Below, one piece after another: positions 1 through 64,000 of a stretch of DNA of 64,000 nucleotides. The position numbers were made by a program, and so were the translations under genes. Where the stretch lies: contig JBKHGE010000006.1 in NCBI GenBank assembly GCA_046539845.1, positions 1-64,000 of the forward strand. The letters run 5' to 3'. Positions within the stretch are counted from its first letter, which is position 1; each line of letters begins with the position of its first letter. The stretch is from Desulfonatronovibrionaceae bacterium (GTDB taxonomy: Bacteria; Desulfobacterota; Desulfovibrionia; Desulfovibrionales; Desulfonatronovibrionaceae). Under the pieces are notes generated by a model. It saw only the letters and a list, made by a program, of their open reading frames with translations, searched no databases and was not told the DNA's origin.

Positions 1-63
1 CCCTGCTTGCGCATAGGTTGAGGCCATAATCAAGGCTTCCATTTTTTTAAAAAACCTCTTCAT
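1..63 (-). CDS. 5' end of a hypothetical protein running off the window (MKRFFKKMEALIMASTYAQAG...)
   Basis: ATG at 63 with a GGGGAGGA Shine-Dalgarno upstream (71-78). The A-x-T-[YF]-A-[QE]-A-G motif resembles small conserved deltaproteobacterial proteins. Not in the ORF track. Confidence 0.65.
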   Translation of the reverse strand, partial: MKRFFKKMEALIMASTYAQAG

Positions 64-100
64 AATTATTTCCTCCCCTGTTTTTTTTCAATTGAATATA

Positions 101-117
101 TACAAATAATATGCCAA
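101..117 (-). promoter_or_regulatory. sigma54-type (-24/-12) promoter candidate
   Basis: Minus strand reads TTGGCAT-ATTAT-TTGTA against the consensus TGGCAC-N5-TTGCW. A GTTGC-N5-GCAAC palindrome at 179-193 could be the activator site. Confidence 0.45.
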
Positions 118-539
118 GTCTGCTCCCGATTGAAAACAATGTCTACAAACACGAATTGAGATGTGGAGCGCATAATCTGTTGCTCAACGCAACTCTTTGC
201 AGGCGGTTATCTGACAAGCAGGCAAAAAAAGCACATATCTCGCGTGCTGAATCAGAACCCGGGCATTGCGGAAAGCAACAGGTAGGGATTACTCGATTTT
301 AAACAGGGGTGGATCGATTCGTTCGCTTTTGCAGAAAGGACAGCGGTTGGGCTGGGCCAGTTTTTTTCTTTTTTCAAACGTATATTCGCAGGTAATGCCT
401 GCAGCAGGTAGAATAGTCAGCTGTCTGCCCTACCCATTTCGCGTCAAGCGGGATATGGGTAATGTGAAAAGCCAACTTTTCTTGTTCAGTCGTTGCCCTG
501 AGCCTATCATAGGTAAATAATGCATTTCTGGAGGTGGAT

Positions 540-707
540 ATGGAGCTGCGCAAGGCCATTTTGTCCCGCATGAGCATCAGGAAGTTCAGGCCTGATACGG
601 TGCCCAAAGAGCAGGTGGCCAAAATCCTGGAGCTGGCTTGCCCGGCAAAGTCCGGACGCCAAACGGCAGTGCCGGCAAATTGTTATCCCAGATGGACAGG
701 ATTATAG
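540..707 (+). pseudogene. truncated nitroreductase-family gene fragment
   Basis: GGAGG RBS, then MELRKAILSRMSIRKFRPDTVPKEQVAKILELAC, which matches the nitroreductase N-terminus (AI..R.SIRKF...V....ILE.A). It degenerates where APS..N.QPW is expected and stops at 55 aa. Confidence 0.7.
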
Positions 708-787
708 ACCGGGATTGTCCGCATTCAAGATTTAAGACTTAGCCCCCATGTCCGCTTTTCACTCAAGAGTGGAAGAGGCACACGAAT

Positions 788-832
788 CAGTGGAAGCGAT
801 AAATTTACTCAAATTTATCGCAGAGCTCACTG
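788..832. repeat. inverted repeat / hairpin
   Basis: Perfect 11-bp IR GCGATAAATTT-actc-AAATTTATCGC (796-821), with flanking CAGTG/CACTG extension, immediately downstream of the higA stop. Confidence 0.75.
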
Positions 833-833
833 G

Positions 834-1100
834 TTATGCAGCGTCCAACGGTTTAATCCGGTCAACTTCCTCCTTGAACGACTGGGCAGCAATCCACAGA
901 TCAACAGCACGCTGCGCATTCAGCCAGAACTCCGGAGAATTACAGAACAGACGGGCAAGCCGAAGCGCCATTTCCGGACTAACAGCCCGGCGTTCACGTA
1001 ACAGCTCATTGACCGACTGACGCGAGGCCCCCAAGGATTCAGCCAATCCGGCAACGGTCAAGTCATAGTCCGGTATGAAATCCGCTCTCAGCATCTCCCC
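834..1100 (-). pseudogene. higA: HigA-family antitoxin (XRE HTH), N-terminally truncated, no toxin partner
   Basis: GEMLRADFIPDYDLTVAGLAESLGASRQSVNELLRERRAVSPEMALRLARLFCNSPEFWLNAQ is typical HigA/VapI. The conserved (T/V)HP before GEML is replaced by topA promoter sequence, and there is no higB upstream. Confidence 0.8.
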
Positions 1101-1149
1101 TATTTTTACCCTTGATAACAAAAACTCCAGCATATATAGCCTGCTCATC

Positions 1150-3393
1150 ATGAGCAAAGATCTAATAATAGTCGAGTCACCGGCCAAAGTACGGACCATA
1201 AGCAAGTTTCTGGGCAAGGACTATCTGGTTGAGGCCTCGGTGGGGCACATCCGGGATCTTCCGGTCAAGGAGCTGGGCGTGGCCGAGGAAAACGATTTTA
1301 AGCCCGAATACCAGACCATCAAGGGCAAGCAGAAAATCGTCACCCAGCTTAAAAAAGCCGCCGCCCAGGCCGATCAGGTCTATCTGGCCCCGGACCCGGA
1401 CCGGGAGGGCGAGGCCATTGCCTGGCATATCGCCGAGGTTATCCGGGGGGAAAACAAGAACCTAAACCGCATCCAGTTCAATGAGATCACCTCCCGGGCG
1501 GTAAAAGAGGCCCTGGAGCACCCCCGCGAGCTGGACGAAAACCTGTTCAACTCCCAGCAGGCCCGCAGGATTCTGGACCGGCTGGTGGGATACAAGATAT
1601 CCCCGATCCTGTGGAAAAAGGTCAAAAGGGGACTTTCCGCGGGCCGGGTGCAGTCCGTGGCCCTTCGCCTGGTTGTGGACCGGGAAAGGGAAAGGCAGGC
1701 CTTTGATCCGGAGGAATACTGGGTATTTAAGTCCCTTCTTTGCGGAAGCGGCGGGGAGTTCGAGGCCGAACTGTGGAAGGTGGACAATAAAAAACCGGCC
1801 ATAGGCTCCGAGGAACAGGCCGAGGCCCTGCACTCCGAGATCAAGGACGCCGAGTTCCGGGTGGCGGAGATCCAGGAAAAGGAGAGAAAACGCCAGCCCA
1901 AGCCCCCGTTTATTACCTCCACTCTGCAGCAGGAAGCAAGCAGCAGACTGCGTTTTTCAGCCAAAAGGACCATGTCCACAGCCCAGCGCCTGTATGAGGG
2001 CGTGGAACTGGGGGACAGGGGGACCACCGCGCTCATCACCTACATGCGTACCGATTCGGTGCGGGTGGCCCGGGAGGCCCAGGAATCGGCCCGGGAATGG
2101 ATCAAGGACAAAATGGGGCCGGACTATTGCCCGCCCAAGATACGCAATTTCAAGGGCAAAAAATCTGCCCAGGACGCGCACGAGGCCATCCGCCCCGTGG
2201 ACCCGACCCTAACCCCGGAGGACATCCGCTCCTATCTGCCCGGGGATCAGTTCAAGCTCTATTCCCTTATCTGGGCCAGGTTCATCGCCTCCCAGATGGC
2301 GGCGGCCGTATTCTGGGACACCGTGGTCACAGTCCGGGCCGGCAAGACCCTGTGGCGGGCCAAAGGAGAACGCATAACCTTTCCCGGATTTCTGGCCGTG
2401 TACAAAACCCAGGATGCGGAAAAGGCCACGCAGCTCCCCAAGCTTCAGGAACAAGAAGAACTGGAACTCAAAGAGCTCACCAAGGAACAGAAATTCACCC
2501 AGCCGCCCCCCAGATTCAGCGAGGCCTCCCTGGTCAGAAAACTGGAGGAACTGGGTATCGGCCGGCCGTCCACATACGCGACCATTATCTCCACCATCGC
2601 GGACCGCAACTACGTGCAGATCGAGCAGAGGCAATTCATCCCCACCGAACTAGGCTGCGCGGTCAACGACCTTCTGGTCAGCCACTTCCCGCACTTAATG
2701 GATGCCGGTTTCACGGCCAACCTGGAAAACGATTTGGACACGGTGGCCTACGGGAAAAAGGATTGGGCGGAGCTGCTGCGCGAATTCGCTACCTATCTGT
2801 ACCCCTCCCTGGAAAAAGCCAAGGAGAACATGGCTGAAATCAAGGTCGGGATAGAGACGGATATAAAATGCCAGGAGTGCGGCCGGACCATGCTTATAAA
2901 ATTCGGAAGAAACGGGGCTTTTCTAGCCTGCTCCGGGTATCCGGACTGCAAATACACCTCGGATTTTGTCCGGGACGAAAAAGGAAATATCCAGGCGGTA
3001 GAGCGCAAGGAACAGGAGCTGGAAAAGGTGGGCACCTGCCCCAAATGCGGCAAAGACCTGGTGGTCAAAAAGGCGCGTACCGGGAGCCGGTTCATTGCCT
3101 GCACCGGATATCCGGACTGCAAATATACCCAGTCCTTTTCCACCGGGGTGAAATGCCCCCGGGAAGGCTGCTCCGGAGAACTGGTGGAAAGGGGGTCCAA
3201 AAAAGGAAAGGTCTTCTACGGCTGCAGCCAATACCCGGATTGCACCTTTGCCCTGTGGGACCTGCCGGTGAACAAGAAATGCCCGCAATGCGGCTTTCCT
3301 ATTCTGGTGCAAAAAAACACCAAGGCCCGGGGCGAGCACCTGGCCTGCCCGGAAAAAGGCTGCAACTATCGTGAGGATGGAGAAGAGGAATAA
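1150..3393 (+). CDS. topA: DNA topoisomerase I
   Basis: IIVESPAK TOPRIM start, DPDREGEAI, SAGRVQS, ITYMRTDS active-site Tyr, four C-terminal zinc ribbons. Start moved to ATG 1150. Confidence 0.98.
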   Translation: MSKDLIIVESPAKVRTISKFLGKDYLVEASVGHIRDLPVKELGVAEENDFKPEYQTIKGKQKIVTQLKKAAAQADQVYLAPDPDREGEAIAWHIAEVIRGENKNLNRIQFNEITSRAVKEALEHPRELDENLFNSQQARRILDRLVGYKISPILWKKVKRGLSAGRVQSVALRLVVDRERERQAFDPEEYWVFKSLLCGSGGEFEAELWKVDNKKPAIGSEEQAEALHSEIKDAEFRVAEIQEKERKRQPKPPFITSTLQQEASSRLRFSAKRTMSTAQRLYEGVELGDRGTTALITYMRTDSVRVAREAQESAREWIKDKMGPDYCPPKIRNFKGKKSAQDAHEAIRPVDPTLTPEDIRSYLPGDQFKLYSLIWARFIASQMAAAVFWDTVVTVRAGKTLWRAKGERITFPGFLAVYKTQDAEKATQLPKLQEQEELELKELTKEQKFTQPPPRFSEASLVRKLEELGIGRPSTYATIISTIADRNYVQIEQRQFIPTELGCAVNDLLVSHFPHLMDAGFTANLENDLDTVAYGKKDWAELLREFATYLYPSLEKAKENMAEIKVGIETDIKCQECGRTMLIKFGRNGAFLACSGYPDCKYTSDFVRDEKGNIQAVERKEQELEKVGTCPKCGKDLVVKKARTGSRFIACTGYPDCKYTQSFSTGVKCPREGCSGELVERGSKKGKVFYGCSQYPDCTFALWDLPVNKKCPQCGFPILVQKNTKARGEHLACPEKGCNYREDGEEE

Positions 3394-3402
3394 GTTTATT
3401 TT

Positions 3403-3515
3403 TCTCTCTCACCCGCTCGAAGACTCGCTCGGGGCGCTGAGACGCGGAGAAGAAGTACTTCTTTATGATTTCTCCGCGTCGGAGAAATCATAAAGGTCAC
3501 CCGCCCCTGGCGGGG
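3403..3515. repeat. intergenic palindromic element (REP/MITE-like) with alternative hairpins
   Basis: 15-bp perfect IR CTTTATGATTTCTCC/GGAGAAATCATAAAG (3461-3495), an overlapping alternative IR GACGCGGAGAA/TTCTCCGCGTC (3441-3480), palindrome AGAAGTACTTCT and a small CCCGCC/GGCGGG hairpin. Confidence 0.65.
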
Positions 3516-3612
3516 AACACCTGGTCATATCCTCCGATTTAGGGGAAAATGAGCATGTAGTTTCTCTTTGTTGCCTTCCCCCCTGCGCACTTTCAAGCTT
3601 GCAATGCCGGGT

Positions 3613-4494
3613 CTAGATCCTGACCTCGTATTTGCGGCAAAAATCCGAGGGCAAATAGGAATTTTTGGCCTTGCGCAGTCCCGGATCGCCCAGGTCTTGC
3701 TCCCGGTTTACGATTTTGTATCCGGATGCGGAATTCTTTAAGAAAATCTGGTTTATGGCCTGATAAATCCCCTTGTACTGGGGGCAGCCCTTCTCGAAAT
3801 GGATGACCAGCATCTCCGGGCTCAACTCCTCGGCCACGGTATAGGCGATCATATGCCCTTCCATCAACAGGCCGCCACCGAAAACACCGCGGATTTTCTC
3901 CCAGTCGTGAAAGACCCTGATTATGGCGCTGTTTTCCGCCTCCAGGGCCTCGGAATCCTCACATTCCTTCCACAGGCACCATTCCGACTGCAGAGTCAAA
4001 GCCTTTTCAATCAATTCCGAATCCAGATCCACGTATTCAAATTCATACTTGCGCAGGAACTGGTTAAGTAAATTCTTTTTCTTGTGCAGTTTGTTGCCCT
4101 TGAGCTCAATCAATTGCTGCACTGGATATAAATAATCCCAGTGCTCCTCGGCTTCGTTCACCTCGATCGGGCCGAATTGTTTCGTCCATATCCGGGCCAG
4201 TTCCCGGGGTATCCGGGTAAAACAGGTCCCGGCCGGAAATCTGGATATCAGCTTTTTCCAATCCTGCTTCCAATTCCCAATCGGGGCCCAGTATATTTCC
4301 TCCGGGATAGTCTGTTTTATCCACACCAGCTTGTTTCCCTGGTCAAAAGACCAGTCAAGGCCGTATTCCTCGGCCCAGCCCCACAGGTTGGCAAAGCTGT
4401 AGTCCGAGGCAATGCACCCGCAGTAGCCTAAAAAGTTCAAATATTTTTCCTGCTCGGGCAGGGAAATCGGTTCAAATTTCATTATCTCCCTCAT
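3613..4494 (-). CDS. DUF2156 / aminoacyl-phosphatidylglycerol synthase C-terminal (GNAT-like) domain protein
   Basis: SDYSFANLWGW, DYLY...LKGNKLHKKKN, IHFEKG...GIYQAINQ and NREQDLGDPGLRKAKNSY.P motifs. Confidence 0.85.
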   Translation of the reverse strand: MREIMKFEPISLPEQEKYLNFLGYCGCIASDYSFANLWGWAEEYGLDWSFDQGNKLVWIKQTIPEEIYWAPIGNWKQDWKKLISRFPAGTCFTRIPRELARIWTKQFGPIEVNEAEEHWDYLYPVQQLIELKGNKLHKKKNLLNQFLRKYEFEYVDLDSELIEKALTLQSEWCLWKECEDSEALEAENSAIIRVFHDWEKIRGVFGGGLLMEGHMIAYTVAEELSPEMLVIHFEKGCPQYKGIYQAINQIFLKNSASGYKIVNREQDLGDPGLRKAKNSYLPSDFCRKYEVRI

Positions 4495-4689
4495 ACATTA
4501 ACATTTACCCCGCCGATTAAAAAGCAAACGGCTTCAATAATATATAATAAACATTCCTTCCAAGGCTGTCGACTGACAAAATCCGAACCCCACCCAGCAG
4601 TTGACGTTTGCCCTTGTGTGACATAACCATGCCCGGAATATAAGCACCTATTTCCTTAATCCAGAACTAAGACCTATCAAGGACTTTTA

Positions 4690-5571
4690 ATGCACCCCAA
4701 AACCGGCCTTTTTATGAGATTCAAGGAGTGGACCTTCTCCCCCCTGTGGAACGTGGGGCTTTTGACTATAGGTGCATTTATTATTGCTGTGGCAGTCAAA
4801 GGCATCGGCTTGCCGCATCAATTCATAGCCGGAGGGGTCTCCGGGATAAGCCTTATCCTGGTTTACACGACTGATATCTTTTCCCTGACCACCTGGTTTT
4901 TGATCCTTAACCTGCCCCTTTTTGTGATCGGTTTTATGTTTGTAAGCCCCAGGTTTGTCATCTACAGTCTGTACGGGATGCTGGCCATCTCCTTTTTTTA
5001 TGGCGTCATAGACGTAACCCTGCCCATCAACGACACCTTCCTGGCCGCGCTCAGCTACGGAACCCTTCTGGGCGCGGGCATGGGCCTCGGTTTTCGCACC
5101 CTGGGCTCCACCGGGGGAACGGACATACTGGCCGTGCTTTTGCAGCAGAAATACAATATCCGCATCGGGCAGACCATTTTCGTCTTAACCCTGGCCATTT
5201 TCGGGGCCGGATTTCTTTTTCTGGATACTGACGCGGTGCTCTATTCCCTGACCGCGGTTTTCGTGGCCTCCGTGGTTTCCGAATACTTTATGGGCATGTT
5301 CAATCAGCGCAAAATGGCCCTGATAATAACCGAGAACCCGGATCCCATAGCCGAAGCAATCACTCAGGACCTGCACAGGGGATCCACCTTTCTGTATGGT
5401 AAAGGGGCGTATACGGGCCGGGAAAAACGGATGCTCATGACCGTAATCAACAACTATCAATTAAAGAGGCTGGAGGAACTGGTCTTTAATCTCGACCCGC
5501 ACGCCTTTGTCATCTTTGAAAACACCTTTAATGTCATCGGCCAGGGATTTTCCAGGCGCAAGGTATATTGA
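4690..5571 (+). CDS. YitT family membrane protein (DUF161/DUF2179)
   Basis: GGVSGIS, LNLPLF, GSTGGTDILA, RGST...G.GAYTG and DPHAFV...V.G.GF motifs. Confidence 0.9.
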   Translation: MHPKTGLFMRFKEWTFSPLWNVGLLTIGAFIIAVAVKGIGLPHQFIAGGVSGISLILVYTTDIFSLTTWFLILNLPLFVIGFMFVSPRFVIYSLYGMLAISFFYGVIDVTLPINDTFLAALSYGTLLGAGMGLGFRTLGSTGGTDILAVLLQQKYNIRIGQTIFVLTLAIFGAGFLFLDTDAVLYSLTAVFVASVVSEYFMGMFNQRKMALIITENPDPIAEAITQDLHRGSTFLYGKGAYTGREKRMLMTVINNYQLKRLEELVFNLDPHAFVIFENTFNVIGQGFSRRKVY

Positions 5572-5579
5572 GTCTTAAA

Positions 5580-6374
5580 ATGAGCAGGCAGGAAATACCC
5601 CCCCCAATCCTTTTTCTGACCGACTTCGGTTTGAACGACCCCTATGTGGGGCAGATGAAAGCAGCCGTGCTCCGGGCCTTTCCCCGGGCACGCATGCTGG
5701 ACCTGACCCATGGGGTGCAGCCGTTTAACACCCGGCAGGCCGGCTTTTTCCTGTATTCCAGTTTGACCCACGCCCCGGAGGAAAGTGTGTTCACCTGTGT
5801 GGTTGATCCGGGAGTGGGCTCGAACAGGCGCATCGTGCTTTTGCGCATAAAAAACCGCTGGGTGCTGGCCCCGGACAACGGTCTTGTCTCCCTGACCCTC
5901 ACCCGGACAAAGGCGCAGGAATGCCTGCAAATAAAAACTCCTCCGGGAATAAGCTCCACCTTTCACGGCCGGGACATTTTCGCCCCGGCCGCGGCAGAGC
6001 TGGCTGCCGGGACAGATCCGGCCTCGCTCGGAACCGCTCTGGATCCGGGAACCCTGGTCATAGATGCGGATATCTCGCCCAAGGTAAAAGACAAAGAGAT
6101 CGACTGTCTGGTTTTGCACGTGGACCGCTTCGGAAACGCGGTTTTGAACCTCCCGAATTCGGGCCGGGAAGCAGACACGATCCGGGCCGCGGACTGGGCT
6201 CTTCAGGACTGCTCCATTTCTGCGGTCCGCTATTATCAGCAGCTGGGACCGGGGCAGACCGGGATTCTGGCCGGGAGCCAGGGGTTTTTGGAGCTGGCCA
6301 TGAACCGGGACTCGGCCGCTTCCAGGTTCAAACTCGCCTGCGGACAAAAAATAAGGCTTGTTTGCCGGCAATGA
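5580..6374 (+). CDS. SAM hydrolase / SAM-dependent halogenase family (DUF62)
   Basis: LTDFGLNDPYVGQMK, VVDPGVGS.RR, APDNGL, SSTFHGRDIFAP, HVDRFGN and LELAMN motifs. Confidence 0.92.
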   Translation: MSRQEIPPPILFLTDFGLNDPYVGQMKAAVLRAFPRARMLDLTHGVQPFNTRQAGFFLYSSLTHAPEESVFTCVVDPGVGSNRRIVLLRIKNRWVLAPDNGLVSLTLTRTKAQECLQIKTPPGISSTFHGRDIFAPAAAELAAGTDPASLGTALDPGTLVIDADISPKVKDKEIDCLVLHVDRFGNAVLNLPNSGREADTIRAADWALQDCSISAVRYYQQLGPGQTGILAGSQGFLELAMNRDSAASRFKLACGQKIRLVCRQ

Positions 6375-7099
6375 AATTCCTGCTCGACTTCCGGCTCTGC
6401 CTGTCTTTTTTAAGCAGGTTTAAGACCGGCCCGCACGTACTTGACCCGGATTTTTCCCGGACCCTGGCCTGGTTTGTGCCCTGCGGCCTTATCCTGGGCC
6501 TATGCCTGAGTCTGCCGCTGTGGATCCTTAAGGACGGCCCGCCCCCGGCCGCTTTAGCCTGGATCGTGGTCCTGGGGGAGGTCTATCTGACTCGGGGGCT
6601 GCACTGGGACGGGTGGGCCGACTTCTGGGACGCGGTGGGCAGCAATGCCCGGGGGGAGAGATTCTGGGAAATCCTCAAGGACAGCCGCATCGGGGTTTTC
6701 GGCGCCCTGGGCATAGCCTTGGGCATCTCCGGAGAGATCGTCTTGCTCAGCGCGGCTGAAGCGGCCTGGACTGCCGTGGTCTGGGCCATGGTGCTGGGAA
6801 GACTCGCTCCGGTGCTACAGGCCCGGATGGGACAGGGACTGGAGCGGCCCGGTCTGGGACAGATGTTTATCCAGAAAGCGGACCGAAAGACTGTTTTGGG
6901 CTCCTGTGCGGGCACGGCGATAATCGGAGCCCTGCTGATCGGCCCCTGGGGAGTGTTTGTCTCCGGTGCGGTCCTGACCCCAGCCCTCTGCGGCCTGCAG
7001 GCAACGGCCCGGCGGCAGGGGGGACTAAACGGCGATTTTCTGGGTGCGGGGATAATCTCCGGTCAGCTGGCCGGGTACCTAGGGGCCGCGCTTATCTAG
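6371..7099 (+). CDS. cobS: adenosylcobinamide-GDP ribazoletransferase (cobalamin synthase)
   Basis: LTRGLHWDGWADFWDA, ILKDSRIGVFG, GLG and GGLNGDFLGA motifs. ATG 6371 overlaps the upstream stop (ATGA). Confidence 0.92.
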   Translation: MKFLLDFRLCLSFLSRFKTGPHVLDPDFSRTLAWFVPCGLILGLCLSLPLWILKDGPPPAALAWIVVLGEVYLTRGLHWDGWADFWDAVGSNARGERFWEILKDSRIGVFGALGIALGISGEIVLLSAAEAAWTAVVWAMVLGRLAPVLQARMGQGLERPGLGQMFIQKADRKTVLGSCAGTAIIGALLIGPWGVFVSGAVLTPALCGLQATARRQGGLNGDFLGAGIISGQLAGYLGAALI

Positions 7100-7107
7100 T
7101 CCCGGGT

Positions 7108-9057
7108 TTAAGGGGCCGGCTCCAGCCCCTGACCGGGATGCATCTCCCGGCCGCACAGCCCGGTTTCATATCCGCCCAGCCCCTCGATCCTTTTTTTCAC
7201 CTCTTCTTGACTCAGCAGATCCAGTAAGGTGCGCACCTTGGGATCATTCAGGCTGTCTTCGGAAACGAGCAGATCATAGCGTTCCCGGGCCAAGGGGACG
7301 AAGTCCAGACCCAGGGCCCCAGCGGCGGCACTAATGCCCAGACCGCAATCGGCAATGCCGCTTAGGACATTCACAGCCACTGCCATATGCGTGAATTCCT
7401 CGTTTTCATACCCCTTGACCTCATCCGGGGCTATATTGTTCTTTTCCAGATGATAATCGAGGAGGATCCTTGTCCCCGCCCCCCGCTGCCGATTGATGAA
7501 GGTAATGTCGTTTCGGCGCAGGTCCTCGATACTTTTTATGCTTTTGGGATTGCCCCGGGGCACGATCAATCCCTGGTGACGGACGGCCAGATTGAACAGC
7601 CGGACTTGCCCACCCGGCAGATAACGCTTTAAAAACGGGAAATTGAAATCCTCGGACCCAGGATCAAAGAGATGTATCCCGGCCATATGCGCGTTGCCCC
7701 CCTTTATGGCCGTCAGCCCGCCCATACTGCCTACATGGGTGGAACTCATCCGCACAGGCCGGTCCAGGGCCATGAGCTCGTTGGCCAGAAGATCCAGGGT
7801 ATTGTCGTGGCTGCCCACCACCACCAGGGTGCGCTCGATCTCTTCTCCGGGGACCAGAAGTTCAGCCCTGACCAGGCTGCCCTCCTCCAGGCCCTCGGCC
7901 TCAGAAGGCACAGAGACCAGGCCCTGGGCCCGGGTCATGGAGGTTATGCTCCCCGCCCCGCGGGGCAGGGGAGTAGCCACGTACCTGTCCTTCACCCGGC
8001 CCAGAGAGACCCGCAAAAATTCCTCCATGCCGGGACGAGAGGGCACTCTGCGGGTCAAAAAGACTTCCACAACCTCCCGTTGCGGGACAAGCCGGTGCTG
8101 AAGGGCAAAGACAACAGGCCTCAGGATGCGCTCGAAACAGATAATTGAACTCACCGGATACCCGGGGGCGCCGATAAGGACAGTCTTATCCGTGCACCCT
8201 ATAATCGTCGGTTTTCCGGGCATGGCCTTTATCCCGTGCACAAGCACCCTGCCCTTTTCTTCAATCACCCGGCGGGTAAAATCCCTGCTCCCGGCCGAGG
8301 ATCCGGCGCCAAGGACTACAATATGCGCCCCCCGACCGATCGCCTCGTCCACTGCCTGGTTCAGCTCAGAAATATTGTCCGGGACTGGCGGACGGCGCCG
8401 AAAATTACAGCCCCAGTCCCGGGCCATTCCGGCCAGGACCTGGGAGTTGCTCTCTACCACCTGACCAGGTCCGGGGACCGGTTTTTTCTGAAAATCCACC
8501 ACCTCGTCCCCGGAAGGTATAAACTCGATGTTTACCCTTTCTAAAACAGACAGCTCCCATATCCCAGCGGTCAAAAGCGCGCCCAGGTCATAAACGCTCA
8601 CTTCGTGATTGCGGGGCAAAAGGAGCTCCGAGGCTACAATGTCCTCCCCTATCCTGCGCACGTGCTGCCAGGGAAAGGCGGGCTTTTCCAGAACTACGTC
8701 CCCATTTTCCAACCTTTGGACATGCTCGATCATGACCACGGCATCGGTGCCCGGAGGAAGCGGGCCCCCGGTATTTACCCATTGAAAATCCCGCTCCAAG
8801 GAAAGGGTCACTGGGCTGCCCTCCCGGGCCCGGAAAGTGGACTCCGCCTTTAGAGCCACTCCATCCATGGCCGCGCTGTGAAAAGTGGGCGAGGACAGCC
8901 TGGCCCATACCGGCTCGGCCGTAACCCGGCCGATCGCCTCCTGGGCCGGGACGACCTCAATCTGAAGAAGGCTGCCCAGGTCGAGCTCTTCCCCTAGCCG
9001 GTGCAAGGCGACTTCAATAGGCATAACCTGCAAATAAATATTTCTATCCTCAGACAT
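7108..9057 (-). CDS. moeA: molybdopterin molybdotransferase MoeA fused to a C-terminal PBP-type domain
   Basis: SAAMDG, GSSAGSRDF, PGKP, PGYPVS. C-terminal GSHD, GSMGGL, FINRQRGAGTR and E.YDL are typical of the MoeA-PBP fusion. Confidence 0.92.
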   Translation of the reverse strand: MSEDRNIYLQVMPIEVALHRLGEELDLGSLLQIEVVPAQEAIGRVTAEPVWARLSSPTFHSAAMDGVALKAESTFRAREGSPVTLSLERDFQWVNTGGPLPPGTDAVVMIEHVQRLENGDVVLEKPAFPWQHVRRIGEDIVASELLLPRNHEVSVYDLGALLTAGIWELSVLERVNIEFIPSGDEVVDFQKKPVPGPGQVVESNSQVLAGMARDWGCNFRRRPPVPDNISELNQAVDEAIGRGAHIVVLGAGSSAGSRDFTRRVIEEKGRVLVHGIKAMPGKPTIIGCTDKTVLIGAPGYPVSSIICFERILRPVVFALQHRLVPQREVVEVFLTRRVPSRPGMEEFLRVSLGRVKDRYVATPLPRGAGSITSMTRAQGLVSVPSEAEGLEEGSLVRAELLVPGEEIERTLVVVGSHDNTLDLLANELMALDRPVRMSSTHVGSMGGLTAIKGGNAHMAGIHLFDPGSEDFNFPFLKRYLPGGQVRLFNLAVRHQGLIVPRGNPKSIKSIEDLRRNDITFINRQRGAGTRILLDYHLEKNNIAPDEVKGYENEEFTHMAVAVNVLSGIADCGLGISAAAGALGLDFVPLARERYDLLVSEDSLNDPKVRTLLDLLSQEEVKKRIEGLGGYETGLCGREMHPGQGLEPAP

Positions 9058-9161
9058 ATAGGCTCCTTTATCAGCGTTCTAAAATTGCAGATGCCCTAAC
9101 TGGATCCGGCCGACCCCGTAGGGAACAGACCCCTTTAAGGGCAGACAAATCTTTATCCACC

Positions 9162-9190
9162 GAGTGTATATGCAACTTTAAGTCAACGCA
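9162..9190 (-). promoter_or_regulatory. sigma70-type promoter for moeA
   Basis: Minus strand TTGCGT-N17-TACACT, about 100 nt upstream of the ATG. Coordinates approximate. Confidence 0.5.
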
Positions 9191-9214
9191 ACAAATCGTC
9201 TTTAGGAAAGGCTC

Positions 9215-9230
9215 TGGCATGTATCTTGAA
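9215..9230 (+). promoter_or_regulatory. sigma54-type promoter candidate for fliJ operon
   Basis: TGGCAT-GTATC-TTGAA, correct -24/-12 spacing, upstream of a flagellar gene. Confidence 0.5.
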
Positions 9231-9387
9231 TTATTAAAGCCGGTCCGGGCCCGCTTCCAGTTTGTCCCCCGACGACAAAAGGGCGGTGACGGGACCGGGA
9301 CGCAGGAAAAAAGCTTTCAACTACTCGCCATCCGACCGGTCATAAATTTGGCGGGACGGATATGCACAAACCGGCTGAGCTGAGGAT

Positions 9388-9828
9388 ATGCCCGGATTCA
9401 ATTTTTCCCTGCAAAAGGTGCTCGACCTGCGCAGGCAAAAGGAGGAACAGGCCCAAATGGCCCTGGCCTCTTCCCAGCGCCGGCTCAAGGACAAACAAAA
9501 GGAGCAGGAGCGGCTGCAAAAAGAGCTGATCAACTGCGAACAGGAATTTCGGAGCAAAAAAACCCTTTCCCGCGGGGATATCTGGCTATGGAGGCAGTAT
9601 CGTCAGCGCTTAGACGCGGAGATAAGGGAATGCAACGGCGCCGTCCGCCGCCTGGAAAGCCGGGTGGAGAGGCAGAGAAGAGAACTTGTTGACCGGAGCA
9701 AGGAAAGGGAGTTACTGGAGAGATTCAAGGAAAACCGGAAAAAGGCCTTTGATTATGAGCAAAAAAAAGAAGAGCAGAAAGAATTCGACGAGACTGCTAC
9801 CACCCGTTATAAAAACGGGACCGTGTAG
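9388..9828 (+). CDS. fliJ: flagellar export protein FliJ
   Basis: FNFSLQKVLDLR...EEQA N-terminus, coiled-coil body, EQKEFDE C-terminal motif. Confidence 0.9.
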   Translation: MPGFNFSLQKVLDLRRQKEEQAQMALASSQRRLKDKQKEQERLQKELINCEQEFRSKKTLSRGDIWLWRQYRQRLDAEIRECNGAVRRLESRVERQRRELVDRSKERELLERFKENRKKAFDYEQKKEEQKEFDETATTRYKNGTV

Positions 9829-10402
9829 GATACTACAGGTTTTCCTCTGCCTCGGGCTCATAAAGCTTATGCTTTTGAGCGGTTTTGCCCTGTGGTCCGA
9901 ACCGCAGCAAGACAGGGGGAAAACCCCGAGGCCCAGTATTCCCTCTATTTCCGAAGCGATTGCCGCCCCTGAGGAGGATGAAAATGCTGACGAAGATGAA
10001 TCCGGGAAGGACCAGGAACTGTCCGTTTCCGAGGAGATGGCCAGACTGCGGGAGAAGCGCAGCCAGCTGGAGAATAAAGAAAAAGACTTAAAGAAGCTGG
10101 AACAGGAAGTGGAACAGAAAATAGAACGGCTGCAGAAGCTGGAGGCCAACGTCCAGGAGATGCTTGAAGAAGCGGACGTGGTCAAGGACAAGAAGATAAA
10201 GCACCTGGTGGATGTGTATTCCAATATGAAGCCCAAACAGGCGGCCCAGGTCCTGGAAACACTGGACAAGGACATTGCTGTCAAAATTTTGGCCGGGATG
10301 CGCGGCCGCACGGCCGGGGAGATTCTGTCCTTTGTCCAGGCGGACAAGGCCGCCGAACTGTCCGAGGACCTGACCCGGCTACAGCTACCCTTTGAAGAGT
10401 AG
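9755..10402 (+). CDS. MotE/FlbB-like (MgtE N-terminal domain) flagellar protein
   Basis: N-terminal TM segment, coiled coil, LVDVYSNMKPKQAAQVLE...AVKILAGM..R.AGEIL. Start uncertain (ATG 9755 overlaps fliJ). Confidence 0.8.
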   Translation: MSKKKKSRKNSTRLLPPVIKTGPCRILQVFLCLGLIKLMLLSGFALWSEPQQDRGKTPRPSIPSISEAIAAPEEDENADEDESGKDQELSVSEEMARLREKRSQLENKEKDLKKLEQEVEQKIERLQKLEANVQEMLEEADVVKDKKIKHLVDVYSNMKPKQAAQVLETLDKDIAVKILAGMRGRTAGEILSFVQADKAAELSEDLTRLQLPFEE

Positions 10403-10404
10403 CC

Positions 10405-11169
10405 ATGCCGCGGTTCGCCCTCCACCTGGCCTATATCGGGACCGCCTACCACGGCTGGCAGAGACAAAAAGACAAGTCCACCGTGCAGGAGACGGTGGAA
10501 AAGGCTTTGTATACCATCTGCCAGGAGCAAATCACTGTGCACGCCTCCGGGCGGACAGACGCCGGGGTGCATGCCCTGGATCAGGTAATCCACTGCGACC
10601 TCCCTGTGGACAAGCAGGGGATCAGCTGGACCAGGGCCCTGAACGCCATCCTTCCTCCGGATATATGTGTGACCAGACACGCTGAGGTCCCCCCGGAATT
10701 CCACGCCAGGAAAAGCGCCGTGTCCAAGGAATATTCTTATACTTTCTGGACCGAACCGGAGTATGTCCTGCCTCACAAAAGACCGTACGTATGGGAAACA
10801 GGCCCACTGGATTTAATGCAAATGCAGCAAGCACTGGCCGGACTCCGGGGCAGGCATGACTTTGCCGCGCTCATGAATACCGGAACCCCGGTGGGCTCAA
10901 CTGTGCGGACCGTTTCCCGGGCCGAACTGAAATGCGGAAACGGCCCGGAAATCGTGTTCACAGTCCGGGCAAACGGATTTCTGAAGCAGATGGTCCGCAA
11001 CATGTCCGGGCTTTTGTTCGCTGTAGGCAAGGGCAAACTTTCTTCGGAAATGATCCCGGCCCTGCTTTCCGGCCGGGATAGGCAGACGGCGCCGTTGACC
11101 GCCCCGGCAAAAGGGCTGTGCCTGGGCAAAGTATCCTACGACCCAGAGGAATACACCCGGACCGAATAA
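10405..11169 (+). CDS. truA: tRNA pseudouridine(38-40) synthase
   Basis: YHGWQRQ, ASGRTDAGVHA, FHAR, GFLKQMVR and TAPAKGL motifs. Confidence 0.97.
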   Translation: MPRFALHLAYIGTAYHGWQRQKDKSTVQETVEKALYTICQEQITVHASGRTDAGVHALDQVIHCDLPVDKQGISWTRALNAILPPDICVTRHAEVPPEFHARKSAVSKEYSYTFWTEPEYVLPHKRPYVWETGPLDLMQMQQALAGLRGRHDFAALMNTGTPVGSTVRTVSRAELKCGNGPEIVFTVRANGFLKQMVRNMSGLLFAVGKGKLSSEMIPALLSGRDRQTAPLTAPAKGLCLGKVSYDPEEYTRTE

Positions 11170-11316
11170 GGGACCGCCGCCTGCTCGGCAAGCTCTGTCT
11201 CTTGATGCACCCTATGCCCGGACCGGGCGTTAACAAGACTTAATCTTTTTTTATTTTTTGTTTTTTACTCTGCAAACCCAAATCTTTTTTACCCCTCCCT
11301 TGTGTAAACAACTCTT

Positions 11317-11345
11317 TTGACTTACGCACAGATTTTAAGTAAAGT
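11317..11345 (+). promoter_or_regulatory. sigma70-type promoter for the nuo-like operon
   Basis: TTGACT-N17-TAAAGT in an AT-rich intergenic region. Confidence 0.55.
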
Positions 11346-11430
11346 TATGATGTTTTTTGCAGGGCTTAAGTTAGGGCTACCTTACATTTTCCATCCCAAC
11401 CAAACTATACACCGAGTAAACGGAGGGAAA

Positions 11431-11811
11431 GTGGCTTTTTCCTGGACCCATCTGGCCATAATCATTTTTTTTGCCGCGGGCATCTCGTTCGCTGCTATCC
11501 CCCTGATAGCATCCAGGCTTCTAGCCCACAGGTCGGAAACCGAGGCCCTGTTTCAACCTTATGAATGTGGCCTGCCCACCTATGGCTCGGCCTGGGTCAG
11601 ATTCGGTATAAACTATTATTTCTACGCCCTTATTTTCCTGGCCTTTGACGTGGACGTACTCTACCTGTTCCCTGTAGCCCTGTTTTACCGCGAAGCGCAG
11701 GGAATCGCCCCATTTGTGGAAATTTTGATCTTTGTCCTGGTCCTGCTCGCAGCCATAGTCTACTTCCAGCGCAAGGGAGTTTTCACCTGGCCGGGGAGGA
11801 TCAAGATATGA
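11431..11811 (+). CDS. nuoA: complex I-like subunit A
   Basis: [18 protein letters not shown] and KGVFTW motifs. GTG start after GGAGG. Confidence 0.93.
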
Positions 11812-12320
11812 TCCAGTATCAAGAAGAATTCACCGAACCGCTGCTGCACATAGAACTGGCAGACAAATTCTTGAATATCTGCCGCTCCATGTCCCTGTGG
11901 CCAATGACCTTTGGTATCGCCTGCTGCGCCATCGAAATGATGGCTGCCAGCATGGCCCGCTTCGACACCGCCCGCTTTGGCGCGGAAGTGTTCCGGCCTT
12001 CCCCGAGGCAGGCGGACCTGATGATTGTCGCCGGGACCGTTTCCCGCAAGATGGCCCCTCCATTAGTTAGGCTTTATGAACAGATGCCCGCCCCGAAATG
12101 GGTGATCGCCATGGGCAACTGCGCCATATCCGGGGGCCCGTTCGTCTTTGACGGCCAATACAATGTCGTCGAGGGAGTGGATCAATTGGTTCCGGTTGAT
12201 GTTTACGTGCCCGGCTGTCCGCCCCGGCCGGAAGGTCTTTTGGAGGGTCTATTCAAACTGCAGGAAAAAATAACCGGCAGGCGCTGGTGGCCGGACCCCC
12301 CTGCAGGAGGTAGGAAATGA
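11808..12320 (+). CDS. nuoB: complex I-like subunit B (cluster N2)
   Basis: [16 protein letters not shown] (tandem CC), [14 protein letters not shown] and PGCPPRPE motifs. Confidence 0.96.
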
Positions 12321-12868
12321 AAAACCATCTCCTGGATATATTGCGAAAAAACGGGGCTATCTGCCGCAGTACAAACCTGGAAGGCACCGGATACAAAAAC
12401 TTTGTTTTCATCCTCCCGGCCTACCTGGAAGCAGCGGTAAAAATTGTTGATGCGGCAGGCTATTTTTTAGAAGACATTACCTGTTGCCAGGTAAAAGAGG
12501 GCCTGGAACTCATCTATCACTTCGACCATTACCACAGCCCGGGCCGCATATGTCTGCGTACCCTGATAGACGAGGACAAGGCGGAAATTTCCTCCATTGC
12601 CTCCATTTATCCCGGGGCACAGTGGCACGAAAGGGAATGCACGGACTTTTTCGGCCTCACCTTCCAGGGCAATCCCAACCCGGTGCCGCTTCTCCTCTCC
12701 CCGCAAAATCCTGGTCCGGTCCTGAAAAAAAAAGCAGGCAAACTGCAAGGGCTAGAAGAGTTCCTCCCGGAAAGCCTGACAATCAAACACCCGGGCCATA
12801 ATTCCGGGATCGAGGACATCCTGGCCGGATGGGCGGAGGATATCGGAAAAGACAGGGGGCAAAAGTGA
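12317..12868 (+). CDS. nuoC: complex I-like subunit C
   Basis: [29 protein letters not shown] motif and position in the operon. Confidence 0.88.
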
Positions 12869-14031
12869 GTCTTATAGGCAATGATGTCCTGGCCGGAAAA
12901 GGAGACTTCTATACCCGGCATTTCCAGCCCACGCCCAGGGAAGACACTCTGATTCTGAACATGGGGCCACAGCACCCTTCCACTCACGGCGTGCTCCGGG
13001 TCATGCTGGAAATAGACGGGGAATACATCATCCGAGCCGAGCCGGTCATAGGCTATGTGCACCGCATGCAGGAAAAAATGGGTGAGTGCTTTGACTACAA
13101 CCAGTATCTCCCGAATATGGCCCGGGTGGATTACCTGCATCCTTTGGCCTGGAACTGGGCCTATGTAGGGACGGCGGAAAAACAGATGGGCTTGGAGGTC
13201 CCGGAGCGGGCCGAATACATCCGGGTTATCACCTGCGAACTGAACAGGATAAGCTCGCATCTTTTGTGGTGGGGGACCTATCTTCTGGACCTGGGTGCGT
13301 TTACCCCCATACTATACGCCTTTGCCGACCGGGAGAAACTGGCCGACATCCTGCAAAGGATAACCGGGTCTAGGCTGACCTTCTCCCTGTATCAAATAGG
13401 CGGATGCAAGGCAGACATGGACGACCGCTTCATCCGGGAGACCAGGGAGTTTATAGACTATATGCGCTCCCGTTTTCCCATGTATAAAGACTTGGTCACC
13501 GACAACCTCATTCTGCGCAAGCGGGTGGAGGGCATCGGCGGCATAACCCGGGAGGAATGCCGCAAATACGGGGCCAGCGGCCCGATCGTCCGCGCCTCGG
13601 GAATAGATTACGATGTCCGCCGGGCTGAGCCCTATTCCGTGTATGACCGTTTTGAATTCGATTGCCCGGTATATGAGGAAGGGGACGCACTGGCCAGATA
13701 CCTGGTCCGGATGGAAGAAATGGAGCAAAGCCTGAAAATAATCGAGCAGGCCCTTGAGCAACTCCCGGACGGGGACATAATGGCCCCCAAGGTGCCCAAA
13801 AAGCCGAAACCCCCGGCCGGGGAAGTGTACCACGCAGTAGAAAGCGGCCGGGGAAAGGTGGGAGTATGCCTAATAAGCAACGGTTCCCCGGTTCCCTACC
13901 GAGTAAAACTGCGCTCCCCTTCGTACAGCAATTTAAGCCTTTTCCCTGGCATTTCCAAAGGCACATTGCTTGCCGACGCCATCTCCATTCTGGGAAGTCT
14001 GGATCTGATTGTTCCGGAGATTGACAGATGA
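12865..14031 (+). CDS. nuoD: complex I-like subunit D (quinone-binding)
   Basis: NMGPQHPSTHGVLR, GYVHR..EK, RVDY, C-terminal SLD...EIDR. No NiFe-binding CxxC pairs. GTG start overlaps the nuoC stop. Confidence 0.95.
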   Translation: MSLIGNDVLAGKGDFYTRHFQPTPREDTLILNMGPQHPSTHGVLRVMLEIDGEYIIRAEPVIGYVHRMQEKMGECFDYNQYLPNMARVDYLHPLAWNWAYVGTAEKQMGLEVPERAEYIRVITCELNRISSHLLWWGTYLLDLGAFTPILYAFADREKLADILQRITGSRLTFSLYQIGGCKADMDDRFIRETREFIDYMRSRFPMYKDLVTDNLILRKRVEGIGGITREECRKYGASGPIVRASGIDYDVRRAEPYSVYDRFEFDCPVYEEGDALARYLVRMEEMEQSLKIIEQALEQLPDGDIMAPKVPKKPKPPAGEVYHAVESGRGKVGVCLISNGSPVPYRVKLRSPSYSNLSLFPGISKGTLLADAISILGSLDLIVPEIDR

Positions 14032-15002
14032 ACGAAATAACACTGCATATAATCCGGATATGGGCCGGGCTGTTCATCATCCTCTCCTTTGTCAGTGTAA
14101 ACGCCATTGTCCTGGTCTACCTGGAGCGGAAAATAGCCGGACACATCCAGAGAAGGCCGGGCCCGTTCGAAGTCGGGCCACACGGCATACTCCAGCCGTT
14201 CGCGGACGCGGTCAAGCTTTTGGGCAAACAGCTCATAACCCCCTTCTATGCGGACGTAATCCTTTACTGGGCCGCGCCCATTCTTTCCTTCGCCCCGGTC
14301 GCGGTCTGCTTTCTGCCCATTCCAGCCGGCCCGAATACCCGAATAATGGATATAAATGTCGGGGTAATCCTGGTTTTGGCCTTCAGCGGCCTGAACGTTT
14401 TGGCCCTGTGCCTGGCCGGATGGGGATCACAGAACAAATGGTCCCTTCTGGGCGCGGCCCGGAACATTGCCCAGTCCGTGGGCTACGAAATCCCGCTCCT
14501 TCTATCTGTTATGCCCATCCTCATGCTCTCCGGGAGCCTGGATTTAAACACCATAACCCTAAATCAGGGCGTATGGCCCTGGGAATGGTACGCTTTCAAA
14601 CAGCCCCTGGCCTTTATCATATTCTTTGTCTGCGCCCTGGCGGAAACCAACCGGGCGCCGTTTGACCTGCCGGAAGCGGAAAGCGAGCTCACCGCTGGAT
14701 TCCATACCGAATACTCCGGCATGGGCTTTGGCCTGTTCTTCATGGCCGAATATACGTACATGATTGTTGTCTGCTCCCTGACCACGCTTCTGTTTCTGGG
14801 CGGATACCAGGGGCCTCTCGCTTCCGGATGGTGGTGGTTCGTACCCAAGGTATACGGACTTTTGCTGATCATGATGTGGATCCGCTGGACTTTTCCCCGG
14901 GTGCGCTTTGATCAACTGCTCAATGTAAGCTGGAAATGGCTGATCCCGGCCTCGCTTTTAAACCTTCTGGCAACCGCTTTGGTGATAAGCCTATGCTCCT
15001 GA
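14028..15002 (+). CDS. nuoH: complex I-like subunit H
   Basis: ERKIAGHIQRRPGP, ETNRAPFDLPEAESELTAGFHTEYSG and PRVRFDQL motifs. Confidence 0.96.
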   Translation: MNEITLHIIRIWAGLFIILSFVSVNAIVLVYLERKIAGHIQRRPGPFEVGPHGILQPFADAVKLLGKQLITPFYADVILYWAAPILSFAPVAVCFLPIPAGPNTRIMDINVGVILVLAFSGLNVLALCLAGWGSQNKWSLLGAARNIAQSVGYEIPLLLSVMPILMLSGSLDLNTITLNQGVWPWEWYAFKQPLAFIIFFVCALAETNRAPFDLPEAESELTAGFHTEYSGMGFGLFFMAEYTYMIVVCSLTTLLFLGGYQGPLASGWWWFVPKVYGLLLIMMWIRWTFPRVRFDQLLNVSWKWLIPASLLNLLATALVISLCS

Positions 15003-15502
15003 AAGTAAAAAAGACTTTGGCCGGCTTGTGGAGCCTGATTGTCGGCCTGAAAATAACCGGACACAATTTCTGCAGCCCGCAGCTGACAGTTCACTATCCG
15101 CGGGAGGAAGTCACCAACCTGGACGGGTTTCACGGTCATGTGGAGCTGGTGCCCAGCCCCAAGGACCCCATGATCCCCAAGTGTATAGCCTGCGGGACCT
15201 GCGTCCGGAACTGCCCGTCGCAGTGCATAAGCCTGGATTTTGAAAAGATAGAACCTACGGCGGAAGAAGAAAAAGACTCCCATTCCGGCGGGAAAAAGAA
15301 AAAAAGCCAGAAAAAAGTGACCGGATTCGTTCTGGATTTCAACTACTGCAGCCTTTGCGGGCTGTGCGTCAGGAGCTGCCCGGTCGGTTCCCTCCGCTTT
15401 TCCAGTGACGTGTACCTGGCCGGATTCGACCCGCAGGAATTCAGACTGGATCTCTTGGAACGCATGCGCGGACAGATTGACACCCAAGGAGAAAAAGACT
15501 GA
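14993..15502 (+). CDS. nuoI: complex I-like subunit I, 2x[4Fe-4S]
   Basis: TVHYP, CIACGTCVRNCP and CSLCGLCVRSCP motifs. Confidence 0.92.
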   Translation: MLLKVKKTLAGLWSLIVGLKITGHNFCSPQLTVHYPREEVTNLDGFHGHVELVPSPKDPMIPKCIACGTCVRNCPSQCISLDFEKIEPTAEEEKDSHSGGKKKKSQKKVTGFVLDFNYCSLCGLCVRSCPVGSLRFSSDVYLAGFDPQEFRLDLLERMRGQIDTQGEKD

Positions 15503-16011
15503 TGTTTTATTTGAGCCTGAGTGTGTTGGCAGCGCATATGGTTTTGATCATTATCGGAGCGTTTATCACTGTTCTGGCCAAGAGCCTGGTCCGGGCCCTG
15601 ACCGGACTGATAATGACCCTTTTTGGCGTGGCCGGGCTGTATTTCCTTTTGGCCGCCCCTTTTATCGCCCTTATGCAGCTCCTTATCTACGTAGGCGCGG
15701 TGAGCATCCTTATCTTCTTCTCCATAATGCTTACCCAGGCCTCGAGTGTCGGGGAGGAAGGCCAGAGGAGAAGGCGGCTTAAAACAGTGTACGCCTTTTT
15801 GTCCGCTCTGGCTCCGGCTGTTTTTCTAGGCCTGGCGGTGATAAAGACCTCCCCCCCGTCCCTGTCCACCCCGCAGGAGATAAGGGCCACCGACCTTGGG
15901 GAATTTATGCTCGGACCTTACGTCCTGCCCTTTGAACTCATCTCCCTGGTCCTGCTCGTGTCCATGGCCGGGGCTGTTCTGCTCGGATTTGAAAAGAGGA
16001 AAAAACGATGA
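15502..16011 (+). CDS. nuoJ: complex I-like subunit J
   Basis: QLLIYVGAVSIL and YVLPFELISLVLLVSMAGA motifs. Confidence 0.92.
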   Translation: MFYLSLSVLAAHMVLIIIGAFITVLAKSLVRALTGLIMTLFGVAGLYFLLAAPFIALMQLLIYVGAVSILIFFSIMLTQASSVGEEGQRRRRLKTVYAFLSALAPAVFLGLAVIKTSPPSLSTPQEIRATDLGEFMLGPYVLPFELISLVLLVSMAGAVLLGFEKRKKR

Positions 16012-16316
16012 CTTTCTTGACTTTTTTTCACCTGGTGGCGGTCTTCCTACTCTGCATCGGGCTTTTCGGAATAATCTGGCGCCGGACCATAGTAGGCATC
16101 CTTTTGAGCGTGGAGCTCATGCTTAACGGAGCGGGCCTGAGCATAATGGCCTCCACTCAGCTGACAACAACCGCGAATGCCCTCGGTCAGGTAGGCACCC
16201 TTCTGGTCATGGGCCTGGCTGCGGCCGAAGCCACCCTAGTCCTGGCCATTATCCTGGTTGTGGCCAAACGGTTCGGAACGATAGAACTGCGCTATATATC
16301 TAGTCTCAGGGGATAA
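16008..16316 (+). CDS. nuoK: complex I-like subunit K
   Basis: LSVELMLNG and AAAEA motifs, three TM segments. Confidence 0.92.
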   Translation: MTFLTFFHLVAVFLLCIGLFGIIWRRTIVGILLSVELMLNGAGLSIMASTQLTTTANALGQVGTLLVMGLAAAEATLVLAIILVVAKRFGTIELRYISSLRG

Positions 16317-16318
16317 AA

Positions 16319-17794
16319 ATGGAAAAAAGCGCTCTTGTTCTTCTGCCTCTGGGGATAACCATGCTTGCCCCGTTTGCCTTGTGGCTTTTGCGCAGGGACA
16401 TAAACAAGCGGGAAGCGGTATCCCTTGTCGCGGCGGTCGCTTCCTTTCTGAGCGTGACCGCCCTTATTCCCGGGGTATTAAACGGCAGCGTATACATCTA
16501 TCCCCTTTTCCGGATCTTGCCCGGGATACATGTCAAATTCTGCGCGGACGGGCTGTCCCTTATATTCGCGCTGGTGGCCACTTTTCTGTGGATCCTGGCC
16601 ACCGTGTATAATATCGGCTACATGCGCGGACTCAAGGAGCATGCCCAGACCAGGTATTATTTCTGCTTTGCCGTGGCCATATTCGGTGCCGTGGGCGTGG
16701 CCTTTAGTGCCAACATATTCACCCTGTACCTGTTCTACGAAATAATCACCATTTTCACCTATCCCCTGGTCGCCCATCACCAGGACGCCGAAGGATACCA
16801 CGGCGGGCGCAAGTATGTGGTTTATCTCATGGGTACCTCCAAGCTCTTTTTACTCCCGGCCATGCTTATGACCTATGTCTTGGCCGGGACCCTGGATTTC
16901 AACCTCACGGACATGGTCCACGGCATATTCCCGGACAGCGCCGATCCGCTGTGGGTGAGCGTAACTTACTTCCTGTTTCTGGCCGGACTGGCCAAGGCGG
17001 CCATAATCCCGCTTCACAACTGGCTGCCCTCGGCCATGGTCGCTCCCACTCCGGTAAGCGCGCTCTTGCACGCCGTGGCCGTAGTCAAGGCCGGGGTGTT
17101 TTCCATAAGCCGGGTCATTCTCTCCGGTTTCGGAGTGCAGACCATGGACAACCTCCATCTGGGCGAGCCCACCGCGTATCTGGCCGCCCTAACCATTGTC
17201 GCCGCCTCTTTGGTGGCCTTGACCAAGGACGACTTAAAGGCCAGGCTGGCTTATTCCACGGTCAGCCAGCTCTCGTACATAATCGTGGGCGTGGCCATGC
17301 TCACTCCGGTGGCTGTAACCGGCGGACTGATCCATATCGCCAACCACGCCTTCAGCAAGATCACCCTGTTTTTTGCCGCCGGGGCCATATTCGTGGCCAC
17401 CGGGACCAAGAAAATAAGCAATATGTCCGGGCTGGGCCGAAAAATGCCCTGGACCTTCGGGGCCTTTGCCCTGGCCACGCTTAGTATGGTCGGCATCCCC
17501 CCGGTATGCGGATTTGTCAGCAAGTGGTTTCTGGCCGAAGGAGCGGTAAGAATAGACAATATGCTCCTTTTGACCGCGCTTTTGGCCAGCACGCTTTTAA
17601 ACGCCGCCTATTTCGGGCCGGTGGTGTACAAGGCCTTTTTCCAGTCCCGGCCGCAAGAGGCGGAAACGCGGCAAATAAGCGAAGCCCCGCTGGCAATGGT
17701 TTTGCCTCTGGCCCTGACCGCGCTCGTATCGGTTGTACTCGGCCTGTACCCGGATCCTTTCCTGAACCTGATCCGGGCTTTCGGAGGTTTTTAG
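16319..17794 (+). CDS. extra antiporter-like subunit (MrpD-like, proton-conducting membrane transporter family)
   Basis: FYEIIT (TM5 Glu), KAAIIPLHNWLPSAM.APTPVSALLH, LAYSTVSQLSY and FVSKW motifs. 491 aa with no lateral helix. Confidence 0.9.
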   Translation: MEKSALVLLPLGITMLAPFALWLLRRDINKREAVSLVAAVASFLSVTALIPGVLNGSVYIYPLFRILPGIHVKFCADGLSLIFALVATFLWILATVYNIGYMRGLKEHAQTRYYFCFAVAIFGAVGVAFSANIFTLYLFYEIITIFTYPLVAHHQDAEGYHGGRKYVVYLMGTSKLFLLPAMLMTYVLAGTLDFNLTDMVHGIFPDSADPLWVSVTYFLFLAGLAKAAIIPLHNWLPSAMVAPTPVSALLHAVAVVKAGVFSISRVILSGFGVQTMDNLHLGEPTAYLAALTIVAASLVALTKDDLKARLAYSTVSQLSYIIVGVAMLTPVAVTGGLIHIANHAFSKITLFFAAGAIFVATGTKKISNMSGLGRKMPWTFGAFALATLSMVGIPPVCGFVSKWFLAEGAVRIDNMLLLTALLASTLLNAAYFGPVVYKAFFQSRPQEAETRQISEAPLAMVLPLALTALVSVVLGLYPDPFLNLIRAFGGF

Positions 17795-18046
17795 ATGCAG
17801 AAAAACTTTTTCACCCGGCAAAAAGAAAAAACCTTGTTCTGGAAAAGATCCTTTTTCGGCTTGTTGGTTTTGCTTCTTATGGCCAATTACTTTATCCGGC
17901 CGCAGCACCCCCATTTCGGCCTGGAAAAGATCCCCGGCTTCTGGGCTGTGTTCGGCCTGGGCGGGGCGATCATCCTGGCGATTTTGAGCAAAGCAGCCGC
18001 GCACAGGCTGCTCGGACGAGGCGAGGACTTTTATGATCGGCACTAA
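17795..18046 (+). CDS. small 2-TM membrane protein inside the complex I-like operon
   Basis: Abuts the upstream gene and overlaps the downstream one. Two hydrophobic segments. HF..E.IPGF...R.EDFYD pattern recalled from small proteins in Mrp-like cassettes. Confidence 0.8.
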   Translation: MQKNFFTRQKEKTLFWKRSFFGLLVLLLMANYFIRPQHPHFGLEKIPGFWAVFGLGGAIILAILSKAAAHRLLGRGEDFYDRH

Positions 18047-19799
18047 TTTCATACATCCCGCGCTCTTCTTTTTGCTTCTGGCTGCTTTTTTACCTTTTTG
18101 CCGCGGCAGGTACTGGAGATTTTTGCTCCCGCTTCCCGGTATCGCCGCCATCTGCGCGGTCATGCTCATGCAGAGCGGGCAATACATGCATCTCGACTAT
18201 CTGGGCGTGCATCTGACCCTGGGCCGGGTGGACAAATTGTCCATAGTCTTTGCCCACGTATTCGCTTTGCAGGCGATAATCGGCTTCATCTATGCCTGGC
18301 ATATCCGGGACAGGGGCCAGCATGTCGCGGCCGCCCTGTATATTGCCGGTGCGTTCGGCTCCACTTTCGCCGGAGATTTCCTGACCCTGTTCATATTCTG
18401 GGAACTCATGGCTGTTTCCTCCACCTTCCTTATCTGGCTAAACCGACGCAAAAAATCAGTGGATGCCGGTTTCAGGTATTTCTTGTTCCACACCCTGGGC
18501 GGGCTTTTCCTTCTGGCCGGGATACTCCTTAAATACAAGGCCACGGGCAGCTTTGCATTCCAGCCCGTTGTCCCTGCCGGGGCCGCATGGGCCGATTATT
18601 TGATCCTTTTGGGCTTTGCCGTGAACGCGGCGGTCATTCCTCTGCACGCCTGGCTCCCGGACGCCTATCCGGAAGCGACCATCACCGGAGCGGTCTTTTT
18701 GAGCGCGTTTACCACCAAGACCGCGGTCTATGTCCTGGCCCGCGGATTTGCCGGCTTTCCCGTCCTGGCCGTGGCCGGGACGGTGATGGCTGTCTACGGG
18801 GTCTTCTACGCCACTATTGAGAACAATGCCCGCAGGATTCTGGCCTATCACATAGTCTCCCAGGTGGGATACATGGTCGCCGGGATCGGGGTGGGCACGG
18901 CCCTGACCGTGAACGGGGCCTGCGCCCATGCCTACGCACATATCCTGTACAAGGGGCTTTTGTTCATGGGCGCGGGGTGTCTCTTGTATGCCACCGGGAC
19001 CTCCAGGCTCACGCAGATGGGCGGGCTCATATCCAAGCTCCCGCTAGTATTCATCGGGTATATGGTCGGGGCGGTCTCCATATCCGGATTCCCGCTTTTC
19101 TCCGGGTTCGTGAGCAAGACCATGGTCATATCCGGCACGGCCGCGGCCCATCACACCTGGCTGGCCCTGGGCCTGGAACTGGCCGCGGTGGGCACGTTCT
19201 TGTCCGTGGGCATAAAGCTGCCTTATTTCGCCTTTTACGGAGCGAAAAAAAATACGCAGGAGATAAAACCCCTGCCCCTAAACATGTATGTGGCCATGTT
19301 CCTGGCCAGCCTGCTTTGCCTGGCCATCGGCGTCTATCCGCAAATGCTTTACAAACTGCTCCCCTTTCCGGTGAGTTACCAGCCGTACACTGCCTGGCAC
19401 CTGACCCAGTCCCTCTTGCTCCTCGGGTTTACCGGACTTGGATTCTATCTCTTACGCCAAAAGCTCCGGCCGGAAGCAAAAATCAATCTGGACTTCGACT
19501 ATGTATACCGGCTGATCGGCCGGGGATTTATGCGCTTTTGCCGCCGCCCGGTTGAAACCGTGGACAATGTCTGGTCCGGCGTATACGCCCGCATCGGACT
19601 GCGGGGACTGTCCGGACTGGCCAAGGGGTCGGCCGAGTTTGACCGGGAAGAAATCGACCGGGTGGTGGACGGGACCGCTTTCAGTTTTCTGCGTCTGGGA
19701 AGGCGCCTAAACCTCCTGCAGACCGGAAACCTGCAGGATTATCTGGCCATGGCCGCCTTTATAGGTCTGGCCATCTTTGCCCTGGCCTATTTTCTGTAA
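18033..19799 (+). CDS. NuoL/MrpA-like antiporter subunit with C-terminal lateral helix
   Basis: FWELMA, PLHAWLPDAYP, TTKTA, LAYHIVSQVGYM, FVSK. The C-terminus FD...IDRVVDG...LQTGNLQDY plus a final TM is NuoL-type. Confidence 0.88.
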   Translation: MIGTNFIHPALFFLLLAAFLPFCRGRYWRFLLPLPGIAAICAVMLMQSGQYMHLDYLGVHLTLGRVDKLSIVFAHVFALQAIIGFIYAWHIRDRGQHVAAALYIAGAFGSTFAGDFLTLFIFWELMAVSSTFLIWLNRRKKSVDAGFRYFLFHTLGGLFLLAGILLKYKATGSFAFQPVVPAGAAWADYLILLGFAVNAAVIPLHAWLPDAYPEATITGAVFLSAFTTKTAVYVLARGFAGFPVLAVAGTVMAVYGVFYATIENNARRILAYHIVSQVGYMVAGIGVGTALTVNGACAHAYAHILYKGLLFMGAGCLLYATGTSRLTQMGGLISKLPLVFIGYMVGAVSISGFPLFSGFVSKTMVISGTAAAHHTWLALGLELAAVGTFLSVGIKLPYFAFYGAKKNTQEIKPLPLNMYVAMFLASLLCLAIGVYPQMLYKLLPFPVSYQPYTAWHLTQSLLLLGFTGLGFYLLRQKLRPEAKINLDFDYVYRLIGRGFMRFCRRPVETVDNVWSGVYARIGLRGLSGLAKGSAEFDREEIDRVVDGTAFSFLRLGRRLNLLQTGNLQDYLAMAAFIGLAIFALAYFL

Positions 19800-19872
19800 C
19801 CGCGTTTCAAATGCAAAGAACAATTACGGAAAAAATGAATAAAAACAAACACCTTATCCGGAGTGCTCTAAG

Positions 19873-21426
19873 ATGCCTTACTGGCCCCTTTTAAGCATTC
19901 TCATATTCCTGCCCCTAGCGGCCGGACTGGTCATGGGGACCCTGCGCACTTCCGGGCAGGTGCGGGCTTTTGCCCTGGGGACCGGGCTGGTGGAGTTCAT
20001 CTGCTCCCTGCCCCTGCTCCTGGCCTTTAACCCGAAAAACTCCTCCTTTCAATTCCAGGAACTGCATCCGTGGATAGCCAAATGGGGCATAAACTATCAC
20101 CTGGGCGTGGACGGCATGAGTCTTGTCCTCGTTGTCCTGACAACCTTTCTTCTGCCCCTATGCGTACTTTGTTCCTGGTCGTATATCAAAACCAGAGTCC
20201 TGGAATTTTACATCTGCCTGATGCTTATGACCGCGGCCTGCGTGGGAGTGTTCTGCGCCCTGGACCTTGTTTTGTTCTATGTCTTCTGGGAGGCCATGCT
20301 CATCCCCATGTTCCTGCTCATTGCCGTATGGGGCGGACCACAACGCAAATATGCGTCCATAAAATTCTTTGTCTATACCCTGGCCGGAAGCACCCTGCTT
20401 TTGGTGGCCATAATCGCCTTTTACCGCGCCTCGGGTACATTCTCCATCCCGGAACTCCTTCAGGCCGAGCACGGATTTGACTTTCAGTTGTGGACATTTC
20501 TGGCCATGGCCCTGGCCTTTGCCATAAAAGTGCCCATGTTTCCCTTTCATACCTGGCTCCCGGCCGCCCATGTCCAGGCCCCGGCAGCCGGATCTGTGCT
20601 TTTGGCCTCAGTGCTCCTTAAAATGGGCACTTACGGATTCATCCGTTTCTGCCTGGGGCTCACCCCGGAGGCCAGTGTGTACTTCGCCCCGCTCATGATC
20701 GCCGTGTCCATTGTCTCCATAATCTACGGCGGTCTGGTGGCCCTGGGGCAAACGGACATCAAGAAGCTTATCGCCTACTCCTCGGTGGCCCATATGGGCT
20801 TTGTCACCCTGGGCATTTTTGTCTTTACCCAGGAGGGGCTTGAAGGGGCGATGATGCAGATGGTCAACCACGGCATCACCACCGGCGCGCTTTTCATGAT
20901 GGTCGGAGCGGTTTACGAGAGGAGCCACAGCCGGCTTATCCGGGACAACCTGGGAATGGGCAAATACCTGCCGGCATACATATTCTTTTTCGGGCTTTTC
21001 TCCCTCTCCTCCCTGGCCTTCCCGGGGACAAACAGCTTTGTGGGCGAGGCATTGGTCATTATCGGAACCATGCAGAAAAACATGCTCCTTGGGCTTCTGG
21101 CCGTGCCCGGCGCGCTCCTGGCAGCCGCGTACATGCTCCGGCTATTGCAGAAAATGGCCTGGGGGGAACCGGCCAAGGCCGCTGGATGGCCTGATTTATC
21201 CATTCGGGAATGGCTGTACCTGGCCCCGTGTGCCATACTGGTCGTGTATATAGGATTGGCTCCGGGGGGCCTGATCCGGACCATGGATCATTCAGTACAC
21301 AGCATAATGAAAAACACGGCTGTTTATGCGCAAAAACAAAACCCGGACAAGGGGCGCCTGGCGGAAAACAGCTTGCTACCGCTAAAATCCGCAGAAAAAC
21401 TACCGGGCAGCCGGGACCTTTATTAA
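19873..21426 (+). CDS. nuoM: complex I-like subunit M
   Basis: LGVDGMS, FYVFWEAMLIPMF, AIKVPMFPFHTWLP, LLKMGTYG and FVGE motifs. Confidence 0.95.
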   Translation: MPYWPLLSILIFLPLAAGLVMGTLRTSGQVRAFALGTGLVEFICSLPLLLAFNPKNSSFQFQELHPWIAKWGINYHLGVDGMSLVLVVLTTFLLPLCVLCSWSYIKTRVLEFYICLMLMTAACVGVFCALDLVLFYVFWEAMLIPMFLLIAVWGGPQRKYASIKFFVYTLAGSTLLLVAIIAFYRASGTFSIPELLQAEHGFDFQLWTFLAMALAFAIKVPMFPFHTWLPAAHVQAPAAGSVLLASVLLKMGTYGFIRFCLGLTPEASVYFAPLMIAVSIVSIIYGGLVALGQTDIKKLIAYSSVAHMGFVTLGIFVFTQEGLEGAMMQMVNHGITTGALFMMVGAVYERSHSRLIRDNLGMGKYLPAYIFFFGLFSLSSLAFPGTNSFVGEALVIIGTMQKNMLLGLLAVPGALLAAAYMLRLLQKMAWGEPAKAAGWPDLSIREWLYLAPCAILVVYIGLAPGGLIRTMDHSVHSIMKNTAVYAQKQNPDKGRLAENSLLPLKSAEKLPGSRDLY

Positions 21427-21534
21427 AAAAGTAAGGCCGCTGAATGGAGTTTATAAGCACTCGGTTGAGCACTGATTCCTGCGGCGAATTACATCGGCAA
21501 ATACGTAAAATGACCCAAACAAGCCGGATATGAT

Positions 21535-22956
21535 ATGAATCCCAATTTTTCTTTGCAGTTTTTCATCCCGGAAATATACATGCTGGCCCTAGTAGTGGCC
21601 CTTTTTTTCCAGAGCATATCCAAAAATTTTCGGGAACGTACTGACTGGGTCCCGTACGCCTCATTTGCCGGGGTCTTTTTGGCCCTTATCACCTTTGGCC
21701 AAAACGGGAGCTTTTTATACAGCACATTTAAGGTGGACGGGCTGTCCCAGTTCTTCAAATTCGCAGTCTTTTTGGGCCTGGCCGTGTGCAGTGCCAACGC
21801 CTCCAGAAACAACACCCTGGAGGAAAAAGTGCACCGGGCGGATTACTTCATGTTCATGGCCCTTTCCTGCTTCGGGCTTGTCCTTTTATCCAGCGCCGTG
21901 GAAATGTTCACCATATTCATCGCCCTGGAGCTCTCCGCATTCAGCCTGTATGTACTCATTCCCTTGCGCAGAAACGAGCCCCGGGCAGCCGAGGCCGGGA
22001 TCAAATATATCCTGTTCGGGGCGGCGGCCACCGCCCTGGGACTGTATGGCATTTCCTACATCTTGGCAGTCAAGCACACCACTTTTCTGCACGCCCTGAG
22101 CCAGATGTCCTGGTCCTTTGAGAATGAACCCCTGGCCGTGATCGGATTTTCCCTGTTCCTGATCGCCTTTTTGTACAAGCTGGCCCTGTTTCCCTTTCAT
22201 TTCTGGTGCCCGGACGTATTTCAGGGCACCAGCAACGAGACCGCCGCCTTTGCGGCCACGTTGCCCAAACTTGGGGCCGTGGCGGTCCTCATCCGGGTAA
22301 TATCCTTCATGCCCGCCGAGGAGCTGAAAACGATCCTGTCCATCCTGGCCGCCCTGTCCATGACCATTGCCAACCTGGCCGCCCTGAACCAAAAAGACGT
22401 CAAGAGGCTCCTTGGCTACTCCAGTGTATCCCATGCCGGATATATCATGCTCGGCTTGATTGCCGCGGGCGCGTACGGGCTTGCTTCGGCCGCGTTCTAT
22501 TCCCTGGTCTACCTGCTCATGAACCTGGCCGTGTTCTGGGTGATAACCAGGCTGGCCGGGAGGGGACAAAACATCTACCTAAACGATTTAAACGGGCTGC
22601 ACAAAACCGCGCCCCTTTTGGCCCTGGTTCTGGCCATAGGCGCCTTTTCCCTGGTGGGGCTGCCACCCACCGGCGGGTTCACCGGCAAGCTGTTTCTCAT
22701 GACCGCGGCCTGGAAAACCGGCCATCACTGGGTGGTCATAATCGCCGCCCTGAACACCGGTCTGGCCGTCTACTATTACCTGAACCTGGTCCGGCATGCC
22801 TATACTGTTCCGGCCACGGGCAGACAGGACTTCTCCCCCTCCTGGCCCGCGGCGGGCATCGGGCTTCTCATGGCTGCAGGCATAGTCTATCTGGGGATCG
22901 CTCCGGGGAATATCTTGGATTGGCTGCTTAGGGCGGGTCAGATGCTCAAGTTCTAG
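21535..22956 (+). CDS. nuoN: complex I-like subunit N
   Basis: EAGIKY, KLALFPFHFWCPDVFQG, KRLLGYSSVSHAGY, GLPPTGGFTGK and YYYL motifs. Confidence 0.95.
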   Translation: MNPNFSLQFFIPEIYMLALVVALFFQSISKNFRERTDWVPYASFAGVFLALITFGQNGSFLYSTFKVDGLSQFFKFAVFLGLAVCSANASRNNTLEEKVHRADYFMFMALSCFGLVLLSSAVEMFTIFIALELSAFSLYVLIPLRRNEPRAAEAGIKYILFGAAATALGLYGISYILAVKHTTFLHALSQMSWSFENEPLAVIGFSLFLIAFLYKLALFPFHFWCPDVFQGTSNETAAFAATLPKLGAVAVLIRVISFMPAEELKTILSILAALSMTIANLAALNQKDVKRLLGYSSVSHAGYIMLGLIAAGAYGLASAAFYSLVYLLMNLAVFWVITRLAGRGQNIYLNDLNGLHKTAPLLALVLAIGAFSLVGLPPTGGFTGKLFLMTAAWKTGHHWVVIIAALNTGLAVYYYLNLVRHAYTVPATGRQDFSPSWPAAGIGLLMAAGIVYLGIAPGNILDWLLRAGQMLKF

Positions 22957-23963
22957 ATCCCGCTGCCCTGACGGACAAGGGAGATAAACCGATCCAGGGA
23001 ATGCAGGAGCCGGCGCAGCCTTTTCTGCTCCTCCTTGTTTAGTCTGTACGGGTTAACACCGACCTGGAGCCGGTCCGGGTAATCCAGATTGCTGATAATC
23101 CTTTTGTACTGGGCCCAGGCCCATAATTCGGCCAGGTCCCGGGCCATCTTCTTTGGGATGTGCCTGTCTTCGCCCAGGGCGGAAATTCTTTCCCGGGTAT
23201 GCGCCCTGTCTATTCCATGCTTCAGGCAAAGCAGCCTGGCCGCGTTGGTCAGATGGGAGAGAATGGCGTGTTTAACATCCATACTCCCTTTGAGACCCCC
23301 TTCCCTCTCCAGGACAAACCCGCCCCAGAAAGTGACCGGTGCCTTGTACTCAGCGATTTCCAGGGCCAGGTTCTTTAAAATGGCCGGATGATCCCGGACT
23401 AATCCGCGCAACTCGGATCGCAAAGCCTCGGCCTGTTCATACAACCTCCCGGAGACCGGCAAAAAATCCACTATGGTCCCCAGCTGCCAGCCGCCCTCAT
23501 CTCGGGGATTGAGCAGCCACTTGGTCAGCCGCTTCCTCCAGGCGTGAAAATCCCCCCGCCACTTTTCGCTGCTTACCATGACCTGTCCGGGGCAGAGCCG
23601 CAGCCCACAGCCGTCCAGGGTCAAAACCAGCCTCTGGCTGGCCTCATCAAGCTGATTGGGATCCGGCTCCTCCTTCCAGAGAAGGCCGTTGTCCTGATCC
23701 GAGGAGAGGACCTGTTCCTCCCGGGCCCCGGACCCAAACTCCAAAAAGGTGCAGTGCTCAAGCCAGGGGTATTCGCGGCCGAAAAAGGCCAGAGCAGCCC
23801 TTTCGGTCCTGCGGTTAAAGCCGGCAATGGCCCGGCAGATCTCTTCGGCCCCGGAGTTTTTTTCCACCAGCTCCCAGACCATGTTCTGCCTGGCCCTTTG
23901 CACTTGTTCCAGCTCTCCCCGGGCGATGCAGCGGCCGATATCAACCGTTTCTGAAAAATCCAT
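22953..23963 (-). CDS. DUF294 putative nucleotidyltransferase (DUF294 + DUF294_C), no CBS/cNMP domains
   Basis: FGSGAREEQVLSSDQDNGL (GS..R.E...DxD), CPGQVM.S..W and D.K...L...AR motifs. ATG 23963 has a GGAGG RBS. Confidence 0.85.
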   Translation of the reverse strand: MDFSETVDIGRCIARGELEQVQRARQNMVWELVEKNSGAEEICRAIAGFNRRTERAALAFFGREYPWLEHCTFLEFGSGAREEQVLSSDQDNGLLWKEEPDPNQLDEASQRLVLTLDGCGLRLCPGQVMVSSEKWRGDFHAWRKRLTKWLLNPRDEGGWQLGTIVDFLPVSGRLYEQAEALRSELRGLVRDHPAILKNLALEIAEYKAPVTFWGGFVLEREGGLKGSMDVKHAILSHLTNAARLLCLKHGIDRAHTRERISALGEDRHIPKKMARDLAELWAWAQYKRIISNLDYPDRLQVGVNPYRLNKEEQKRLRRLLHSLDRFISLVRQGSGI

Positions 23964-24147
23964 CTGCCGGCCTCCGGGCCAATGCGCGCTAAAGGCGGTA
24001 AAAGGCATCATGAATGGTTAAGCGGGGGCCGGGAATTAATCCCTGCCGTTCACCAAAAAAAACTGGCCTGCCCGCTTTTTACTGCTAGTATTCCCACTAT
24101 GTCATGCAGGCCCGATTATTTCAATATCTAAACCGGGGGAGGTTCAA

Positions 24148-24411
24148 ATGAACGTAGAGGAACTGCGCAAAAAACAGCTCAAATTCGCGCTGGGCTTCGG
24201 CATCCCTTATTTCGTCTTTATTCTGGGCATATACCTTTTGACCTACTTGGCCAAAGACTGGGTTGTGGCCCAGGAAGTAGGGGGTATGCCCCTGCACTAC
24301 TTCCTGGTGGCCATTTTGGTATATCCGGTGACCTGGGTGGTGTTCATCATCTATGTCCGCTTGGCCAACAGGATGGAGGATAAACTCAAACAAGAAACAA
24401 AGACGGGGTAA
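24148..24411 (+). CDS. small 2-TM partner of ActP (DUF485/YjcH-like)
   Basis: Two TM segments, YVRLAN..ED motif, strong RBS, 3 nt upstream of the symporter. Confidence 0.8.
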   Translation: MNVEELRKKQLKFALGFGIPYFVFILGIYLLTYLAKDWVVAQEVGGMPLHYFLVAILVYPVTWVVFIIYVRLANRMEDKLKQETKTG

Positions 24412-24414
24412 ATC

Positions 24415-25983
24415 ATGGAAGCCGGATATCAAGTCCCTTTTACCGCCCTTTTGCTCATTGGGCTCATGCTGACCTTTACGGTCATAACCACCTGGATGTT
24501 CCGCATCCAGAAGACTTCAGCCGATTATTACCTGGCCGGTCGGAAAGTAAACAGCTTCATCAACGCCTCGGCCATATCCAGTGACTATCTGAGCGCCGCC
24601 TCTTTCCTTGGTGTGGCCGGAGTGGCCTTTATGCAGGGCTTTGACGGGATCATATACGCCTTCGGTTTTTTTGTCGGCTACGTGGCCCTGCTCCTTTTTC
24701 TGGCCTCGCCGCTGCGCAAATTCGGGAAATACACGGTCCCGGACTTCGTCTCCGACCGCTTCCATTCCAAGCGGGCCCGGGTCCTGGGAGTCATCGGAGT
24801 CCTTTTTATCTCCCTCTTCTACATGGCCCCGCAGATGCTCGGAGCGGGCAAGGTCATGGGTCTGCTTCTGGGTATGGAGTATCAAACCGCGATCGTGGTC
24901 ATCGCCCTGATAATCACCGCGTATGTGGCCATCGGAGGGATGAAGGGAACCACTATCAATCAGTTGGTCCAGTTCTGGGTCATGTTCGGGTCCATGTTCC
25001 TTCTGGCTTTCATCCCTTTCGTGATCAAGGGCTATACCTATACAGATATCATCCAGGCCCTGCAGGGTTTTCAGGGGAGTGAGCCGAACAGCTCCGAGGT
25101 GTTCACCGGAACGGCCTATGTGGAGCCCGGCTACTGGCTGGGTAATCTCAAAGACACCCTGTCGCTGCTTCTGGCCCTTATGTTCGGCACGGCTGGTCTG
25201 CCGCACATCCTGGTCCGGTTCTACACCACCCCGAACGGCCGCGCGGCCAGGCATACGGTCATATATGTCCTTTTGCTCATCGGGGTCTTTTACATGCTCT
25301 CCCCTTATGTCGGACATGTGATCAGGTTTGTGTATCTGCAGGCAGAAAGCATGGGGCTCAGCCCGCATCTGACCGAATGGCTGGCCGAAAACGGTAAAAA
25401 CCTGGCCGTCCCAGTGGCCGGATCCCATTTCGGGGGACAGGTCCTTTTAGGCATTGTCGTGGCCGGGGCTTTTGCCGCAGTGCTGTCCACAGTGGCCGGA
25501 CTGATCATAGCCTGTGCCGGGGCCATTGGTCATGACTTAGTGGTAAACATCTTTAATCCAAACCTGCCGGAGATGCATCGCGTACGCATCGCCCGGATGT
25601 CCTCCATATTAATCGGTCTGGTGGGCATCCCACTGGGGTTTGCCGCGGAAAACATGCAAATCGCGGTCCTGGTCGGTTTGGCCTTTGCCATCGCCGCTTC
25701 CACATTTTTCCCGGTTCTGGCCATGGGGATCTGGTGGCCGAAGATGACCAAGAACGGGGCCATCGCCGGATTGCTCACGGGTATTATCGGATCGTTCATC
25801 ATGATCCTGGGCAAGAGCTATCTTCCCGCCGCCCTTACCTACAAGAACCCGGGCGGGTTCGTGATGATCCTGTCTTTTATCGCCATCTACATATTCTCCA
25901 AATGGGAATATGCGCAAAAGAAGGAGGAAGCCATCCCCAAGGACATAAAGGAGATAATGGCTGTACTGCACGGCCCGGAATAA
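24415..25983 (+). CDS. actP: cation/acetate symporter (ActP-like, SSS family)
   Basis: DYLSAASFLG, GGMKGTT, FGTAGLPHILVRFYT, AVLSTVAGL and AFAIAAS motifs. Confidence 0.88.
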   Translation: MEAGYQVPFTALLLIGLMLTFTVITTWMFRIQKTSADYYLAGRKVNSFINASAISSDYLSAASFLGVAGVAFMQGFDGIIYAFGFFVGYVALLLFLASPLRKFGKYTVPDFVSDRFHSKRARVLGVIGVLFISLFYMAPQMLGAGKVMGLLLGMEYQTAIVVIALIITAYVAIGGMKGTTINQLVQFWVMFGSMFLLAFIPFVIKGYTYTDIIQALQGFQGSEPNSSEVFTGTAYVEPGYWLGNLKDTLSLLLALMFGTAGLPHILVRFYTTPNGRAARHTVIYVLLLIGVFYMLSPYVGHVIRFVYLQAESMGLSPHLTEWLAENGKNLAVPVAGSHFGGQVLLGIVVAGAFAAVLSTVAGLIIACAGAIGHDLVVNIFNPNLPEMHRVRIARMSSILIGLVGIPLGFAAENMQIAVLVGLAFAIAASTFFPVLAMGIWWPKMTKNGAIAGLLTGIIGSFIMILGKSYLPAALTYKNPGGFVMILSFIAIYIFSKWEYAQKKEEAIPKDIKEIMAVLHGPE

Positions 25984-25991
25984 AACAATCC

Positions 25992-26030
25992 AAGGGACCC
26001 CGCCGATCCGGCGGGGTCCCTTTGTTTTTG
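25992..26030 (+). terminator. Rho-independent terminator
   Basis: AAGGGACCCCGCC-gatcc-GGCGGGGTCCCTT followed by a T-rich tract. Confidence 0.85.
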
Positions 26031-26207
26031 CACCCTTTCAGCCCCGGTTCGCTTCCTCTATTGCCTTGTCTCTTGTTTGTGATTAGTATTATACCGTTAA
26101 CATCAGCTCCGTGACCCTGCTTCCGAGCGGAGCCCAAAGGGGCATGCCCTTTTTTGCCGGTGCAAATGCCCGGACATCAATTTTTTTCAGGTCAAAAGGA
26201 GGAGATA

Positions 26208-26885
26208 ATGCTTTTGAAAAACTGGATGACCACCGATGTCATCACTGTAACCCCGGACACATCCATGATGAAGGCCTCCAAGATCCTCAAGGACAAGGAC
26301 ATCCACCGCCTCCCGGTGGTGGACGACAACGGCCGGCTGGTGGGAATTGTCTCCGACCGGGATATAAAGGACGCCTCCCCCTCCAAGGCCACTACCCTGG
26401 ATGTGCATGAACTCTACTACCTCCTCTCCGAGATCAAGATAAAGGACATCATGACCAGAAATCTGCACACCATAGACTCGGAAGCCACTGTGGAAAAGGC
26501 GGCCGTGGAGATGATGGACAAAAAGATCGAGGGCATGCCCGTGGTGGATTCGGAGCAAAAAGTGGTCGGGATCATCACTGATACGGACATCTTCAAGGTG
26601 CTGATTCAGATCTCCGGAGTTTATCTGGGCGGAGTACAGATGGGGTTCAAACTGACCAATGAGACCGGATCCCTGAAAAAGATCCTGGATGATCTGCGCG
26701 CGCACGGGGCCAGAATCATAAGCATCCAGTCCTCGTATGAGGATCCGGCCCCGGGCTACCGCCAGGTATTTATCCGCATCCACGACATGGAAAAGGCGGA
26801 AGAGAACAGGCTTCGCGAGCACCTGCAAAACACCTATGACATGCTCTACTGGGTGCGGGACAGCGTCCAGTTCAATCAGGGCTGA
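26208..26885 (+). CDS. AcuB-like CBS-pair + ACT domain protein
   Basis: WMT..VITV.PD, LPVVD, RDIKDASPSKATTLDVHEL.YLL, second CBS, C-terminal ACT-like region. ATG 26208 after AGGAGG. Confidence 0.88.
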   Translation: MLLKNWMTTDVITVTPDTSMMKASKILKDKDIHRLPVVDDNGRLVGIVSDRDIKDASPSKATTLDVHELYYLLSEIKIKDIMTRNLHTIDSEATVEKAAVEMMDKKIEGMPVVDSEQKVVGIITDTDIFKVLIQISGVYLGGVQMGFKLTNETGSLKKILDDLRAHGARIISIQSSYEDPAPGYRQVFIRIHDMEKAEENRLREHLQNTYDMLYWVRDSVQFNQG

Positions 26886-26907
26886 GCCGGGGCTTAAGAG
26901 ACAGAAT

Positions 26908-27693
26908 ATGGCAGGCAGTCCTACCTTCCTCCTTTCCTCAGGATGCCTTTTTACCTCCGGGCTGGAGCTGTGCGCCCGGGTCGCCGGAGAAAGCGGCTTT
27001 GATGGTCTGGAGCTTATTCTGAATGACCCCGGGATGCTGGATACCGCCTATCTGAGAGAGGCCTGCGACGGGACCAGGATCCTTAGTCTGCATGCCCCGT
27101 TCCGGTCCTGGGCCAAATGGGGGGGACATCTCCGGGCCTGGGAGAAGACCGCCTCCCTTGCCAGGGACCTGGGTGATCCGGTAAACATCACCCTGCACCC
27201 CCCGGCTTTGAGTCTGAAACAGATTCCGCATTTCTGGTGGTTCACCAAAAGCAGGGACCTGGGACACGATCTGGGTTCCGCAGTGCCGCTGTCTTTGGAG
27301 AATCTTCCCTTGTCCGGGGAGGGCACCGGGATGGAAGGCGATGCCTGGAACGCCCACCTCCGGATGTGCACCAGGCGGAGGACCCGGCTGACCATGGACA
27401 TCTGCCACCTGGGCGTTAGCCGAATGGACATACTGGATTGCCTCAAAAGGACCCCGCCGGAGCTAATTGCCAATATCCATTTTTCGGACTGCCGCGGCAT
27501 ACAAGAACATATGTGGCCCGGAACCGGGGAACTGGACATGGACTCCTTTCTTTCGTATCTGAGTTCCATCGGCTATAAGGGCCTTATCACCCTGGAAACC
27601 GGTCCGGACCAGCTCCCGGAGGGAACAGTCCCCATCACGGACAGGCTGAGCTCTTGTCTCAAATGGATGCGCGGTTTCTTCCGGTCCGGGTGA
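26908..27693 (+). CDS. sugar phosphate isomerase/epimerase (AP endonuclease 2 TIM barrel) family protein
   Basis: GFDGLEL, SLHAPF, LENLP, DICH, IHFSD, H..PG.GELD and GYKG.ITLE motifs. Confidence 0.85.
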   Translation: MAGSPTFLLSSGCLFTSGLELCARVAGESGFDGLELILNDPGMLDTAYLREACDGTRILSLHAPFRSWAKWGGHLRAWEKTASLARDLGDPVNITLHPPALSLKQIPHFWWFTKSRDLGHDLGSAVPLSLENLPLSGEGTGMEGDAWNAHLRMCTRRRTRLTMDICHLGVSRMDILDCLKRTPPELIANIHFSDCRGIQEHMWPGTGELDMDSFLSYLSSIGYKGLITLETGPDQLPEGTVPITDRLSSCLKWMRGFFRSG

Positions 27694-27851
27694 TTCGGGG
27701 CAGGCAAAAAACAGATAAAAACCGTCTTTTGCTTCGGTAGCCAAAGGATATCTTTTGACTTCTGCTTTCTCTCCATCCGGGCTATCCAAAAGCAAAAAAG
27801 CGCTAAAAAGCGCAAGCTGACAGCAAAGGGCTTTTAAAAAGGAGGCCGCTT

Positions 27852-28103
27852 ATGTCCAAACCAAGACTTTATGCCTTGAGTACTTGTATCCACTGCAAAA
27901 ATACCAAAAAACTTCTGGACAGCCTGGGAGTGGATTGTGAGACCGTGGATGTGGACCTTTTGCAGGGGGAAGAGCGCGAAGAGGTCGTGCAGGAAGTAAA
28001 GAAATACAATCCGGATCTGTCCTTTCCCACCCTGGTGGTGGACGAAGATACGGTTATTGTCGGCTACAAGGAACAGCAAATACAGGAGGCCCTCGGGAAA
28101 TGA
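27852..28103 (+). CDS. glutaredoxin-like protein (NrdH/Grx fold)
   Basis: YALSTCIHC, SFPTLVV and IVGY motifs. Confidence 0.9.
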   Translation: MSKPRLYALSTCIHCKNTKKLLDSLGVDCETVDVDLLQGEEREEVVQEVKKYNPDLSFPTLVVDEDTVIVGYKEQQIQEALGK

Positions 28104-28444
28104 CTCCAAAAGAACTTTACCAACAGCTGCGGGCCTTGCAGGAGCCCAAGGGCTATTATTTCAACCGGGACATGGACATGACCATGGAGCTTTTAAAAAG
28201 TTTACTGCAAAACAAGGAGCGCTACGGATACATGGCCTGTCCCTGCAGACTGGCCTCCGGGGACTATAAACAGGACAAGGACATAATCTGCCCCTGCAAA
28301 TACAGGGATCCGGATGTGGCTGAATACGGGAGCTGCTTCTGCGGGCTGTATGTGTCCCGGGCCTGGAACGAAGACAAGATCGAGCATGTGTACGTCCCGG
28401 AGCGCCGCGATCCAGAAAAGATCATAACCGGCCTGGGTATTTGA
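28100..28444 (+). CDS. ferredoxin:thioredoxin reductase catalytic subunit-like
   Basis: YGYMACPCR, DIICPC and GSCFCGLY motifs (CPC/CPC/CxC). Confidence 0.92.
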   Translation: MTPKELYQQLRALQEPKGYYFNRDMDMTMELLKSLLQNKERYGYMACPCRLASGDYKQDKDIICPCKYRDPDVAEYGSCFCGLYVSRAWNEDKIEHVYVPERRDPEKIITGLGI

Positions 28445-28534
28445 ATTTTGACAAAGGCAATATAAACAAATAGGCTTATTGCCTTCGACATCCGGAACGG
28501 CCAAGCCTTCCGGACAACTGCCAAGGGGGAACAA

Positions 28535-28756
28535 ATGCGGGATGAAGTGGAAAAAGTGCTGGACAAGATCCGCCCTTCGCTCCAGGCGGACGGCGGGGAC
28601 GTGGAGCTAGTCGAAGTCACCGAGGACAATATAGTCAAGGTCAGGCTGAAGGGCGCCTGCCAGGGATGCCCTATGTCCCAAATGACCCTGAAAAACGGGA
28701 TTGAAAGATTATTATTAAAGGAAATACCCGAACTCAAGGGAGTGGAACCGGCTTAG
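28535..28756 (+). CDS. NifU/Nfu-type Fe-S carrier (single domain)
   Basis: IRPSLQADGGDVELV and GACQGCPMS..TLK.GIE motifs. Confidence 0.93.
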   Translation: MRDEVEKVLDKIRPSLQADGGDVELVEVTEDNIVKVRLKGACQGCPMSQMTLKNGIERLLLKEIPELKGVEPA

Positions 28757-28786
28757 GCCTTCATTGCCAAGACTTGAAACTCTTTC

Positions 28787-28813
28787 AGGCGGGCTTAGGC
28801 CCGCCTTTATTTT
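28787..28813 (+). terminator. Rho-independent terminator candidate
   Basis: AGGCGGGC-ttag-GCCCGCCT followed by TTATTTT, ending just before the gltX RBS. Confidence 0.6.
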
Positions 28814-28822
28814 GAGGCAGAG

Positions 28823-30217
28823 ATGGAGAAAATAGTCACCAGATTTCCGCCCAGCCCCACCGGCAGTCTGCACATAGGCGGGGCCAGGACCGCTATCTTC
28901 AACTGGCTGTGGGCCCGGAAAAACAACGGCGTTTTTGTCCTGCGCATAGAAGACACAGACCAGAATCGCTCCACCCCGGAACTGACCCGGACCATCCTGG
29001 AGGCCATGGACTGGCTGGGTCTGGACTACGATGAGGGTCCCTTCTATCAGAGCCAGCGCTTCGAGCTGTACCGGGAGTACATCCAGAAGCTGCTAAAAAG
29101 CGGTCAGGCCTATTTTTGCGAATGCACCCCGGAGGAAGTGGACGAGATGCGCAAACAGGCCAGGGCCAGAGGCCTGAAGCCCAAATACAGCGGCCGCTGC
29201 CGGGAGAAAGGACTGGGCCCGGGGGAAAACCGGGTCATCCGGCTGAAGACCCCGCTTGCCGGGCAGACCGTATTTAACGACCTGGTAAAAGGCCACATAG
29301 CGGTGGACAATACCGAGCTGGACGATCTGGTCCTGCAGCGGGCCGACGGCACCCCTACCTACAACCTGGCCGTGGTCGTGGATGATATTACCATGGGCAT
29401 AACTCATATCCTACGCGGGGACGACCACATAAACAACACCCCCAGACAACTGGCCATCTACGACGCTCTGGGCGCTGACCCTCCTGAGTTCGGACACGTG
29501 CCCATGATCCTTGGACCGGACAAAAAGAAGCTCTCCAAGCGGCACGGGGCGACCTCGGTCATGGAATACAAAAAACAGGGATTTTTACCCGAGGCCATGG
29601 TCAATTATTTGGTCCGGCTCGGATGGGGGCACGGGGATGAAGAAATACTCCCGCCCGCGGAGTTGGTAGAAAAATTTGACCTGAGCGGCTTGGGTTCTTC
29701 GGCCTGTGTATTTGATCTAGAAAAACTCAAATGGGTGAACAGCCAGTATATAAAAGAGGCGGTGCCGGACAGGCTGGCCCGTATTCTGCGGGAACACCTT
29801 GCGGACATGGGCCACGCACCGGAAACCGGATACCTGGAAGACATCATCCCCCTGCTCCAGCCCCGGGCCAAGACCATTCAGGAGATGGCCGAGTTGGCTG
29901 AGTTCTTCGTGTTCGAGGACGACAGGCTCCCCTATGATCGTAAAGCCGTGGACAAATTCTTGACCCCGGAAGCCCGGGAATACCTGCAGCAGGTGACTGA
30001 GCGCCTGGAAAGCACCCCCGGGTTCGGACAGAAGGAACTGGAAGAGATAATTACTGCCTATCTGGAGGAGGCCGGAATAAAGTTCAAGAAACTGGCCCAG
30101 CCTTTGCGGGTGGCCATTACCGGAAAGACTTTCAGCCCCGGGCTTTTTGAGACCATGGAAGTATTGGGGAGGGAAAAGACATTACGCCGCCTGAAGCGAG
30201 CCCTGGACCTCACCTAG
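28823..30217 (+). CDS. gltX: glutamate--tRNA ligase
   Basis: RFPPSPTGSLHIGG, LRIEDTD, RGDDH and KLSKRHGA motifs. Confidence 0.98.
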   Translation: MEKIVTRFPPSPTGSLHIGGARTAIFNWLWARKNNGVFVLRIEDTDQNRSTPELTRTILEAMDWLGLDYDEGPFYQSQRFELYREYIQKLLKSGQAYFCECTPEEVDEMRKQARARGLKPKYSGRCREKGLGPGENRVIRLKTPLAGQTVFNDLVKGHIAVDNTELDDLVLQRADGTPTYNLAVVVDDITMGITHILRGDDHINNTPRQLAIYDALGADPPEFGHVPMILGPDKKKLSKRHGATSVMEYKKQGFLPEAMVNYLVRLGWGHGDEEILPPAELVEKFDLSGLGSSACVFDLEKLKWVNSQYIKEAVPDRLARILREHLADMGHAPETGYLEDIIPLLQPRAKTIQEMAELAEFFVFEDDRLPYDRKAVDKFLTPEAREYLQQVTERLESTPGFGQKELEEIITAYLEEAGIKFKKLAQPLRVAITGKTFSPGLFETMEVLGREKTLRRLKRALDLT

Positions 30218-30243
30218 CAGCCCGCTGGAAGGCCCCAAGGCCA

Positions 30244-30414
30244 AAGGGTCAAAAGACTACAGCCCTTGCGCACAGATTACTGCGCTTTGACCCTGGACTT
30301 TTTTGCGCCCTCCTTGTTTTTTTTGATCTAGCTGAAAGACTAAACTGTCTTTCAGCCGCTGGTCGGAGCCGCCATTGCGGCCACTTTCCGCGGAAAAACG
30401 GCGGCTCTCCGACA
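30244..30414. repeat. three consecutive intergenic hairpins between convergent genes
   Basis: AGGGTCAAA...TTTGACCCT; GCTGAAAGAC-taaact-GTCTTTCAGC; GTCGGAGCCGCC...GGCGGCTCTCCGAC. Confidence 0.55.
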
Positions 30415-30434
30415 AGCGTACGGATTTTTATGTT

Positions 30435-31289
30435 TCATCCGCCTGATCCTTTTTCCTGCTTCAGACCGTCTAAAAACTCCCGGACCTCTTCGTTGTCCGG
30501 ATCGAGCTCCAGGGCCTTATTAGCAGCTGCCTCGGCCTTGTCCGGCTTGCCCCATTCCTTGTACAGCCGGTGCAAGTTGAGGAAGATATTGGCATGCTCC
30601 CCAAAGGCCTTTAGAGCCTGGCGGTAGGTCTGCTCCGCTTTTTTGTAGTCCCCCCGGTGGCGGTGGACATTGACTATTATCCGGTATGCGGTCTGATTCT
30701 TTTTATCCTTGGCCAAAGCCTTTTCCGCAAATACCAAGGCCTGATCCAGATTGCCGGACTGATACAGCCCCTCAGCTATATCGTTGAACACCTCCGGATC
30801 TTCTCCATAGGCGTCCACCAGGGCCTTCATGTGTGAGGCCGCCTTCACCTTGTCCTTGGACTGTAGACAGGCCTGCATCTTCTCCAGGAGTCGTCTGCGA
30901 CGCAACTCTTCGCTGTCGGAGTCGTTCTCTGCCTCCTGCTCTTCAATGCTTTTGGCCATATCCTGGATTATCTTGATAAGCTGCTGATAGATTTCCCTTT
31001 CCTTGCCCTTTTCATAACTGAACCCGGGGGGCAAAAAGCCCTTGACCTCATTGAAGGTGGTAAACATCTGCACTATTTCGGCAAACATGTATTCGATCTC
31101 TATTTTCTGCGAACCGTAAAAACGGCCGCTGAAATACAGCTTCATCCCCTCCAGTGCAGTCACGATGCCCCGCAGGACCTCATGCCTATTGAAAAGAGAC
31201 TTGGCCCGTCCCAGATGTTCCTTTATTTCCCTGGCCTGAGGATTCGATGCTATCATCTCGCCACTCCTGATTTTTTTCCTGTTAACCAA
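30435..31289 (-). CDS. tetratricopeptide repeat protein
   Basis: C-terminal TPR patterns (G.LDQAL.FAEKAL; GDYKKAEQTYRQAL; KALELDPDN). Start uncertain. Confidence 0.8.
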   Translation of the reverse strand: MVNRKKIRSGEMIASNPQAREIKEHLGRAKSLFNRHEVLRGIVTALEGMKLYFSGRFYGSQKIEIEYMFAEIVQMFTTFNEVKGFLPPGFSYEKGKEREIYQQLIKIIQDMAKSIEEQEAENDSDSEELRRRRLLEKMQACLQSKDKVKAASHMKALVDAYGEDPEVFNDIAEGLYQSGNLDQALVFAEKALAKDKKNQTAYRIIVNVHRHRGDYKKAEQTYRQALKAFGEHANIFLNLHRLYKEWGKPDKAEAAANKALELDPDNEEVREFLDGLKQEKGSGG

Positions 31290-31621
31290 AATTCGCTCCG
31301 CATGTCCATAAGAGATTGCGGATAAAATCGATTCTCACTCCAAGGCACGCGGATTTAAGCCTTTTACCCGTAAATAAATATAAACACCCCTCGGCCGGAA
31401 AAGACCGTTGAGCCCGAACCTGTGCCCATCCCGACTGTTTTGCCAGCCAAGCAGCTCCGGCCGGTTTTCGCATTAAGAAGCAGAGATACACCCGAACTGC
31501 CCAAGTTATTGCCTTGTTTTTATTGGGAAAAAACAGATATTTGACAATCACTCCGGGTTACGTGCTAGGTTTATTTTTTCAGGCTGATAGATCATCAACA
31601 TCATTTAAGCGGAGGATTTGC

Positions 31622-32017
31622 ATGACTTACAAAAACATCCCAGCGATACTGGCCCTGGTTGTCATTCTGAGCCTGGGCCTGGTTTCCATGGCAACGGCAC
31701 AGGAACAGGAAATGCAACAGGGCAACAAACCTGAAGCCGGACAGATGGAAACCCAGGAGGAGCTGCAAAAAGATGTCCAGAAAATGCAGGAGATCGGGGA
31801 AAAACTGACCGCCATCAAGGAAGACGCCCTGGACTCCAATCCCGAGCTGCAAAAGGAGCTGGAGGATTTTCAAAAGACCCAGGAGGAGCTGCAGGAAAAA
31901 GGGGAGCAGCTGCAAAAGGATATCGAAGCGGCCATGCTCGATCAGGACCCGGAGACCGAGGGCCTGCTCGAGGAATACACAGAGATCCGGCAGAAACTGC
32001 AGCCGTTTATGCAATAA
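31622..32017 (+). CDS. secreted acidic coiled-coil hypothetical protein
   Basis: GGAGGA RBS, signal peptide ending ATA-Q, Q/E-rich helical body. Confidence 0.8.
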   Translation: MTYKNIPAILALVVILSLGLVSMATAQEQEMQQGNKPEAGQMETQEELQKDVQKMQEIGEKLTAIKEDALDSNPELQKELEDFQKTQEELQEKGEQLQKDIEAAMLDQDPETEGLLEEYTEIRQKLQPFMQ

Positions 32018-32047
32018 AAAAAACCCGCCGCAAGGCGGGTTTTTTTA
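32016..32047. terminator. bidirectional Rho-independent terminator
   Basis: A-tract, CCCGCC-gcaa-GGCGGG, T-tract, between convergent genes. Confidence 0.9.
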
Positions 32048-32159
32048 TTTCCCAAGCAAGGACTCCGGGATGACCCGCTTGGGCATTGCTGTATTCCGGG
32101 GGAAAAGTCCCTTGCCGGCGGATTGGGGCAGAATCAACCCGGCCGGAACGCGGAAATAT

Positions 32160-32360
32160 CTAATCTGCTCTCGGCTTCCGGACCGCTCCGGACCGCAAAC
32201 ACCGCGTGCATACCGGGACCTTCTTAACCGCCCCGTCCGGGAGTTCGGCCCGCACCCGCTGCAGGTTGGGCATAAAGCGCCTTTTGGTCTTTTTATGGGC
32301 GTGACTGACATTATTCCCGCTCTGGGGCTTTTTGCCGCAGAATGCGCATTCCTTGCTCAT
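32160..32360 (-). CDS. rpmB: 50S ribosomal protein L28 (Zn-ribbon form)
   Basis: CAFCGK...GNNVSHA..KTKRRF.PNLQ...CTRCLRSG. Confidence 0.97.
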
Positions 32361-32538
32361 GAGAGTTCCTCCTAATAGAAATATGCTTGGACTCGTTTCT
32401 CTTCTTCGGGCCCTGCAAACGAAACAATTTTGCAGGCAAAGAATTAATGTCCATAGACCTGTTGGTCAAAAAATGCAAGGGTAAAACTTGACAATTCAAA
32501 GGGCTCCCATATAGAGAGTGGGGCTCGAGGTGATAAGT

Positions 32539-33054
32539 TTGCTGAAATGGCTAATATTGTCGGATATCCCGGCCCACGGCCGGGACTTTTCGTTTGAGGA
32601 AAAAGCTGACTGGGAAAACATACTGCAGGAACACGGTGTCCAATACGACCTGCAAAGGCCAATGGTCCTTAATCTGCACGTCCAGCCCCAATCGGATGGT
32701 TTTCTGCTTTCCGGCTCCCTGGAGGGGGCGGTCAGCCTGCCCTGCGAAAGATGCCTGCAGCCGGTGGAAGTGGAAGCCAGTCGCAGATTCCAGGTATTCG
32801 AGGAATTACCTGCAGTCACGGATGCCCCGCTGGACTCCCTGCTCCGGGAAACAAGCGGACACCTGGAACTGAACATCCGGCACATGATGTGGGAACAGTT
32901 CAATCTGTCCCTTCCGGCCAAGGTGCTCTGCTCCCCGGAATGCAATGGACTGTGCCCGCATTGCGGACAGGATCTCAACCAAGCCGCGTGCGCCTGCAGC
33001 AAGGAAGGCACGGACCCGCGGATGGCAGTGTTCAGGCAAATAAAAATATTTTGA
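32539..33054 (+). CDS. yceD: YceD/DUF177 family protein
   Basis: CERCL, LCSPECNGLCPHCG.DLN...C.C and DPR motifs. Upstream of rpmF. TTG start after GAGG. Confidence 0.9.
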   Translation: MLKWLILSDIPAHGRDFSFEEKADWENILQEHGVQYDLQRPMVLNLHVQPQSDGFLLSGSLEGAVSLPCERCLQPVEVEASRRFQVFEELPAVTDAPLDSLLRETSGHLELNIRHMMWEQFNLSLPAKVLCSPECNGLCPHCGQDLNQAACACSKEGTDPRMAVFRQIKIF

Positions 33055-33080
33055 AATAATAATAAACGAGGTGGATCAGA

Positions 33081-33242
33081 ATGGCTCTTCCCAAGAAAAA
33101 GACTTCCAAGTCCAAAAGAAACATGCGTCGGGCACACGACCGGGTGGCAGTACCCAATTTCATCTATTGCGAATGCGGCGAGCCCACTCTGCCGCACCGT
33201 GTCTGTCCGGCCTGCGGCAAATACAAGGGGCGCCAGTACTAA
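33081..33242 (+). CDS. rpmF: 50S ribosomal protein L32 (absent from ORF track)
   Basis: Manual translation [53 protein letters not shown]. Confidence 0.97.
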
Positions 33243-33245
33243 TCC

Positions 33246-34313
33246 ATGACCGATTCCCGCAACCGCCCTCGCCTGGCTGTTGACGCCATGGGCGGGGATC
33301 ACGGCCCGGAAGTGGTCATCCCCGGAGCGCTTGAGGCGGCCCGCAAAGACGATCTGGCTCTTTTACTGGTCGGAGACCGGGACAAGGTCTATGCCGTGCT
33401 GTCCGGGCAGGACTCCAAAGGCCTAGACGTGGAGGTCGCCCACGCCCCGGAGGTGGTCGGCATGTCTGAAAAGCCCTCCGAAGCCCTGAGACGGCGCAGG
33501 GAAACCTCTATCCAGACGGCGTTCAAGAAAGTCCGGGCCGGCGAGGCCCAGGGTGTTGTCAGTGCCGGGAACTCCGGGGCCACTCTGGGATGCGGAATGT
33601 TTATCCTCGGTCGGGTCAAAGGGATTGAGCGCCCGGCCCTGGCCTCTATCCTCCCCACAGAGAAAGACCCGGTCATCCTCATCGATGTCGGGGCCAACGT
33701 GGACTGCAAGCCGTATCACCTGGTCCAGTTCGGGATCATGGCCGATGTCCTGGCCAAGGATGTCTTGCATATCAAAAATCCCCGCGTAGGTCTTCTGTCC
33801 ATTGGTGAGGAAGAAGGGAAAGGGAACAATCAGGTCCGGGAGGCGGCCCGGCTTTTGACCATGTCCTCACTCAATTTCCGGGGCAATGTGGAGGGCCGAG
33901 ACATGTTCAAGGGCGATCTGGACATATTCGTGTGCGACGGGTTCGTGGGTAATATCGCCTTAAAGCTTATGGAGGGCCTGGCCCTTTCTTTGACCCATAT
34001 GCTCAAAACAGAAGTCAAAAAGAGCCTTCAGGCCCGGCTGGGTTTTCTTATCGGCAGCAGGGCGCTTAAGAACTTCAGCCGCAGGGTAGATTATGCGGAA
34101 TACGGGGGTGCCCCTCTGCTCGGCCTGAAAGGAATAACCATCGTCTGTCATGGGTCCTCCAATCCCAAGGCCATTTGCAACGCCGTACGCATGGCCGGGA
34201 CTTTTGTCACCAATAAGGCAAAAGAACACATGGAGCGGGGTATAGCCACCCACCAGGAATTGAAAATCCTGGGTAAAAAGGCCCTGCCCGACGGCAGTGG
34301 GGAGAACGGCTAG
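33246..34313 (+). CDS. plsX: phosphate acyltransferase
   Basis: AVDAMGGDHGP, SAGNSGA, DVGAN, DGFVGN..LK and YGGAPLLG motifs. Confidence 0.97.
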   Translation: MTDSRNRPRLAVDAMGGDHGPEVVIPGALEAARKDDLALLLVGDRDKVYAVLSGQDSKGLDVEVAHAPEVVGMSEKPSEALRRRRETSIQTAFKKVRAGEAQGVVSAGNSGATLGCGMFILGRVKGIERPALASILPTEKDPVILIDVGANVDCKPYHLVQFGIMADVLAKDVLHIKNPRVGLLSIGEEEGKGNNQVREAARLLTMSSLNFRGNVEGRDMFKGDLDIFVCDGFVGNIALKLMEGLALSLTHMLKTEVKKSLQARLGFLIGSRALKNFSRRVDYAEYGGAPLLGLKGITIVCHGSSNPKAICNAVRMAGTFVTNKAKEHMERGIATHQELKILGKKALPDGSGENG

Positions 34314-34413
34314 CAGGCCCTGACGCGTCCGCGGACTTGTGGACGGTTTTTTGATCTGTAAGACCTGTGTTTGGTTCAAGCATCCGGAATACTCAACTCC
34401 AAGGTTTATCTAT

Positions 34414-35394
34414 ATGCTTAAAGACATTCGAATCTCCGGTTTGGGTTATTTTGTCCCTCCCACCCGACTGACCAATTCCGATCTAGAGAAAATGGTAGAT
34501 ACCTCGGACGAGTGGATCACTTCCCGGACCGGGATCAAGGAACGCCGGATAGCAACCACTGAATCCTGCTCCGACCTTGGGGCCGAGGCCGCCCGCAAGG
34601 CCCTGGACCAATCCGGACTGTCTCCGGAGCAGATCACCCACCTGGTTGTGGCCACTTTCACACCGGACTATTACTGCCCGAACGCGGCCTGCCTTTTACA
34701 GCAGAAATTGGGACTGGGAGAAATCCCCTGCTTTGACGTGAATGCGGCCTGCTCCGGATTTACCTACGGTCTGGAGATGTGTCGGGGACTGGCCGCCCTG
34801 AACCCGGAAGCCCGCATCCTGTTGGTGGCCTCGGAAGTGGTCACCTCGCGCATAGATTTCCAGGACCGCTCCACCTGCGTTCTATTCGGGGACGGGGCCG
34901 GAGCGGCTGTTATCGGCTCCGGGGAGGATGGATGCCTGATCCGGGATGTCTTGCTCCGCTCCAACGGATCCCTGGGAGAACTCTTGACCGTCAAAGGAGG
35001 CGGCTCGCGCAAAAAAATCCGGCCCGGGGACAGGATCGATTCCGACTTTTTTGTTCATATGCAGGGACGGGAAGTCTTTAAATACGCGGTCAAAAACATG
35101 TATCAGGTGGCCGGGGAAATTCTTGAGCGCAATGACTTGCGGACAAAAGACATTGACCTTATCCTCCCCCATCAGGCAAATATCCGGATTATAGACGCCC
35201 TGGGCAAAAAGCTTAACGCGGCCCCGGATCAGATATACACCAATGTGGACAGATACGGAAACACTTCCGCGGCTTCAGTGCCGATAGCCCTGGCCGAAGC
35301 CAGGGAGAAGGGGCTGATCAGGGATGGTGATCGGGTGCTGGTGGTCGCCTTCGGAGGCGGCTTTACCTGGGGATCAGCCCTGCTGGAATTTTAG
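34414..35394 (+). CDS. fabH: 3-oxoacyl-ACP synthase III
   Basis: TSDEWI..RTGI.ERR, AACSGF, PHQAN.RI, GNTSAAS and GGGFTWG motifs. Confidence 0.97.
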   Translation: MLKDIRISGLGYFVPPTRLTNSDLEKMVDTSDEWITSRTGIKERRIATTESCSDLGAEAARKALDQSGLSPEQITHLVVATFTPDYYCPNAACLLQQKLGLGEIPCFDVNAACSGFTYGLEMCRGLAALNPEARILLVASEVVTSRIDFQDRSTCVLFGDGAGAAVIGSGEDGCLIRDVLLRSNGSLGELLTVKGGGSRKKIRPGDRIDSDFFVHMQGREVFKYAVKNMYQVAGEILERNDLRTKDIDLILPHQANIRIIDALGKKLNAAPDQIYTNVDRYGNTSAASVPIALAEAREKGLIRDGDRVLVVAFGGGFTWGSALLEF

Positions 35395-35481
35395 CCGCCC
35401 GGCGGAAGCCCGGAGTGCATTGAGCCGCGCTTTGTAAACGCCGGCTTGACTTGCAGCAAGAGACGAATTGAGGAGGGCCTT

Positions 35482-36225
35482 ATGAGCGAACTCCAAAGCA
35501 CGGCTATGGTGACCGGCGGGTCGCGGGGCATAGGCAGTGCAATTGCAAAAAAACTGGCAGCTGACGGATATATGGTATATATGACTTACGTCAGCAAGCC
35601 GGAACTGGCCCGGGAGGTCTGTTCGGAGATTGAAGCCGCGGGCGGCAGGTCTCAGGCCTTTGAACTGGACATAAGCGACGCGGATCAGGTGCAAAAGTTT
35701 TTCAACCGGGAGATAAAGGATCAGGTCCGCCTGCAGGTCTTGGTGAACAACGCCGGCCTGACCAAGGACGGGCTTTTGGTCCGCATGAAACGGGATCAAT
35801 GGGAGGATGTACTGCGGGTCAATCTTTCCGGGACCTTCTACTGCCTGCAACAGGGGGCCAAGATCATGATGCGTCAGAAATACGGGCGGATCATAAATCT
35901 GAGTTCTGTTACCGCGCAGGCAGGCAACGCCGGACAGGCCAATTATACCGCGGCCAAGGCCGGGATAATCGGGCTGACCAAGAGCGCGGCCCAGGAGCTT
36001 GCCCCGCGGAACATAACTGTGAATGCGGTGGCCCCGGGTTTTGTGGCCACAGATATGACCGCAGCCCTGTCCGAAGACCTGCGCGGTCAGTACCTGGACA
36101 AGATCCCGGTCAACAGATTCGGTACGCCCGAGGATATTGCCGCGGCCGTATCCTTTCTGGCTTCCCCGAATTCCGGTTATATCACCGGTCAGGTCCTGGG
36201 TATAAACGGCGGAATGTACATGTAA
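35482..36225 (+). CDS. fabG: 3-oxoacyl-ACP reductase
   Basis: TGGSRGIG, NNAG, YTAAK and NAVAPGF motifs. Confidence 0.96.
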   Translation: MSELQSTAMVTGGSRGIGSAIAKKLAADGYMVYMTYVSKPELAREVCSEIEAAGGRSQAFELDISDADQVQKFFNREIKDQVRLQVLVNNAGLTKDGLLVRMKRDQWEDVLRVNLSGTFYCLQQGAKIMMRQKYGRIINLSSVTAQAGNAGQANYTAAKAGIIGLTKSAAQELAPRNITVNAVAPGFVATDMTAALSEDLRGQYLDKIPVNRFGTPEDIAAAVSFLASPNSGYITGQVLGINGGMYM

Positions 36226-36257
36226 CTGATCAGAAAAATTCAATACGGAGGTAGAAA

Positions 36258-36488
36258 ATGGCAGTCGAGGAAAAAATCAAAGAAATCGTCGTGGAACAGC
36301 TCGGAGTGAGCGCGGAACAGGTCAAACCGGAGGCGAAATTCGTCGAGGACCTGGGGGCCGACTCCCTGGATCTGACCGAACTGATCATGGCCATGGAAGA
36401 GGAATTTGGCATAGAGATCGATGACGAAAAGGCCCAGGAGATCCTGACGGTTCAGGACGCGGTCAAGTATATTCAAGACAATCAATAG
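36258..36488 (+). CDS. acpP: acyl carrier protein
   Basis: DLGADSLD motif. Confidence 0.98.
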
Positions 36489-36603
36489 ACCCGGGGGCCG
36501 GTATGCGGCTTTGACCGCTTTCCGGCCCTTTTAAACGACTGTTGCGACAGCCCGTCGGGAACTGTCTTGCACCCCATAAATCCTCAGCCAATCAATCAAG
36601 CCT

Positions 36604-37842
36604 ATGTTCAACAGAGTAGTCGTTACCGGTCTGTCTGGATTAACACCTATTGGCAATGACCTGGAAAAGAGCTGGTCCAATCTCCTGGCCGGTAAAAGCG
36701 GCGTGGACCGAATCACCAGGTTCGACTGTTCCCAGTACGCCACTCAGATAGCCGCTGAGATCAAGGACCTGGATATAACCGATTTCGTCCCTTACAAGCA
36801 GGCCAAGCGAATGGATCGCTTTACTCGCTATGCTGCGGCCGCGGCGATCATGCTTATGCAAGACGCTGGCCTAGAGGGTACTGACCTTGGTGCGGAATGC
36901 GGCGTGCTTTTGGGCTGCGGGCTGGGGGGACTGGAGACCATAGAACAATTCCATTCCAAACTGCTCCAAAGCGGTCCCAAAAGGATCTCCCCGTTCTATA
37001 TCCCGCTTTTGATCTCCAACATGGCCAGCGGTCAGATCTCCATAATTACCGGGGCCAGAGGACCGAACCTGGCCACTACCTCGGCCTGCGCCTCCGGACT
37101 GCACGCCGTGGGGTACGCCTATTCGGAGATAAAACTGGGCCGGGTCAAATCCATGATCACCGGAGGTGTGGAATCCACCATAACCCCTATGGCGGTCTCT
37201 GGTTTTAATGCCATGCGCGCCCTGTCCACTCGCAACGATGAACCCCAAAAGGCCAGCCGGCCCTTTGACCGGGACCGGGACGGTTTTGTCATCGGCGAAG
37301 GCTGTGGTTTGCTTTTGCTGGAGTCTTTGGACAGCGCCCTGGAGCGCGGAGCGGAAATATACGCTGAAGTGGTCGGATTCGGGGCCTCTGCCGACGCCTA
37401 TCACATGACCGCGCCCGAGGAAAGCGGGGAAGGTATGGCCCTGGCCATAAAAGGTGCGCTCCGGGAAGCGGACATTGCTCCGGAAGAAGTGGACCACGTA
37501 AATGCCCACGGTACATCCACCTACCTCAACGATCTATGCGAGACCAGGGCCATAAAAAAGGTCTTCGCGGAGCACAGCCGGAACCTGAGTCTGACTGCAA
37601 ACAAATCCATGCTCGGTCACATGCTCGGGGCCGCCGGCGGAATAGAAAGTGTTTTCAGTGTAATGACCCTTAAAGAAGGAATCATTCCCGGAACGATCAA
37701 TCTGGAAAACCCGGACGAGGAATGCGACCTGGATTATACCCCGGGCAGGAGCAGAGAGCAGGAAGTGCGCTGCGTATTGTGCAATTCCTTCGGTTTCGGG
37801 GGGACCAACGCCAGTATCCTGTTCACGGGATTTGAAAACTGA
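36604..37842 (+). CDS. fabF: 3-oxoacyl-ACP synthase II
   Basis: [26 protein letters not shown] and NSFGFGG motifs. Confidence 0.97.
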
Positions 37843-37858
37843 AAGACAAGGGAGAGAC

Positions 37859-39097
<1,239 letters not shown>

Positions 39098-39102
39098 CAA
39101 TC

Positions 39103-39570
39103 ATGAGCCGGAAGCGTTTGTCCTGGCATGAATACTACATGCAGATCGCCCGCCTGGTCTCGGAGCGTTCCACATGCCTCAGGCGCCGGGTGGGGGCGGT
39201 CGCGGTCAAAGACAAACGTATCCTGGCCACCGGTTACAACGGAGCGCCCACCGGGATGAAGCACTGCCTGGACATAGGCTGTCTACGGGAACAGATGAAC
39301 ATCCCCTCCGGGCATCGCCACGAATTGTGCCGCGGTCTGCACGCCGAACAGAACGTGATCATCCAGGCCGCAGTACACGGGGTGAGCATAAGCCAAGCCA
39401 GCATCTACTGCACCACCCAGCCCTGTCTTATCTGCTCCAAAATGCTTATAAACTGCCAGATTAAGGAAATATATTTTGCCAACGGCTACCCGGACGAGCT
39501 GGCCCAGCAGATGCTGGACGAAGCCGGGGTGTACTACAGGCTGATGCCTCTGGACGGCAGCAATGATTGA
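39103..39570 (+). CDS. dCMP deaminase (ComEB-like)
   Basis: RSTC.RR.VGA, TGYNG, HAEQN and PC..C motifs. Confidence 0.92.
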
Positions 39571-40669
39571 ATTCATGCGGGAAGCGGTGGATTTGGCCCG
39601 GCTGGGCAAAGGATACACCGCCCCAAACCCGTGTGTGGGCGCGGTTTTGATCCTAGACAACCGGGTAGTGGCCAGGGGCTGGCACACCGCCTGCGGCCGA
39701 CCTCACGCCGAAGTGGAGGCCATCCGCGACGCCCGGGAAAAAGGCATCAATCCAGGGCGCTGTTCTATGGCAGTCACTCTGGAGCCGTGCAACCACCAGG
39801 GCAAAACCCCGCCGTGCACTCAGGCCATACTGGACAGCGGGATCTCCCGGGTGGTCATCGGGACTCCGGATCCCAATCCGGATGTGGCCGGCGGGGGGAT
39901 GCGCTTTCTGCAGGAAAACGGAGTAAAAACAGAGCTTTTGGACCCGGACGGGATATGCGCCGATCTGATCGCTGATTTCCGGCACTGGCGGGAAAAGGAC
40001 ACCCCGTACATTTATCTCAAGCTGGCCGCCACCCTGGACGGGAAGATAGCCACCAGCAGCGGGGACTCCAAATGGATCACCTGCCAGAGGTCCAGGGAAA
40101 TGGTCCATGACCTGCGCAGCCGGGTGGGCGCGGTTATGGTGGGCGGGAACACCTTTCGCTGCGACAACCCCGGGCTGGACTGCCGTTTGCCCGGCTCTGG
40201 GCAGGAACAGCCCCTGGCGGTGATCGTGACCCGGAATCTTCCCACACCCGGTGAAGAATTCGGTCTCTTGTCCAAGCGGCCGGAGCAAACGTTGTTCTGG
40301 ACCACCTCGGACGGGGCCTGCTCTGAAGAGGCAAACAGACTCATCTCCCTGGGCTGCCGGGTGTGGGGCTTAAGCTCCCGAAGCGCCCGAATCGATCTAA
40401 AAACCGGCCTAAAACGGTTGCGCTCTGAGCTGGATTTACATTATTGCCTGTGCGAAGGGGGAAGCAAGCTGGCCATGAGTCTGGTCCGAAGCGGGCTGGC
40501 CCAGGAATTGTGGTATTTCCAGGCCCCGTGTATCCTCGGGGATACCCGGGGCAAGGCCGCGTTCAGCGGGGAGGATCGTCCGGATATGCAAACCGCGGAC
40601 CGCTTACGCGTGAGCCAGCTGTTTAGAATAGACAGAGATATTTTCATGCGCCTCTTTTTTACGGAGTAA
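39563..40669 (+). CDS. ribD: bifunctional riboflavin deaminase/reductase
   Basis: PNP.VGA, HAE, LEPCNH.GKTPPC, LDGKIA...GDSKWIT and EGG motifs. Confidence 0.96.
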
Positions 40670-40673
40670 GATC

Positions 40674-41327
40674 ATGTTCACCGGCCTTGTTCAGGGGACA
40701 GGAAAAATAAACCGCTTTGAGCGGCAGGGAAACGAGGCCTGGCTGGGAGTGACCCCTGAGTTCGCCTTCCCCGCCCCTGTCCAGGGGGAAAGCGTGGCTG
40801 TGAACGGGGCCTGCCTCACCCTGGAAACATGCACCCGGGAACTGGTCATGTACGCCTCCGGCGAAACTCTGGGGCTGACCAACCTGGGGGGGCTTTCCCC
40901 CGGGGACTCGGTCAACCTGGAAAGGGCCCTGGCCCTGGGGGACAGATTGGGCGGGCATCTGGTTTCCGGACATGTGGACTGCCTGGCTGTGGTCCGAGAT
41001 CTTCGAGCCGCCGGGCAGTCTAGGATATACCACCTTGAATTCCCGGAAAAATACTCCGGACAAGTCATATCCAAAGGTTCGGTGGCCCTGGACGGGATAA
41101 GCCTGACCGTGAACAGCTGCGGACCAGGCTTTCTGGAGGTAAATATCATCCCGGAGACCCAGAAAGCGACCACTGTATCCTTTTGGAAATCCGGGACAAG
41201 GGTAAACATGGAAACAGACATGATCGGAAAGTATGTCCAGAGCCTGCTTTACCCCTGGGATCCGGGGAAAAAAACACAGACCACATCGGACATCTCCCTG
41301 GACTTTTTGCGCGAACACGGATTCTAA
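40674..41327 (+). CDS. ribE: riboflavin synthase (alpha chain)
   Basis: MFTG, VNGACLT, VNLERAL and GGHLVSGHVD motifs. Confidence 0.96.
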   Translation: MFTGLVQGTGKINRFERQGNEAWLGVTPEFAFPAPVQGESVAVNGACLTLETCTRELVMYASGETLGLTNLGGLSPGDSVNLERALALGDRLGGHLVSGHVDCLAVVRDLRAAGQSRIYHLEFPEKYSGQVISKGSVALDGISLTVNSCGPGFLEVNIIPETQKATTVSFWKSGTRVNMETDMIGKYVQSLLYPWDPGKKTQTTSDISLDFLREHGF

Positions 41328-41414
41328 AAGGCAAATAACCCCAGGGACCGGAAATCAAAACCCAAGATCGGGACATCCGGACTTGGGGATAAAAACAAAA
41401 ACAGGACAAATATC

Positions 41415-42623
41415 ATGCCCATATGCAGCGTAGAAGAAGCGATCGAGGACATCAAAAACGGTCGCATGGTCATACTGGTTGACGACGAGGACCGGGAAAA
41501 CGAGGGCGATTTGACCGTTGCCGCCTCACATATCACCCCGGAAATCATCAATTTTATGGCCAAATACGGCCGGGGGCTGATCTGTCTGGCTCTGGCCCCG
41601 GAAAAAGTAAAACAGTTGGATCTACCCATGATGACCCAGAGAAATACCTCCAGGTTCGGTACCGCGTTCACTGTGTCCATAGAGGCGGCCGAAGGTGTAA
41701 CCACGGGCATTTCCGCTGCCGACCGGGCCCAGACTATCCAGACCGCGGTCTGCGAAAACGCCGTGCCCGAGGACCTTGCCACTCCGGGACATGTCTTCCC
41801 TTTACGCGCCCGCAGCGGGGGCTGTTTGGTCCGGGCCGGACAGACCGAGGGCAGCGTTGACCTGGCCCGTCTGGCCGGACTGACCCCGGCGGCGGTGATC
41901 TGCGAAATCATGCGCGACGACGGCCAAATGGCCCGTCTGCCGGATCTGGAAGAATTCGCGGCCCAGCATGACCTTAAGATCTGTACCATAGAGAATCTCA
42001 TTCGCTACCGGTCCAGATTCGATTCTTTGGTATACGAAGTGGCTCGGGCCAAGCTACCCACCAGGTACGGCACCTTTGAGGCCGTGGCCTTTGAGAGTGA
42101 TATCGACGATTATACCCACCTGGCCCTGGTCAAGGGAGAGTGGGACCGGGAGGAGCCGGTCATGGTCCGGGTGCATTCGCAGTGCCTGACCGGTGACATC
42201 TTCGGCTCCTTGCGCTGCGACTGCGGCAATCAGCTACAGTGCGCTATGCAAATGGTCGAGGAGGAAGGCAAGGGAGTCATTTTGTACATGCGCCAGGAAG
42301 GCCGAGGCATAGGCCTGGGGAACAAGATCCGGGCATACGCCTTGCAGGACCAGGGCCGGGACACGGTAGAGGCCAATCTGGAGCTAGGCTTTGCCCCGGA
42401 TCTTCGAGACTACGGAATCGGGGCCCAGATCCTGGTCAATCTAGGTGTGGGCCGGATGCGGATCATGACCAACAATCCGAAAAAAATCATCGGCCTGGAG
42501 GGATACGGCCTGGAGGTGGTGGACCGCGTGCCTTTGGAATGCCCGGTATGCGAAGAAAACCTCTGCTATCTGCGCACCAAACGGGACAAAATGGGGCACC
42601 TGTTGCAGATGAAACAGGACTAG
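41415..42623 (+). CDS. ribBA: DHBP synthase / GTP cyclohydrolase II
   Basis: [26 protein letters not shown] and QEGRGIG motifs. Confidence 0.97.
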
Positions 42624-42698
42624 GCCCGGGCAAGAACGATAATGCGTCTACAACAATTTTAATGCCCTGCGGGGCGGAGATCAATCCGGAGAAGAGCT

Positions 42699-43169
42699 AT
42701 GAACGGCATAAAAACGATCGAGGGACGCCTGGATGCGAGCGGGCTCAAGTTCGCCCTGGTAGCCGGAAGGTTCAACGATTTCATTGTAGACAGACTCATC
42801 AGCGGGGCGGTGGATTACTTGATCCGGCACGGGGCGCAGAAGCAGGATCTGATGCTGCTTAGGGTCCCGGGGGCGTTTGAGATCCCGCTGCTGGCCAAAA
42901 AACTGGCCGTGAAGAACGAATACCACGGAATAGTCTGCCTGGGGGCCATAATCCGCGGCTCCACCCCTCATTTCGACTATGTAGCCAGCGAAGCGGCCAA
43001 AGGCGTGGCCCACGTTTCCCTGGACACCGGGACCCCGATCGGTTTCGGCATCCTGACCGCCGACACCCTGGAACAGAGTATAGAAAGGGCTGGAAGCAAG
43101 GCCGGGAACAAGGGTGTGGAGGCAGCAGCTGCAGTCCTGGAGACAGTCCGGGTATTGGCCGAGATCTGA
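42699..43169 (+). CDS. ribH: 6,7-dimethyl-8-ribityllumazine synthase
   Basis: [25 protein letters not shown] and NKG motifs. Confidence 0.97.
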
Positions 43170-43183
43170 GGCGCGGCCTGTAG

Positions 43184-43675
43184 ATGGACACAACCGCAAG
43201 GGATCAAAGCAAAGGCCGGGCACGTCCGGCAGGCAGGCGGGAGCAAAGGCTGTTTGCCTTCAAGATCTTGTATTCGCTGCCTTTCTGCCCAGAAAGACAG
43301 CCGGAAGACGTGCTGGCCACTTTTGACAGCTTTGCGCTGGAGCACCGCGTGGGCGCAGGAGATGAAAAGGGCTTCGCCTGGATCCTGGTAAACGGAGTGG
43401 TCGAACACCTGGACAAGATCGATGAGGTTATCGGGCGCTATTCCCGCAACTGGAAGCTGGATCGGATCGCCCGGGTGGAGCTGGCCATTATGCGGCTGGC
43501 GGTCTTTGAAATACTTTGCCAGCACGACATCCCGGCCAAGGTGACCATGAACGAGGCGGTGGAAATCGCCAAGCAATTCGGGGACGAGCACTCCAAAAAT
43601 TTCATAAACGGCATCCTCGACGCCGTGGCCAAGGACGCGGAAAATGGTAAACTTGGGCCTTGCCCGCAGAATTGA
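43184..43675 (+). CDS. nusB: transcription antitermination factor
   Basis: W.LDRI..VE.AI.RLA and NEAVEIAK.FG...S..FINGILD motifs. Confidence 0.95.
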   Translation: MDTTARDQSKGRARPAGRREQRLFAFKILYSLPFCPERQPEDVLATFDSFALEHRVGAGDEKGFAWILVNGVVEHLDKIDEVIGRYSRNWKLDRIARVELAIMRLAVFEILCQHDIPAKVTMNEAVEIAKQFGDEHSKNFINGILDAVAKDAENGKLGPCPQN

Positions 43676-44150
43676 CGTAATCGAGTTGGGCCTCCCTTTG
43701 GTGGTCTTTGCGCACGAAGAAGAGCCACACGAGCCGGTGCTGCGCTCCTGGCCCTACGGCGAGAGGCAGCTGTGGGAGCTGGAAATCACAACCACCCCAC
43801 ACGGTAATTGGCCCCGGGAACTGGCCTCCTGTCTGCGCAAAATGCGCTGGGAGAGATGGGCCCTGGATACTGCCTCTGCCGCCGGACCTTCCGGTCCGGA
43901 CACCGCATCCGCTTTGGCCGCCTGGGGCGACAGTTTCTGGCCCGACTACCGCGAGGATGCTGTAGTCTATCTTTTGTTCGCGGAAAACAGTATTTCGACC
44001 CTGGAAATCGCCCGGGCCTGGGACCGCAGCTACACCCATGTCTGTTTCCGGTCCAAGTACGACCTGACCGACCGTCCGATCCGGGAAAAACAGCCCACCC
44101 CACGCGGACGGCTGCACCGGATCCGAAAAAAGATCATCGGCCGGGGATGA
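43644..44150 (+). CDS. hypothetical protein (Trp-rich, unrecognised)
   Basis: Fills the nusB-leuS gap on the operon strand, with codon usage like its neighbours by eye. No family recognised. Confidence 0.65.
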
Positions 44151-44211
44151 AGGGGTAAGACACAATCTTGGACAATCAGGAAACAGCACGCACCTTCGAA
44201 CGGAGAGACAA

Positions 44212-46710
44212 ATGCCTGGTACTGAATACGCACCCCTGGACATAGAGGCCAAATGGCAGAAAAGGTGGCAAGAAAAAAAGGTCTTTGAGGTCACCCATGA
44301 AAGCGACCGGCCCAAGTACTACGTCCTGGAGATGTTCCCCTATCCCTCGGGACGCATACATATGGGGCACGTGCGCAACTACACCATAGGCGATGTGGTG
44401 GCCAGGTACAAGATGATGCGCGGCCACAACGTGCTGCATCCCATGGGCTGGGACGCATTCGGACTGCCGGCGGAAAACGCGGCCATAAAGAACAAGTCCC
44501 ACCCGGCAAAATGGACGTACCAGAATATCGAGTATATGCGCGAGGAACTGAAAAGGCTCGGATATTCCTATGATTGGACGCGGGAGCTGGCCACCTGCCA
44601 CCCTGGCTACTACAAATGGGAGCAACTGTTCTTTTTGCACATGCTGGACAAGGGGCTCATCTATCGCAAAAAGGCCCCGGTGAACTGGTGCCCAGAATGC
44701 AACACCGTTCTGGCCAACGAACAGGTGGAAGAAGGCCGGTGCTGGCGTTGTGATTCCATGGTGGAGCAGCGCGAGCTCTCCCAATGGTTCGTGCGCATAA
44801 CCGCCTATGCAGATGAGCTTTTGGACTGCCTGGACAGGCTGTCTTCCGGATGGCCGGAACGAGTCATCGCCATGCAGCACAATTGGATCGGCAAGAGTCA
44901 GGGCATGGAGATCAGCTTTCAGGTCCCGGACCTCGGGGAAGACATCACCGTGTTCACTACTAGGCAGGACACCCTGTACGGGGCCACATTCATGAGCCTC
45001 GCCCCGGAGCATCCGCTGGTAAAACGGCTTGTCCCCGGGAGCGGACAAGAGGCCGAGGTCCGGGAGTTTGTATCCCGGGTGGCCGCCATGGACAAGCATG
45101 TTCGCACAGACGAGGGCCAGGAAAAAGAAGGGGTCTTTACCGGGCGCTACTGCCTGAACCCGGTCACCGGGGAAAAAATGCCCATCTATGTGGCCAATTT
45201 CGTTTTGATGGAATACGGGACCGGGGCGGTAATGGCCGTACCTGCCCACGACCAGCGGGATCTGGACTTTGCCCGCAAATACAACCTACCGGTCAGAAAG
45301 GTGATCTCCCCGGAAGGAGACGACACCCTCCAGGACCCGGAACAGGCGTATACTGAAGCCGGGATCATGGTTAACTCCGGGCAGTTCACCGGAACAGACA
45401 GTGAAACCGGGAAAGAAAAAATCGCGGAATTTCTGGAAAGCCGGGACCTGGGCAGACGGACGGTAAACTACCGCCTTAGGGACTGGAACATCTCCAGGCA
45501 GCGCTTCTGGGGGGCCCCAATCCCGGTCGTCTACTGTCCGAAGTGCGGGACCGTGCCCGTGCCCGAACAGGACCTCCCGGTCATCCTGCCCGAGGACGCC
45601 AGAATGCGTCCGGACGGCCGCTCCCCCCTCCCGGACATGGAGGATTTCTTCAAATGCCAGTGCCCGGCCTGCGGCGGACCGGCCGAGCGGGAGACCGATA
45701 CCATGGACACCTTTGTTGAATCCTCCTGGTATTTTGTCCGCTACACCTGCCCCAGGCTCGAGGACCAGCCGTTTGATCCGGAGGCGGCGCAATACTGGCT
45801 GCCCGTGGATCAATATATAGGGGGCATAGAACACGCCATCCTGCACCTCCTCTATTCCCGGTTTTTTATCAAGGCGTTACGGGACATGGATTTTCTGCCC
45901 GAACTGCACGAGCCCTTCCACAATCTGCTGACCCAGGGCATGGTCCTCAAGGACGGGGCCAAAATGTCCAAATCCAAAGGCAATGTGGTCGATCCGGATA
46001 CCATGATCAGCCATTACGGCGCGGACACGGTCCGCTTATTCTGCTTGTTCGCCGCCCCTCCGGAGAGGGATATGGAGTGGAGTGAGTCCGGCATCGAGGG
46101 TTCGAGTCGCTTTTTGCACCGGGTATGGCGCCTGATTTGGGACTTAAAAAAAGATCTCCAGCCGGTTGGCCCTTGCGCCGATCTTGCGGCAATCGAACTA
46201 GGGGAAAAGGACAAGGAGCTGCGCCGCAAGGAGCATCAGACCGTGGACAAGGTCACCCGAGATATTGAGAACCGCTACCAGTTCAACACGGCCATTGCCG
46301 CGGTAATGGAGCTGACCAATGCCATGTACACGCTCAAGGACGAACTCCGAGAAAACGACTCCGGGAGAAAGGTTTTGTCTTCCGCAGTCGGGACAGTCCT
46401 GACCGTGCTCTCGCCCATGGCCCCGCATATCTGCGAGGAGCTCTGGGAGCTGACCGGACACTCCCCTTCCCTGGCGGAAACCGCTTGGCCGCAAGCAGAC
46501 CCGGAAGCAATGACCCGGGAGGATGTCTTGGTGGTAGTCCAGGTGAACGGCAAGCTGCGCAGCCGCATCTCCGTTTCCAGGGAGGCTTCACAGCAGGAAA
46601 TGGAAAAAATGGCCCTGGAGGATGAAAACGTACAAAAGCACATCCAGGACAAGACCGTGCGCAAGGTGATCGTTGTCCCCGGCAAACTGGTAAACGTGGT
46701 GGCCGCCTGA
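44212..46710 (+). CDS. leuS: leucine--tRNA ligase
   Basis: [31 protein letters not shown] and VQVNGKLR motifs. Confidence 0.98.
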
Positions 46711-46712
46711 AC

Positions 46713-47216
46713 ATGTACCGCTTTAGTCTGTATCTGCTTTTGCTTCTGGCCTGTGTCCTTTCCGGGGTCGGGTGCGGATATCACTTCAGCTCCACATCCC
46801 CTATAACTATTCCCCGGAACCAGAGCAGGCTCTACCTCTCCCGTGTGGATAACCCCACTCAGCAGGGCTGGCTCAGCCCGTATGTTCGAAGCACACTCAG
46901 GGATGAGCTTGCCCGGCGAGGACAGGTCTCCTGGGTGGATCGGGACCAAGCAGAGACCCTGGTCCGAGTGGAAGTGCGTGATTTCTCCTCCTCGGACTCG
47001 GTCAAGGCCGAGGAGGACAAATCAGTCAAATTCAGCGCCCGGATCACCCTGCGGGTGCTCATGTCCAACGCTACTGACGGCAGTCCTTTGTGGAATTCCG
47101 GATGGGTCTCCGGGTCCGAATCCTTTTACGCCGAGGGCGAGAAAAGAACCGCCGGTCAAAAAGCGGTTGACGAGGCCCTGCGCCGGGCTGCGGACGGACT
47201 GGGCAAGCAATTCTGA
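46713..47216 (+). CDS. lptE: LPS assembly lipoprotein LptE
   Basis: Lipobox (GVG-CGYHF) and the conserved position directly after leuS. Confidence 0.8.
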   Translation: MYRFSLYLLLLLACVLSGVGCGYHFSSTSPITIPRNQSRLYLSRVDNPTQQGWLSPYVRSTLRDELARRGQVSWVDRDQAETLVRVEVRDFSSSDSVKAEEDKSVKFSARITLRVLMSNATDGSPLWNSGWVSGSESFYAEGEKRTAGQKAVDEALRRAADGLGKQF

Positions 47217-47313
47217 GGTTTCGGGCCAACTTGCGGGCTTTTGGTTGCCTGCATATCCCCTCCACCCGCCCCCTGGTTCGACCGGGGCAAAAAACCGAGC
47301 TTAAACGCCGGGT

Positions 47314-47334
47314 GCGGCCCGGAGGCCGCTTTTT
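47314..47334 (+). terminator. Rho-independent terminator candidate
   Basis: GCGGCC-cgga-GGCCGC-TTTTT downstream of lptE. Confidence 0.6.
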
Positions 47335-47489
47335 CCGTAGCTAAGTGTTGAAAAGATTAATGTCGGCCTAAAGGGACCAAACCAGGTCCAAACACAATCG
47401 GCCACAGCTAACATTTTGATTTTTTTTCTTCTCTGCCATTTTGCGATTTCAACTACCCGCAAAATACTTTTTCCTCCCTTTTACTTCCT

Positions 47490-47534
47490 TTGACACCTGG
47501 AAGAGGTTCTGCTAGCAAAAATGACCACTGGTCA
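47490..47534 (+). promoter_or_regulatory. sigma70 promoter with overlapping palindromic TetR operator candidate
   Basis: TTGACA-N17-TAGCAA with an extended TG, followed by TGACCA-C-TGGTCA (47522-47534) over the predicted start site. Confidence 0.65.
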
Positions 47535-47555
47535 GAAAATGTCCACAGGTACAAA

Positions 47556-48197
47556 ATGACTCAAAAGCAAAAGGAGAAATCCAGACAGACCAGACAGGAG
47601 CTGATGGAAGCAGCCTACTCCCTTTTCAAGGAGAACGGATACCTGGACACAAGCGTGGCTGAAATCACGGCCCGGGCCGGATACGCCAAAGGCAACTTCT
47701 ACCGGCATTGGAAGAGCAAGGATGAGCTGTTCCTGGATATCATGGCCGAGCGCCTGCGCCATTACCGCGCCCTGAGAGAGCCTGCTCTGGCCAAGGCCCG
47801 TAATATCGAGGATGTGGTCCATGTGGTGATCTCCTTTCTGGAGACCATGGTCGATGACCAGGGCTGGTATAAGGTTTTTCTGGAATTCACAGTGCACTCC
47901 TTCGGAGATCCGGAAATCAAAAAAAGGCTGAACCAGAGCACCTACCGCTTGTCCACCGGGTTGTTCGCGGAGCTCTTCGCCCCGTTTGTTCCCGACCGAC
48001 AGGGGACCGAAAAGCTCGGGGCTCTGGTCACCGCCCTGTTTGAAGGTTTTTTGATCCACCAGGCCCTGGAGACCAGGGTCCTGGACAAGGAGGACCTACG
48101 CGAGGCCCTTATGGTCTTGTCCCGCAGCTTTCTACCCGGGTTGGGTAAAGAGACTGGAAAAGATCATAAACAATCAACTGCAAGGGGGAAGACATGA
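47556..48197 (+). CDS. TetR/AcrR family transcriptional regulator
   Basis: TRQELMEAA..LF...GY..TSV.EI..AG..KG.FY.HW.SKDELF motif. Confidence 0.93.
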   Translation: MTQKQKEKSRQTRQELMEAAYSLFKENGYLDTSVAEITARAGYAKGNFYRHWKSKDELFLDIMAERLRHYRALREPALAKARNIEDVVHVVISFLETMVDDQGWYKVFLEFTVHSFGDPEIKKRLNQSTYRLSTGLFAELFAPFVPDRQGTEKLGALVTALFEGFLIHQALETRVLDKEDLREALMVLSRSFLPGLGKETGKDHKQSTARGKT

Positions 48198-48334
48198 TGA
48201 TCGGATTGGGCAGCCTACAGAGCGCGCTTGCCTTCTGGCTGTGCATAGCCGCGGCAGGGCTGTGCGTAATCTATGGGATATGCAAATGGAATACTGAAGG
48301 CCCTGCGGACAGAAGGGACCGGGAGGAGAAATAA
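48194..48334 (+). CDS. symporter small accessory protein, 46 aa (absent from ORF track)
   Basis: MMIGLGSLQSALAFWLCIAAAGLCVIYGICKWN... has one TM and the LCVIYG..WN motif typical of small genes preceding SSS symporters. ATGA overlap with tetR and a GGGGGAA RBS. Confidence 0.8.
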   Translation: MMIGLGSLQSALAFWLCIAAAGLCVIYGICKWNTEGPADRRDREEK

Positions 48335-48380
48335 TTTAAGGCGCGCGGCCGAACCGCGGAACAGATAAAAAGGGGGAAAG

Positions 48381-50015
48381 ATGCTGACCAAAATAGTGGT
48401 GATGCTCGCCTACATTGGGGTCATAGGCTACCTGGGCTACAAGGGCTGGAAAGAGACCGTCCTAGCCAGAGACTATCTGGTGGCTGGCCGGAAGATGCAC
48501 CCGTTTATCATGGCCTTTTCCTACGGGGCCACGTTTATCTCCACCTCGGCCATAATCGGCTTCGGCGGGGCGGCCGGTATGTTCGGGTTCCCCTTGCTGT
48601 GGCTCACCTTCGCCAATATATTCGTGGGCATATTCATCGCCATGGTCTTTTTCGGCAAAAGGACCCGGCGGATGGGGGTCGCCCTACAAAGCCTGACCTT
48701 CCCCGAGCTGATCGGCCGGCGCTATCAGTCCGGCTTCATGCAGGGCTTTGCCGGTGCGGTCATCTTTTTGTTCATTCCTGTTTATTCCGCAGCCGTGCTA
48801 ATCGGCATCTCCAGGATCATTGAGATATCCCTGCACATCCCGTATAATTTGGTCCTTATCTTGGTCACTGTCATTTTGACCGCCTATGTTATCACCGGTG
48901 GCCTCAAGGCGGTCATGTACACGGACGCCTTCCAGGGCTGCATTATGTTCGTGATGATGCTCATCCTCCTTATCTACACCTACAATGCCCTGGGCGGAGT
49001 GGTCGAGGCCCACCAATCCCTTACGGACATGGCCCCGCTAATGCCGGAGAAACTTAAAAAAGGCGGTCTGCTCGGCTGGACCCAGGGGGCGAAATTCGGC
49101 ACCCCCCTGTGGCTGGTGATATACACCACCATTGTCTACGGCGTGGGCATCGGAGTCCTCGCCCAACCCCAGCTGGCGGTACGCTTTATGACCGTGGCCT
49201 CGGACAAGAGCCTGCACCGGGCGGTACTCTTCGGGGGCATATTTATCCTGTTTATGACCGGGACCGCTTTTGTGGTCGGGGCCCTGTCCAACGCGGTCTT
49301 TTACGACGGCTTCGGCAAAATCGGGATAGCCATGGCCAAGGGCAATGTAGACAAGATAATCCCCGTATATATTGAAGAAATAATGCCTGCCTGGTTCGCT
49401 GCCCTGTTTTTGGTGGCCATGTTTGCGGCCGCCATGTCCACTCTGTCCTCGCAGTATCACGTCGGCGGGACCTCTCTGGGCCGGGATCTGTTTGAAAAGG
49501 GGCTGCAGGCCTCAAAACGCAGTTCCATCACCCTCAGCCGGGCCGGCGTCTTTCTGACCATCATAGCTACCCTGATCTGGGCTTGGGTCCTTCCGGAATC
49601 GATCATCGCCCGGGCCACCGCGTTTTTCTTCGGACTCTGCGCGGCTGCGTTTCTGCCGGCCTTTGTCTGCGGACTGTACTGGAAGGGCACGACCCGAGCC
49701 GGGGCAATCAGTTCCATGGTCGGGGGGTTTGTCGTATCCATGTTCTGTCTTTTATTTATCCACGAGAAGGAGGCCGCAGCCATCGGGCTGTGTGAACAAC
49801 TGTTCGGCCAGCCCACCCTGGTCTCCTCGGCAGAGCACGGGACCTGGGTTTGGCTTATGCAATGGGTAGACCCGAATGTGATCGCCCTACCCGTATCCTT
49901 TATCATTATCCTGGCGGTTAGCCTGTTTACTGCAAAATTCAGCCCGGAACATATTAGCCGCTGCTGGAGCAATTTTGTCTCTCACAAAGACAGCCCGACC
50001 AAACAGTCCGCTTAA
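48381..50015 (+). CDS. sodium:solute symporter family protein
   Basis: DYLVAGR, SYGATFISTSAIIGFGG, GGLKAVMYTD..QG, QPQL.VRFM and AAMSTLSS motifs. Confidence 0.93.
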   Translation: MLTKIVVMLAYIGVIGYLGYKGWKETVLARDYLVAGRKMHPFIMAFSYGATFISTSAIIGFGGAAGMFGFPLLWLTFANIFVGIFIAMVFFGKRTRRMGVALQSLTFPELIGRRYQSGFMQGFAGAVIFLFIPVYSAAVLIGISRIIEISLHIPYNLVLILVTVILTAYVITGGLKAVMYTDAFQGCIMFVMMLILLIYTYNALGGVVEAHQSLTDMAPLMPEKLKKGGLLGWTQGAKFGTPLWLVIYTTIVYGVGIGVLAQPQLAVRFMTVASDKSLHRAVLFGGIFILFMTGTAFVVGALSNAVFYDGFGKIGIAMAKGNVDKIIPVYIEEIMPAWFAALFLVAMFAAAMSTLSSQYHVGGTSLGRDLFEKGLQASKRSSITLSRAGVFLTIIATLIWAWVLPESIIARATAFFFGLCAAAFLPAFVCGLYWKGTTRAGAISSMVGGFVVSMFCLLFIHEKEAAAIGLCEQLFGQPTLVSSAEHGTWVWLMQWVDPNVIALPVSFIIILAVSLFTAKFSPEHISRCWSNFVSHKDSPTKQSA

Positions 50016-50107
50016 ATAACCGGAGGCGGGAAGAAGTCCGGATTCCGGAACCGGAGGATTCCTTGTAAAAAAGGCTGCTTTGACCTACACTCCAGGCCGG
50101 AGCGCAA

Positions 50108-51592
50108 ATGACCATCCCGCAACACATCCGGCTTGCAGACGAGACCGGACAAACCAAGACGGTCTCCGCAGATAAAAAACATTTCCTCCTGCTCCGGGAA
50201 GGACAGGGGGATCTGTTTCTGGGACTGGGCCCGGACCCGACCACCGCCGCCGAATTGAGCCCGGACCGCGATGGGGTATATCTGGAATGCCCGCAATTCA
50301 TCTCTGCCATGCCTACAGGCTGGGAACAAAACATCCCTTCCGGACTCAGAAAAGCGACCCCGGAGGATATCCCCTCCCTTAAGCAAAAACGTATCTGGAT
50401 GTATAAGCCCGGTCTGCGCCTGTTCCCGTCCTTCTGGGCCCGAGTGCTGGCCGACCTCCGCCTTGAATCTCCCCGGCCCGGACAAGTACCGGAAAACAGG
50501 CTCATTTTTTTTGCTGCAGACAAAAACGGGCTTTTGACCCCGGAACTCTGCCGGGCGTTTAAAAAAGAAGGTATGGAGGTCTACCTCCTTCCCCCGGACA
50601 TATCCCCCCCGGATCTGGCCAATCTTTTGAACCGAGTCTCCCCCGCCCATTTCATAAGCATAAACTTCCGCGGCTTCGATCCCCTGGGAGAGAACCCGGC
50701 CCTCCTTAATAGAGCCGGGGTGCGGGCAAGCACCTGGTGCGTGGACAACCCCGGACATATCCTGACCGGGATAAAGACCCGGGCTTGGACCCAAACGAAT
50801 ATATTCGTCACCGACCATTGGTTCATACCTCGGCTAAAGGAGCTGGGGGCGAAGAGTGTTTATCACCTGCCCCTGGCAGCGGCCCCGGAACTATTCTTCC
50901 CCAAAGCACAAGTACCGGAGCATAAATTTGATTTCCTCTACGTGGGCCGCTTTAGTTTCCCGGAACAGCAAAAATTCTTCAGCGGCCTAAACCCGGAACC
51001 AAAACTGGAAAAAGAGGCGGCCCGGATTATCCAGATTGGGAAGAGACCGGATTTTGCCTGGTGGATGAACAAAACCGGGGCCAAGCTGTGGCCCGGCAGC
51101 CAGGTCCGCAAGGCCGGGGCCGGGGCGGAAGCGGGCACACGTATGTGGAGAAAGACCGTTTTGGGACACCTGGATCAAACACGGGAGCTGACAATAATCG
51201 GGGACAGGGACTGGGCCGAGCTGGATCTGTCGGGTCAACTTTTGCCCCCGGTGGACTATTACTCCCGCCTGCCGGATATGTATGCCTCAGCCGGCTGCAC
51301 CCTTAATCTGACCAACATGCTTATGCCGGCCGGACTGACTCAGCGTCACTTTGACGTGTGGGTCGCGGGCGGCTTTCTGCTCACCGACCATACCCCGGGC
51401 CTGGACATATTCCCGGAGGAGTTAACGGCTGAAAACACTTTTGACTCACTTCGTTCCCTGGACGGACTGATCAACAAGCTGCACTCCGACCCCGATCTTA
51501 AAAAAGACCTGGCCGCTGGCTTCTGCCGGGAAATAGCGGCCAAACACACCTACAGGCAGCGGGTGCAAACCATCCTGGAGCGGGCCGAATGA
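50108..51592 (+). CDS. DUF3880/CgeB-like glycosyltransferase
   Basis: W.VDNP, YHLPLAA, VDYY..LP..Y, QRHFDV...GGFLLTD and HTY..RV motifs. Confidence 0.85.
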   Translation: MTIPQHIRLADETGQTKTVSADKKHFLLLREGQGDLFLGLGPDPTTAAELSPDRDGVYLECPQFISAMPTGWEQNIPSGLRKATPEDIPSLKQKRIWMYKPGLRLFPSFWARVLADLRLESPRPGQVPENRLIFFAADKNGLLTPELCRAFKKEGMEVYLLPPDISPPDLANLLNRVSPAHFISINFRGFDPLGENPALLNRAGVRASTWCVDNPGHILTGIKTRAWTQTNIFVTDHWFIPRLKELGAKSVYHLPLAAAPELFFPKAQVPEHKFDFLYVGRFSFPEQQKFFSGLNPEPKLEKEAARIIQIGKRPDFAWWMNKTGAKLWPGSQVRKAGAGAEAGTRMWRKTVLGHLDQTRELTIIGDRDWAELDLSGQLLPPVDYYSRLPDMYASAGCTLNLTNMLMPAGLTQRHFDVWVAGGFLLTDHTPGLDIFPEELTAENTFDSLRSLDGLINKLHSDPDLKKDLAAGFCREIAAKHTYRQRVQTILERAE

Positions 51593-51770
51593 GTCCTAAC
51601 CCCGACCCATTGGACCCGGATACCCGTCCTGTTCCCGGCCTGCTTGACATACATCTGGCCGTGGCTTAACAAGTATCTGCTTTATCAGGCCGATATTCTG
51701 CGGCCGGATCAGAGCCAGATGCCGCGGCTAACGACCCGGCCAACCGCAAATCTAGGAGGAGCCGTCAAGC

Positions 51771-51989
51771 ATGGCCAAAGAAGAAGCCATTGAGGTCGAG
51801 GGAGTAATAGAAGAGGCCCTGCCCAACGCCATGTTCAGAGTCAAGCTGGACAACGGCCACGAGGTTCTGGGACACATATCCGGCAAGATGCGCAAGTACT
51901 ACATCCGCATTTTGCCCGGAGACCGGGTAAAGGTCGAACTTTCACCATACGACCTGACCCGGGGCCGGATCACATACCGCTACAAGTAA
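51771..51989 (+). CDS. infA: translation initiation factor IF-1
   Basis: [13 protein letters not shown]...HISGKMR...[15 protein letters not shown]. Confidence 0.98.
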
Positions 51990-51996
51990 ACCGTTC

Positions 51997-52863
51997 ATGC
52001 CGGAAATCGATCTGCATACCCATTCCACGGCCTCGGACGGGACATACTCTCCCAAAGAACTGGTGGAACTGGCGATCAGGAAGGGACTGCGCGCCCTTGC
52101 CCTGACCGACCATGACACAACCGCCGGACTAAACACGGCCCTTAACGCGGCCCGAAAAGGCGGCCTGGAATTCGTCCCCGGATGCGAACTGAGTGTAGTC
52201 TATCCCGGGACCATGCATATCGTCGGCCTGTGGATCCCTCCCAGAGCTCCGATCCTGAACAAGGCCTTAAACGACCTGCGCGAGAAGAGGCACAACCGTA
52301 ACCAGATCATAGTGGACAAATTGGCCTCCCTGGGCATCGACATCACCTATGACGAGGTCCGTGAACTGGCTGGAGAGGCCAGTGTGGGCCGACCTCACCT
52401 GGCCCGGGTCCTGGTCCAGAAACAGGCCGTGGACACGGTCCAGCAGGCATTTGACGATTTTTTGGGCCCAAAAGGCCAAGCCTACGTACCCAAAGAAAAA
52501 CTCACCCCGGAAAAAGGGATCGAACTTTTAAAAAAGGAAGGGGCCACAGTAATCCTGGCCCACCCCATCACCCTAGATCTGGACAAAAAAACACTGCGCC
52601 GGGAACTCACCCGCTTAAAGCAGGTCGGGCTGGACGGCATGGAAGTATACTACTCCGAGCATCCCCCGAAGCATACCGAGATGTACAGGGGACTATGCCA
52701 GGAACTGGATCTTTTGCCCAGCGGCGGGTCGGATTTCCACGGTGCGGTCAAACCGGACATCCATCTCGGCATCGGCCGGGGCAACCTAGACATCCCCTAC
52801 TCCCTACTTGAGACCATGAAAAAAAGACGCCGCGAACAGGGCCTGCCTGTTTTCGATGCCTGA
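51997..52863 (+). CDS. PHP-domain phosphoesterase (TrpH/YciV-like)
   Basis: DLHTHSTASDG, TDHD, GRPHLA, LAHP and GGSDFHG motifs. Confidence 0.92.
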   Translation: MPEIDLHTHSTASDGTYSPKELVELAIRKGLRALALTDHDTTAGLNTALNAARKGGLEFVPGCELSVVYPGTMHIVGLWIPPRAPILNKALNDLREKRHNRNQIIVDKLASLGIDITYDEVRELAGEASVGRPHLARVLVQKQAVDTVQQAFDDFLGPKGQAYVPKEKLTPEKGIELLKKEGATVILAHPITLDLDKKTLRRELTRLKQVGLDGMEVYYSEHPPKHTEMYRGLCQELDLLPSGGSDFHGAVKPDIHLGIGRGNLDIPYSLLETMKKRRREQGLPVFDA

Positions 52864-54088
52864 ACCGGAACTCCTCTGCCCGGCCGGATCCCCGGAAAAA
52901 CTGTACACCGCCCTGTGCTACGGGGCGGACGCCGTGTATATGGGAGTCCCCGGCCTGAACCTAAGGGCCCAAAGCAGTGGCTTCCCGGATCTCTTTCGGA
53001 TAAAGGAGGCCGTGGCCTTTACCCGGAAACAGGGCAAAAAGGCATACTTGTGCCTGAACATCCTGGCCCGGGAAAAGAATCTGGACCCGGCCAAGCACTG
53101 CCTGGAGGAAATGGGAAAAATCGCCCCGGACGGACTGATAATAGCTGATCCGGGCCTTCTGGACATGGCCCTGCGGATCTGTCCGCACATACCTGTCCAT
53201 TTGAGCACCCAGGCCAATGCCTCCAACAGTGCTGCGCTACATTTCTGGGAATCCGCCGGAGTCCGGCGGGTAAACCTGGCCCGGGAGATGGGCCTGAGGG
53301 ACATCCGCAGATGCGCCGAAAACTGCGGGGAATTGGAGCTGGAGGTATTCGTGCACGGGGCCATGTGCATGGCCGTGTCCGGGCGCTGCCTCATGAGCGC
53401 CTACCTGAACAAGCGCTCAGCCAATCTGGGACTGTGTACCCATCCCTGCCGCTTCGACTACCGGGCCTGTCTGCTCCTGGAGGAAAAAAAAAGACCGGGC
53501 CAAACTACCTGGACGGTTGAGGAGGATGAAAATTTCTCCCGCATCCTGGCCTCCGAAGACCTGTGTCTGATCAAATATCTAAGCTGGCTGACAAAGAAAG
53601 AAATACATGCCTTGAAGATAGAAGGTCGGATGAAGAGCATCGCCTATCTGGCCCAGGTCACTGACGCGTACAAAACCGCATTGAGAGACCTGTCCAGGAC
53701 AAATTTCCGTCCCCATCTGTATCTTGAGGAACTAAAAAAAACCGCCACCCGGCCCCTGGGCTCTGGATTCTTTCTGCCCCGGCCCAAGATTTTCGCCCGG
53801 CCCGACTCAGTTGAGTCCCGGGGAGTACTGGCCCGGATCACCGGCCAGGGCTCGGCGGACAGCTGGCCTATCCAGGCCAAGGCCCGATGGGGGGAGGGGA
53901 CAGAGGCGGAACTCCTTTTGCCCGGCCTGCTTCGGCCGTCTCTCGGAGCAGATACATACCGACTCGAGGACGAAAACGGACGGAGGGTAAAGACCGCGCA
54001 TCCGGGGATGAACATCTTCCTGCGCTCCGGGCATCCGGATCTGCGGGAGGGGATAATCCTGCGCAAAAGACACCCGGAAGCAAAATAG
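52856..54088 (+). CDS. U32 peptidase-family Fe-S protein (TrhP/YegQ-like tRNA hydroxylase)
   Basis: PELL.PAG, GADAVY, HLSTQAN, EVFVHGAMC.A.SGRC, C...CR and LKIEGRMK motifs. Confidence 0.9.
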   Translation: MPEPELLCPAGSPEKLYTALCYGADAVYMGVPGLNLRAQSSGFPDLFRIKEAVAFTRKQGKKAYLCLNILAREKNLDPAKHCLEEMGKIAPDGLIIADPGLLDMALRICPHIPVHLSTQANASNSAALHFWESAGVRRVNLAREMGLRDIRRCAENCGELELEVFVHGAMCMAVSGRCLMSAYLNKRSANLGLCTHPCRFDYRACLLLEEKKRPGQTTWTVEEDENFSRILASEDLCLIKYLSWLTKKEIHALKIEGRMKSIAYLAQVTDAYKTALRDLSRTNFRPHLYLEELKKTATRPLGSGFFLPRPKIFARPDSVESRGVLARITGQGSADSWPIQAKARWGEGTEAELLLPGLLRPSLGADTYRLEDENGRRVKTAHPGMNIFLRSGHPDLREGIILRKRHPEAK

Positions 54089-54221
54089 CCCGGGCCAGGC
54101 AAGGCCAAAAGCCCCCGGCTTTAACCGCCTATAAAAATTTATAGTTCCTCGACAAACCTTATCGGTTTTTGCCGCAACCCAGCCACCAAGAGATTACCAG
54201 GCTGAGCAGGCCGTCAAGAGA

Positions 54222-55373
54222 TCAATCCCGGCTGTGCAGGCGGTTCAAAAATTGCGCAGCAGTTATCCCGGCTTCTTTGGCCTTTTTTATGACCTCATCC
54301 ATTTCCGGGCGCCAAAATTTTTTCCCATACAAAAAAAAGGCCTTGCCCGGCAGTCTTCCCCAAAAGGTATGCCGGGTCTGCGGCCGGCGCTCAAGTGTGC
54401 TGCGCCGGACCAGATCCTCCCTTATCCCTAGAGTCAAGCTGTGCTGAAAAAAGGCCTGTCTTACCCGGTCCAGGTCCCGGGGGGCGCTAAGCACCTTGAG
54501 TACCCCGCCTGGCCGGTTTTTTTTCATTGTCCCCGGCAAATAGACAACATCCAGGGCCCCGCAGGCCTGCATCTCCTGGATAAAGACTCCTATCTCCTCC
54601 CCGCTTAAGTGATCCACGTTGGATTCCAAGACCCATACCCAGTCCGAGCCCCTTTCATCCGGGGTGAACACAAAGAGCCGCAGACCATTGAAGCCCTTGC
54701 TTGTTGCCCCGAATCCGGTGCCGCTTGCCCTGAGCCGGCCCTGGGGAGAGGAAAACCCGTCCACCAGCCTATCCACCAGCAGGGCGCCGGTCGGGGTAAC
54801 CGCCTCAAAGTTGATCCACGAAGGCATAACCGGCTTATCCCGCATGAGTTCGACCGTGGCCGGGGCGGGAAGGGGAAGGACCCCGTGCTCACACTCCACC
54901 CGGCCGCTGAACCACGGCAAAGCAGAGCAAAGCACTTCTTTTGCTCCGAGTTCCCGGACCGCCCAGAAGGCGCCGAATACGTCCACGATCGTGTCCACCG
55001 CGCCTGTCTCGTGGAAATGCACTTTGGACTCCGGGACCCCGTGCACCTCTGCCTCCGCCCGGGCCAATCGCCTGAAGGCCTCTATTGTTTTTTGTTTGAC
55101 CCCGGACGTATAGTCCAGGTCGGCCACCAGCCCCTCTATCTCCGGCAGATGGCGCAGGGGCTGGGCCTCACCGGTCAAGACCTGGACACGGTTCCCGCCG
55201 ATCCCGCTTCTCTTCTCCTGGGTGAGCTTTAGGCGCACATCCAGGCCAGCCGAAACAAACACCTCTTGCAGGGCCTGAAGATCCACCCCCAGTCCGGCGG
55301 CCGCAGCCAAAAACATATCCCCACTGATACCGTTCGTGCAATCCATATACAGGCTGACAGCCATTATAATCAC
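54222..55373 (-). CDS. larC: LarC-family nickel insertion protein
   Basis: DC..GISGDM, LA.AEA.VHG, VHFHE.GAVD.IVD, HG.LP.PAPAT, TPTGA, MKKNRPG and TLGIR motifs. Confidence 0.9.
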   Translation of the reverse strand: MIIMAVSLYMDCTNGISGDMFLAAAAGLGVDLQALQEVFVSAGLDVRLKLTQEKRSGIGGNRVQVLTGEAQPLRHLPEIEGLVADLDYTSGVKQKTIEAFRRLARAEAEVHGVPESKVHFHETGAVDTIVDVFGAFWAVRELGAKEVLCSALPWFSGRVECEHGVLPLPAPATVELMRDKPVMPSWINFEAVTPTGALLVDRLVDGFSSPQGRLRASGTGFGATSKGFNGLRLFVFTPDERGSDWVWVLESNVDHLSGEEIGVFIQEMQACGALDVVYLPGTMKKNRPGGVLKVLSAPRDLDRVRQAFFQHSLTLGIREDLVRRSTLERRPQTRHTFWGRLPGKAFFLYGKKFWRPEMDEVIKKAKEAGITAAQFLNRLHSRD

Positions 55374-55558
55374 CTTTTAAGTGTATAAATCCTTAGATCG
55401 TTTTGCAAAAGATCCTCTCCTTTGCCCGGGATCACCGGGGGGGGAATTGTAACGCAGCAAAAAAACCTGCAGCGACCGACCCTTGCCAGACAAAAGCAAA
55501 AAAGTTATATATAGTCTGCAAGGACTGAAAGGATCCAAACCGGGAAAAGGGGCGGCAT

Positions 55559-55939
55559 ATGAATTATTCAGCAAACGTCAGCGCTCTCAGGGCGGCTTCG
55601 CTCTCGCAGCAGATAACCGCCAATGACGTGGCCAACATAAATACCAATGAATACCGCTCCAAGAGGCTGGACCTGGAAAGCGGCCCCGAAGGCCGCGGGG
55701 TCAGACCGGCTGCTGTGCGGGAGAACACCTCCCCGGGCCCGAGTGTGGAGGAGCTGCAGACCTATGAGGACGAGCAGGGCCGCGTCAGACAGAGACAGGC
55801 CCGGGTCGAGGGCAGCAACACGGACTTGGCCGAGGAAACCGTGCAGATGATCGAGGACGAGGTCTACATGCAATCCAATGCCGAGGCCATAGCCGCCCAT
55901 CACCGGGCCACGGGCAACGTCCTGGACATCCTGGTCTGA
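55559..55939 (+). CDS. small flagellar basal-body rod/hook-terminal domain protein
   Basis: TANDVANINT N-terminal motif and SNTDLAEE C-terminal rod motif. 126 aa, standalone. Confidence 0.8.
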   Translation: MNYSANVSALRAASLSQQITANDVANINTNEYRSKRLDLESGPEGRGVRPAAVRENTSPGPSVEELQTYEDEQGRVRQRQARVEGSNTDLAEETVQMIEDEVYMQSNAEAIAAHHRATGNVLDILV

Positions 55940-55972
55940 TCATTCGGCGCATCGCCGCTCCCTCGGGAGCGA

Positions 55973-56311
55973 TCAGAAAGTGGTTCCGTTTACCCCCCAC
56001 ATCTTTCTGTCCACGCTCTCAAACACTATATATATCCGGTCCAGGGGCACATCCAGGCTACGCGCGGCTAGCCCGCAGAGTTCAGCGGACAAGTCCCCGG
56101 TCAAGGACCGGTCCAAATCTATACCTTTGAGCTTCATGTATACCGAGGTCTTACGGCTGCCGGCAAAAAGCATGCTCGTCTCGTCCTCCAGGACCACCAT
56201 CATCGACTCCCTGGGCTTTCCCAGGACTGAGCAGACCACATCCGAGACCCCGGCCATAAACTCATTCTGGCCGCTCACCCGATGATTGGTCTTGATCTGC
56301 AAGCAGGGCAT
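55973..56311 (-). CDS. MIF / phenylpyruvate tautomerase family protein
   Basis: M-P start (catalytic Pro1), I.TN, LGKP, M.FAGS, RIYI.F and WG.NG.TF motifs. GAGGAG RBS. Confidence 0.9.
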   Translation of the reverse strand: MPCLQIKTNHRVSGQNEFMAGVSDVVCSVLGKPRESMMVVLEDETSMLFAGSRKTSVYMKLKGIDLDRSLTGDLSAELCGLAARSLDVPLDRIYIVFESVDRKMWGVNGTTF

Positions 56312-56494
56312 AAACTCCTCCTGATTAAGTTTGCCGCCGGCCGGTCCGGCAAGCCGACCCATCAGACCGATCGGCAAAAAAACCGGGCCTGCTCCGAATC
56401 AGCCGCCGTTTTAACCGCCTCACTTTCTCCGCCTTCTGGCGCTGAATCAAGTCTTCCAGCTTTCGGCCAATAAACCCTTTTCTACTGGCCTCGC

Positions 56495-58153
56495 TCAAAC
56501 CACTGCCACCAGCGGGAAAACCATGGGGTCGCGCTCCAGGATCTTGCGGAAGAAGCGGCGCAGGGCGGAGCGGATCCTGTCCTCCATCTTTACCGGCTCA
56601 TCATGCGGGATGTTGTTGAACACATCCAAAACTATACCTCTGGCCTCTTCCAGGACATGCGCATACCTCTGTTCAAAGATAAACCCCTTGGAGGCCAGTT
56701 CCGGGCCCAAGATGAGCTCCCCGCTGTCCTTGTCTATAACCAGAGAGACGATCACCAGCCCCTCCTCGCCCAAATTCTGTCGCTCCCGCAGAACCGCCTG
56801 GCCTACGTCTCCGACTCCCTTGCCGTCCACCAGGACCGACTCGGTATTCACGGCCTCCTCAAAGCGGACCCCGGATTCGGAAAGGGTAAACGACTGTCCG
56901 TCCTCCAGGACCAGAGAGCGTTCCGGGGCCACTCCGCATTCCACGGCTAGGCGGGAGTGTTTCAAAAGGTGCCTGTATTCCCCGTGCACGGGCAAGAAGA
57001 ATTTGGGCCGGACCGTGTGCAGCATCAGTTTGAGTTCCTCGCGATGGGCATGGCCCGAGGCATGGATGGCCCGGACCTTTTCGTAAAACACCTCTGCCCC
57101 GAGGCGATACAGATTGTTTATGACTTTGGTAATGGCCTTGGTGTTCCCGGGGATGAACCTAGAGGACATGATCACCGTGTCCCCGGGATGGATCTTTATC
57201 TGACGGTGCTCGCCCAGAGCCACCCGGGTCAAGGCGGAGAGGGGTTCGCCCTGGGACCCGGTAAGCAAGAGCACTATCTGGGAATCCTTATATTTTTGCA
57301 GATTCTCCAGATGGACAAAGTTTTCCTCCGAGTACTCCACAAAGCCCAGTCTGCGGGCCACTTCAATATTCCGGATCAGGCTCCGGCCGCTTACAGCCAC
57401 CTTGCGGCCGCTGTTCAAGGCCAAATCGAATATCTCCTGCATGCGCTGGATGTGACTGGAGAACAGAGTAATCAGGATGCGGCCTTCGGCCTGATCAAAA
57501 ATGGACTTCAAAGAGTCCTTAATTTCCTTTTCGGTCAGGGCATACCCTTCCCGTTCCACATTCGTGGAGTCGGACATGAGCAAAGTCACCCCAGAAGAGG
57601 AGAAATCGGAAATGGCCTGCATATCGGTGGAGTGACCCCCGAGCGGATTGCGGTCAATCTTGAAGTCCCCGCTGTGCACTATCCGGCCCGCCGGGGTGTC
57701 TATACCCAATCCGTAGCCCTGGATAATGGAATGGCAGGCCGGGAAAAAGGCAAAGGAGAAATCCTTCAGATTGAGTCTCTTATCCGGAGACACCGGGCGT
57801 AGGGACACATGCTCCGCGAGATTGTACTCGGTAAGTTTGTTTCTGACCAGCCCCAGGGTGAATTCCGAGCTGTACACCGGGACATTCAGCTCGGGCAGAA
57901 GCCAGGGCAGTGCCCCGATGTGGTCCTCATGCCCGTGGGTCAAAACCACTCCCTGCAGTTTGTCTTTGCGCTCGAATATATAGTCCAGCCTGGGGATGAC
58001 CACATCCACGCCCAGATGGAAATCATCCGGGAACATAAGGCCGCAATCGATCACCACCATCGAGTCCTCGGTCTCCATGACCGTACAGTTCATCCCGATC
58101 TCGCCCAGGCCTCCGAGCGGGGTTATGCGTACTTCTTTTATTGCCTCCGCCAT
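56495..58153 (-). CDS. rnj: ribonuclease J
   Basis: PLGGLGEIGMN, THGHEDHIG, GDFK, DSTN, TGSQGEP, HASGH and PVHGEYR motifs. Confidence 0.97.
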   Translation of the reverse strand: MAEAIKEVRITPLGGLGEIGMNCTVMETEDSMVVIDCGLMFPDDFHLGVDVVIPRLDYIFERKDKLQGVVLTHGHEDHIGALPWLLPELNVPVYSSEFTLGLVRNKLTEYNLAEHVSLRPVSPDKRLNLKDFSFAFFPACHSIIQGYGLGIDTPAGRIVHSGDFKIDRNPLGGHSTDMQAISDFSSSGVTLLMSDSTNVEREGYALTEKEIKDSLKSIFDQAEGRILITLFSSHIQRMQEIFDLALNSGRKVAVSGRSLIRNIEVARRLGFVEYSEENFVHLENLQKYKDSQIVLLLTGSQGEPLSALTRVALGEHRQIKIHPGDTVIMSSRFIPGNTKAITKVINNLYRLGAEVFYEKVRAIHASGHAHREELKLMLHTVRPKFFLPVHGEYRHLLKHSRLAVECGVAPERSLVLEDGQSFTLSESGVRFEEAVNTESVLVDGKGVGDVGQAVLRERQNLGEEGLVIVSLVIDKDSGELILGPELASKGFIFEQRYAHVLEEARGIVLDVFNNIPHDEPVKMEDRIRSALRRFFRKILERDPMVFPLVAVV

Positions 58154-58535
58154 AATTTAACGCTCCAAAGTTTTATCTACCCAATTCCAACTCGCTTCCC
58201 TGCGGCCCGAAGCAAAACCTTGCCCCCAAAAGGGCCCCAGGACCATTGTATGCAATAAGACCCGGATCACGGCTTACATCCTGCCCCGTCCGGATCCCTT
58301 AAATCCTTATCTTGCCTGTCTGTCCGGCAGCAAATACCCGTTTGGTACCAGGCGGCCCCATCCGGGTGTCTGCCGGGCCTTGTATCAGACCCTGTATAGA
58401 ATGTTCCGCCCAAATGAGCAAGGGCGGGGTCAAAGCGGGACCAAAAGCCCGGTCGGAAAATATTCCGCGGGCAGTCCTTTTTCCGGCCCGATCAATCCTT
58501 GGGGTCATACATCCAAGTCTACTCCGGGCGGTCCA

Positions 58536-58569
58536 GACAAAAAGGGCCCCGAACGGGGCCCTTTTTGTC
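58536..58569 (-). terminator. Rho-independent terminator after fusA2
   Basis: Perfect 15-bp IR GACAAAAAGGGCCCC-gaac-GGGGCCCTTTTTGTC. Confidence 0.88.
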
Positions 58570-58586
58570 CAGGAAAAACCGCTTTC

Positions 58587-60650
58587 CTAATTCACAGCTT
58601 CCGCCCGGCTCTCCTCAATAACCTTTTCCGCCTCCTGGGGCGGGCATTCTTCATAATGGTCGAATTCCATGGTAAACGTACCCTGGCCACCGGTCATGGA
58701 ACGCAGGTCCTGCGCGTACTGAAGCATCTCAGCCATGGGCACCTGGGCGTGGATCTCGGTTATCCCGGAATTGGAGTCAGAGCCCTGGACCCGGCCGCGC
58801 CGGCTGGAGATATCCCCGATCACGTCCCCCATATAATCATCCGGGACATACACAGTTACATGCATAATCGGCTCCAAAAGAACAAGCTTGCATTTCTCCA
58901 CCGCCTTTTTAAAGGCCATGGACCCGGCAATCTTGAAGGCCATCTCCGAGGAATCCACACTGTGATAGGACCCGTCGTACAGGGTGACCTTAAAGTCCAC
59001 CACCGGATAGCCAGCCAAAACTCCTTTTTTCGCAGCCTCCTGAATACCCTTGTCCACCGCCGGGATATACTGTTTGGGGATCACCCCGCCGACAATGGAA
59101 TTCTCGAACTCGTATCCCTCTCCTCTGCCCAAAGGCTCCAGCTTTATCCAACAGTCCCCGAACTGCCCACGGCCTCCGGTCTGCTTTTTGTACCTGCCCT
59201 GTACATCCGCTTTGCCTTTTATGGTCTCCTTGTACGGGATCTTCGGAGTCTTCAGGTCTATGCCCACTTTGTATCTACGCTTGACCTTTTCCACGGCCAT
59301 CTCGATGTGCAGCTGCCCCATCCCGGACAAAAGCATGTCCCCGGTATCCTCGTTGCGGGTCAGATTCAGGCTCACGTCCTCAGTCAAAAGCCTCTGCACC
59401 GCGGAAAAGACCTTGTCCTCTTCGCCCTTTTCCGAGGCACTCAGGGCATAGGAAAGGATGTTCGGGGGCAAATCCCGAGGAACAAACACAAACGGTTCCT
59501 TCTCCGCGCACAGGGTGTCCCCGGTGCGCACATCCTTGAGCTTGGGCACGGCCACAACAGCCCCCGGACCCAGCTTCTCCTTGGTGGCCACCTGTTTCTT
59601 GCCCTCAAGCAGCAGAAGCTGGCCCAGCTTCTCCTTGGAATCCCGGCGCGGGTTGGCCGCGGTCATATCCGGCTCAACCGCGCCGGACATAACCCGCATC
59701 ACAGTCAGCTGCCCGGAAAAGGGATCAACAATGGTCTTGAACACAAACCCGGCAAAGGGCTCCTCAAAAGAGGAAGCGCGGCTTTTGCCCTCTTCGCCCT
59801 CCCAGTCTGGATGCTCCAGGGGAGAGGGGAGAAGCTCCTGTACCGCCTCCAGAAGGAGCTCGCCGCCTTTGTTCTCCAGGGCAGATCCGACGCAGACCGG
59901 GACCAGCTCCCCGCTTTTTACACCCAGGGAAAGCCCCTTATAAATTTCCTCCGGGCTCAGCTCCCCCTCTTCCAAATATTTTTCCATCAAAGCCTCGTCG
60001 CTTTCGGCAATATTCTCAATGGTTGTCTCCCGGAGTTCGGCGGCCCTGTCCGCAAGCTCGGCCGGGATATCTCCCTCCGTGACCTTGCCGTTTGGCTCAA
60101 AATAATAGGCCTTGCCCTCCAGGACATTGACCACGCCCTTGAAATTCGCCTCCTGACCTATGGGCAAAGCCATAAGCACTGGCCTTATCCCCAGGATATC
60201 CACAAGCCCTTTGTAGGCGGCGTCAAAATCCGCCCTTTCCCGATCCAGCTTGTTAATAAACACCACACACGGGAGTCGGGCCTCTCTGACCTCGGACCAG
60301 GTCTTTTTGGTCAGCGGCTTGACCCCGTCCACTGCGTCCAGGACAAAGACCGCCCCGTCCACTGCTGCCAGCTGATAGGGCAAATCACCGATAAAATTGT
60401 TGTCCCCAGGCAGATCTATTAAAAAATGCTGGTTTTTCTTCCATTGGTAGTTGGCAAAACCAGGCTGGATGCTGCCGCGTCTCTTGATCTCCTCCGGCTC
60501 GTAATCCAGAGTGGTGGTCCCGTCTTCGATATTGCCTAACCGCTTGTTCTTTCCGGAGTTGAAAAGAATCATCTCGGCCACGGATGTCTTGCCGGTCCCG
60601 CCATGCCCCACCAGGGCGTAGGTCCTTTGAGTGGATAGTTTGTCCAGCAT
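58587..60650 (-). CDS. fusA: elongation factor G paralogue (EF-G2 type)
   Basis: GHGGTGKTS, NKLD, GMGQLH, KKQTGGRGQF, DGSYH.VDSSEMAF and LRSMTGG motifs. Divergent G1/switch motifs. Not in the str operon. Confidence 0.93.
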   Translation of the reverse strand: MLDKLSTQRTYALVGHGGTGKTSVAEMILFNSGKNKRLGNIEDGTTTLDYEPEEIKRRGSIQPGFANYQWKKNQHFLIDLPGDNNFIGDLPYQLAAVDGAVFVLDAVDGVKPLTKKTWSEVREARLPCVVFINKLDRERADFDAAYKGLVDILGIRPVLMALPIGQEANFKGVVNVLEGKAYYFEPNGKVTEGDIPAELADRAAELRETTIENIAESDEALMEKYLEEGELSPEEIYKGLSLGVKSGELVPVCVGSALENKGGELLLEAVQELLPSPLEHPDWEGEEGKSRASSFEEPFAGFVFKTIVDPFSGQLTVMRVMSGAVEPDMTAANPRRDSKEKLGQLLLLEGKKQVATKEKLGPGAVVAVPKLKDVRTGDTLCAEKEPFVFVPRDLPPNILSYALSASEKGEEDKVFSAVQRLLTEDVSLNLTRNEDTGDMLLSGMGQLHIEMAVEKVKRRYKVGIDLKTPKIPYKETIKGKADVQGRYKKQTGGRGQFGDCWIKLEPLGRGEGYEFENSIVGGVIPKQYIPAVDKGIQEAAKKGVLAGYPVVDFKVTLYDGSYHSVDSSEMAFKIAGSMAFKKAVEKCKLVLLEPIMHVTVYVPDDYMGDVIGDISSRRGRVQGSDSNSGITEIHAQVPMAEMLQYAQDLRSMTGGQGTFTMEFDHYEECPPQEAEKVIEESRAEAVN

Positions 60651-60904
60651 TAAGCAGCCCCCTTTTCAGGTAGTTTGTTCGAAACAGTCTCGGCCCGGGT
60701 TTAAAAAACAGTCCTGGACATTTGCACCTGCCTGCATATACAAATGTGCCCCTCCGGCCCGGGAAGGCCGGAGCCCAAACGGCCCACAAAAAATACCCGT
60801 TACCGATTATAAAAAGTCAACCGCATCCAGCAGGCTGTTAACTCTTACAGAGATCCTGTCCTATAGGAAGCGGAATTAAAAGTTGTCAAGAAGGACCATT
60901 GCGG

Positions 60905-61885
60905 ATGGACAAAAAAATCCACCCTGCAGCCGGGCTTATCCGACTCCTGCCGGAGGAAATCCACTGCCAGTGCCCCTGGATACTCTGGCCCGGGCAGGCA
61001 CAGGAAACACTTGTCCGCTCCCTGCAGGAGCAGGGACAATTACAGCCGGTGCTTGTCACCGGCCGAAGACAGCCACTGCTTGTCGCCGGATATCGCCGCG
61101 TGCAGGCCCTGAAAAAGCTGCAAAAAGATGTCCTCGCCCTGCGGGTGGAGCTTTGCGTACCCGAGCGTGCCCTGGCCTATGTCCAAAGCAACTGCGACCG
61201 GAAGCCGACCCCGGAGGAGAAGGCCGCTGCCCTGCGCTACTGCCGGGGAAAAGACGCCCTTTTGCCCAGGATGTATTCCGCTTTGGGCATTGCCTTTGAC
61301 TCCCGCGAGCATATACTGTGGCAGAGCTGGCTCGAGCTGGAGGACAAATGGGACCGGCCCTTGGGAAAAAACCGGATCCCCCTCCAGGCGGGTATATCCT
61401 TGGCACAAATGTCCCCCTCGGATCGCGAGGCCATGCTCGTATTCTTTGATTCTCTTTCCTGGTCCAAAAATAACGCTTTGACTCTGATCCGCCTAATCCG
61501 GGAAACCGCCCAGATGCGGGGGATAAGCCCCGCAGAGGTGATCCGGGTCAACAGGCTGAGCGCACCGCTTTATCAGGATTTGTCTCCGAAAGACACCATC
61601 GCCCGGATAATGCACAGACTGCAATCGGCCCATTCCCCGCATCTGACCTCATTTCGGGACAGGAAAAACGCCCTGTGTCGGGAGCTGACCGCTGGCACGG
61701 ACTGGAAAGCGGTGCACGAAAAAGACCTGGAGTCAGCCGAGCTTGTCTTTTCTGCCCGGGTCGATTCCCCCGCCCGACTGCAAAAGCTGGCCCGGGAGCT
61801 GGCCGATCTCTCCGAGTCCGGGGGATTCGAGAAATGGCTGGCCCTGCGGAACAGCTTTCTCGGGCCGGACAAAAACGGATCCTGA
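60905..61885 (+). CDS. ParB/Srx N-terminal domain protein
   Basis: L..SL...GQLQPVLV......LVAGYRR..AL, then N..R..T..E. Helical C-terminal part. No parA neighbour. Confidence 0.78.
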   Translation: MDKKIHPAAGLIRLLPEEIHCQCPWILWPGQAQETLVRSLQEQGQLQPVLVTGRRQPLLVAGYRRVQALKKLQKDVLALRVELCVPERALAYVQSNCDRKPTPEEKAAALRYCRGKDALLPRMYSALGIAFDSREHILWQSWLELEDKWDRPLGKNRIPLQAGISLAQMSPSDREAMLVFFDSLSWSKNNALTLIRLIRETAQMRGISPAEVIRVNRLSAPLYQDLSPKDTIARIMHRLQSAHSPHLTSFRDRKNALCRELTAGTDWKAVHEKDLESAELVFSARVDSPARLQKLARELADLSESGGFEKWLALRNSFLGPDKNGS

Positions 61886-61887
61886 CT

Positions 61888-62976
61888 ATGTACGGCCCAA
61901 AAGATTCGGCCCCATACCTGCGGGAGATAAACCGCGTGCTCATTGACCCGGGGATGGAACATACCCCGGTGGCCAAAAGGGTGCGGGAAAGGCTGCCCCA
62001 CTGCCGGGTACACTTCCTCGAACCGGGCGAAGACCCGGAGTTGGATGCGACCACCCTGTATCTCAAGGAGTACAAAGGCAGGTTTCTGCGCTTTTGCCCG
62101 GGGACCAGACATTACCGCTGCTGCGGGTACCGCATAATCCATATGGGCGAAAACTGCCCCCTGGACTGCACCTACTGCATCCTGGACAGCTATTTCCAGG
62201 ACCCCGCCCTCAAAGTCTGGGCCAACCAGGCCGACTTATTCGCGGAACTGGAAAAGGCATTCGCCGCCAATCCCGAGCATTTGTTCCGGGTTGGGACCGG
62301 GGAGTTCACAGATTCTTTGGTCCTGGAACCCTTGACCGCATACAGCCGCGATTTGGTGGAGTTCTTGGTCCAATTCCCCAATGTCTGCCTGGAACTCAAA
62401 TCCAAAGTGGCGGACTTGAGTTGGATGGAAGCGGTCCGGGACCCCGGACGTGTACTCCCGGCCTGGTCTTTGAACAGCCCGGAGATAAGCCAAGAGCACG
62501 AAAAAAAAGCAGACAGCCTAGAATCCCGGCTCTGTGCAGCCAAAGAATGCGCTGATCGCGGCTTACGGATCTGTCTGCACTTTGATCCCATAATCCATTA
62601 TCCGGGCTGGGAAAAGGGCTACGCCCAGACGATCGAGATGATCTTCGACTACCTAAGGCCCAAGGAAATCGCCTACTTGAGCTTGGGGTCTTTCCGATGC
62701 ATGCCGGAACTCAAAAATGAGATCCGCAGGCGCCGGCCGGACTGTACCTTTATCTACAACCAATTCGTAAGCGGACTGGACGGCAAAAGCAGGCTTTTCC
62801 TTCCCCTTCGCCTGGAGCAATTCAGGTTCATGATCGACCGCTTGCGGGCAAGGGGGTTGGATCAGCAGATTTATTTGTGTATGGAATCAGACACGGTGTG
62901 GAAGAAGACCCTGGGCTATACCCCCCGGGATCTGGGCGGTCTGGACCACCACCTTTTGCACCAGGCGTTCAGCTGA
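61888..62976 (+). CDS. spore photoproduct lyase-like radical SAM protein
   Basis: NCPLDCTYC (CxxxCxxC), G.GEFTDSL.LE, LELKSK, WSLN, SL..RL.AA, HFDPII and YLCME motifs. Starts 2 nt after the ParB-like stop. Confidence 0.88.
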   Translation: MYGPKDSAPYLREINRVLIDPGMEHTPVAKRVRERLPHCRVHFLEPGEDPELDATTLYLKEYKGRFLRFCPGTRHYRCCGYRIIHMGENCPLDCTYCILDSYFQDPALKVWANQADLFAELEKAFAANPEHLFRVGTGEFTDSLVLEPLTAYSRDLVEFLVQFPNVCLELKSKVADLSWMEAVRDPGRVLPAWSLNSPEISQEHEKKADSLESRLCAAKECADRGLRICLHFDPIIHYPGWEKGYAQTIEMIFDYLRPKEIAYLSLGSFRCMPELKNEIRRRRPDCTFIYNQFVSGLDGKSRLFLPLRLEQFRFMIDRLRARGLDQQIYLCMESDTVWKKTLGYTPRDLGGLDHHLLHQAFS

Positions 62977-62985
62977 GCCAACAAT

Positions 62986-63534
62986 CTACTCCTCACCACC
63001 CACACCCGGACCGAACAGCCCTTTCAGGTTCGGGGCGTTGTATTTGGGGCAGCTGTCTTTTAAATAACACAGCTCACAACCTCCCCGGTACGGGTAGTAG
63101 GTCAGCGTGGAGTATTTATAGTTGAGCGCCCCGGCATTGGAAAATTCCAAGTCCACTTGGGCCAGGGATCTCTTGAGATGCTTGTTCGGCTTGGGCACCG
63201 GAGCGCATTGATGGGTCTCCAACTCCGGAAGCAACTGGCGCAGTGCGCCCATTATAAGCGTCTGGGCCAGGCATTGGTATTTGAACCCCTCTGACGGGCT
63301 GCTTTCCCAGGCCCTTTCCAGCTCGTCTTCGATGTCCCGGGCCAAATACGCGGCCACGTAACCCTTTTTTTCACCTAGCCGGTAGACTTCAAGATTAGCG
63401 GACATCCTCTCCCAGGCCTGGATAAGTCCCACGGTCTCCCCGCCTTCCAGTCCCTTTGACTGGGACAGGACCATATACATTTCCAAATCCAAAGGCGGGT
63501 GTATAGCCAGTTTATTCACTGCAAGCAGGGCCAT
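62986..63534 (-). CDS. hypothetical protein with C-terminal CxxCx5CP motif
   Basis: ATG 63534 with AAGGA upstream. CAPVP and GGCELCYLKDSCP motifs. Weak resemblance to MetH activation-domain-like proteins. Confidence 0.7.
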   Translation of the reverse strand: MALLAVNKLAIHPPLDLEMYMVLSQSKGLEGGETVGLIQAWERMSANLEVYRLGEKKGYVAAYLARDIEDELERAWESSPSEGFKYQCLAQTLIMGALRQLLPELETHQCAPVPKPNKHLKRSLAQVDLEFSNAGALNYKYSTLTYYPYRGGCELCYLKDSCPKYNAPNLKGLFGPGVGGEE

Positions 63535-63822
63535 TTTATCTATCCTTACATTCGCTCTTGAGTTTGCCCCTAAAGCGGTTTTTCCAAAACAGCGGACCAA
63601 ATGACCTGCTCCGGAAAAGGGCACGTCCGCTTTGACTCTGCCGCTTACCGGAAACCGCTTTATTGCACAAGTGTTAAGTGTTCACCGGTCCTTTGCGGCC
63701 GGGACCGGGTCTGAAAGCTTGCCTCCGGAGAAATAATGCCTTAAACTTTACTTTTCAACAGGGCGGTCGGGCATAAATCCGCCTCCGCAAATCCAGGCAC
63801 GTCAATCCCAAAAGGTAGAGGT

Positions 63823-64000
63823 ATGAACTCCCACAGCAAGAAAGGTTCCACCACCACGGAACTCGATCAGCTGGAATCCGATCTGGTCTCCCTGATCAAC
63901 CGCAGGATCCGTCTGCTTGGAAACATCTCCCGCAAACGCGCGGAGCGCCGGGAGAGCTTTACCGATACCCAGTTGGAAAAGGAATTGTGGAAAAAATGGA
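63823..64000 (+). CDS. 5' part of a protein with a chorismate-mutase-like N-terminal helix (runs off window)
   Basis: GAGG RBS, then MNSHSKKGSTTTELDQLESDLVSLINRRIRLL, which resembles the AroQ pattern ID.ID..L..LL..R..L. Confidence 0.55.
   Translation, partial: MNSHSKKGSTTTELDQLESDLVSLINRRIRLLGNISRKRAERRESFTDTQLEKELWKKW

Follow-up and report, generated by a model that had tools for sequence, protein, structure and literature searches.

A headless complex I operon with four antiporter-like subunits in a member of the Desulfonatronovibrionaceae

The nuo operon and its genes

The window, a stretch of 64,000 nucleotides from a draft genome of a Desulfonatronovibrionaceae bacterium, contains between positions 11431 and 22956 of the forward strand 13 genes in one tightly packed operon. 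The order is nuoA-B-C-D-H-I-J-K, followed by genes for proteins of 491, 83, and 588 aa and by nuoM-nuoN, which makes the operon colinear from nuoA to nuoN. Up to the gene of the 588-aa protein, all junctions are overlaps of 1–67 nt or gaps of 0–2 nt; intergenic gaps of 73 nt and 108 nt precede nuoM and nuoN, respectively. This layout had been proposed in an earlier note on the same DNA and is confirmed by the open reading frames, all of which lie at the coordinates given there, and by their assignment to Pfam and NCBIfam families:

11431..11811, +, nuoA: PF00507 (93 bits); 126 aa from an ATG, with a longer TTG reading frame from 11317
11808..12320, +, nuoB: PF01058 and TIGR01957 (226 bits); tandem CC at residues 39–40 and two further Cys for cluster N2
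12317..12868, +, nuoC: PF00329
12829..14031, +, nuoD: PF00346 (306 bits) and NF004739 (438 bits, over cut-off); without the CxxC ligands of NiFe enzymes
14028..15002, +, nuoH: PF00146 (378 bits) and NF004741 (over cut-off)
14936..15502, +, nuoI: Fer4 families and NuoI models; two 4Fe-4S motifs with a 43-aa Lys-rich spacer between them
15502..16011, +, nuoJ: PF00499
16008..16316, +, nuoK: PF00420
16319..17794, +, L-type antiporter-like subunit, 491 aa: PF00361, PF00662, and NF006236 (790 bits, over cut-off)
17795..18046, +, small membrane protein with two transmembrane helices (2-TM), 83 aa, the middle gene of the cassette: family without a name
18033..19799, +, HL-type antiporter-like subunit, 588 aa: PF00361 and NF009310 (741 bits, over cut-off)
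19873..21426, +, nuoM: TIGR01972 (587 bits, over cut-off); clusters with NuoM of E. coli
21535..22956, +, nuoN: TIGR01770 (325 bits, slightly below the cut-off of 332.6); clusters with NuoN of E. coli

NuoA, B, C, D, H, I, J, K, M, and N are all named by Pfam and NCBIfam. The eight subunits of the Q-module (NuoB, C, D, and I) and the membrane heel (NuoH, A, J, and K) are encoded together and are ordinary. The domain Proton_antipo_M (PF00361) is present in four proteins of the operon, namely the 491-aa and 588-aa proteins, NuoM (517 aa), and NuoN (473 aa), which bears out the claim of four antiporter-like subunits. The operon is flanked by truA upstream and by a convergent DUF294 gene downstream; none of the flanking genes is related to redox reactions.

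Electron input and direction

The absence of nuoE, nuoF, and nuoG from the operon extends to the entire genome (65 contigs, 98.91% complete). Neither PF01512 (NuoF) nor PF01257 (NuoE) has a match, whereas the same profiles were positive in nine and eight, respectively, of 14 reference genomes used as controls; the NuoG model TIGR01973 yielded one weak match below threshold (45.6 bits vs a cut-off of 470). The claim that the complex is headless is upheld. The earlier note had named a nuoEFG module at another locus as a counter-case; it was searched for and not found. The genome is 1.1% short of marker genes, and nuoEFG might in theory lie on a contig that is missing. Close relatives in the same clade (L020, L023, and L027) carry nuoEFG inside the operon, which suggests that the head is easily gained or lost.

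The complex belongs to the quinone-reducing type, as previously proposed. NuoB has the tandem CC and the cysteines of cluster N2, and NuoD lacks CxxC motifs, two of which are present in the large subunit of the Ech hydrogenase (EchE) of the same genome, which served as a control. An energy-converting [NiFe] hydrogenase of the Ech/Mbh type was rejected because NuoD has no CxxC pairs; the true Ech is encoded on contig C11. The genome also contains dsrA, in agreement with the assignment to a sulfate reducer, two menaquinone genes of the MqnA/MqnD type, and several ferredoxin-linked genes: four of the 2-oxoacid:ferredoxin oxidoreductase type, one aldehyde:ferredoxin oxidoreductase, and the Ech hydrogenase. 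There is no match for Rnf in the genome.

In function, the complex is most likely a ferredoxin:menaquinone oxidoreductase to which one pump module has been added. Electrons would enter at NuoI, donated by reduced ferredoxin or perhaps by flavodoxin, and would pass through the two 4Fe-4S clusters of this subunit to N2 and on to menaquinone. Compared with canonical complex I, the enzyme could translocate at most one additional proton per two electrons. The 43-aa Lys-rich spacer between the 4Fe-4S motifs of NuoI, which usually comprises 27 aa among the related loci compared, is also found in many headless loci of the Desulfovibrionales type. Among the eight loci scored that bear NuoE/F, the spacer has 27 aa in five and is longer but not Lys-rich in three. 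Since other headless lineages (e.g., L054–L061) have a 27-aa spacer and no Lys-rich loop, the loop cannot serve as a general indicator that ferredoxin is used.

The same enzyme could also run backward, with electrons passing from menaquinol to ferredoxin. That this is its main direction, with menaquinol from the periplasmic oxidation of H2 or formate reducing ferredoxin, the proton gradient being consumed, and the extra module adding driving force, is possible but rather unlikely. The anatomy of the operon is the same for both directions, and the absence of Rnf and of a NuoF-type bifurcating enzyme leaves few routes to reduced ferredoxin; the same argument appears in the available text of PMC9040806 for forms of complex I with extra pumps. 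However, reduced ferredoxin can already be made or used by Ech and by the pyruvate and aldehyde ferredoxin oxidoreductases, and direction is not a property that a sequence can show.

It is improbable that the complex oxidizes NADH or another donor via an input module that is encoded elsewhere or escaped recognition, such as a partner resembling formate dehydrogenase or NuoG. Four headless loci (L054, L057, L060, and L061) do have a NuoG-like gene after nuoN, and the presence of nuoEFG in close relatives and the draft state of the genome point in the same direction, but the lack of NuoE and NuoF matches in a nearly complete genome, with profiles that detected their targets in the controls, and the lack of redox genes beside the operon argue against it. 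A ferredoxin:menaquinone oxidoreductase is preferred over both alternatives.

The cassette between nuoK and nuoM

The 491-aa protein has a core of the NuoL/MrpA-N type with approximately 14 TM helices, carries also the Proton_antipo_N domain, and lacks a lateral helix. By sequence, its best relatives among solved structures are MbhH, MrpA, NdhF, and NuoL; in TM8 it has His as well as Lys, a combination described for MrpA (PMC7419157). In the 588-aa protein, a core of the MrpD/NuoM type is joined to a NuoL-like TM15, a lateral helix of 75 residues, and TM16. Among solved structures, an MBS subunit, MrpD, and NuoM are closest to it in sequence, and its TM8 has only Lys, as in MrpD. The whole fold of its AF2 model (pLDDT 89.1) aligns with MrpA, NdhF, and NuoL, with NdhF among the best fold matches. 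The modelled lateral helix (residues 488–562, followed by a TM helix at 568–587) is near canonical length, and the stretch from TM15 to TM16 is approximately 14 residues longer than in NuoL of E. coli. The labels in the earlier note, MrpD-like for the 491-aa protein and NuoL/MrpA-like for the 588-aa protein, were therefore partly swapped according to the structure-sequence search and the motifs: the former has the NuoL/MrpA/MbhH-type core, and the likeness of the latter to NuoL holds for TM15, the lateral helix, and TM16 but not for the core.

All 11 PF00361 genes of the genome were placed: four in this operon, three in each of two mrp operons, and one in Ech. No canonical NuoL gene remains among them, leaving the 588-aa protein as the only gene product with a lateral helix in the nuo operon. 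The Lys of TM7, which is kept in every other antiporter-like subunit aligned, is replaced by Asn in all 58 rows of the HL-type family. Current coupling models treat this lysine as essential. Because the Asn is invariant, the HL-type subunit may not pump like NuoM; the stoichiometry could still be four.

The 83-aa protein has no match in Pfam, NCBIfam, or PDB. A profile search recovered 963 cluster representatives at E ≤ 0.001, and an alignable 84-aa ‘hypothetical protein’ occupies the same position on pSymA of S. meliloti.

Eighty related loci were kept for comparison, comprising 63 nuo operons with the block and 12 mrp operons that end in it; the small gene was labelled in 55 and eight of these, respectively. 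Among the nuo loci with the order K-[L-type]-[small]-[HL-type]-M-N, the L-type gene is present in all but one (62/63), and their taxa include Thermodesulfobacteriota, Acidobacteriota, Nitrospirota, Verrucomicrobiota, and several classes of Pseudomonadota. Bacteria of the Desulfovibrionales type usually carry a nuo operon of this kind, and the layout is common in relatives. The rarity implied by the earlier note does not hold: of 151 genomes from this order, 97 have an HL-type match above the NCBIfam cut-off, and the exact block is already known from the literature as the arm of ‘green complex I’, alongside a catalogued ‘NUO11+M’ (see below).

Kinship of the cassette with Mrp, also claimed previously, is most evident in the genome itself, which encodes two complete mrp operons (contigs C16 and C19) with their own antiporter-like copies; that on C19 ends in a trio paralogous to the cassette, with identities of 55% for the L-type protein and 45%. 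In a 57-row tree, the 491-aa and 588-aa proteins each fall into a starred clade that mixes members from mrp and nuo contexts, whereas NuoM and NuoN of the operon group with their E. coli counterparts. Of the phylogeny that the earlier note had suggested as a check, the comparison with NuoL, M, and N of E. coli places both proteins apart; neither this tree nor an 89-row tree of the HL-type contains canonical MrpA and MrpD sequences. In the latter, which was rooted on rows of the NuoM/N type, rows from mrp contexts and archaea are basal, and the window protein lies inside a clade of 39 rows exclusively from nuo operons.

That the trio forms or feeds a separate Mrp-type cation/proton antiporter co-transcribed with nuo, which would leave NuoM and NuoN as the only antiporter-like subunits of the complex proper, is very improbable: NCBIfam names both large proteins Mrp subunit D, and the trio also stands at the end of two kinds of mrp operons, but the operon lacks MrpB, E, F, and G, the complete mrp operons already have their own copies, the cassette holds its place between nuoK and nuoM across phyla (62 of the 63 nuo loci), and without it the complex would have no lateral helix.

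Very probably, the operon encodes a green-type complex I that lacks the NADH-oxidizing module, in which the three-gene cassette replaces NuoL and which comprises four antiporter-like subunits and has a putative ferredoxin:menaquinone function. Judging from helix length and by analogy, the heel is probably followed in the membrane by NuoN, NuoM, the 588-aa subunit, and the 491-aa subunit, and the helix of the 588-aa subunit would run back over NuoM and NuoN, as that of NuoL does. A further reading is tentative: L-type core, 2-TM protein, and helix-bearing MrpD-type core might constitute a portable three-part pump module that was transferred repeatedly between Mrp antiporters and complex I. In it, the 2-TM protein would be an obligatory, hitherto unrecognized subunit that keeps the helix-less distal pump in place, and the Asn-bearing HL-type would act as an altered relay instead of a standard pump, with a stoichiometry tuned for reversibility in a ferredoxin:menaquinone enzyme.

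Comparison with known complexes

The find is ordinary in itself, and the membrane arm already has a name in the literature; its value lies in pointing to a four-pump form for which the solved chains searched include no structure (the best sequence match reached only 128–175 bits). This widespread form includes a conserved small subunit without a name in family libraries and a helix-bearing subunit without the TM7 Lys; candidate cultivable carriers are Solidesulfovibrio, Maridesulfovibrio, and Sinorhizobium. In the accessible literature on these complexes, no description was found of the 2-TM protein, the Lys-to-Asn replacement in the HL-type, or the Lys-rich loop of NuoI.

In the solved Mrp antiporters (6z16, 7qru, and 7d3u), MrpA-N and MrpD resemble the two large proteins of the cassette, but the lateral helix is on MrpA and not, as here, on an MrpD-type core. 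Identity with an Mrp antiporter was rejected, since MrpB, C, E, F, and G are not encoded in the operon but in the mrp operons on C16 and C19. Complex I-like enzymes of 11 subunits that use ferredoxin or flavodoxin are represented by NDH-1 of cyanobacteria and the enzymes of Desulfitobacterium (PMC11238625) and Campylobacter (as cited in that paper). They share with the present complex the absence of the N-module, a quinone-reducing Q-module, and the expectation of a low-potential protein as donor. Their antiporter-like subunits number three, with a canonical NuoL/NdhF, whereas the operon encodes four and no canonical NuoL.

Four antiporter-like subunits are present also in ‘2M’ complex I of Nitrospira and others (Chadwick et al. 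2018, cited via PMC9040806 and PMC7419157), for which the available text proposes a higher H+/2e− ratio or stronger reverse electron transport as the gain. By contrast, NuoM is present twice in that complex, and the helix of its canonical NuoL carries an insert of 26 aa (Yu et al., as given in PMC9040806), which differs from the helix modelled here and its extended TM15–TM16 stretch. The operon did not match this form in either the 57-row tree or the PF00361 census, with one gene of the NuoM clade and none of the NuoL clade.

Also known is the headless operon of Desulfovibrio with one extra pump subunit, catalogued as ‘NUO11+M’ (Degli Esposti 2015, PMC4758237) and treated also in the accessible part of PMC4287179. 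It agrees in the lack of the head, the type of organism, the extra antiporter-like subunit, and ferredoxin as the proposed donor; in the available text of both papers, however, the additional gene is counted as an added ‘M’, without the cassette of L-type, small, and HL-type genes or a kinship with Mrp.

The same block is found in the ‘green complex I’ of rhizobia, in which two MrpD-like subunits replace NuoL (as outlined in PMC9040806) and which the accessible parts of PMC9040806 and PMC7415380 ascribe to Degli Esposti & Martinez Romero 2016. Like the window, in which nuoK and nuoM flank two antiporter-like genes and a canonical NuoL is absent, pSymA of S. meliloti encodes nuoJ-K, an MrpD-family protein of ~487 aa, the 84-aa protein, an Na+/H+ antiporter D of ~586 aa, nuoM, and nuoN; the enzyme is not of a new kind. 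The large cassette proteins are orthologous to the rhizobial ones: the HL-type proteins are 51–53% (52% for pSymA) and the L-type proteins 55% identical and fall into the same clades of the 57-row tree. In the 89-row tree, the rhizobial HL-type rows lie in the sister clade of that with the window protein. Unlike the present operon, that of rhizobia is rearranged (J to N, then A-B-C-D-E-F-G) and includes the NADH module, which is absent here from the whole genome. At the level of sequence, the operon is a headless, colinear form of the membrane arm of green complex I.

Anatomy of the operon and its genomic setting

The nuo operon consists of 13 open reading frames, all on the plus strand, in the order NuoA, B, C, D, H, I, J, K, three cassette genes, NuoM, and NuoN. 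From nuoA through the gene of the 588-aa subunit, neighboring genes either overlap by 1-67 nt or lie 0-2 nt apart; larger gaps occur before nuoM (73 nt) and nuoN (108 nt). NuoA, B, C, D, H, I, J, and K were identified by Pfam and NCBIfam models and NuoM by TIGR01972 (587 bits), while NuoN matches TIGR01770 with 325 bits, marginally below the cut-off of 332.6.

Operon and cassette genes in the window
11431-22956, plus strand: nuo operon of 13 genes
16319-17794, plus strand: 491-aa antiporter-like subunit (L-type)
17795-18046, plus strand: 83-aa small protein
18033-19799, plus strand: 588-aa antiporter-like subunit with C-terminal helix (HL-type)

NuoB carries a tandem CC, and NuoD is devoid of a CxxC pair; the large subunit of an Ech hydrogenase from the same genome, which served as a control, has two such pairs. 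These results bear out the operon as first described in the earlier note, which concerned a real feature, placed it correctly, and read it sensibly. Two other identities were considered and rejected: a hydrogenase, because the NiFe ligands are absent, and complex I of the 2M type, because there is no second NuoM. The genes on either side, a tRNA pseudouridine synthase gene at the 5' end and a convergent DUF294 nucleotidyltransferase gene at the 3' end, are not redox-related. A scan for promoter and terminator consensus sequences between 10800 and 23400 yielded counts near the shuffled expectation (10 vs. 7.0 ± 2.9 and 22 vs. 16.3 ± 4.3, respectively), which give no basis for defining an operon boundary.

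The NADH module (NuoE, F, and G) is absent from the genome and not merely from the operon. The whole assembly (2.34 Mb, 65 contigs, rated 98.91% complete), in which the window belongs to contig C6, contains no match to NuoF (PF01512) or NuoE (PF01257), models that found their targets in 9 and 8 of 14 control reference genomes, respectively. The only match to the NuoG model in the whole genome scores 45.6 bits, compared with a cut-off of 470; a nuoEFG module encoded elsewhere, a possibility raised in the earlier note, was thus not found in this assembly. The assignment of the host to the sulfate reducers is supported by dsrA (621 bits), next to which lies a dsrB-like gene. Rnf has no match in the genome. 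The genome encodes four 2-oxoacid:ferredoxin oxidoreductases of the POR_N type, an aldehyde:ferredoxin oxidoreductase, two proteins with flavodoxin-domain matches, and two MqnA/MqnD-type proteins of the futalosine route to menaquinone. A second membrane-bound ferredoxin route is encoded on another contig:

C11, ~4276-9146, minus strand (locus L014): Ech-type energy-converting [NiFe] hydrogenase with EchA-, B-, C-, and E-like genes

The three proteins of the cassette

The 491-aa protein comprises the domains Proton_antipo_N and Proton_antipo_M and exceeds the cut-off of NF006236 (790 bits). By sequence, the solved structures nearest to it are MbhH, MrpA, an MBS subunit, NdhF, and NuoL. Alignment with NuoL, M, and N of E. 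coli revealed that it retains the TM5 Glu, the TM7 Lys, and the TM12 Lys, and that its TM7b-TM8 motif has both His and Lys, as in NuoL and MrpA. Steiner and Sazanov (PMC7419157) describe this combination as a feature of MrpA. The protein has approximately 14 TM segments and ends without a C-terminal extension.

The 588-aa protein exceeds the cut-off of NF009310 (741 bits). Among solved structures, its core is closest by sequence to an MBS subunit, MrpD, and NuoM, and its C-terminus aligns to the end of NuoL models. An AlphaFold2 model based on a 58-row alignment (mean pLDDT 89.1, with low confidence at residues 545-567) places TM15 at residues 454-473, followed by a single continuous helix (488-562) and the last TM segment (568-587). 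In Foldseek comparisons, MrpA, NdhF, and NuoL align with the whole model over 630-680 columns, and a lower rmsd is obtained with MrpD and NuoM when only the core is considered. The labels in the earlier note, which had called the 491-aa protein MrpD-like and the 588-aa protein NuoL/MrpA-like, are therefore partly swapped: the NuoL-type core belongs to the 491-aa protein and lacks the helix, and the helix is attached to an MrpD-type core in the 588-aa protein.

All members of the 588-aa family in the alignment (58 of 58 rows), irrespective of whether they stem from nuo or mrp contexts, have an Asn (residue 198 in the protein of the window) in the position of the TM7 Lys, which is present in every other subunit aligned (NuoL, M, N, L-type, and MrpD-like). 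Given this substitution, the HL-type subunit may not pump at all.

The 83-aa protein, with its two hydrophobic stretches, has no match in Pfam, NCBIfam, or PDB, and its matches in a protein atlas are exclusively clusters of hypothetical proteins. A word-based homolog search retrieved 3 proteins only; a search with a five-sequence profile retrieved 963 cluster representatives with E ≤ 0.001 (91 with E ≤ 1e-10), mostly 65-110 aa long. In an alignment of 41 family members, a conserved turn rich in His is seen, together with a Pro-Gly-Phe-Trp stretch, a Lys within the second helix, and a C-terminus that is acidic and rich in Tyr. A complex prediction for residues 1-480 of the 491-aa protein, 1-451 of the 588-aa protein (its core), and 15-83 of the small protein, scored 0.00 and 0.00, speaks neither for nor against their association.

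A cassette common to nuo and mrp operons

The genome has 11 genes with a PF00361 domain: four in the nuo operon, three in each of the mrp operons on contigs C16 and C19, and EchA. The mrp operon on C19 encodes MrpE, an unassigned ORF, MrpG, MbhD, MbhE/MnhB, MrpC, and a 498-aa MrpD-like protein, followed by a trio that consists of a 499-aa L-type gene, the gene of a 160-aa protein (L013:13319-13801), and a 587-aa HL-type gene. The 160-aa protein aligns with the 83-aa protein through its two N-terminal helices and ends in a biotin/lipoyl-like domain (PF00364 on an overlapping longer ORF). The large proteins of this trio share 55% (L-type) and 45% (HL-type) identity with their counterparts in the window, compared with 25-29% to NuoL or NuoM of E. 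coli. The trio is a cassette common to nuo and mrp operons. The other mrp operon lies on contig C16:

C16, 5341-12680, minus strand (locus L012): second, more divergent mrp operon

Its 608-aa helix-bearing subunit retains the TM7 Lys and has no TM5 Glu, and the last two antiporter-like genes overlap, with no small gene between them.

A first tree (57 rows, IQ-TREE quick mode, LG+G4, SH-aLRT only, rooted on EchA) placed the 491-aa protein in a clade of 14 rows and the 588-aa protein in a clade of 16 rows (support 100 each). Both clades mix nuo and mrp contexts and are separate from the NuoL pair of E. coli and Balneolaceae; the NuoM and NuoN of the operon group with their E. coli counterparts. 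In a second tree (FastTree, 89 HL-type rows, rooted on six NuoM/N/MrpD-like rows), rows from Methanophagales and mrp contexts are basal, and at least three changes of context label are needed. The protein of the window falls into a clade of 39 rows that are all from nuo operons (support 99); the members of its 30-row sister clade include rhizobial rows and five mrp rows. The phylogeny called for in the earlier note thus sets the 491-aa and 588-aa subunits apart from NuoL, M, and N; with regard to their proposed kinship to Mrp, the trees, which carry long-branch warnings and do not include canonical MrpA and MrpD, are consistent with, though not proof of, a cassette that originated in Mrp and was transferred more than once.

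A scan of one genome per species with the HL-type alignment yielded at least 605 matched stretches, 575 of which encode a relative. The best 80 of these 575, a sample skewed towards the kin of the window protein, comprise 63 nuo operons with the block, 12 mrp operons that end in it, and five loci that are too short or unclear. Each ORF of at least 55 aa took the label of its top BLASTP match in a set of 42 reference proteins, and counts refer to plus-strand ORFs only. In this sample, 62 of the 63 nuo loci have the L-type gene, and 55 have an ORF labeled as the small gene. NuoE and NuoF labels occur in 16 of the 63; among the 25 loci containing NuoB, D, H, M, and N, in-locus NuoE/F are absent from 22 and present in three. 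Carriers among the best 80 include many Thermodesulfobacteriota, an Acidobacteriota MAG, Dissulfurispiraceae, Opitutaceae, Telmatospirillum, rhizobia, Burkholderiaceae, Nitrosomonadales, Ectothiorhodospiraceae, and a Zetaproteobacteria MAG. A separate Mrp antiporter was rejected as an explanation of the cassette, given that MrpB, E, F, and G are absent from the operon and that the position of the cassette inside nuo is conserved. Within the order of the host, 97 of 151 genomes score above the cut-off of the HL-type model, mrp copies included. The nearest named relatives of both large proteins are from Desulfonauticus, a Desulfohalobiaceae strain, and Desulfovulcanus (72-79% identity).

L020, a close relative of the operon, has nuoE-F-G between nuoC and nuoD and two ORFs each labeled L-type and NuoN, which are probably split genes. 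In a second headless lineage (L054, L057, L060, and L061 from Desulfobacteraceae, Syntrophobacteraceae, and Desulfosudis), nuoN is followed by a NuoG-like gene, which could represent an alternative input module. In a Dehalococcoidaceae MAG (L091), an mrp operon terminating in the cassette has NuoE-, NuoF-, and NuoG-like genes immediately upstream, a hint that a redox module may adjoin an Mrp-type complex. A Methanophagales MAG (L084) has four HL-type genes together with L-type and small genes in one 21-kb locus.

Inferred function and comparison with known systems

From the observed parts list and its conservation, we infer the following mode of operation. The Q-module, which is of the quinone reductase type, would pass electrons from ferredoxin to menaquinone. 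This is the simplest reading because the only low-potential carriers that the genome visibly makes are of the ferredoxin type, and it has no Rnf- or NuoF-type enzyme that could hand these electrons on to NAD. The two 4Fe-4S motifs of NuoI (14936-15502) are separated by a 43-aa spacer that contains a run of lysines. Across related loci, the spacer ranges from 23 to 107 aa; it is 40-107 aa long and Lys-rich in many headless loci of the Desulfovibrionales type, a combination found mainly there, 55-58 aa and not Lys-rich in L020, L023, and L027, and 27 aa in the headless loci L054-L061 as well as in five of the eight scored loci with NuoE/F. The Lys-rich spacer is a possible docking feature; for Methanothrix, a Lys-rich extension of FpoI has reportedly been suggested as a binding site for ferredoxin.

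The mid-point potentials of ferredoxin (approximately -420 to -500 mV) and menaquinone (approximately -74 mV) are textbook values; the resulting span of about 0.35-0.4 V is close to that of NADH/ubiquinone, which would make either 4 or 5 protons per electron pair feasible. A stoichiometry of 5 would favor reversibility.

The TM15-TM16 stretch of the HL-type subunit comprises approximately 94 residues (75 of them modeled as one helix), compared with approximately 80 in NuoL of E. coli. These roughly 14 extra residues fall short of the 26-aa helix insert that Yu et al. (PMC9040806) link to one added subunit, which would place the 588-aa subunit beside NuoM, in the seat of NuoL. The helix-less 491-aa subunit would then be distal to it, an arrangement that mirrors the MrpA-N/MrpD pair of Mrp, and the two-TM protein may, as a guess, anchor this distal subunit.

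The same block, which PMC9040806 names green complex I for its two MrpD-like subunits in place of NuoL, is found on pSymA of S. meliloti, where nuoJ and nuoK are followed by an antiporter D-family gene, an 84-aa hypothetical protein, an antiporter D gene, nuoM, and nuoN, and then by nuoA-B-C-D-E-F-G. The genes flanking the 84-aa gene are annotated as "monovalent cation/H+ antiporter subunit D family protein" and "Na(+)/H(+) antiporter subunit D". A tblastn search of plasmids returned 397 records, 101 of which cover at least 80% of the query, with identities of up to 53%. The passages compared from PMC5109826, PMC11238625, PMC4453560, PMC12361115, and PMC5861303 make no mention of the small gene, a helix on an MrpD-type core, or the Asn. 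The interest of the operon lies in three details not found in the literature compared (the two-TM protein, the TM7 Asn, and the Lys-rich NuoI loop) and in its representing a widespread form without a solved structure or measured stoichiometry. The D. gigas genome paper (PMC4287179) describes the Desulfovibrio nuo operon as devoid of nuoEFG and, citing Pereira 2011, ferredoxin as the proposed donor; Degli Esposti 2015 (PMC4758237) labels the operon of D. africanus "NUO11+M". The feature is the standard nuo operon of its order and of a kind already described.
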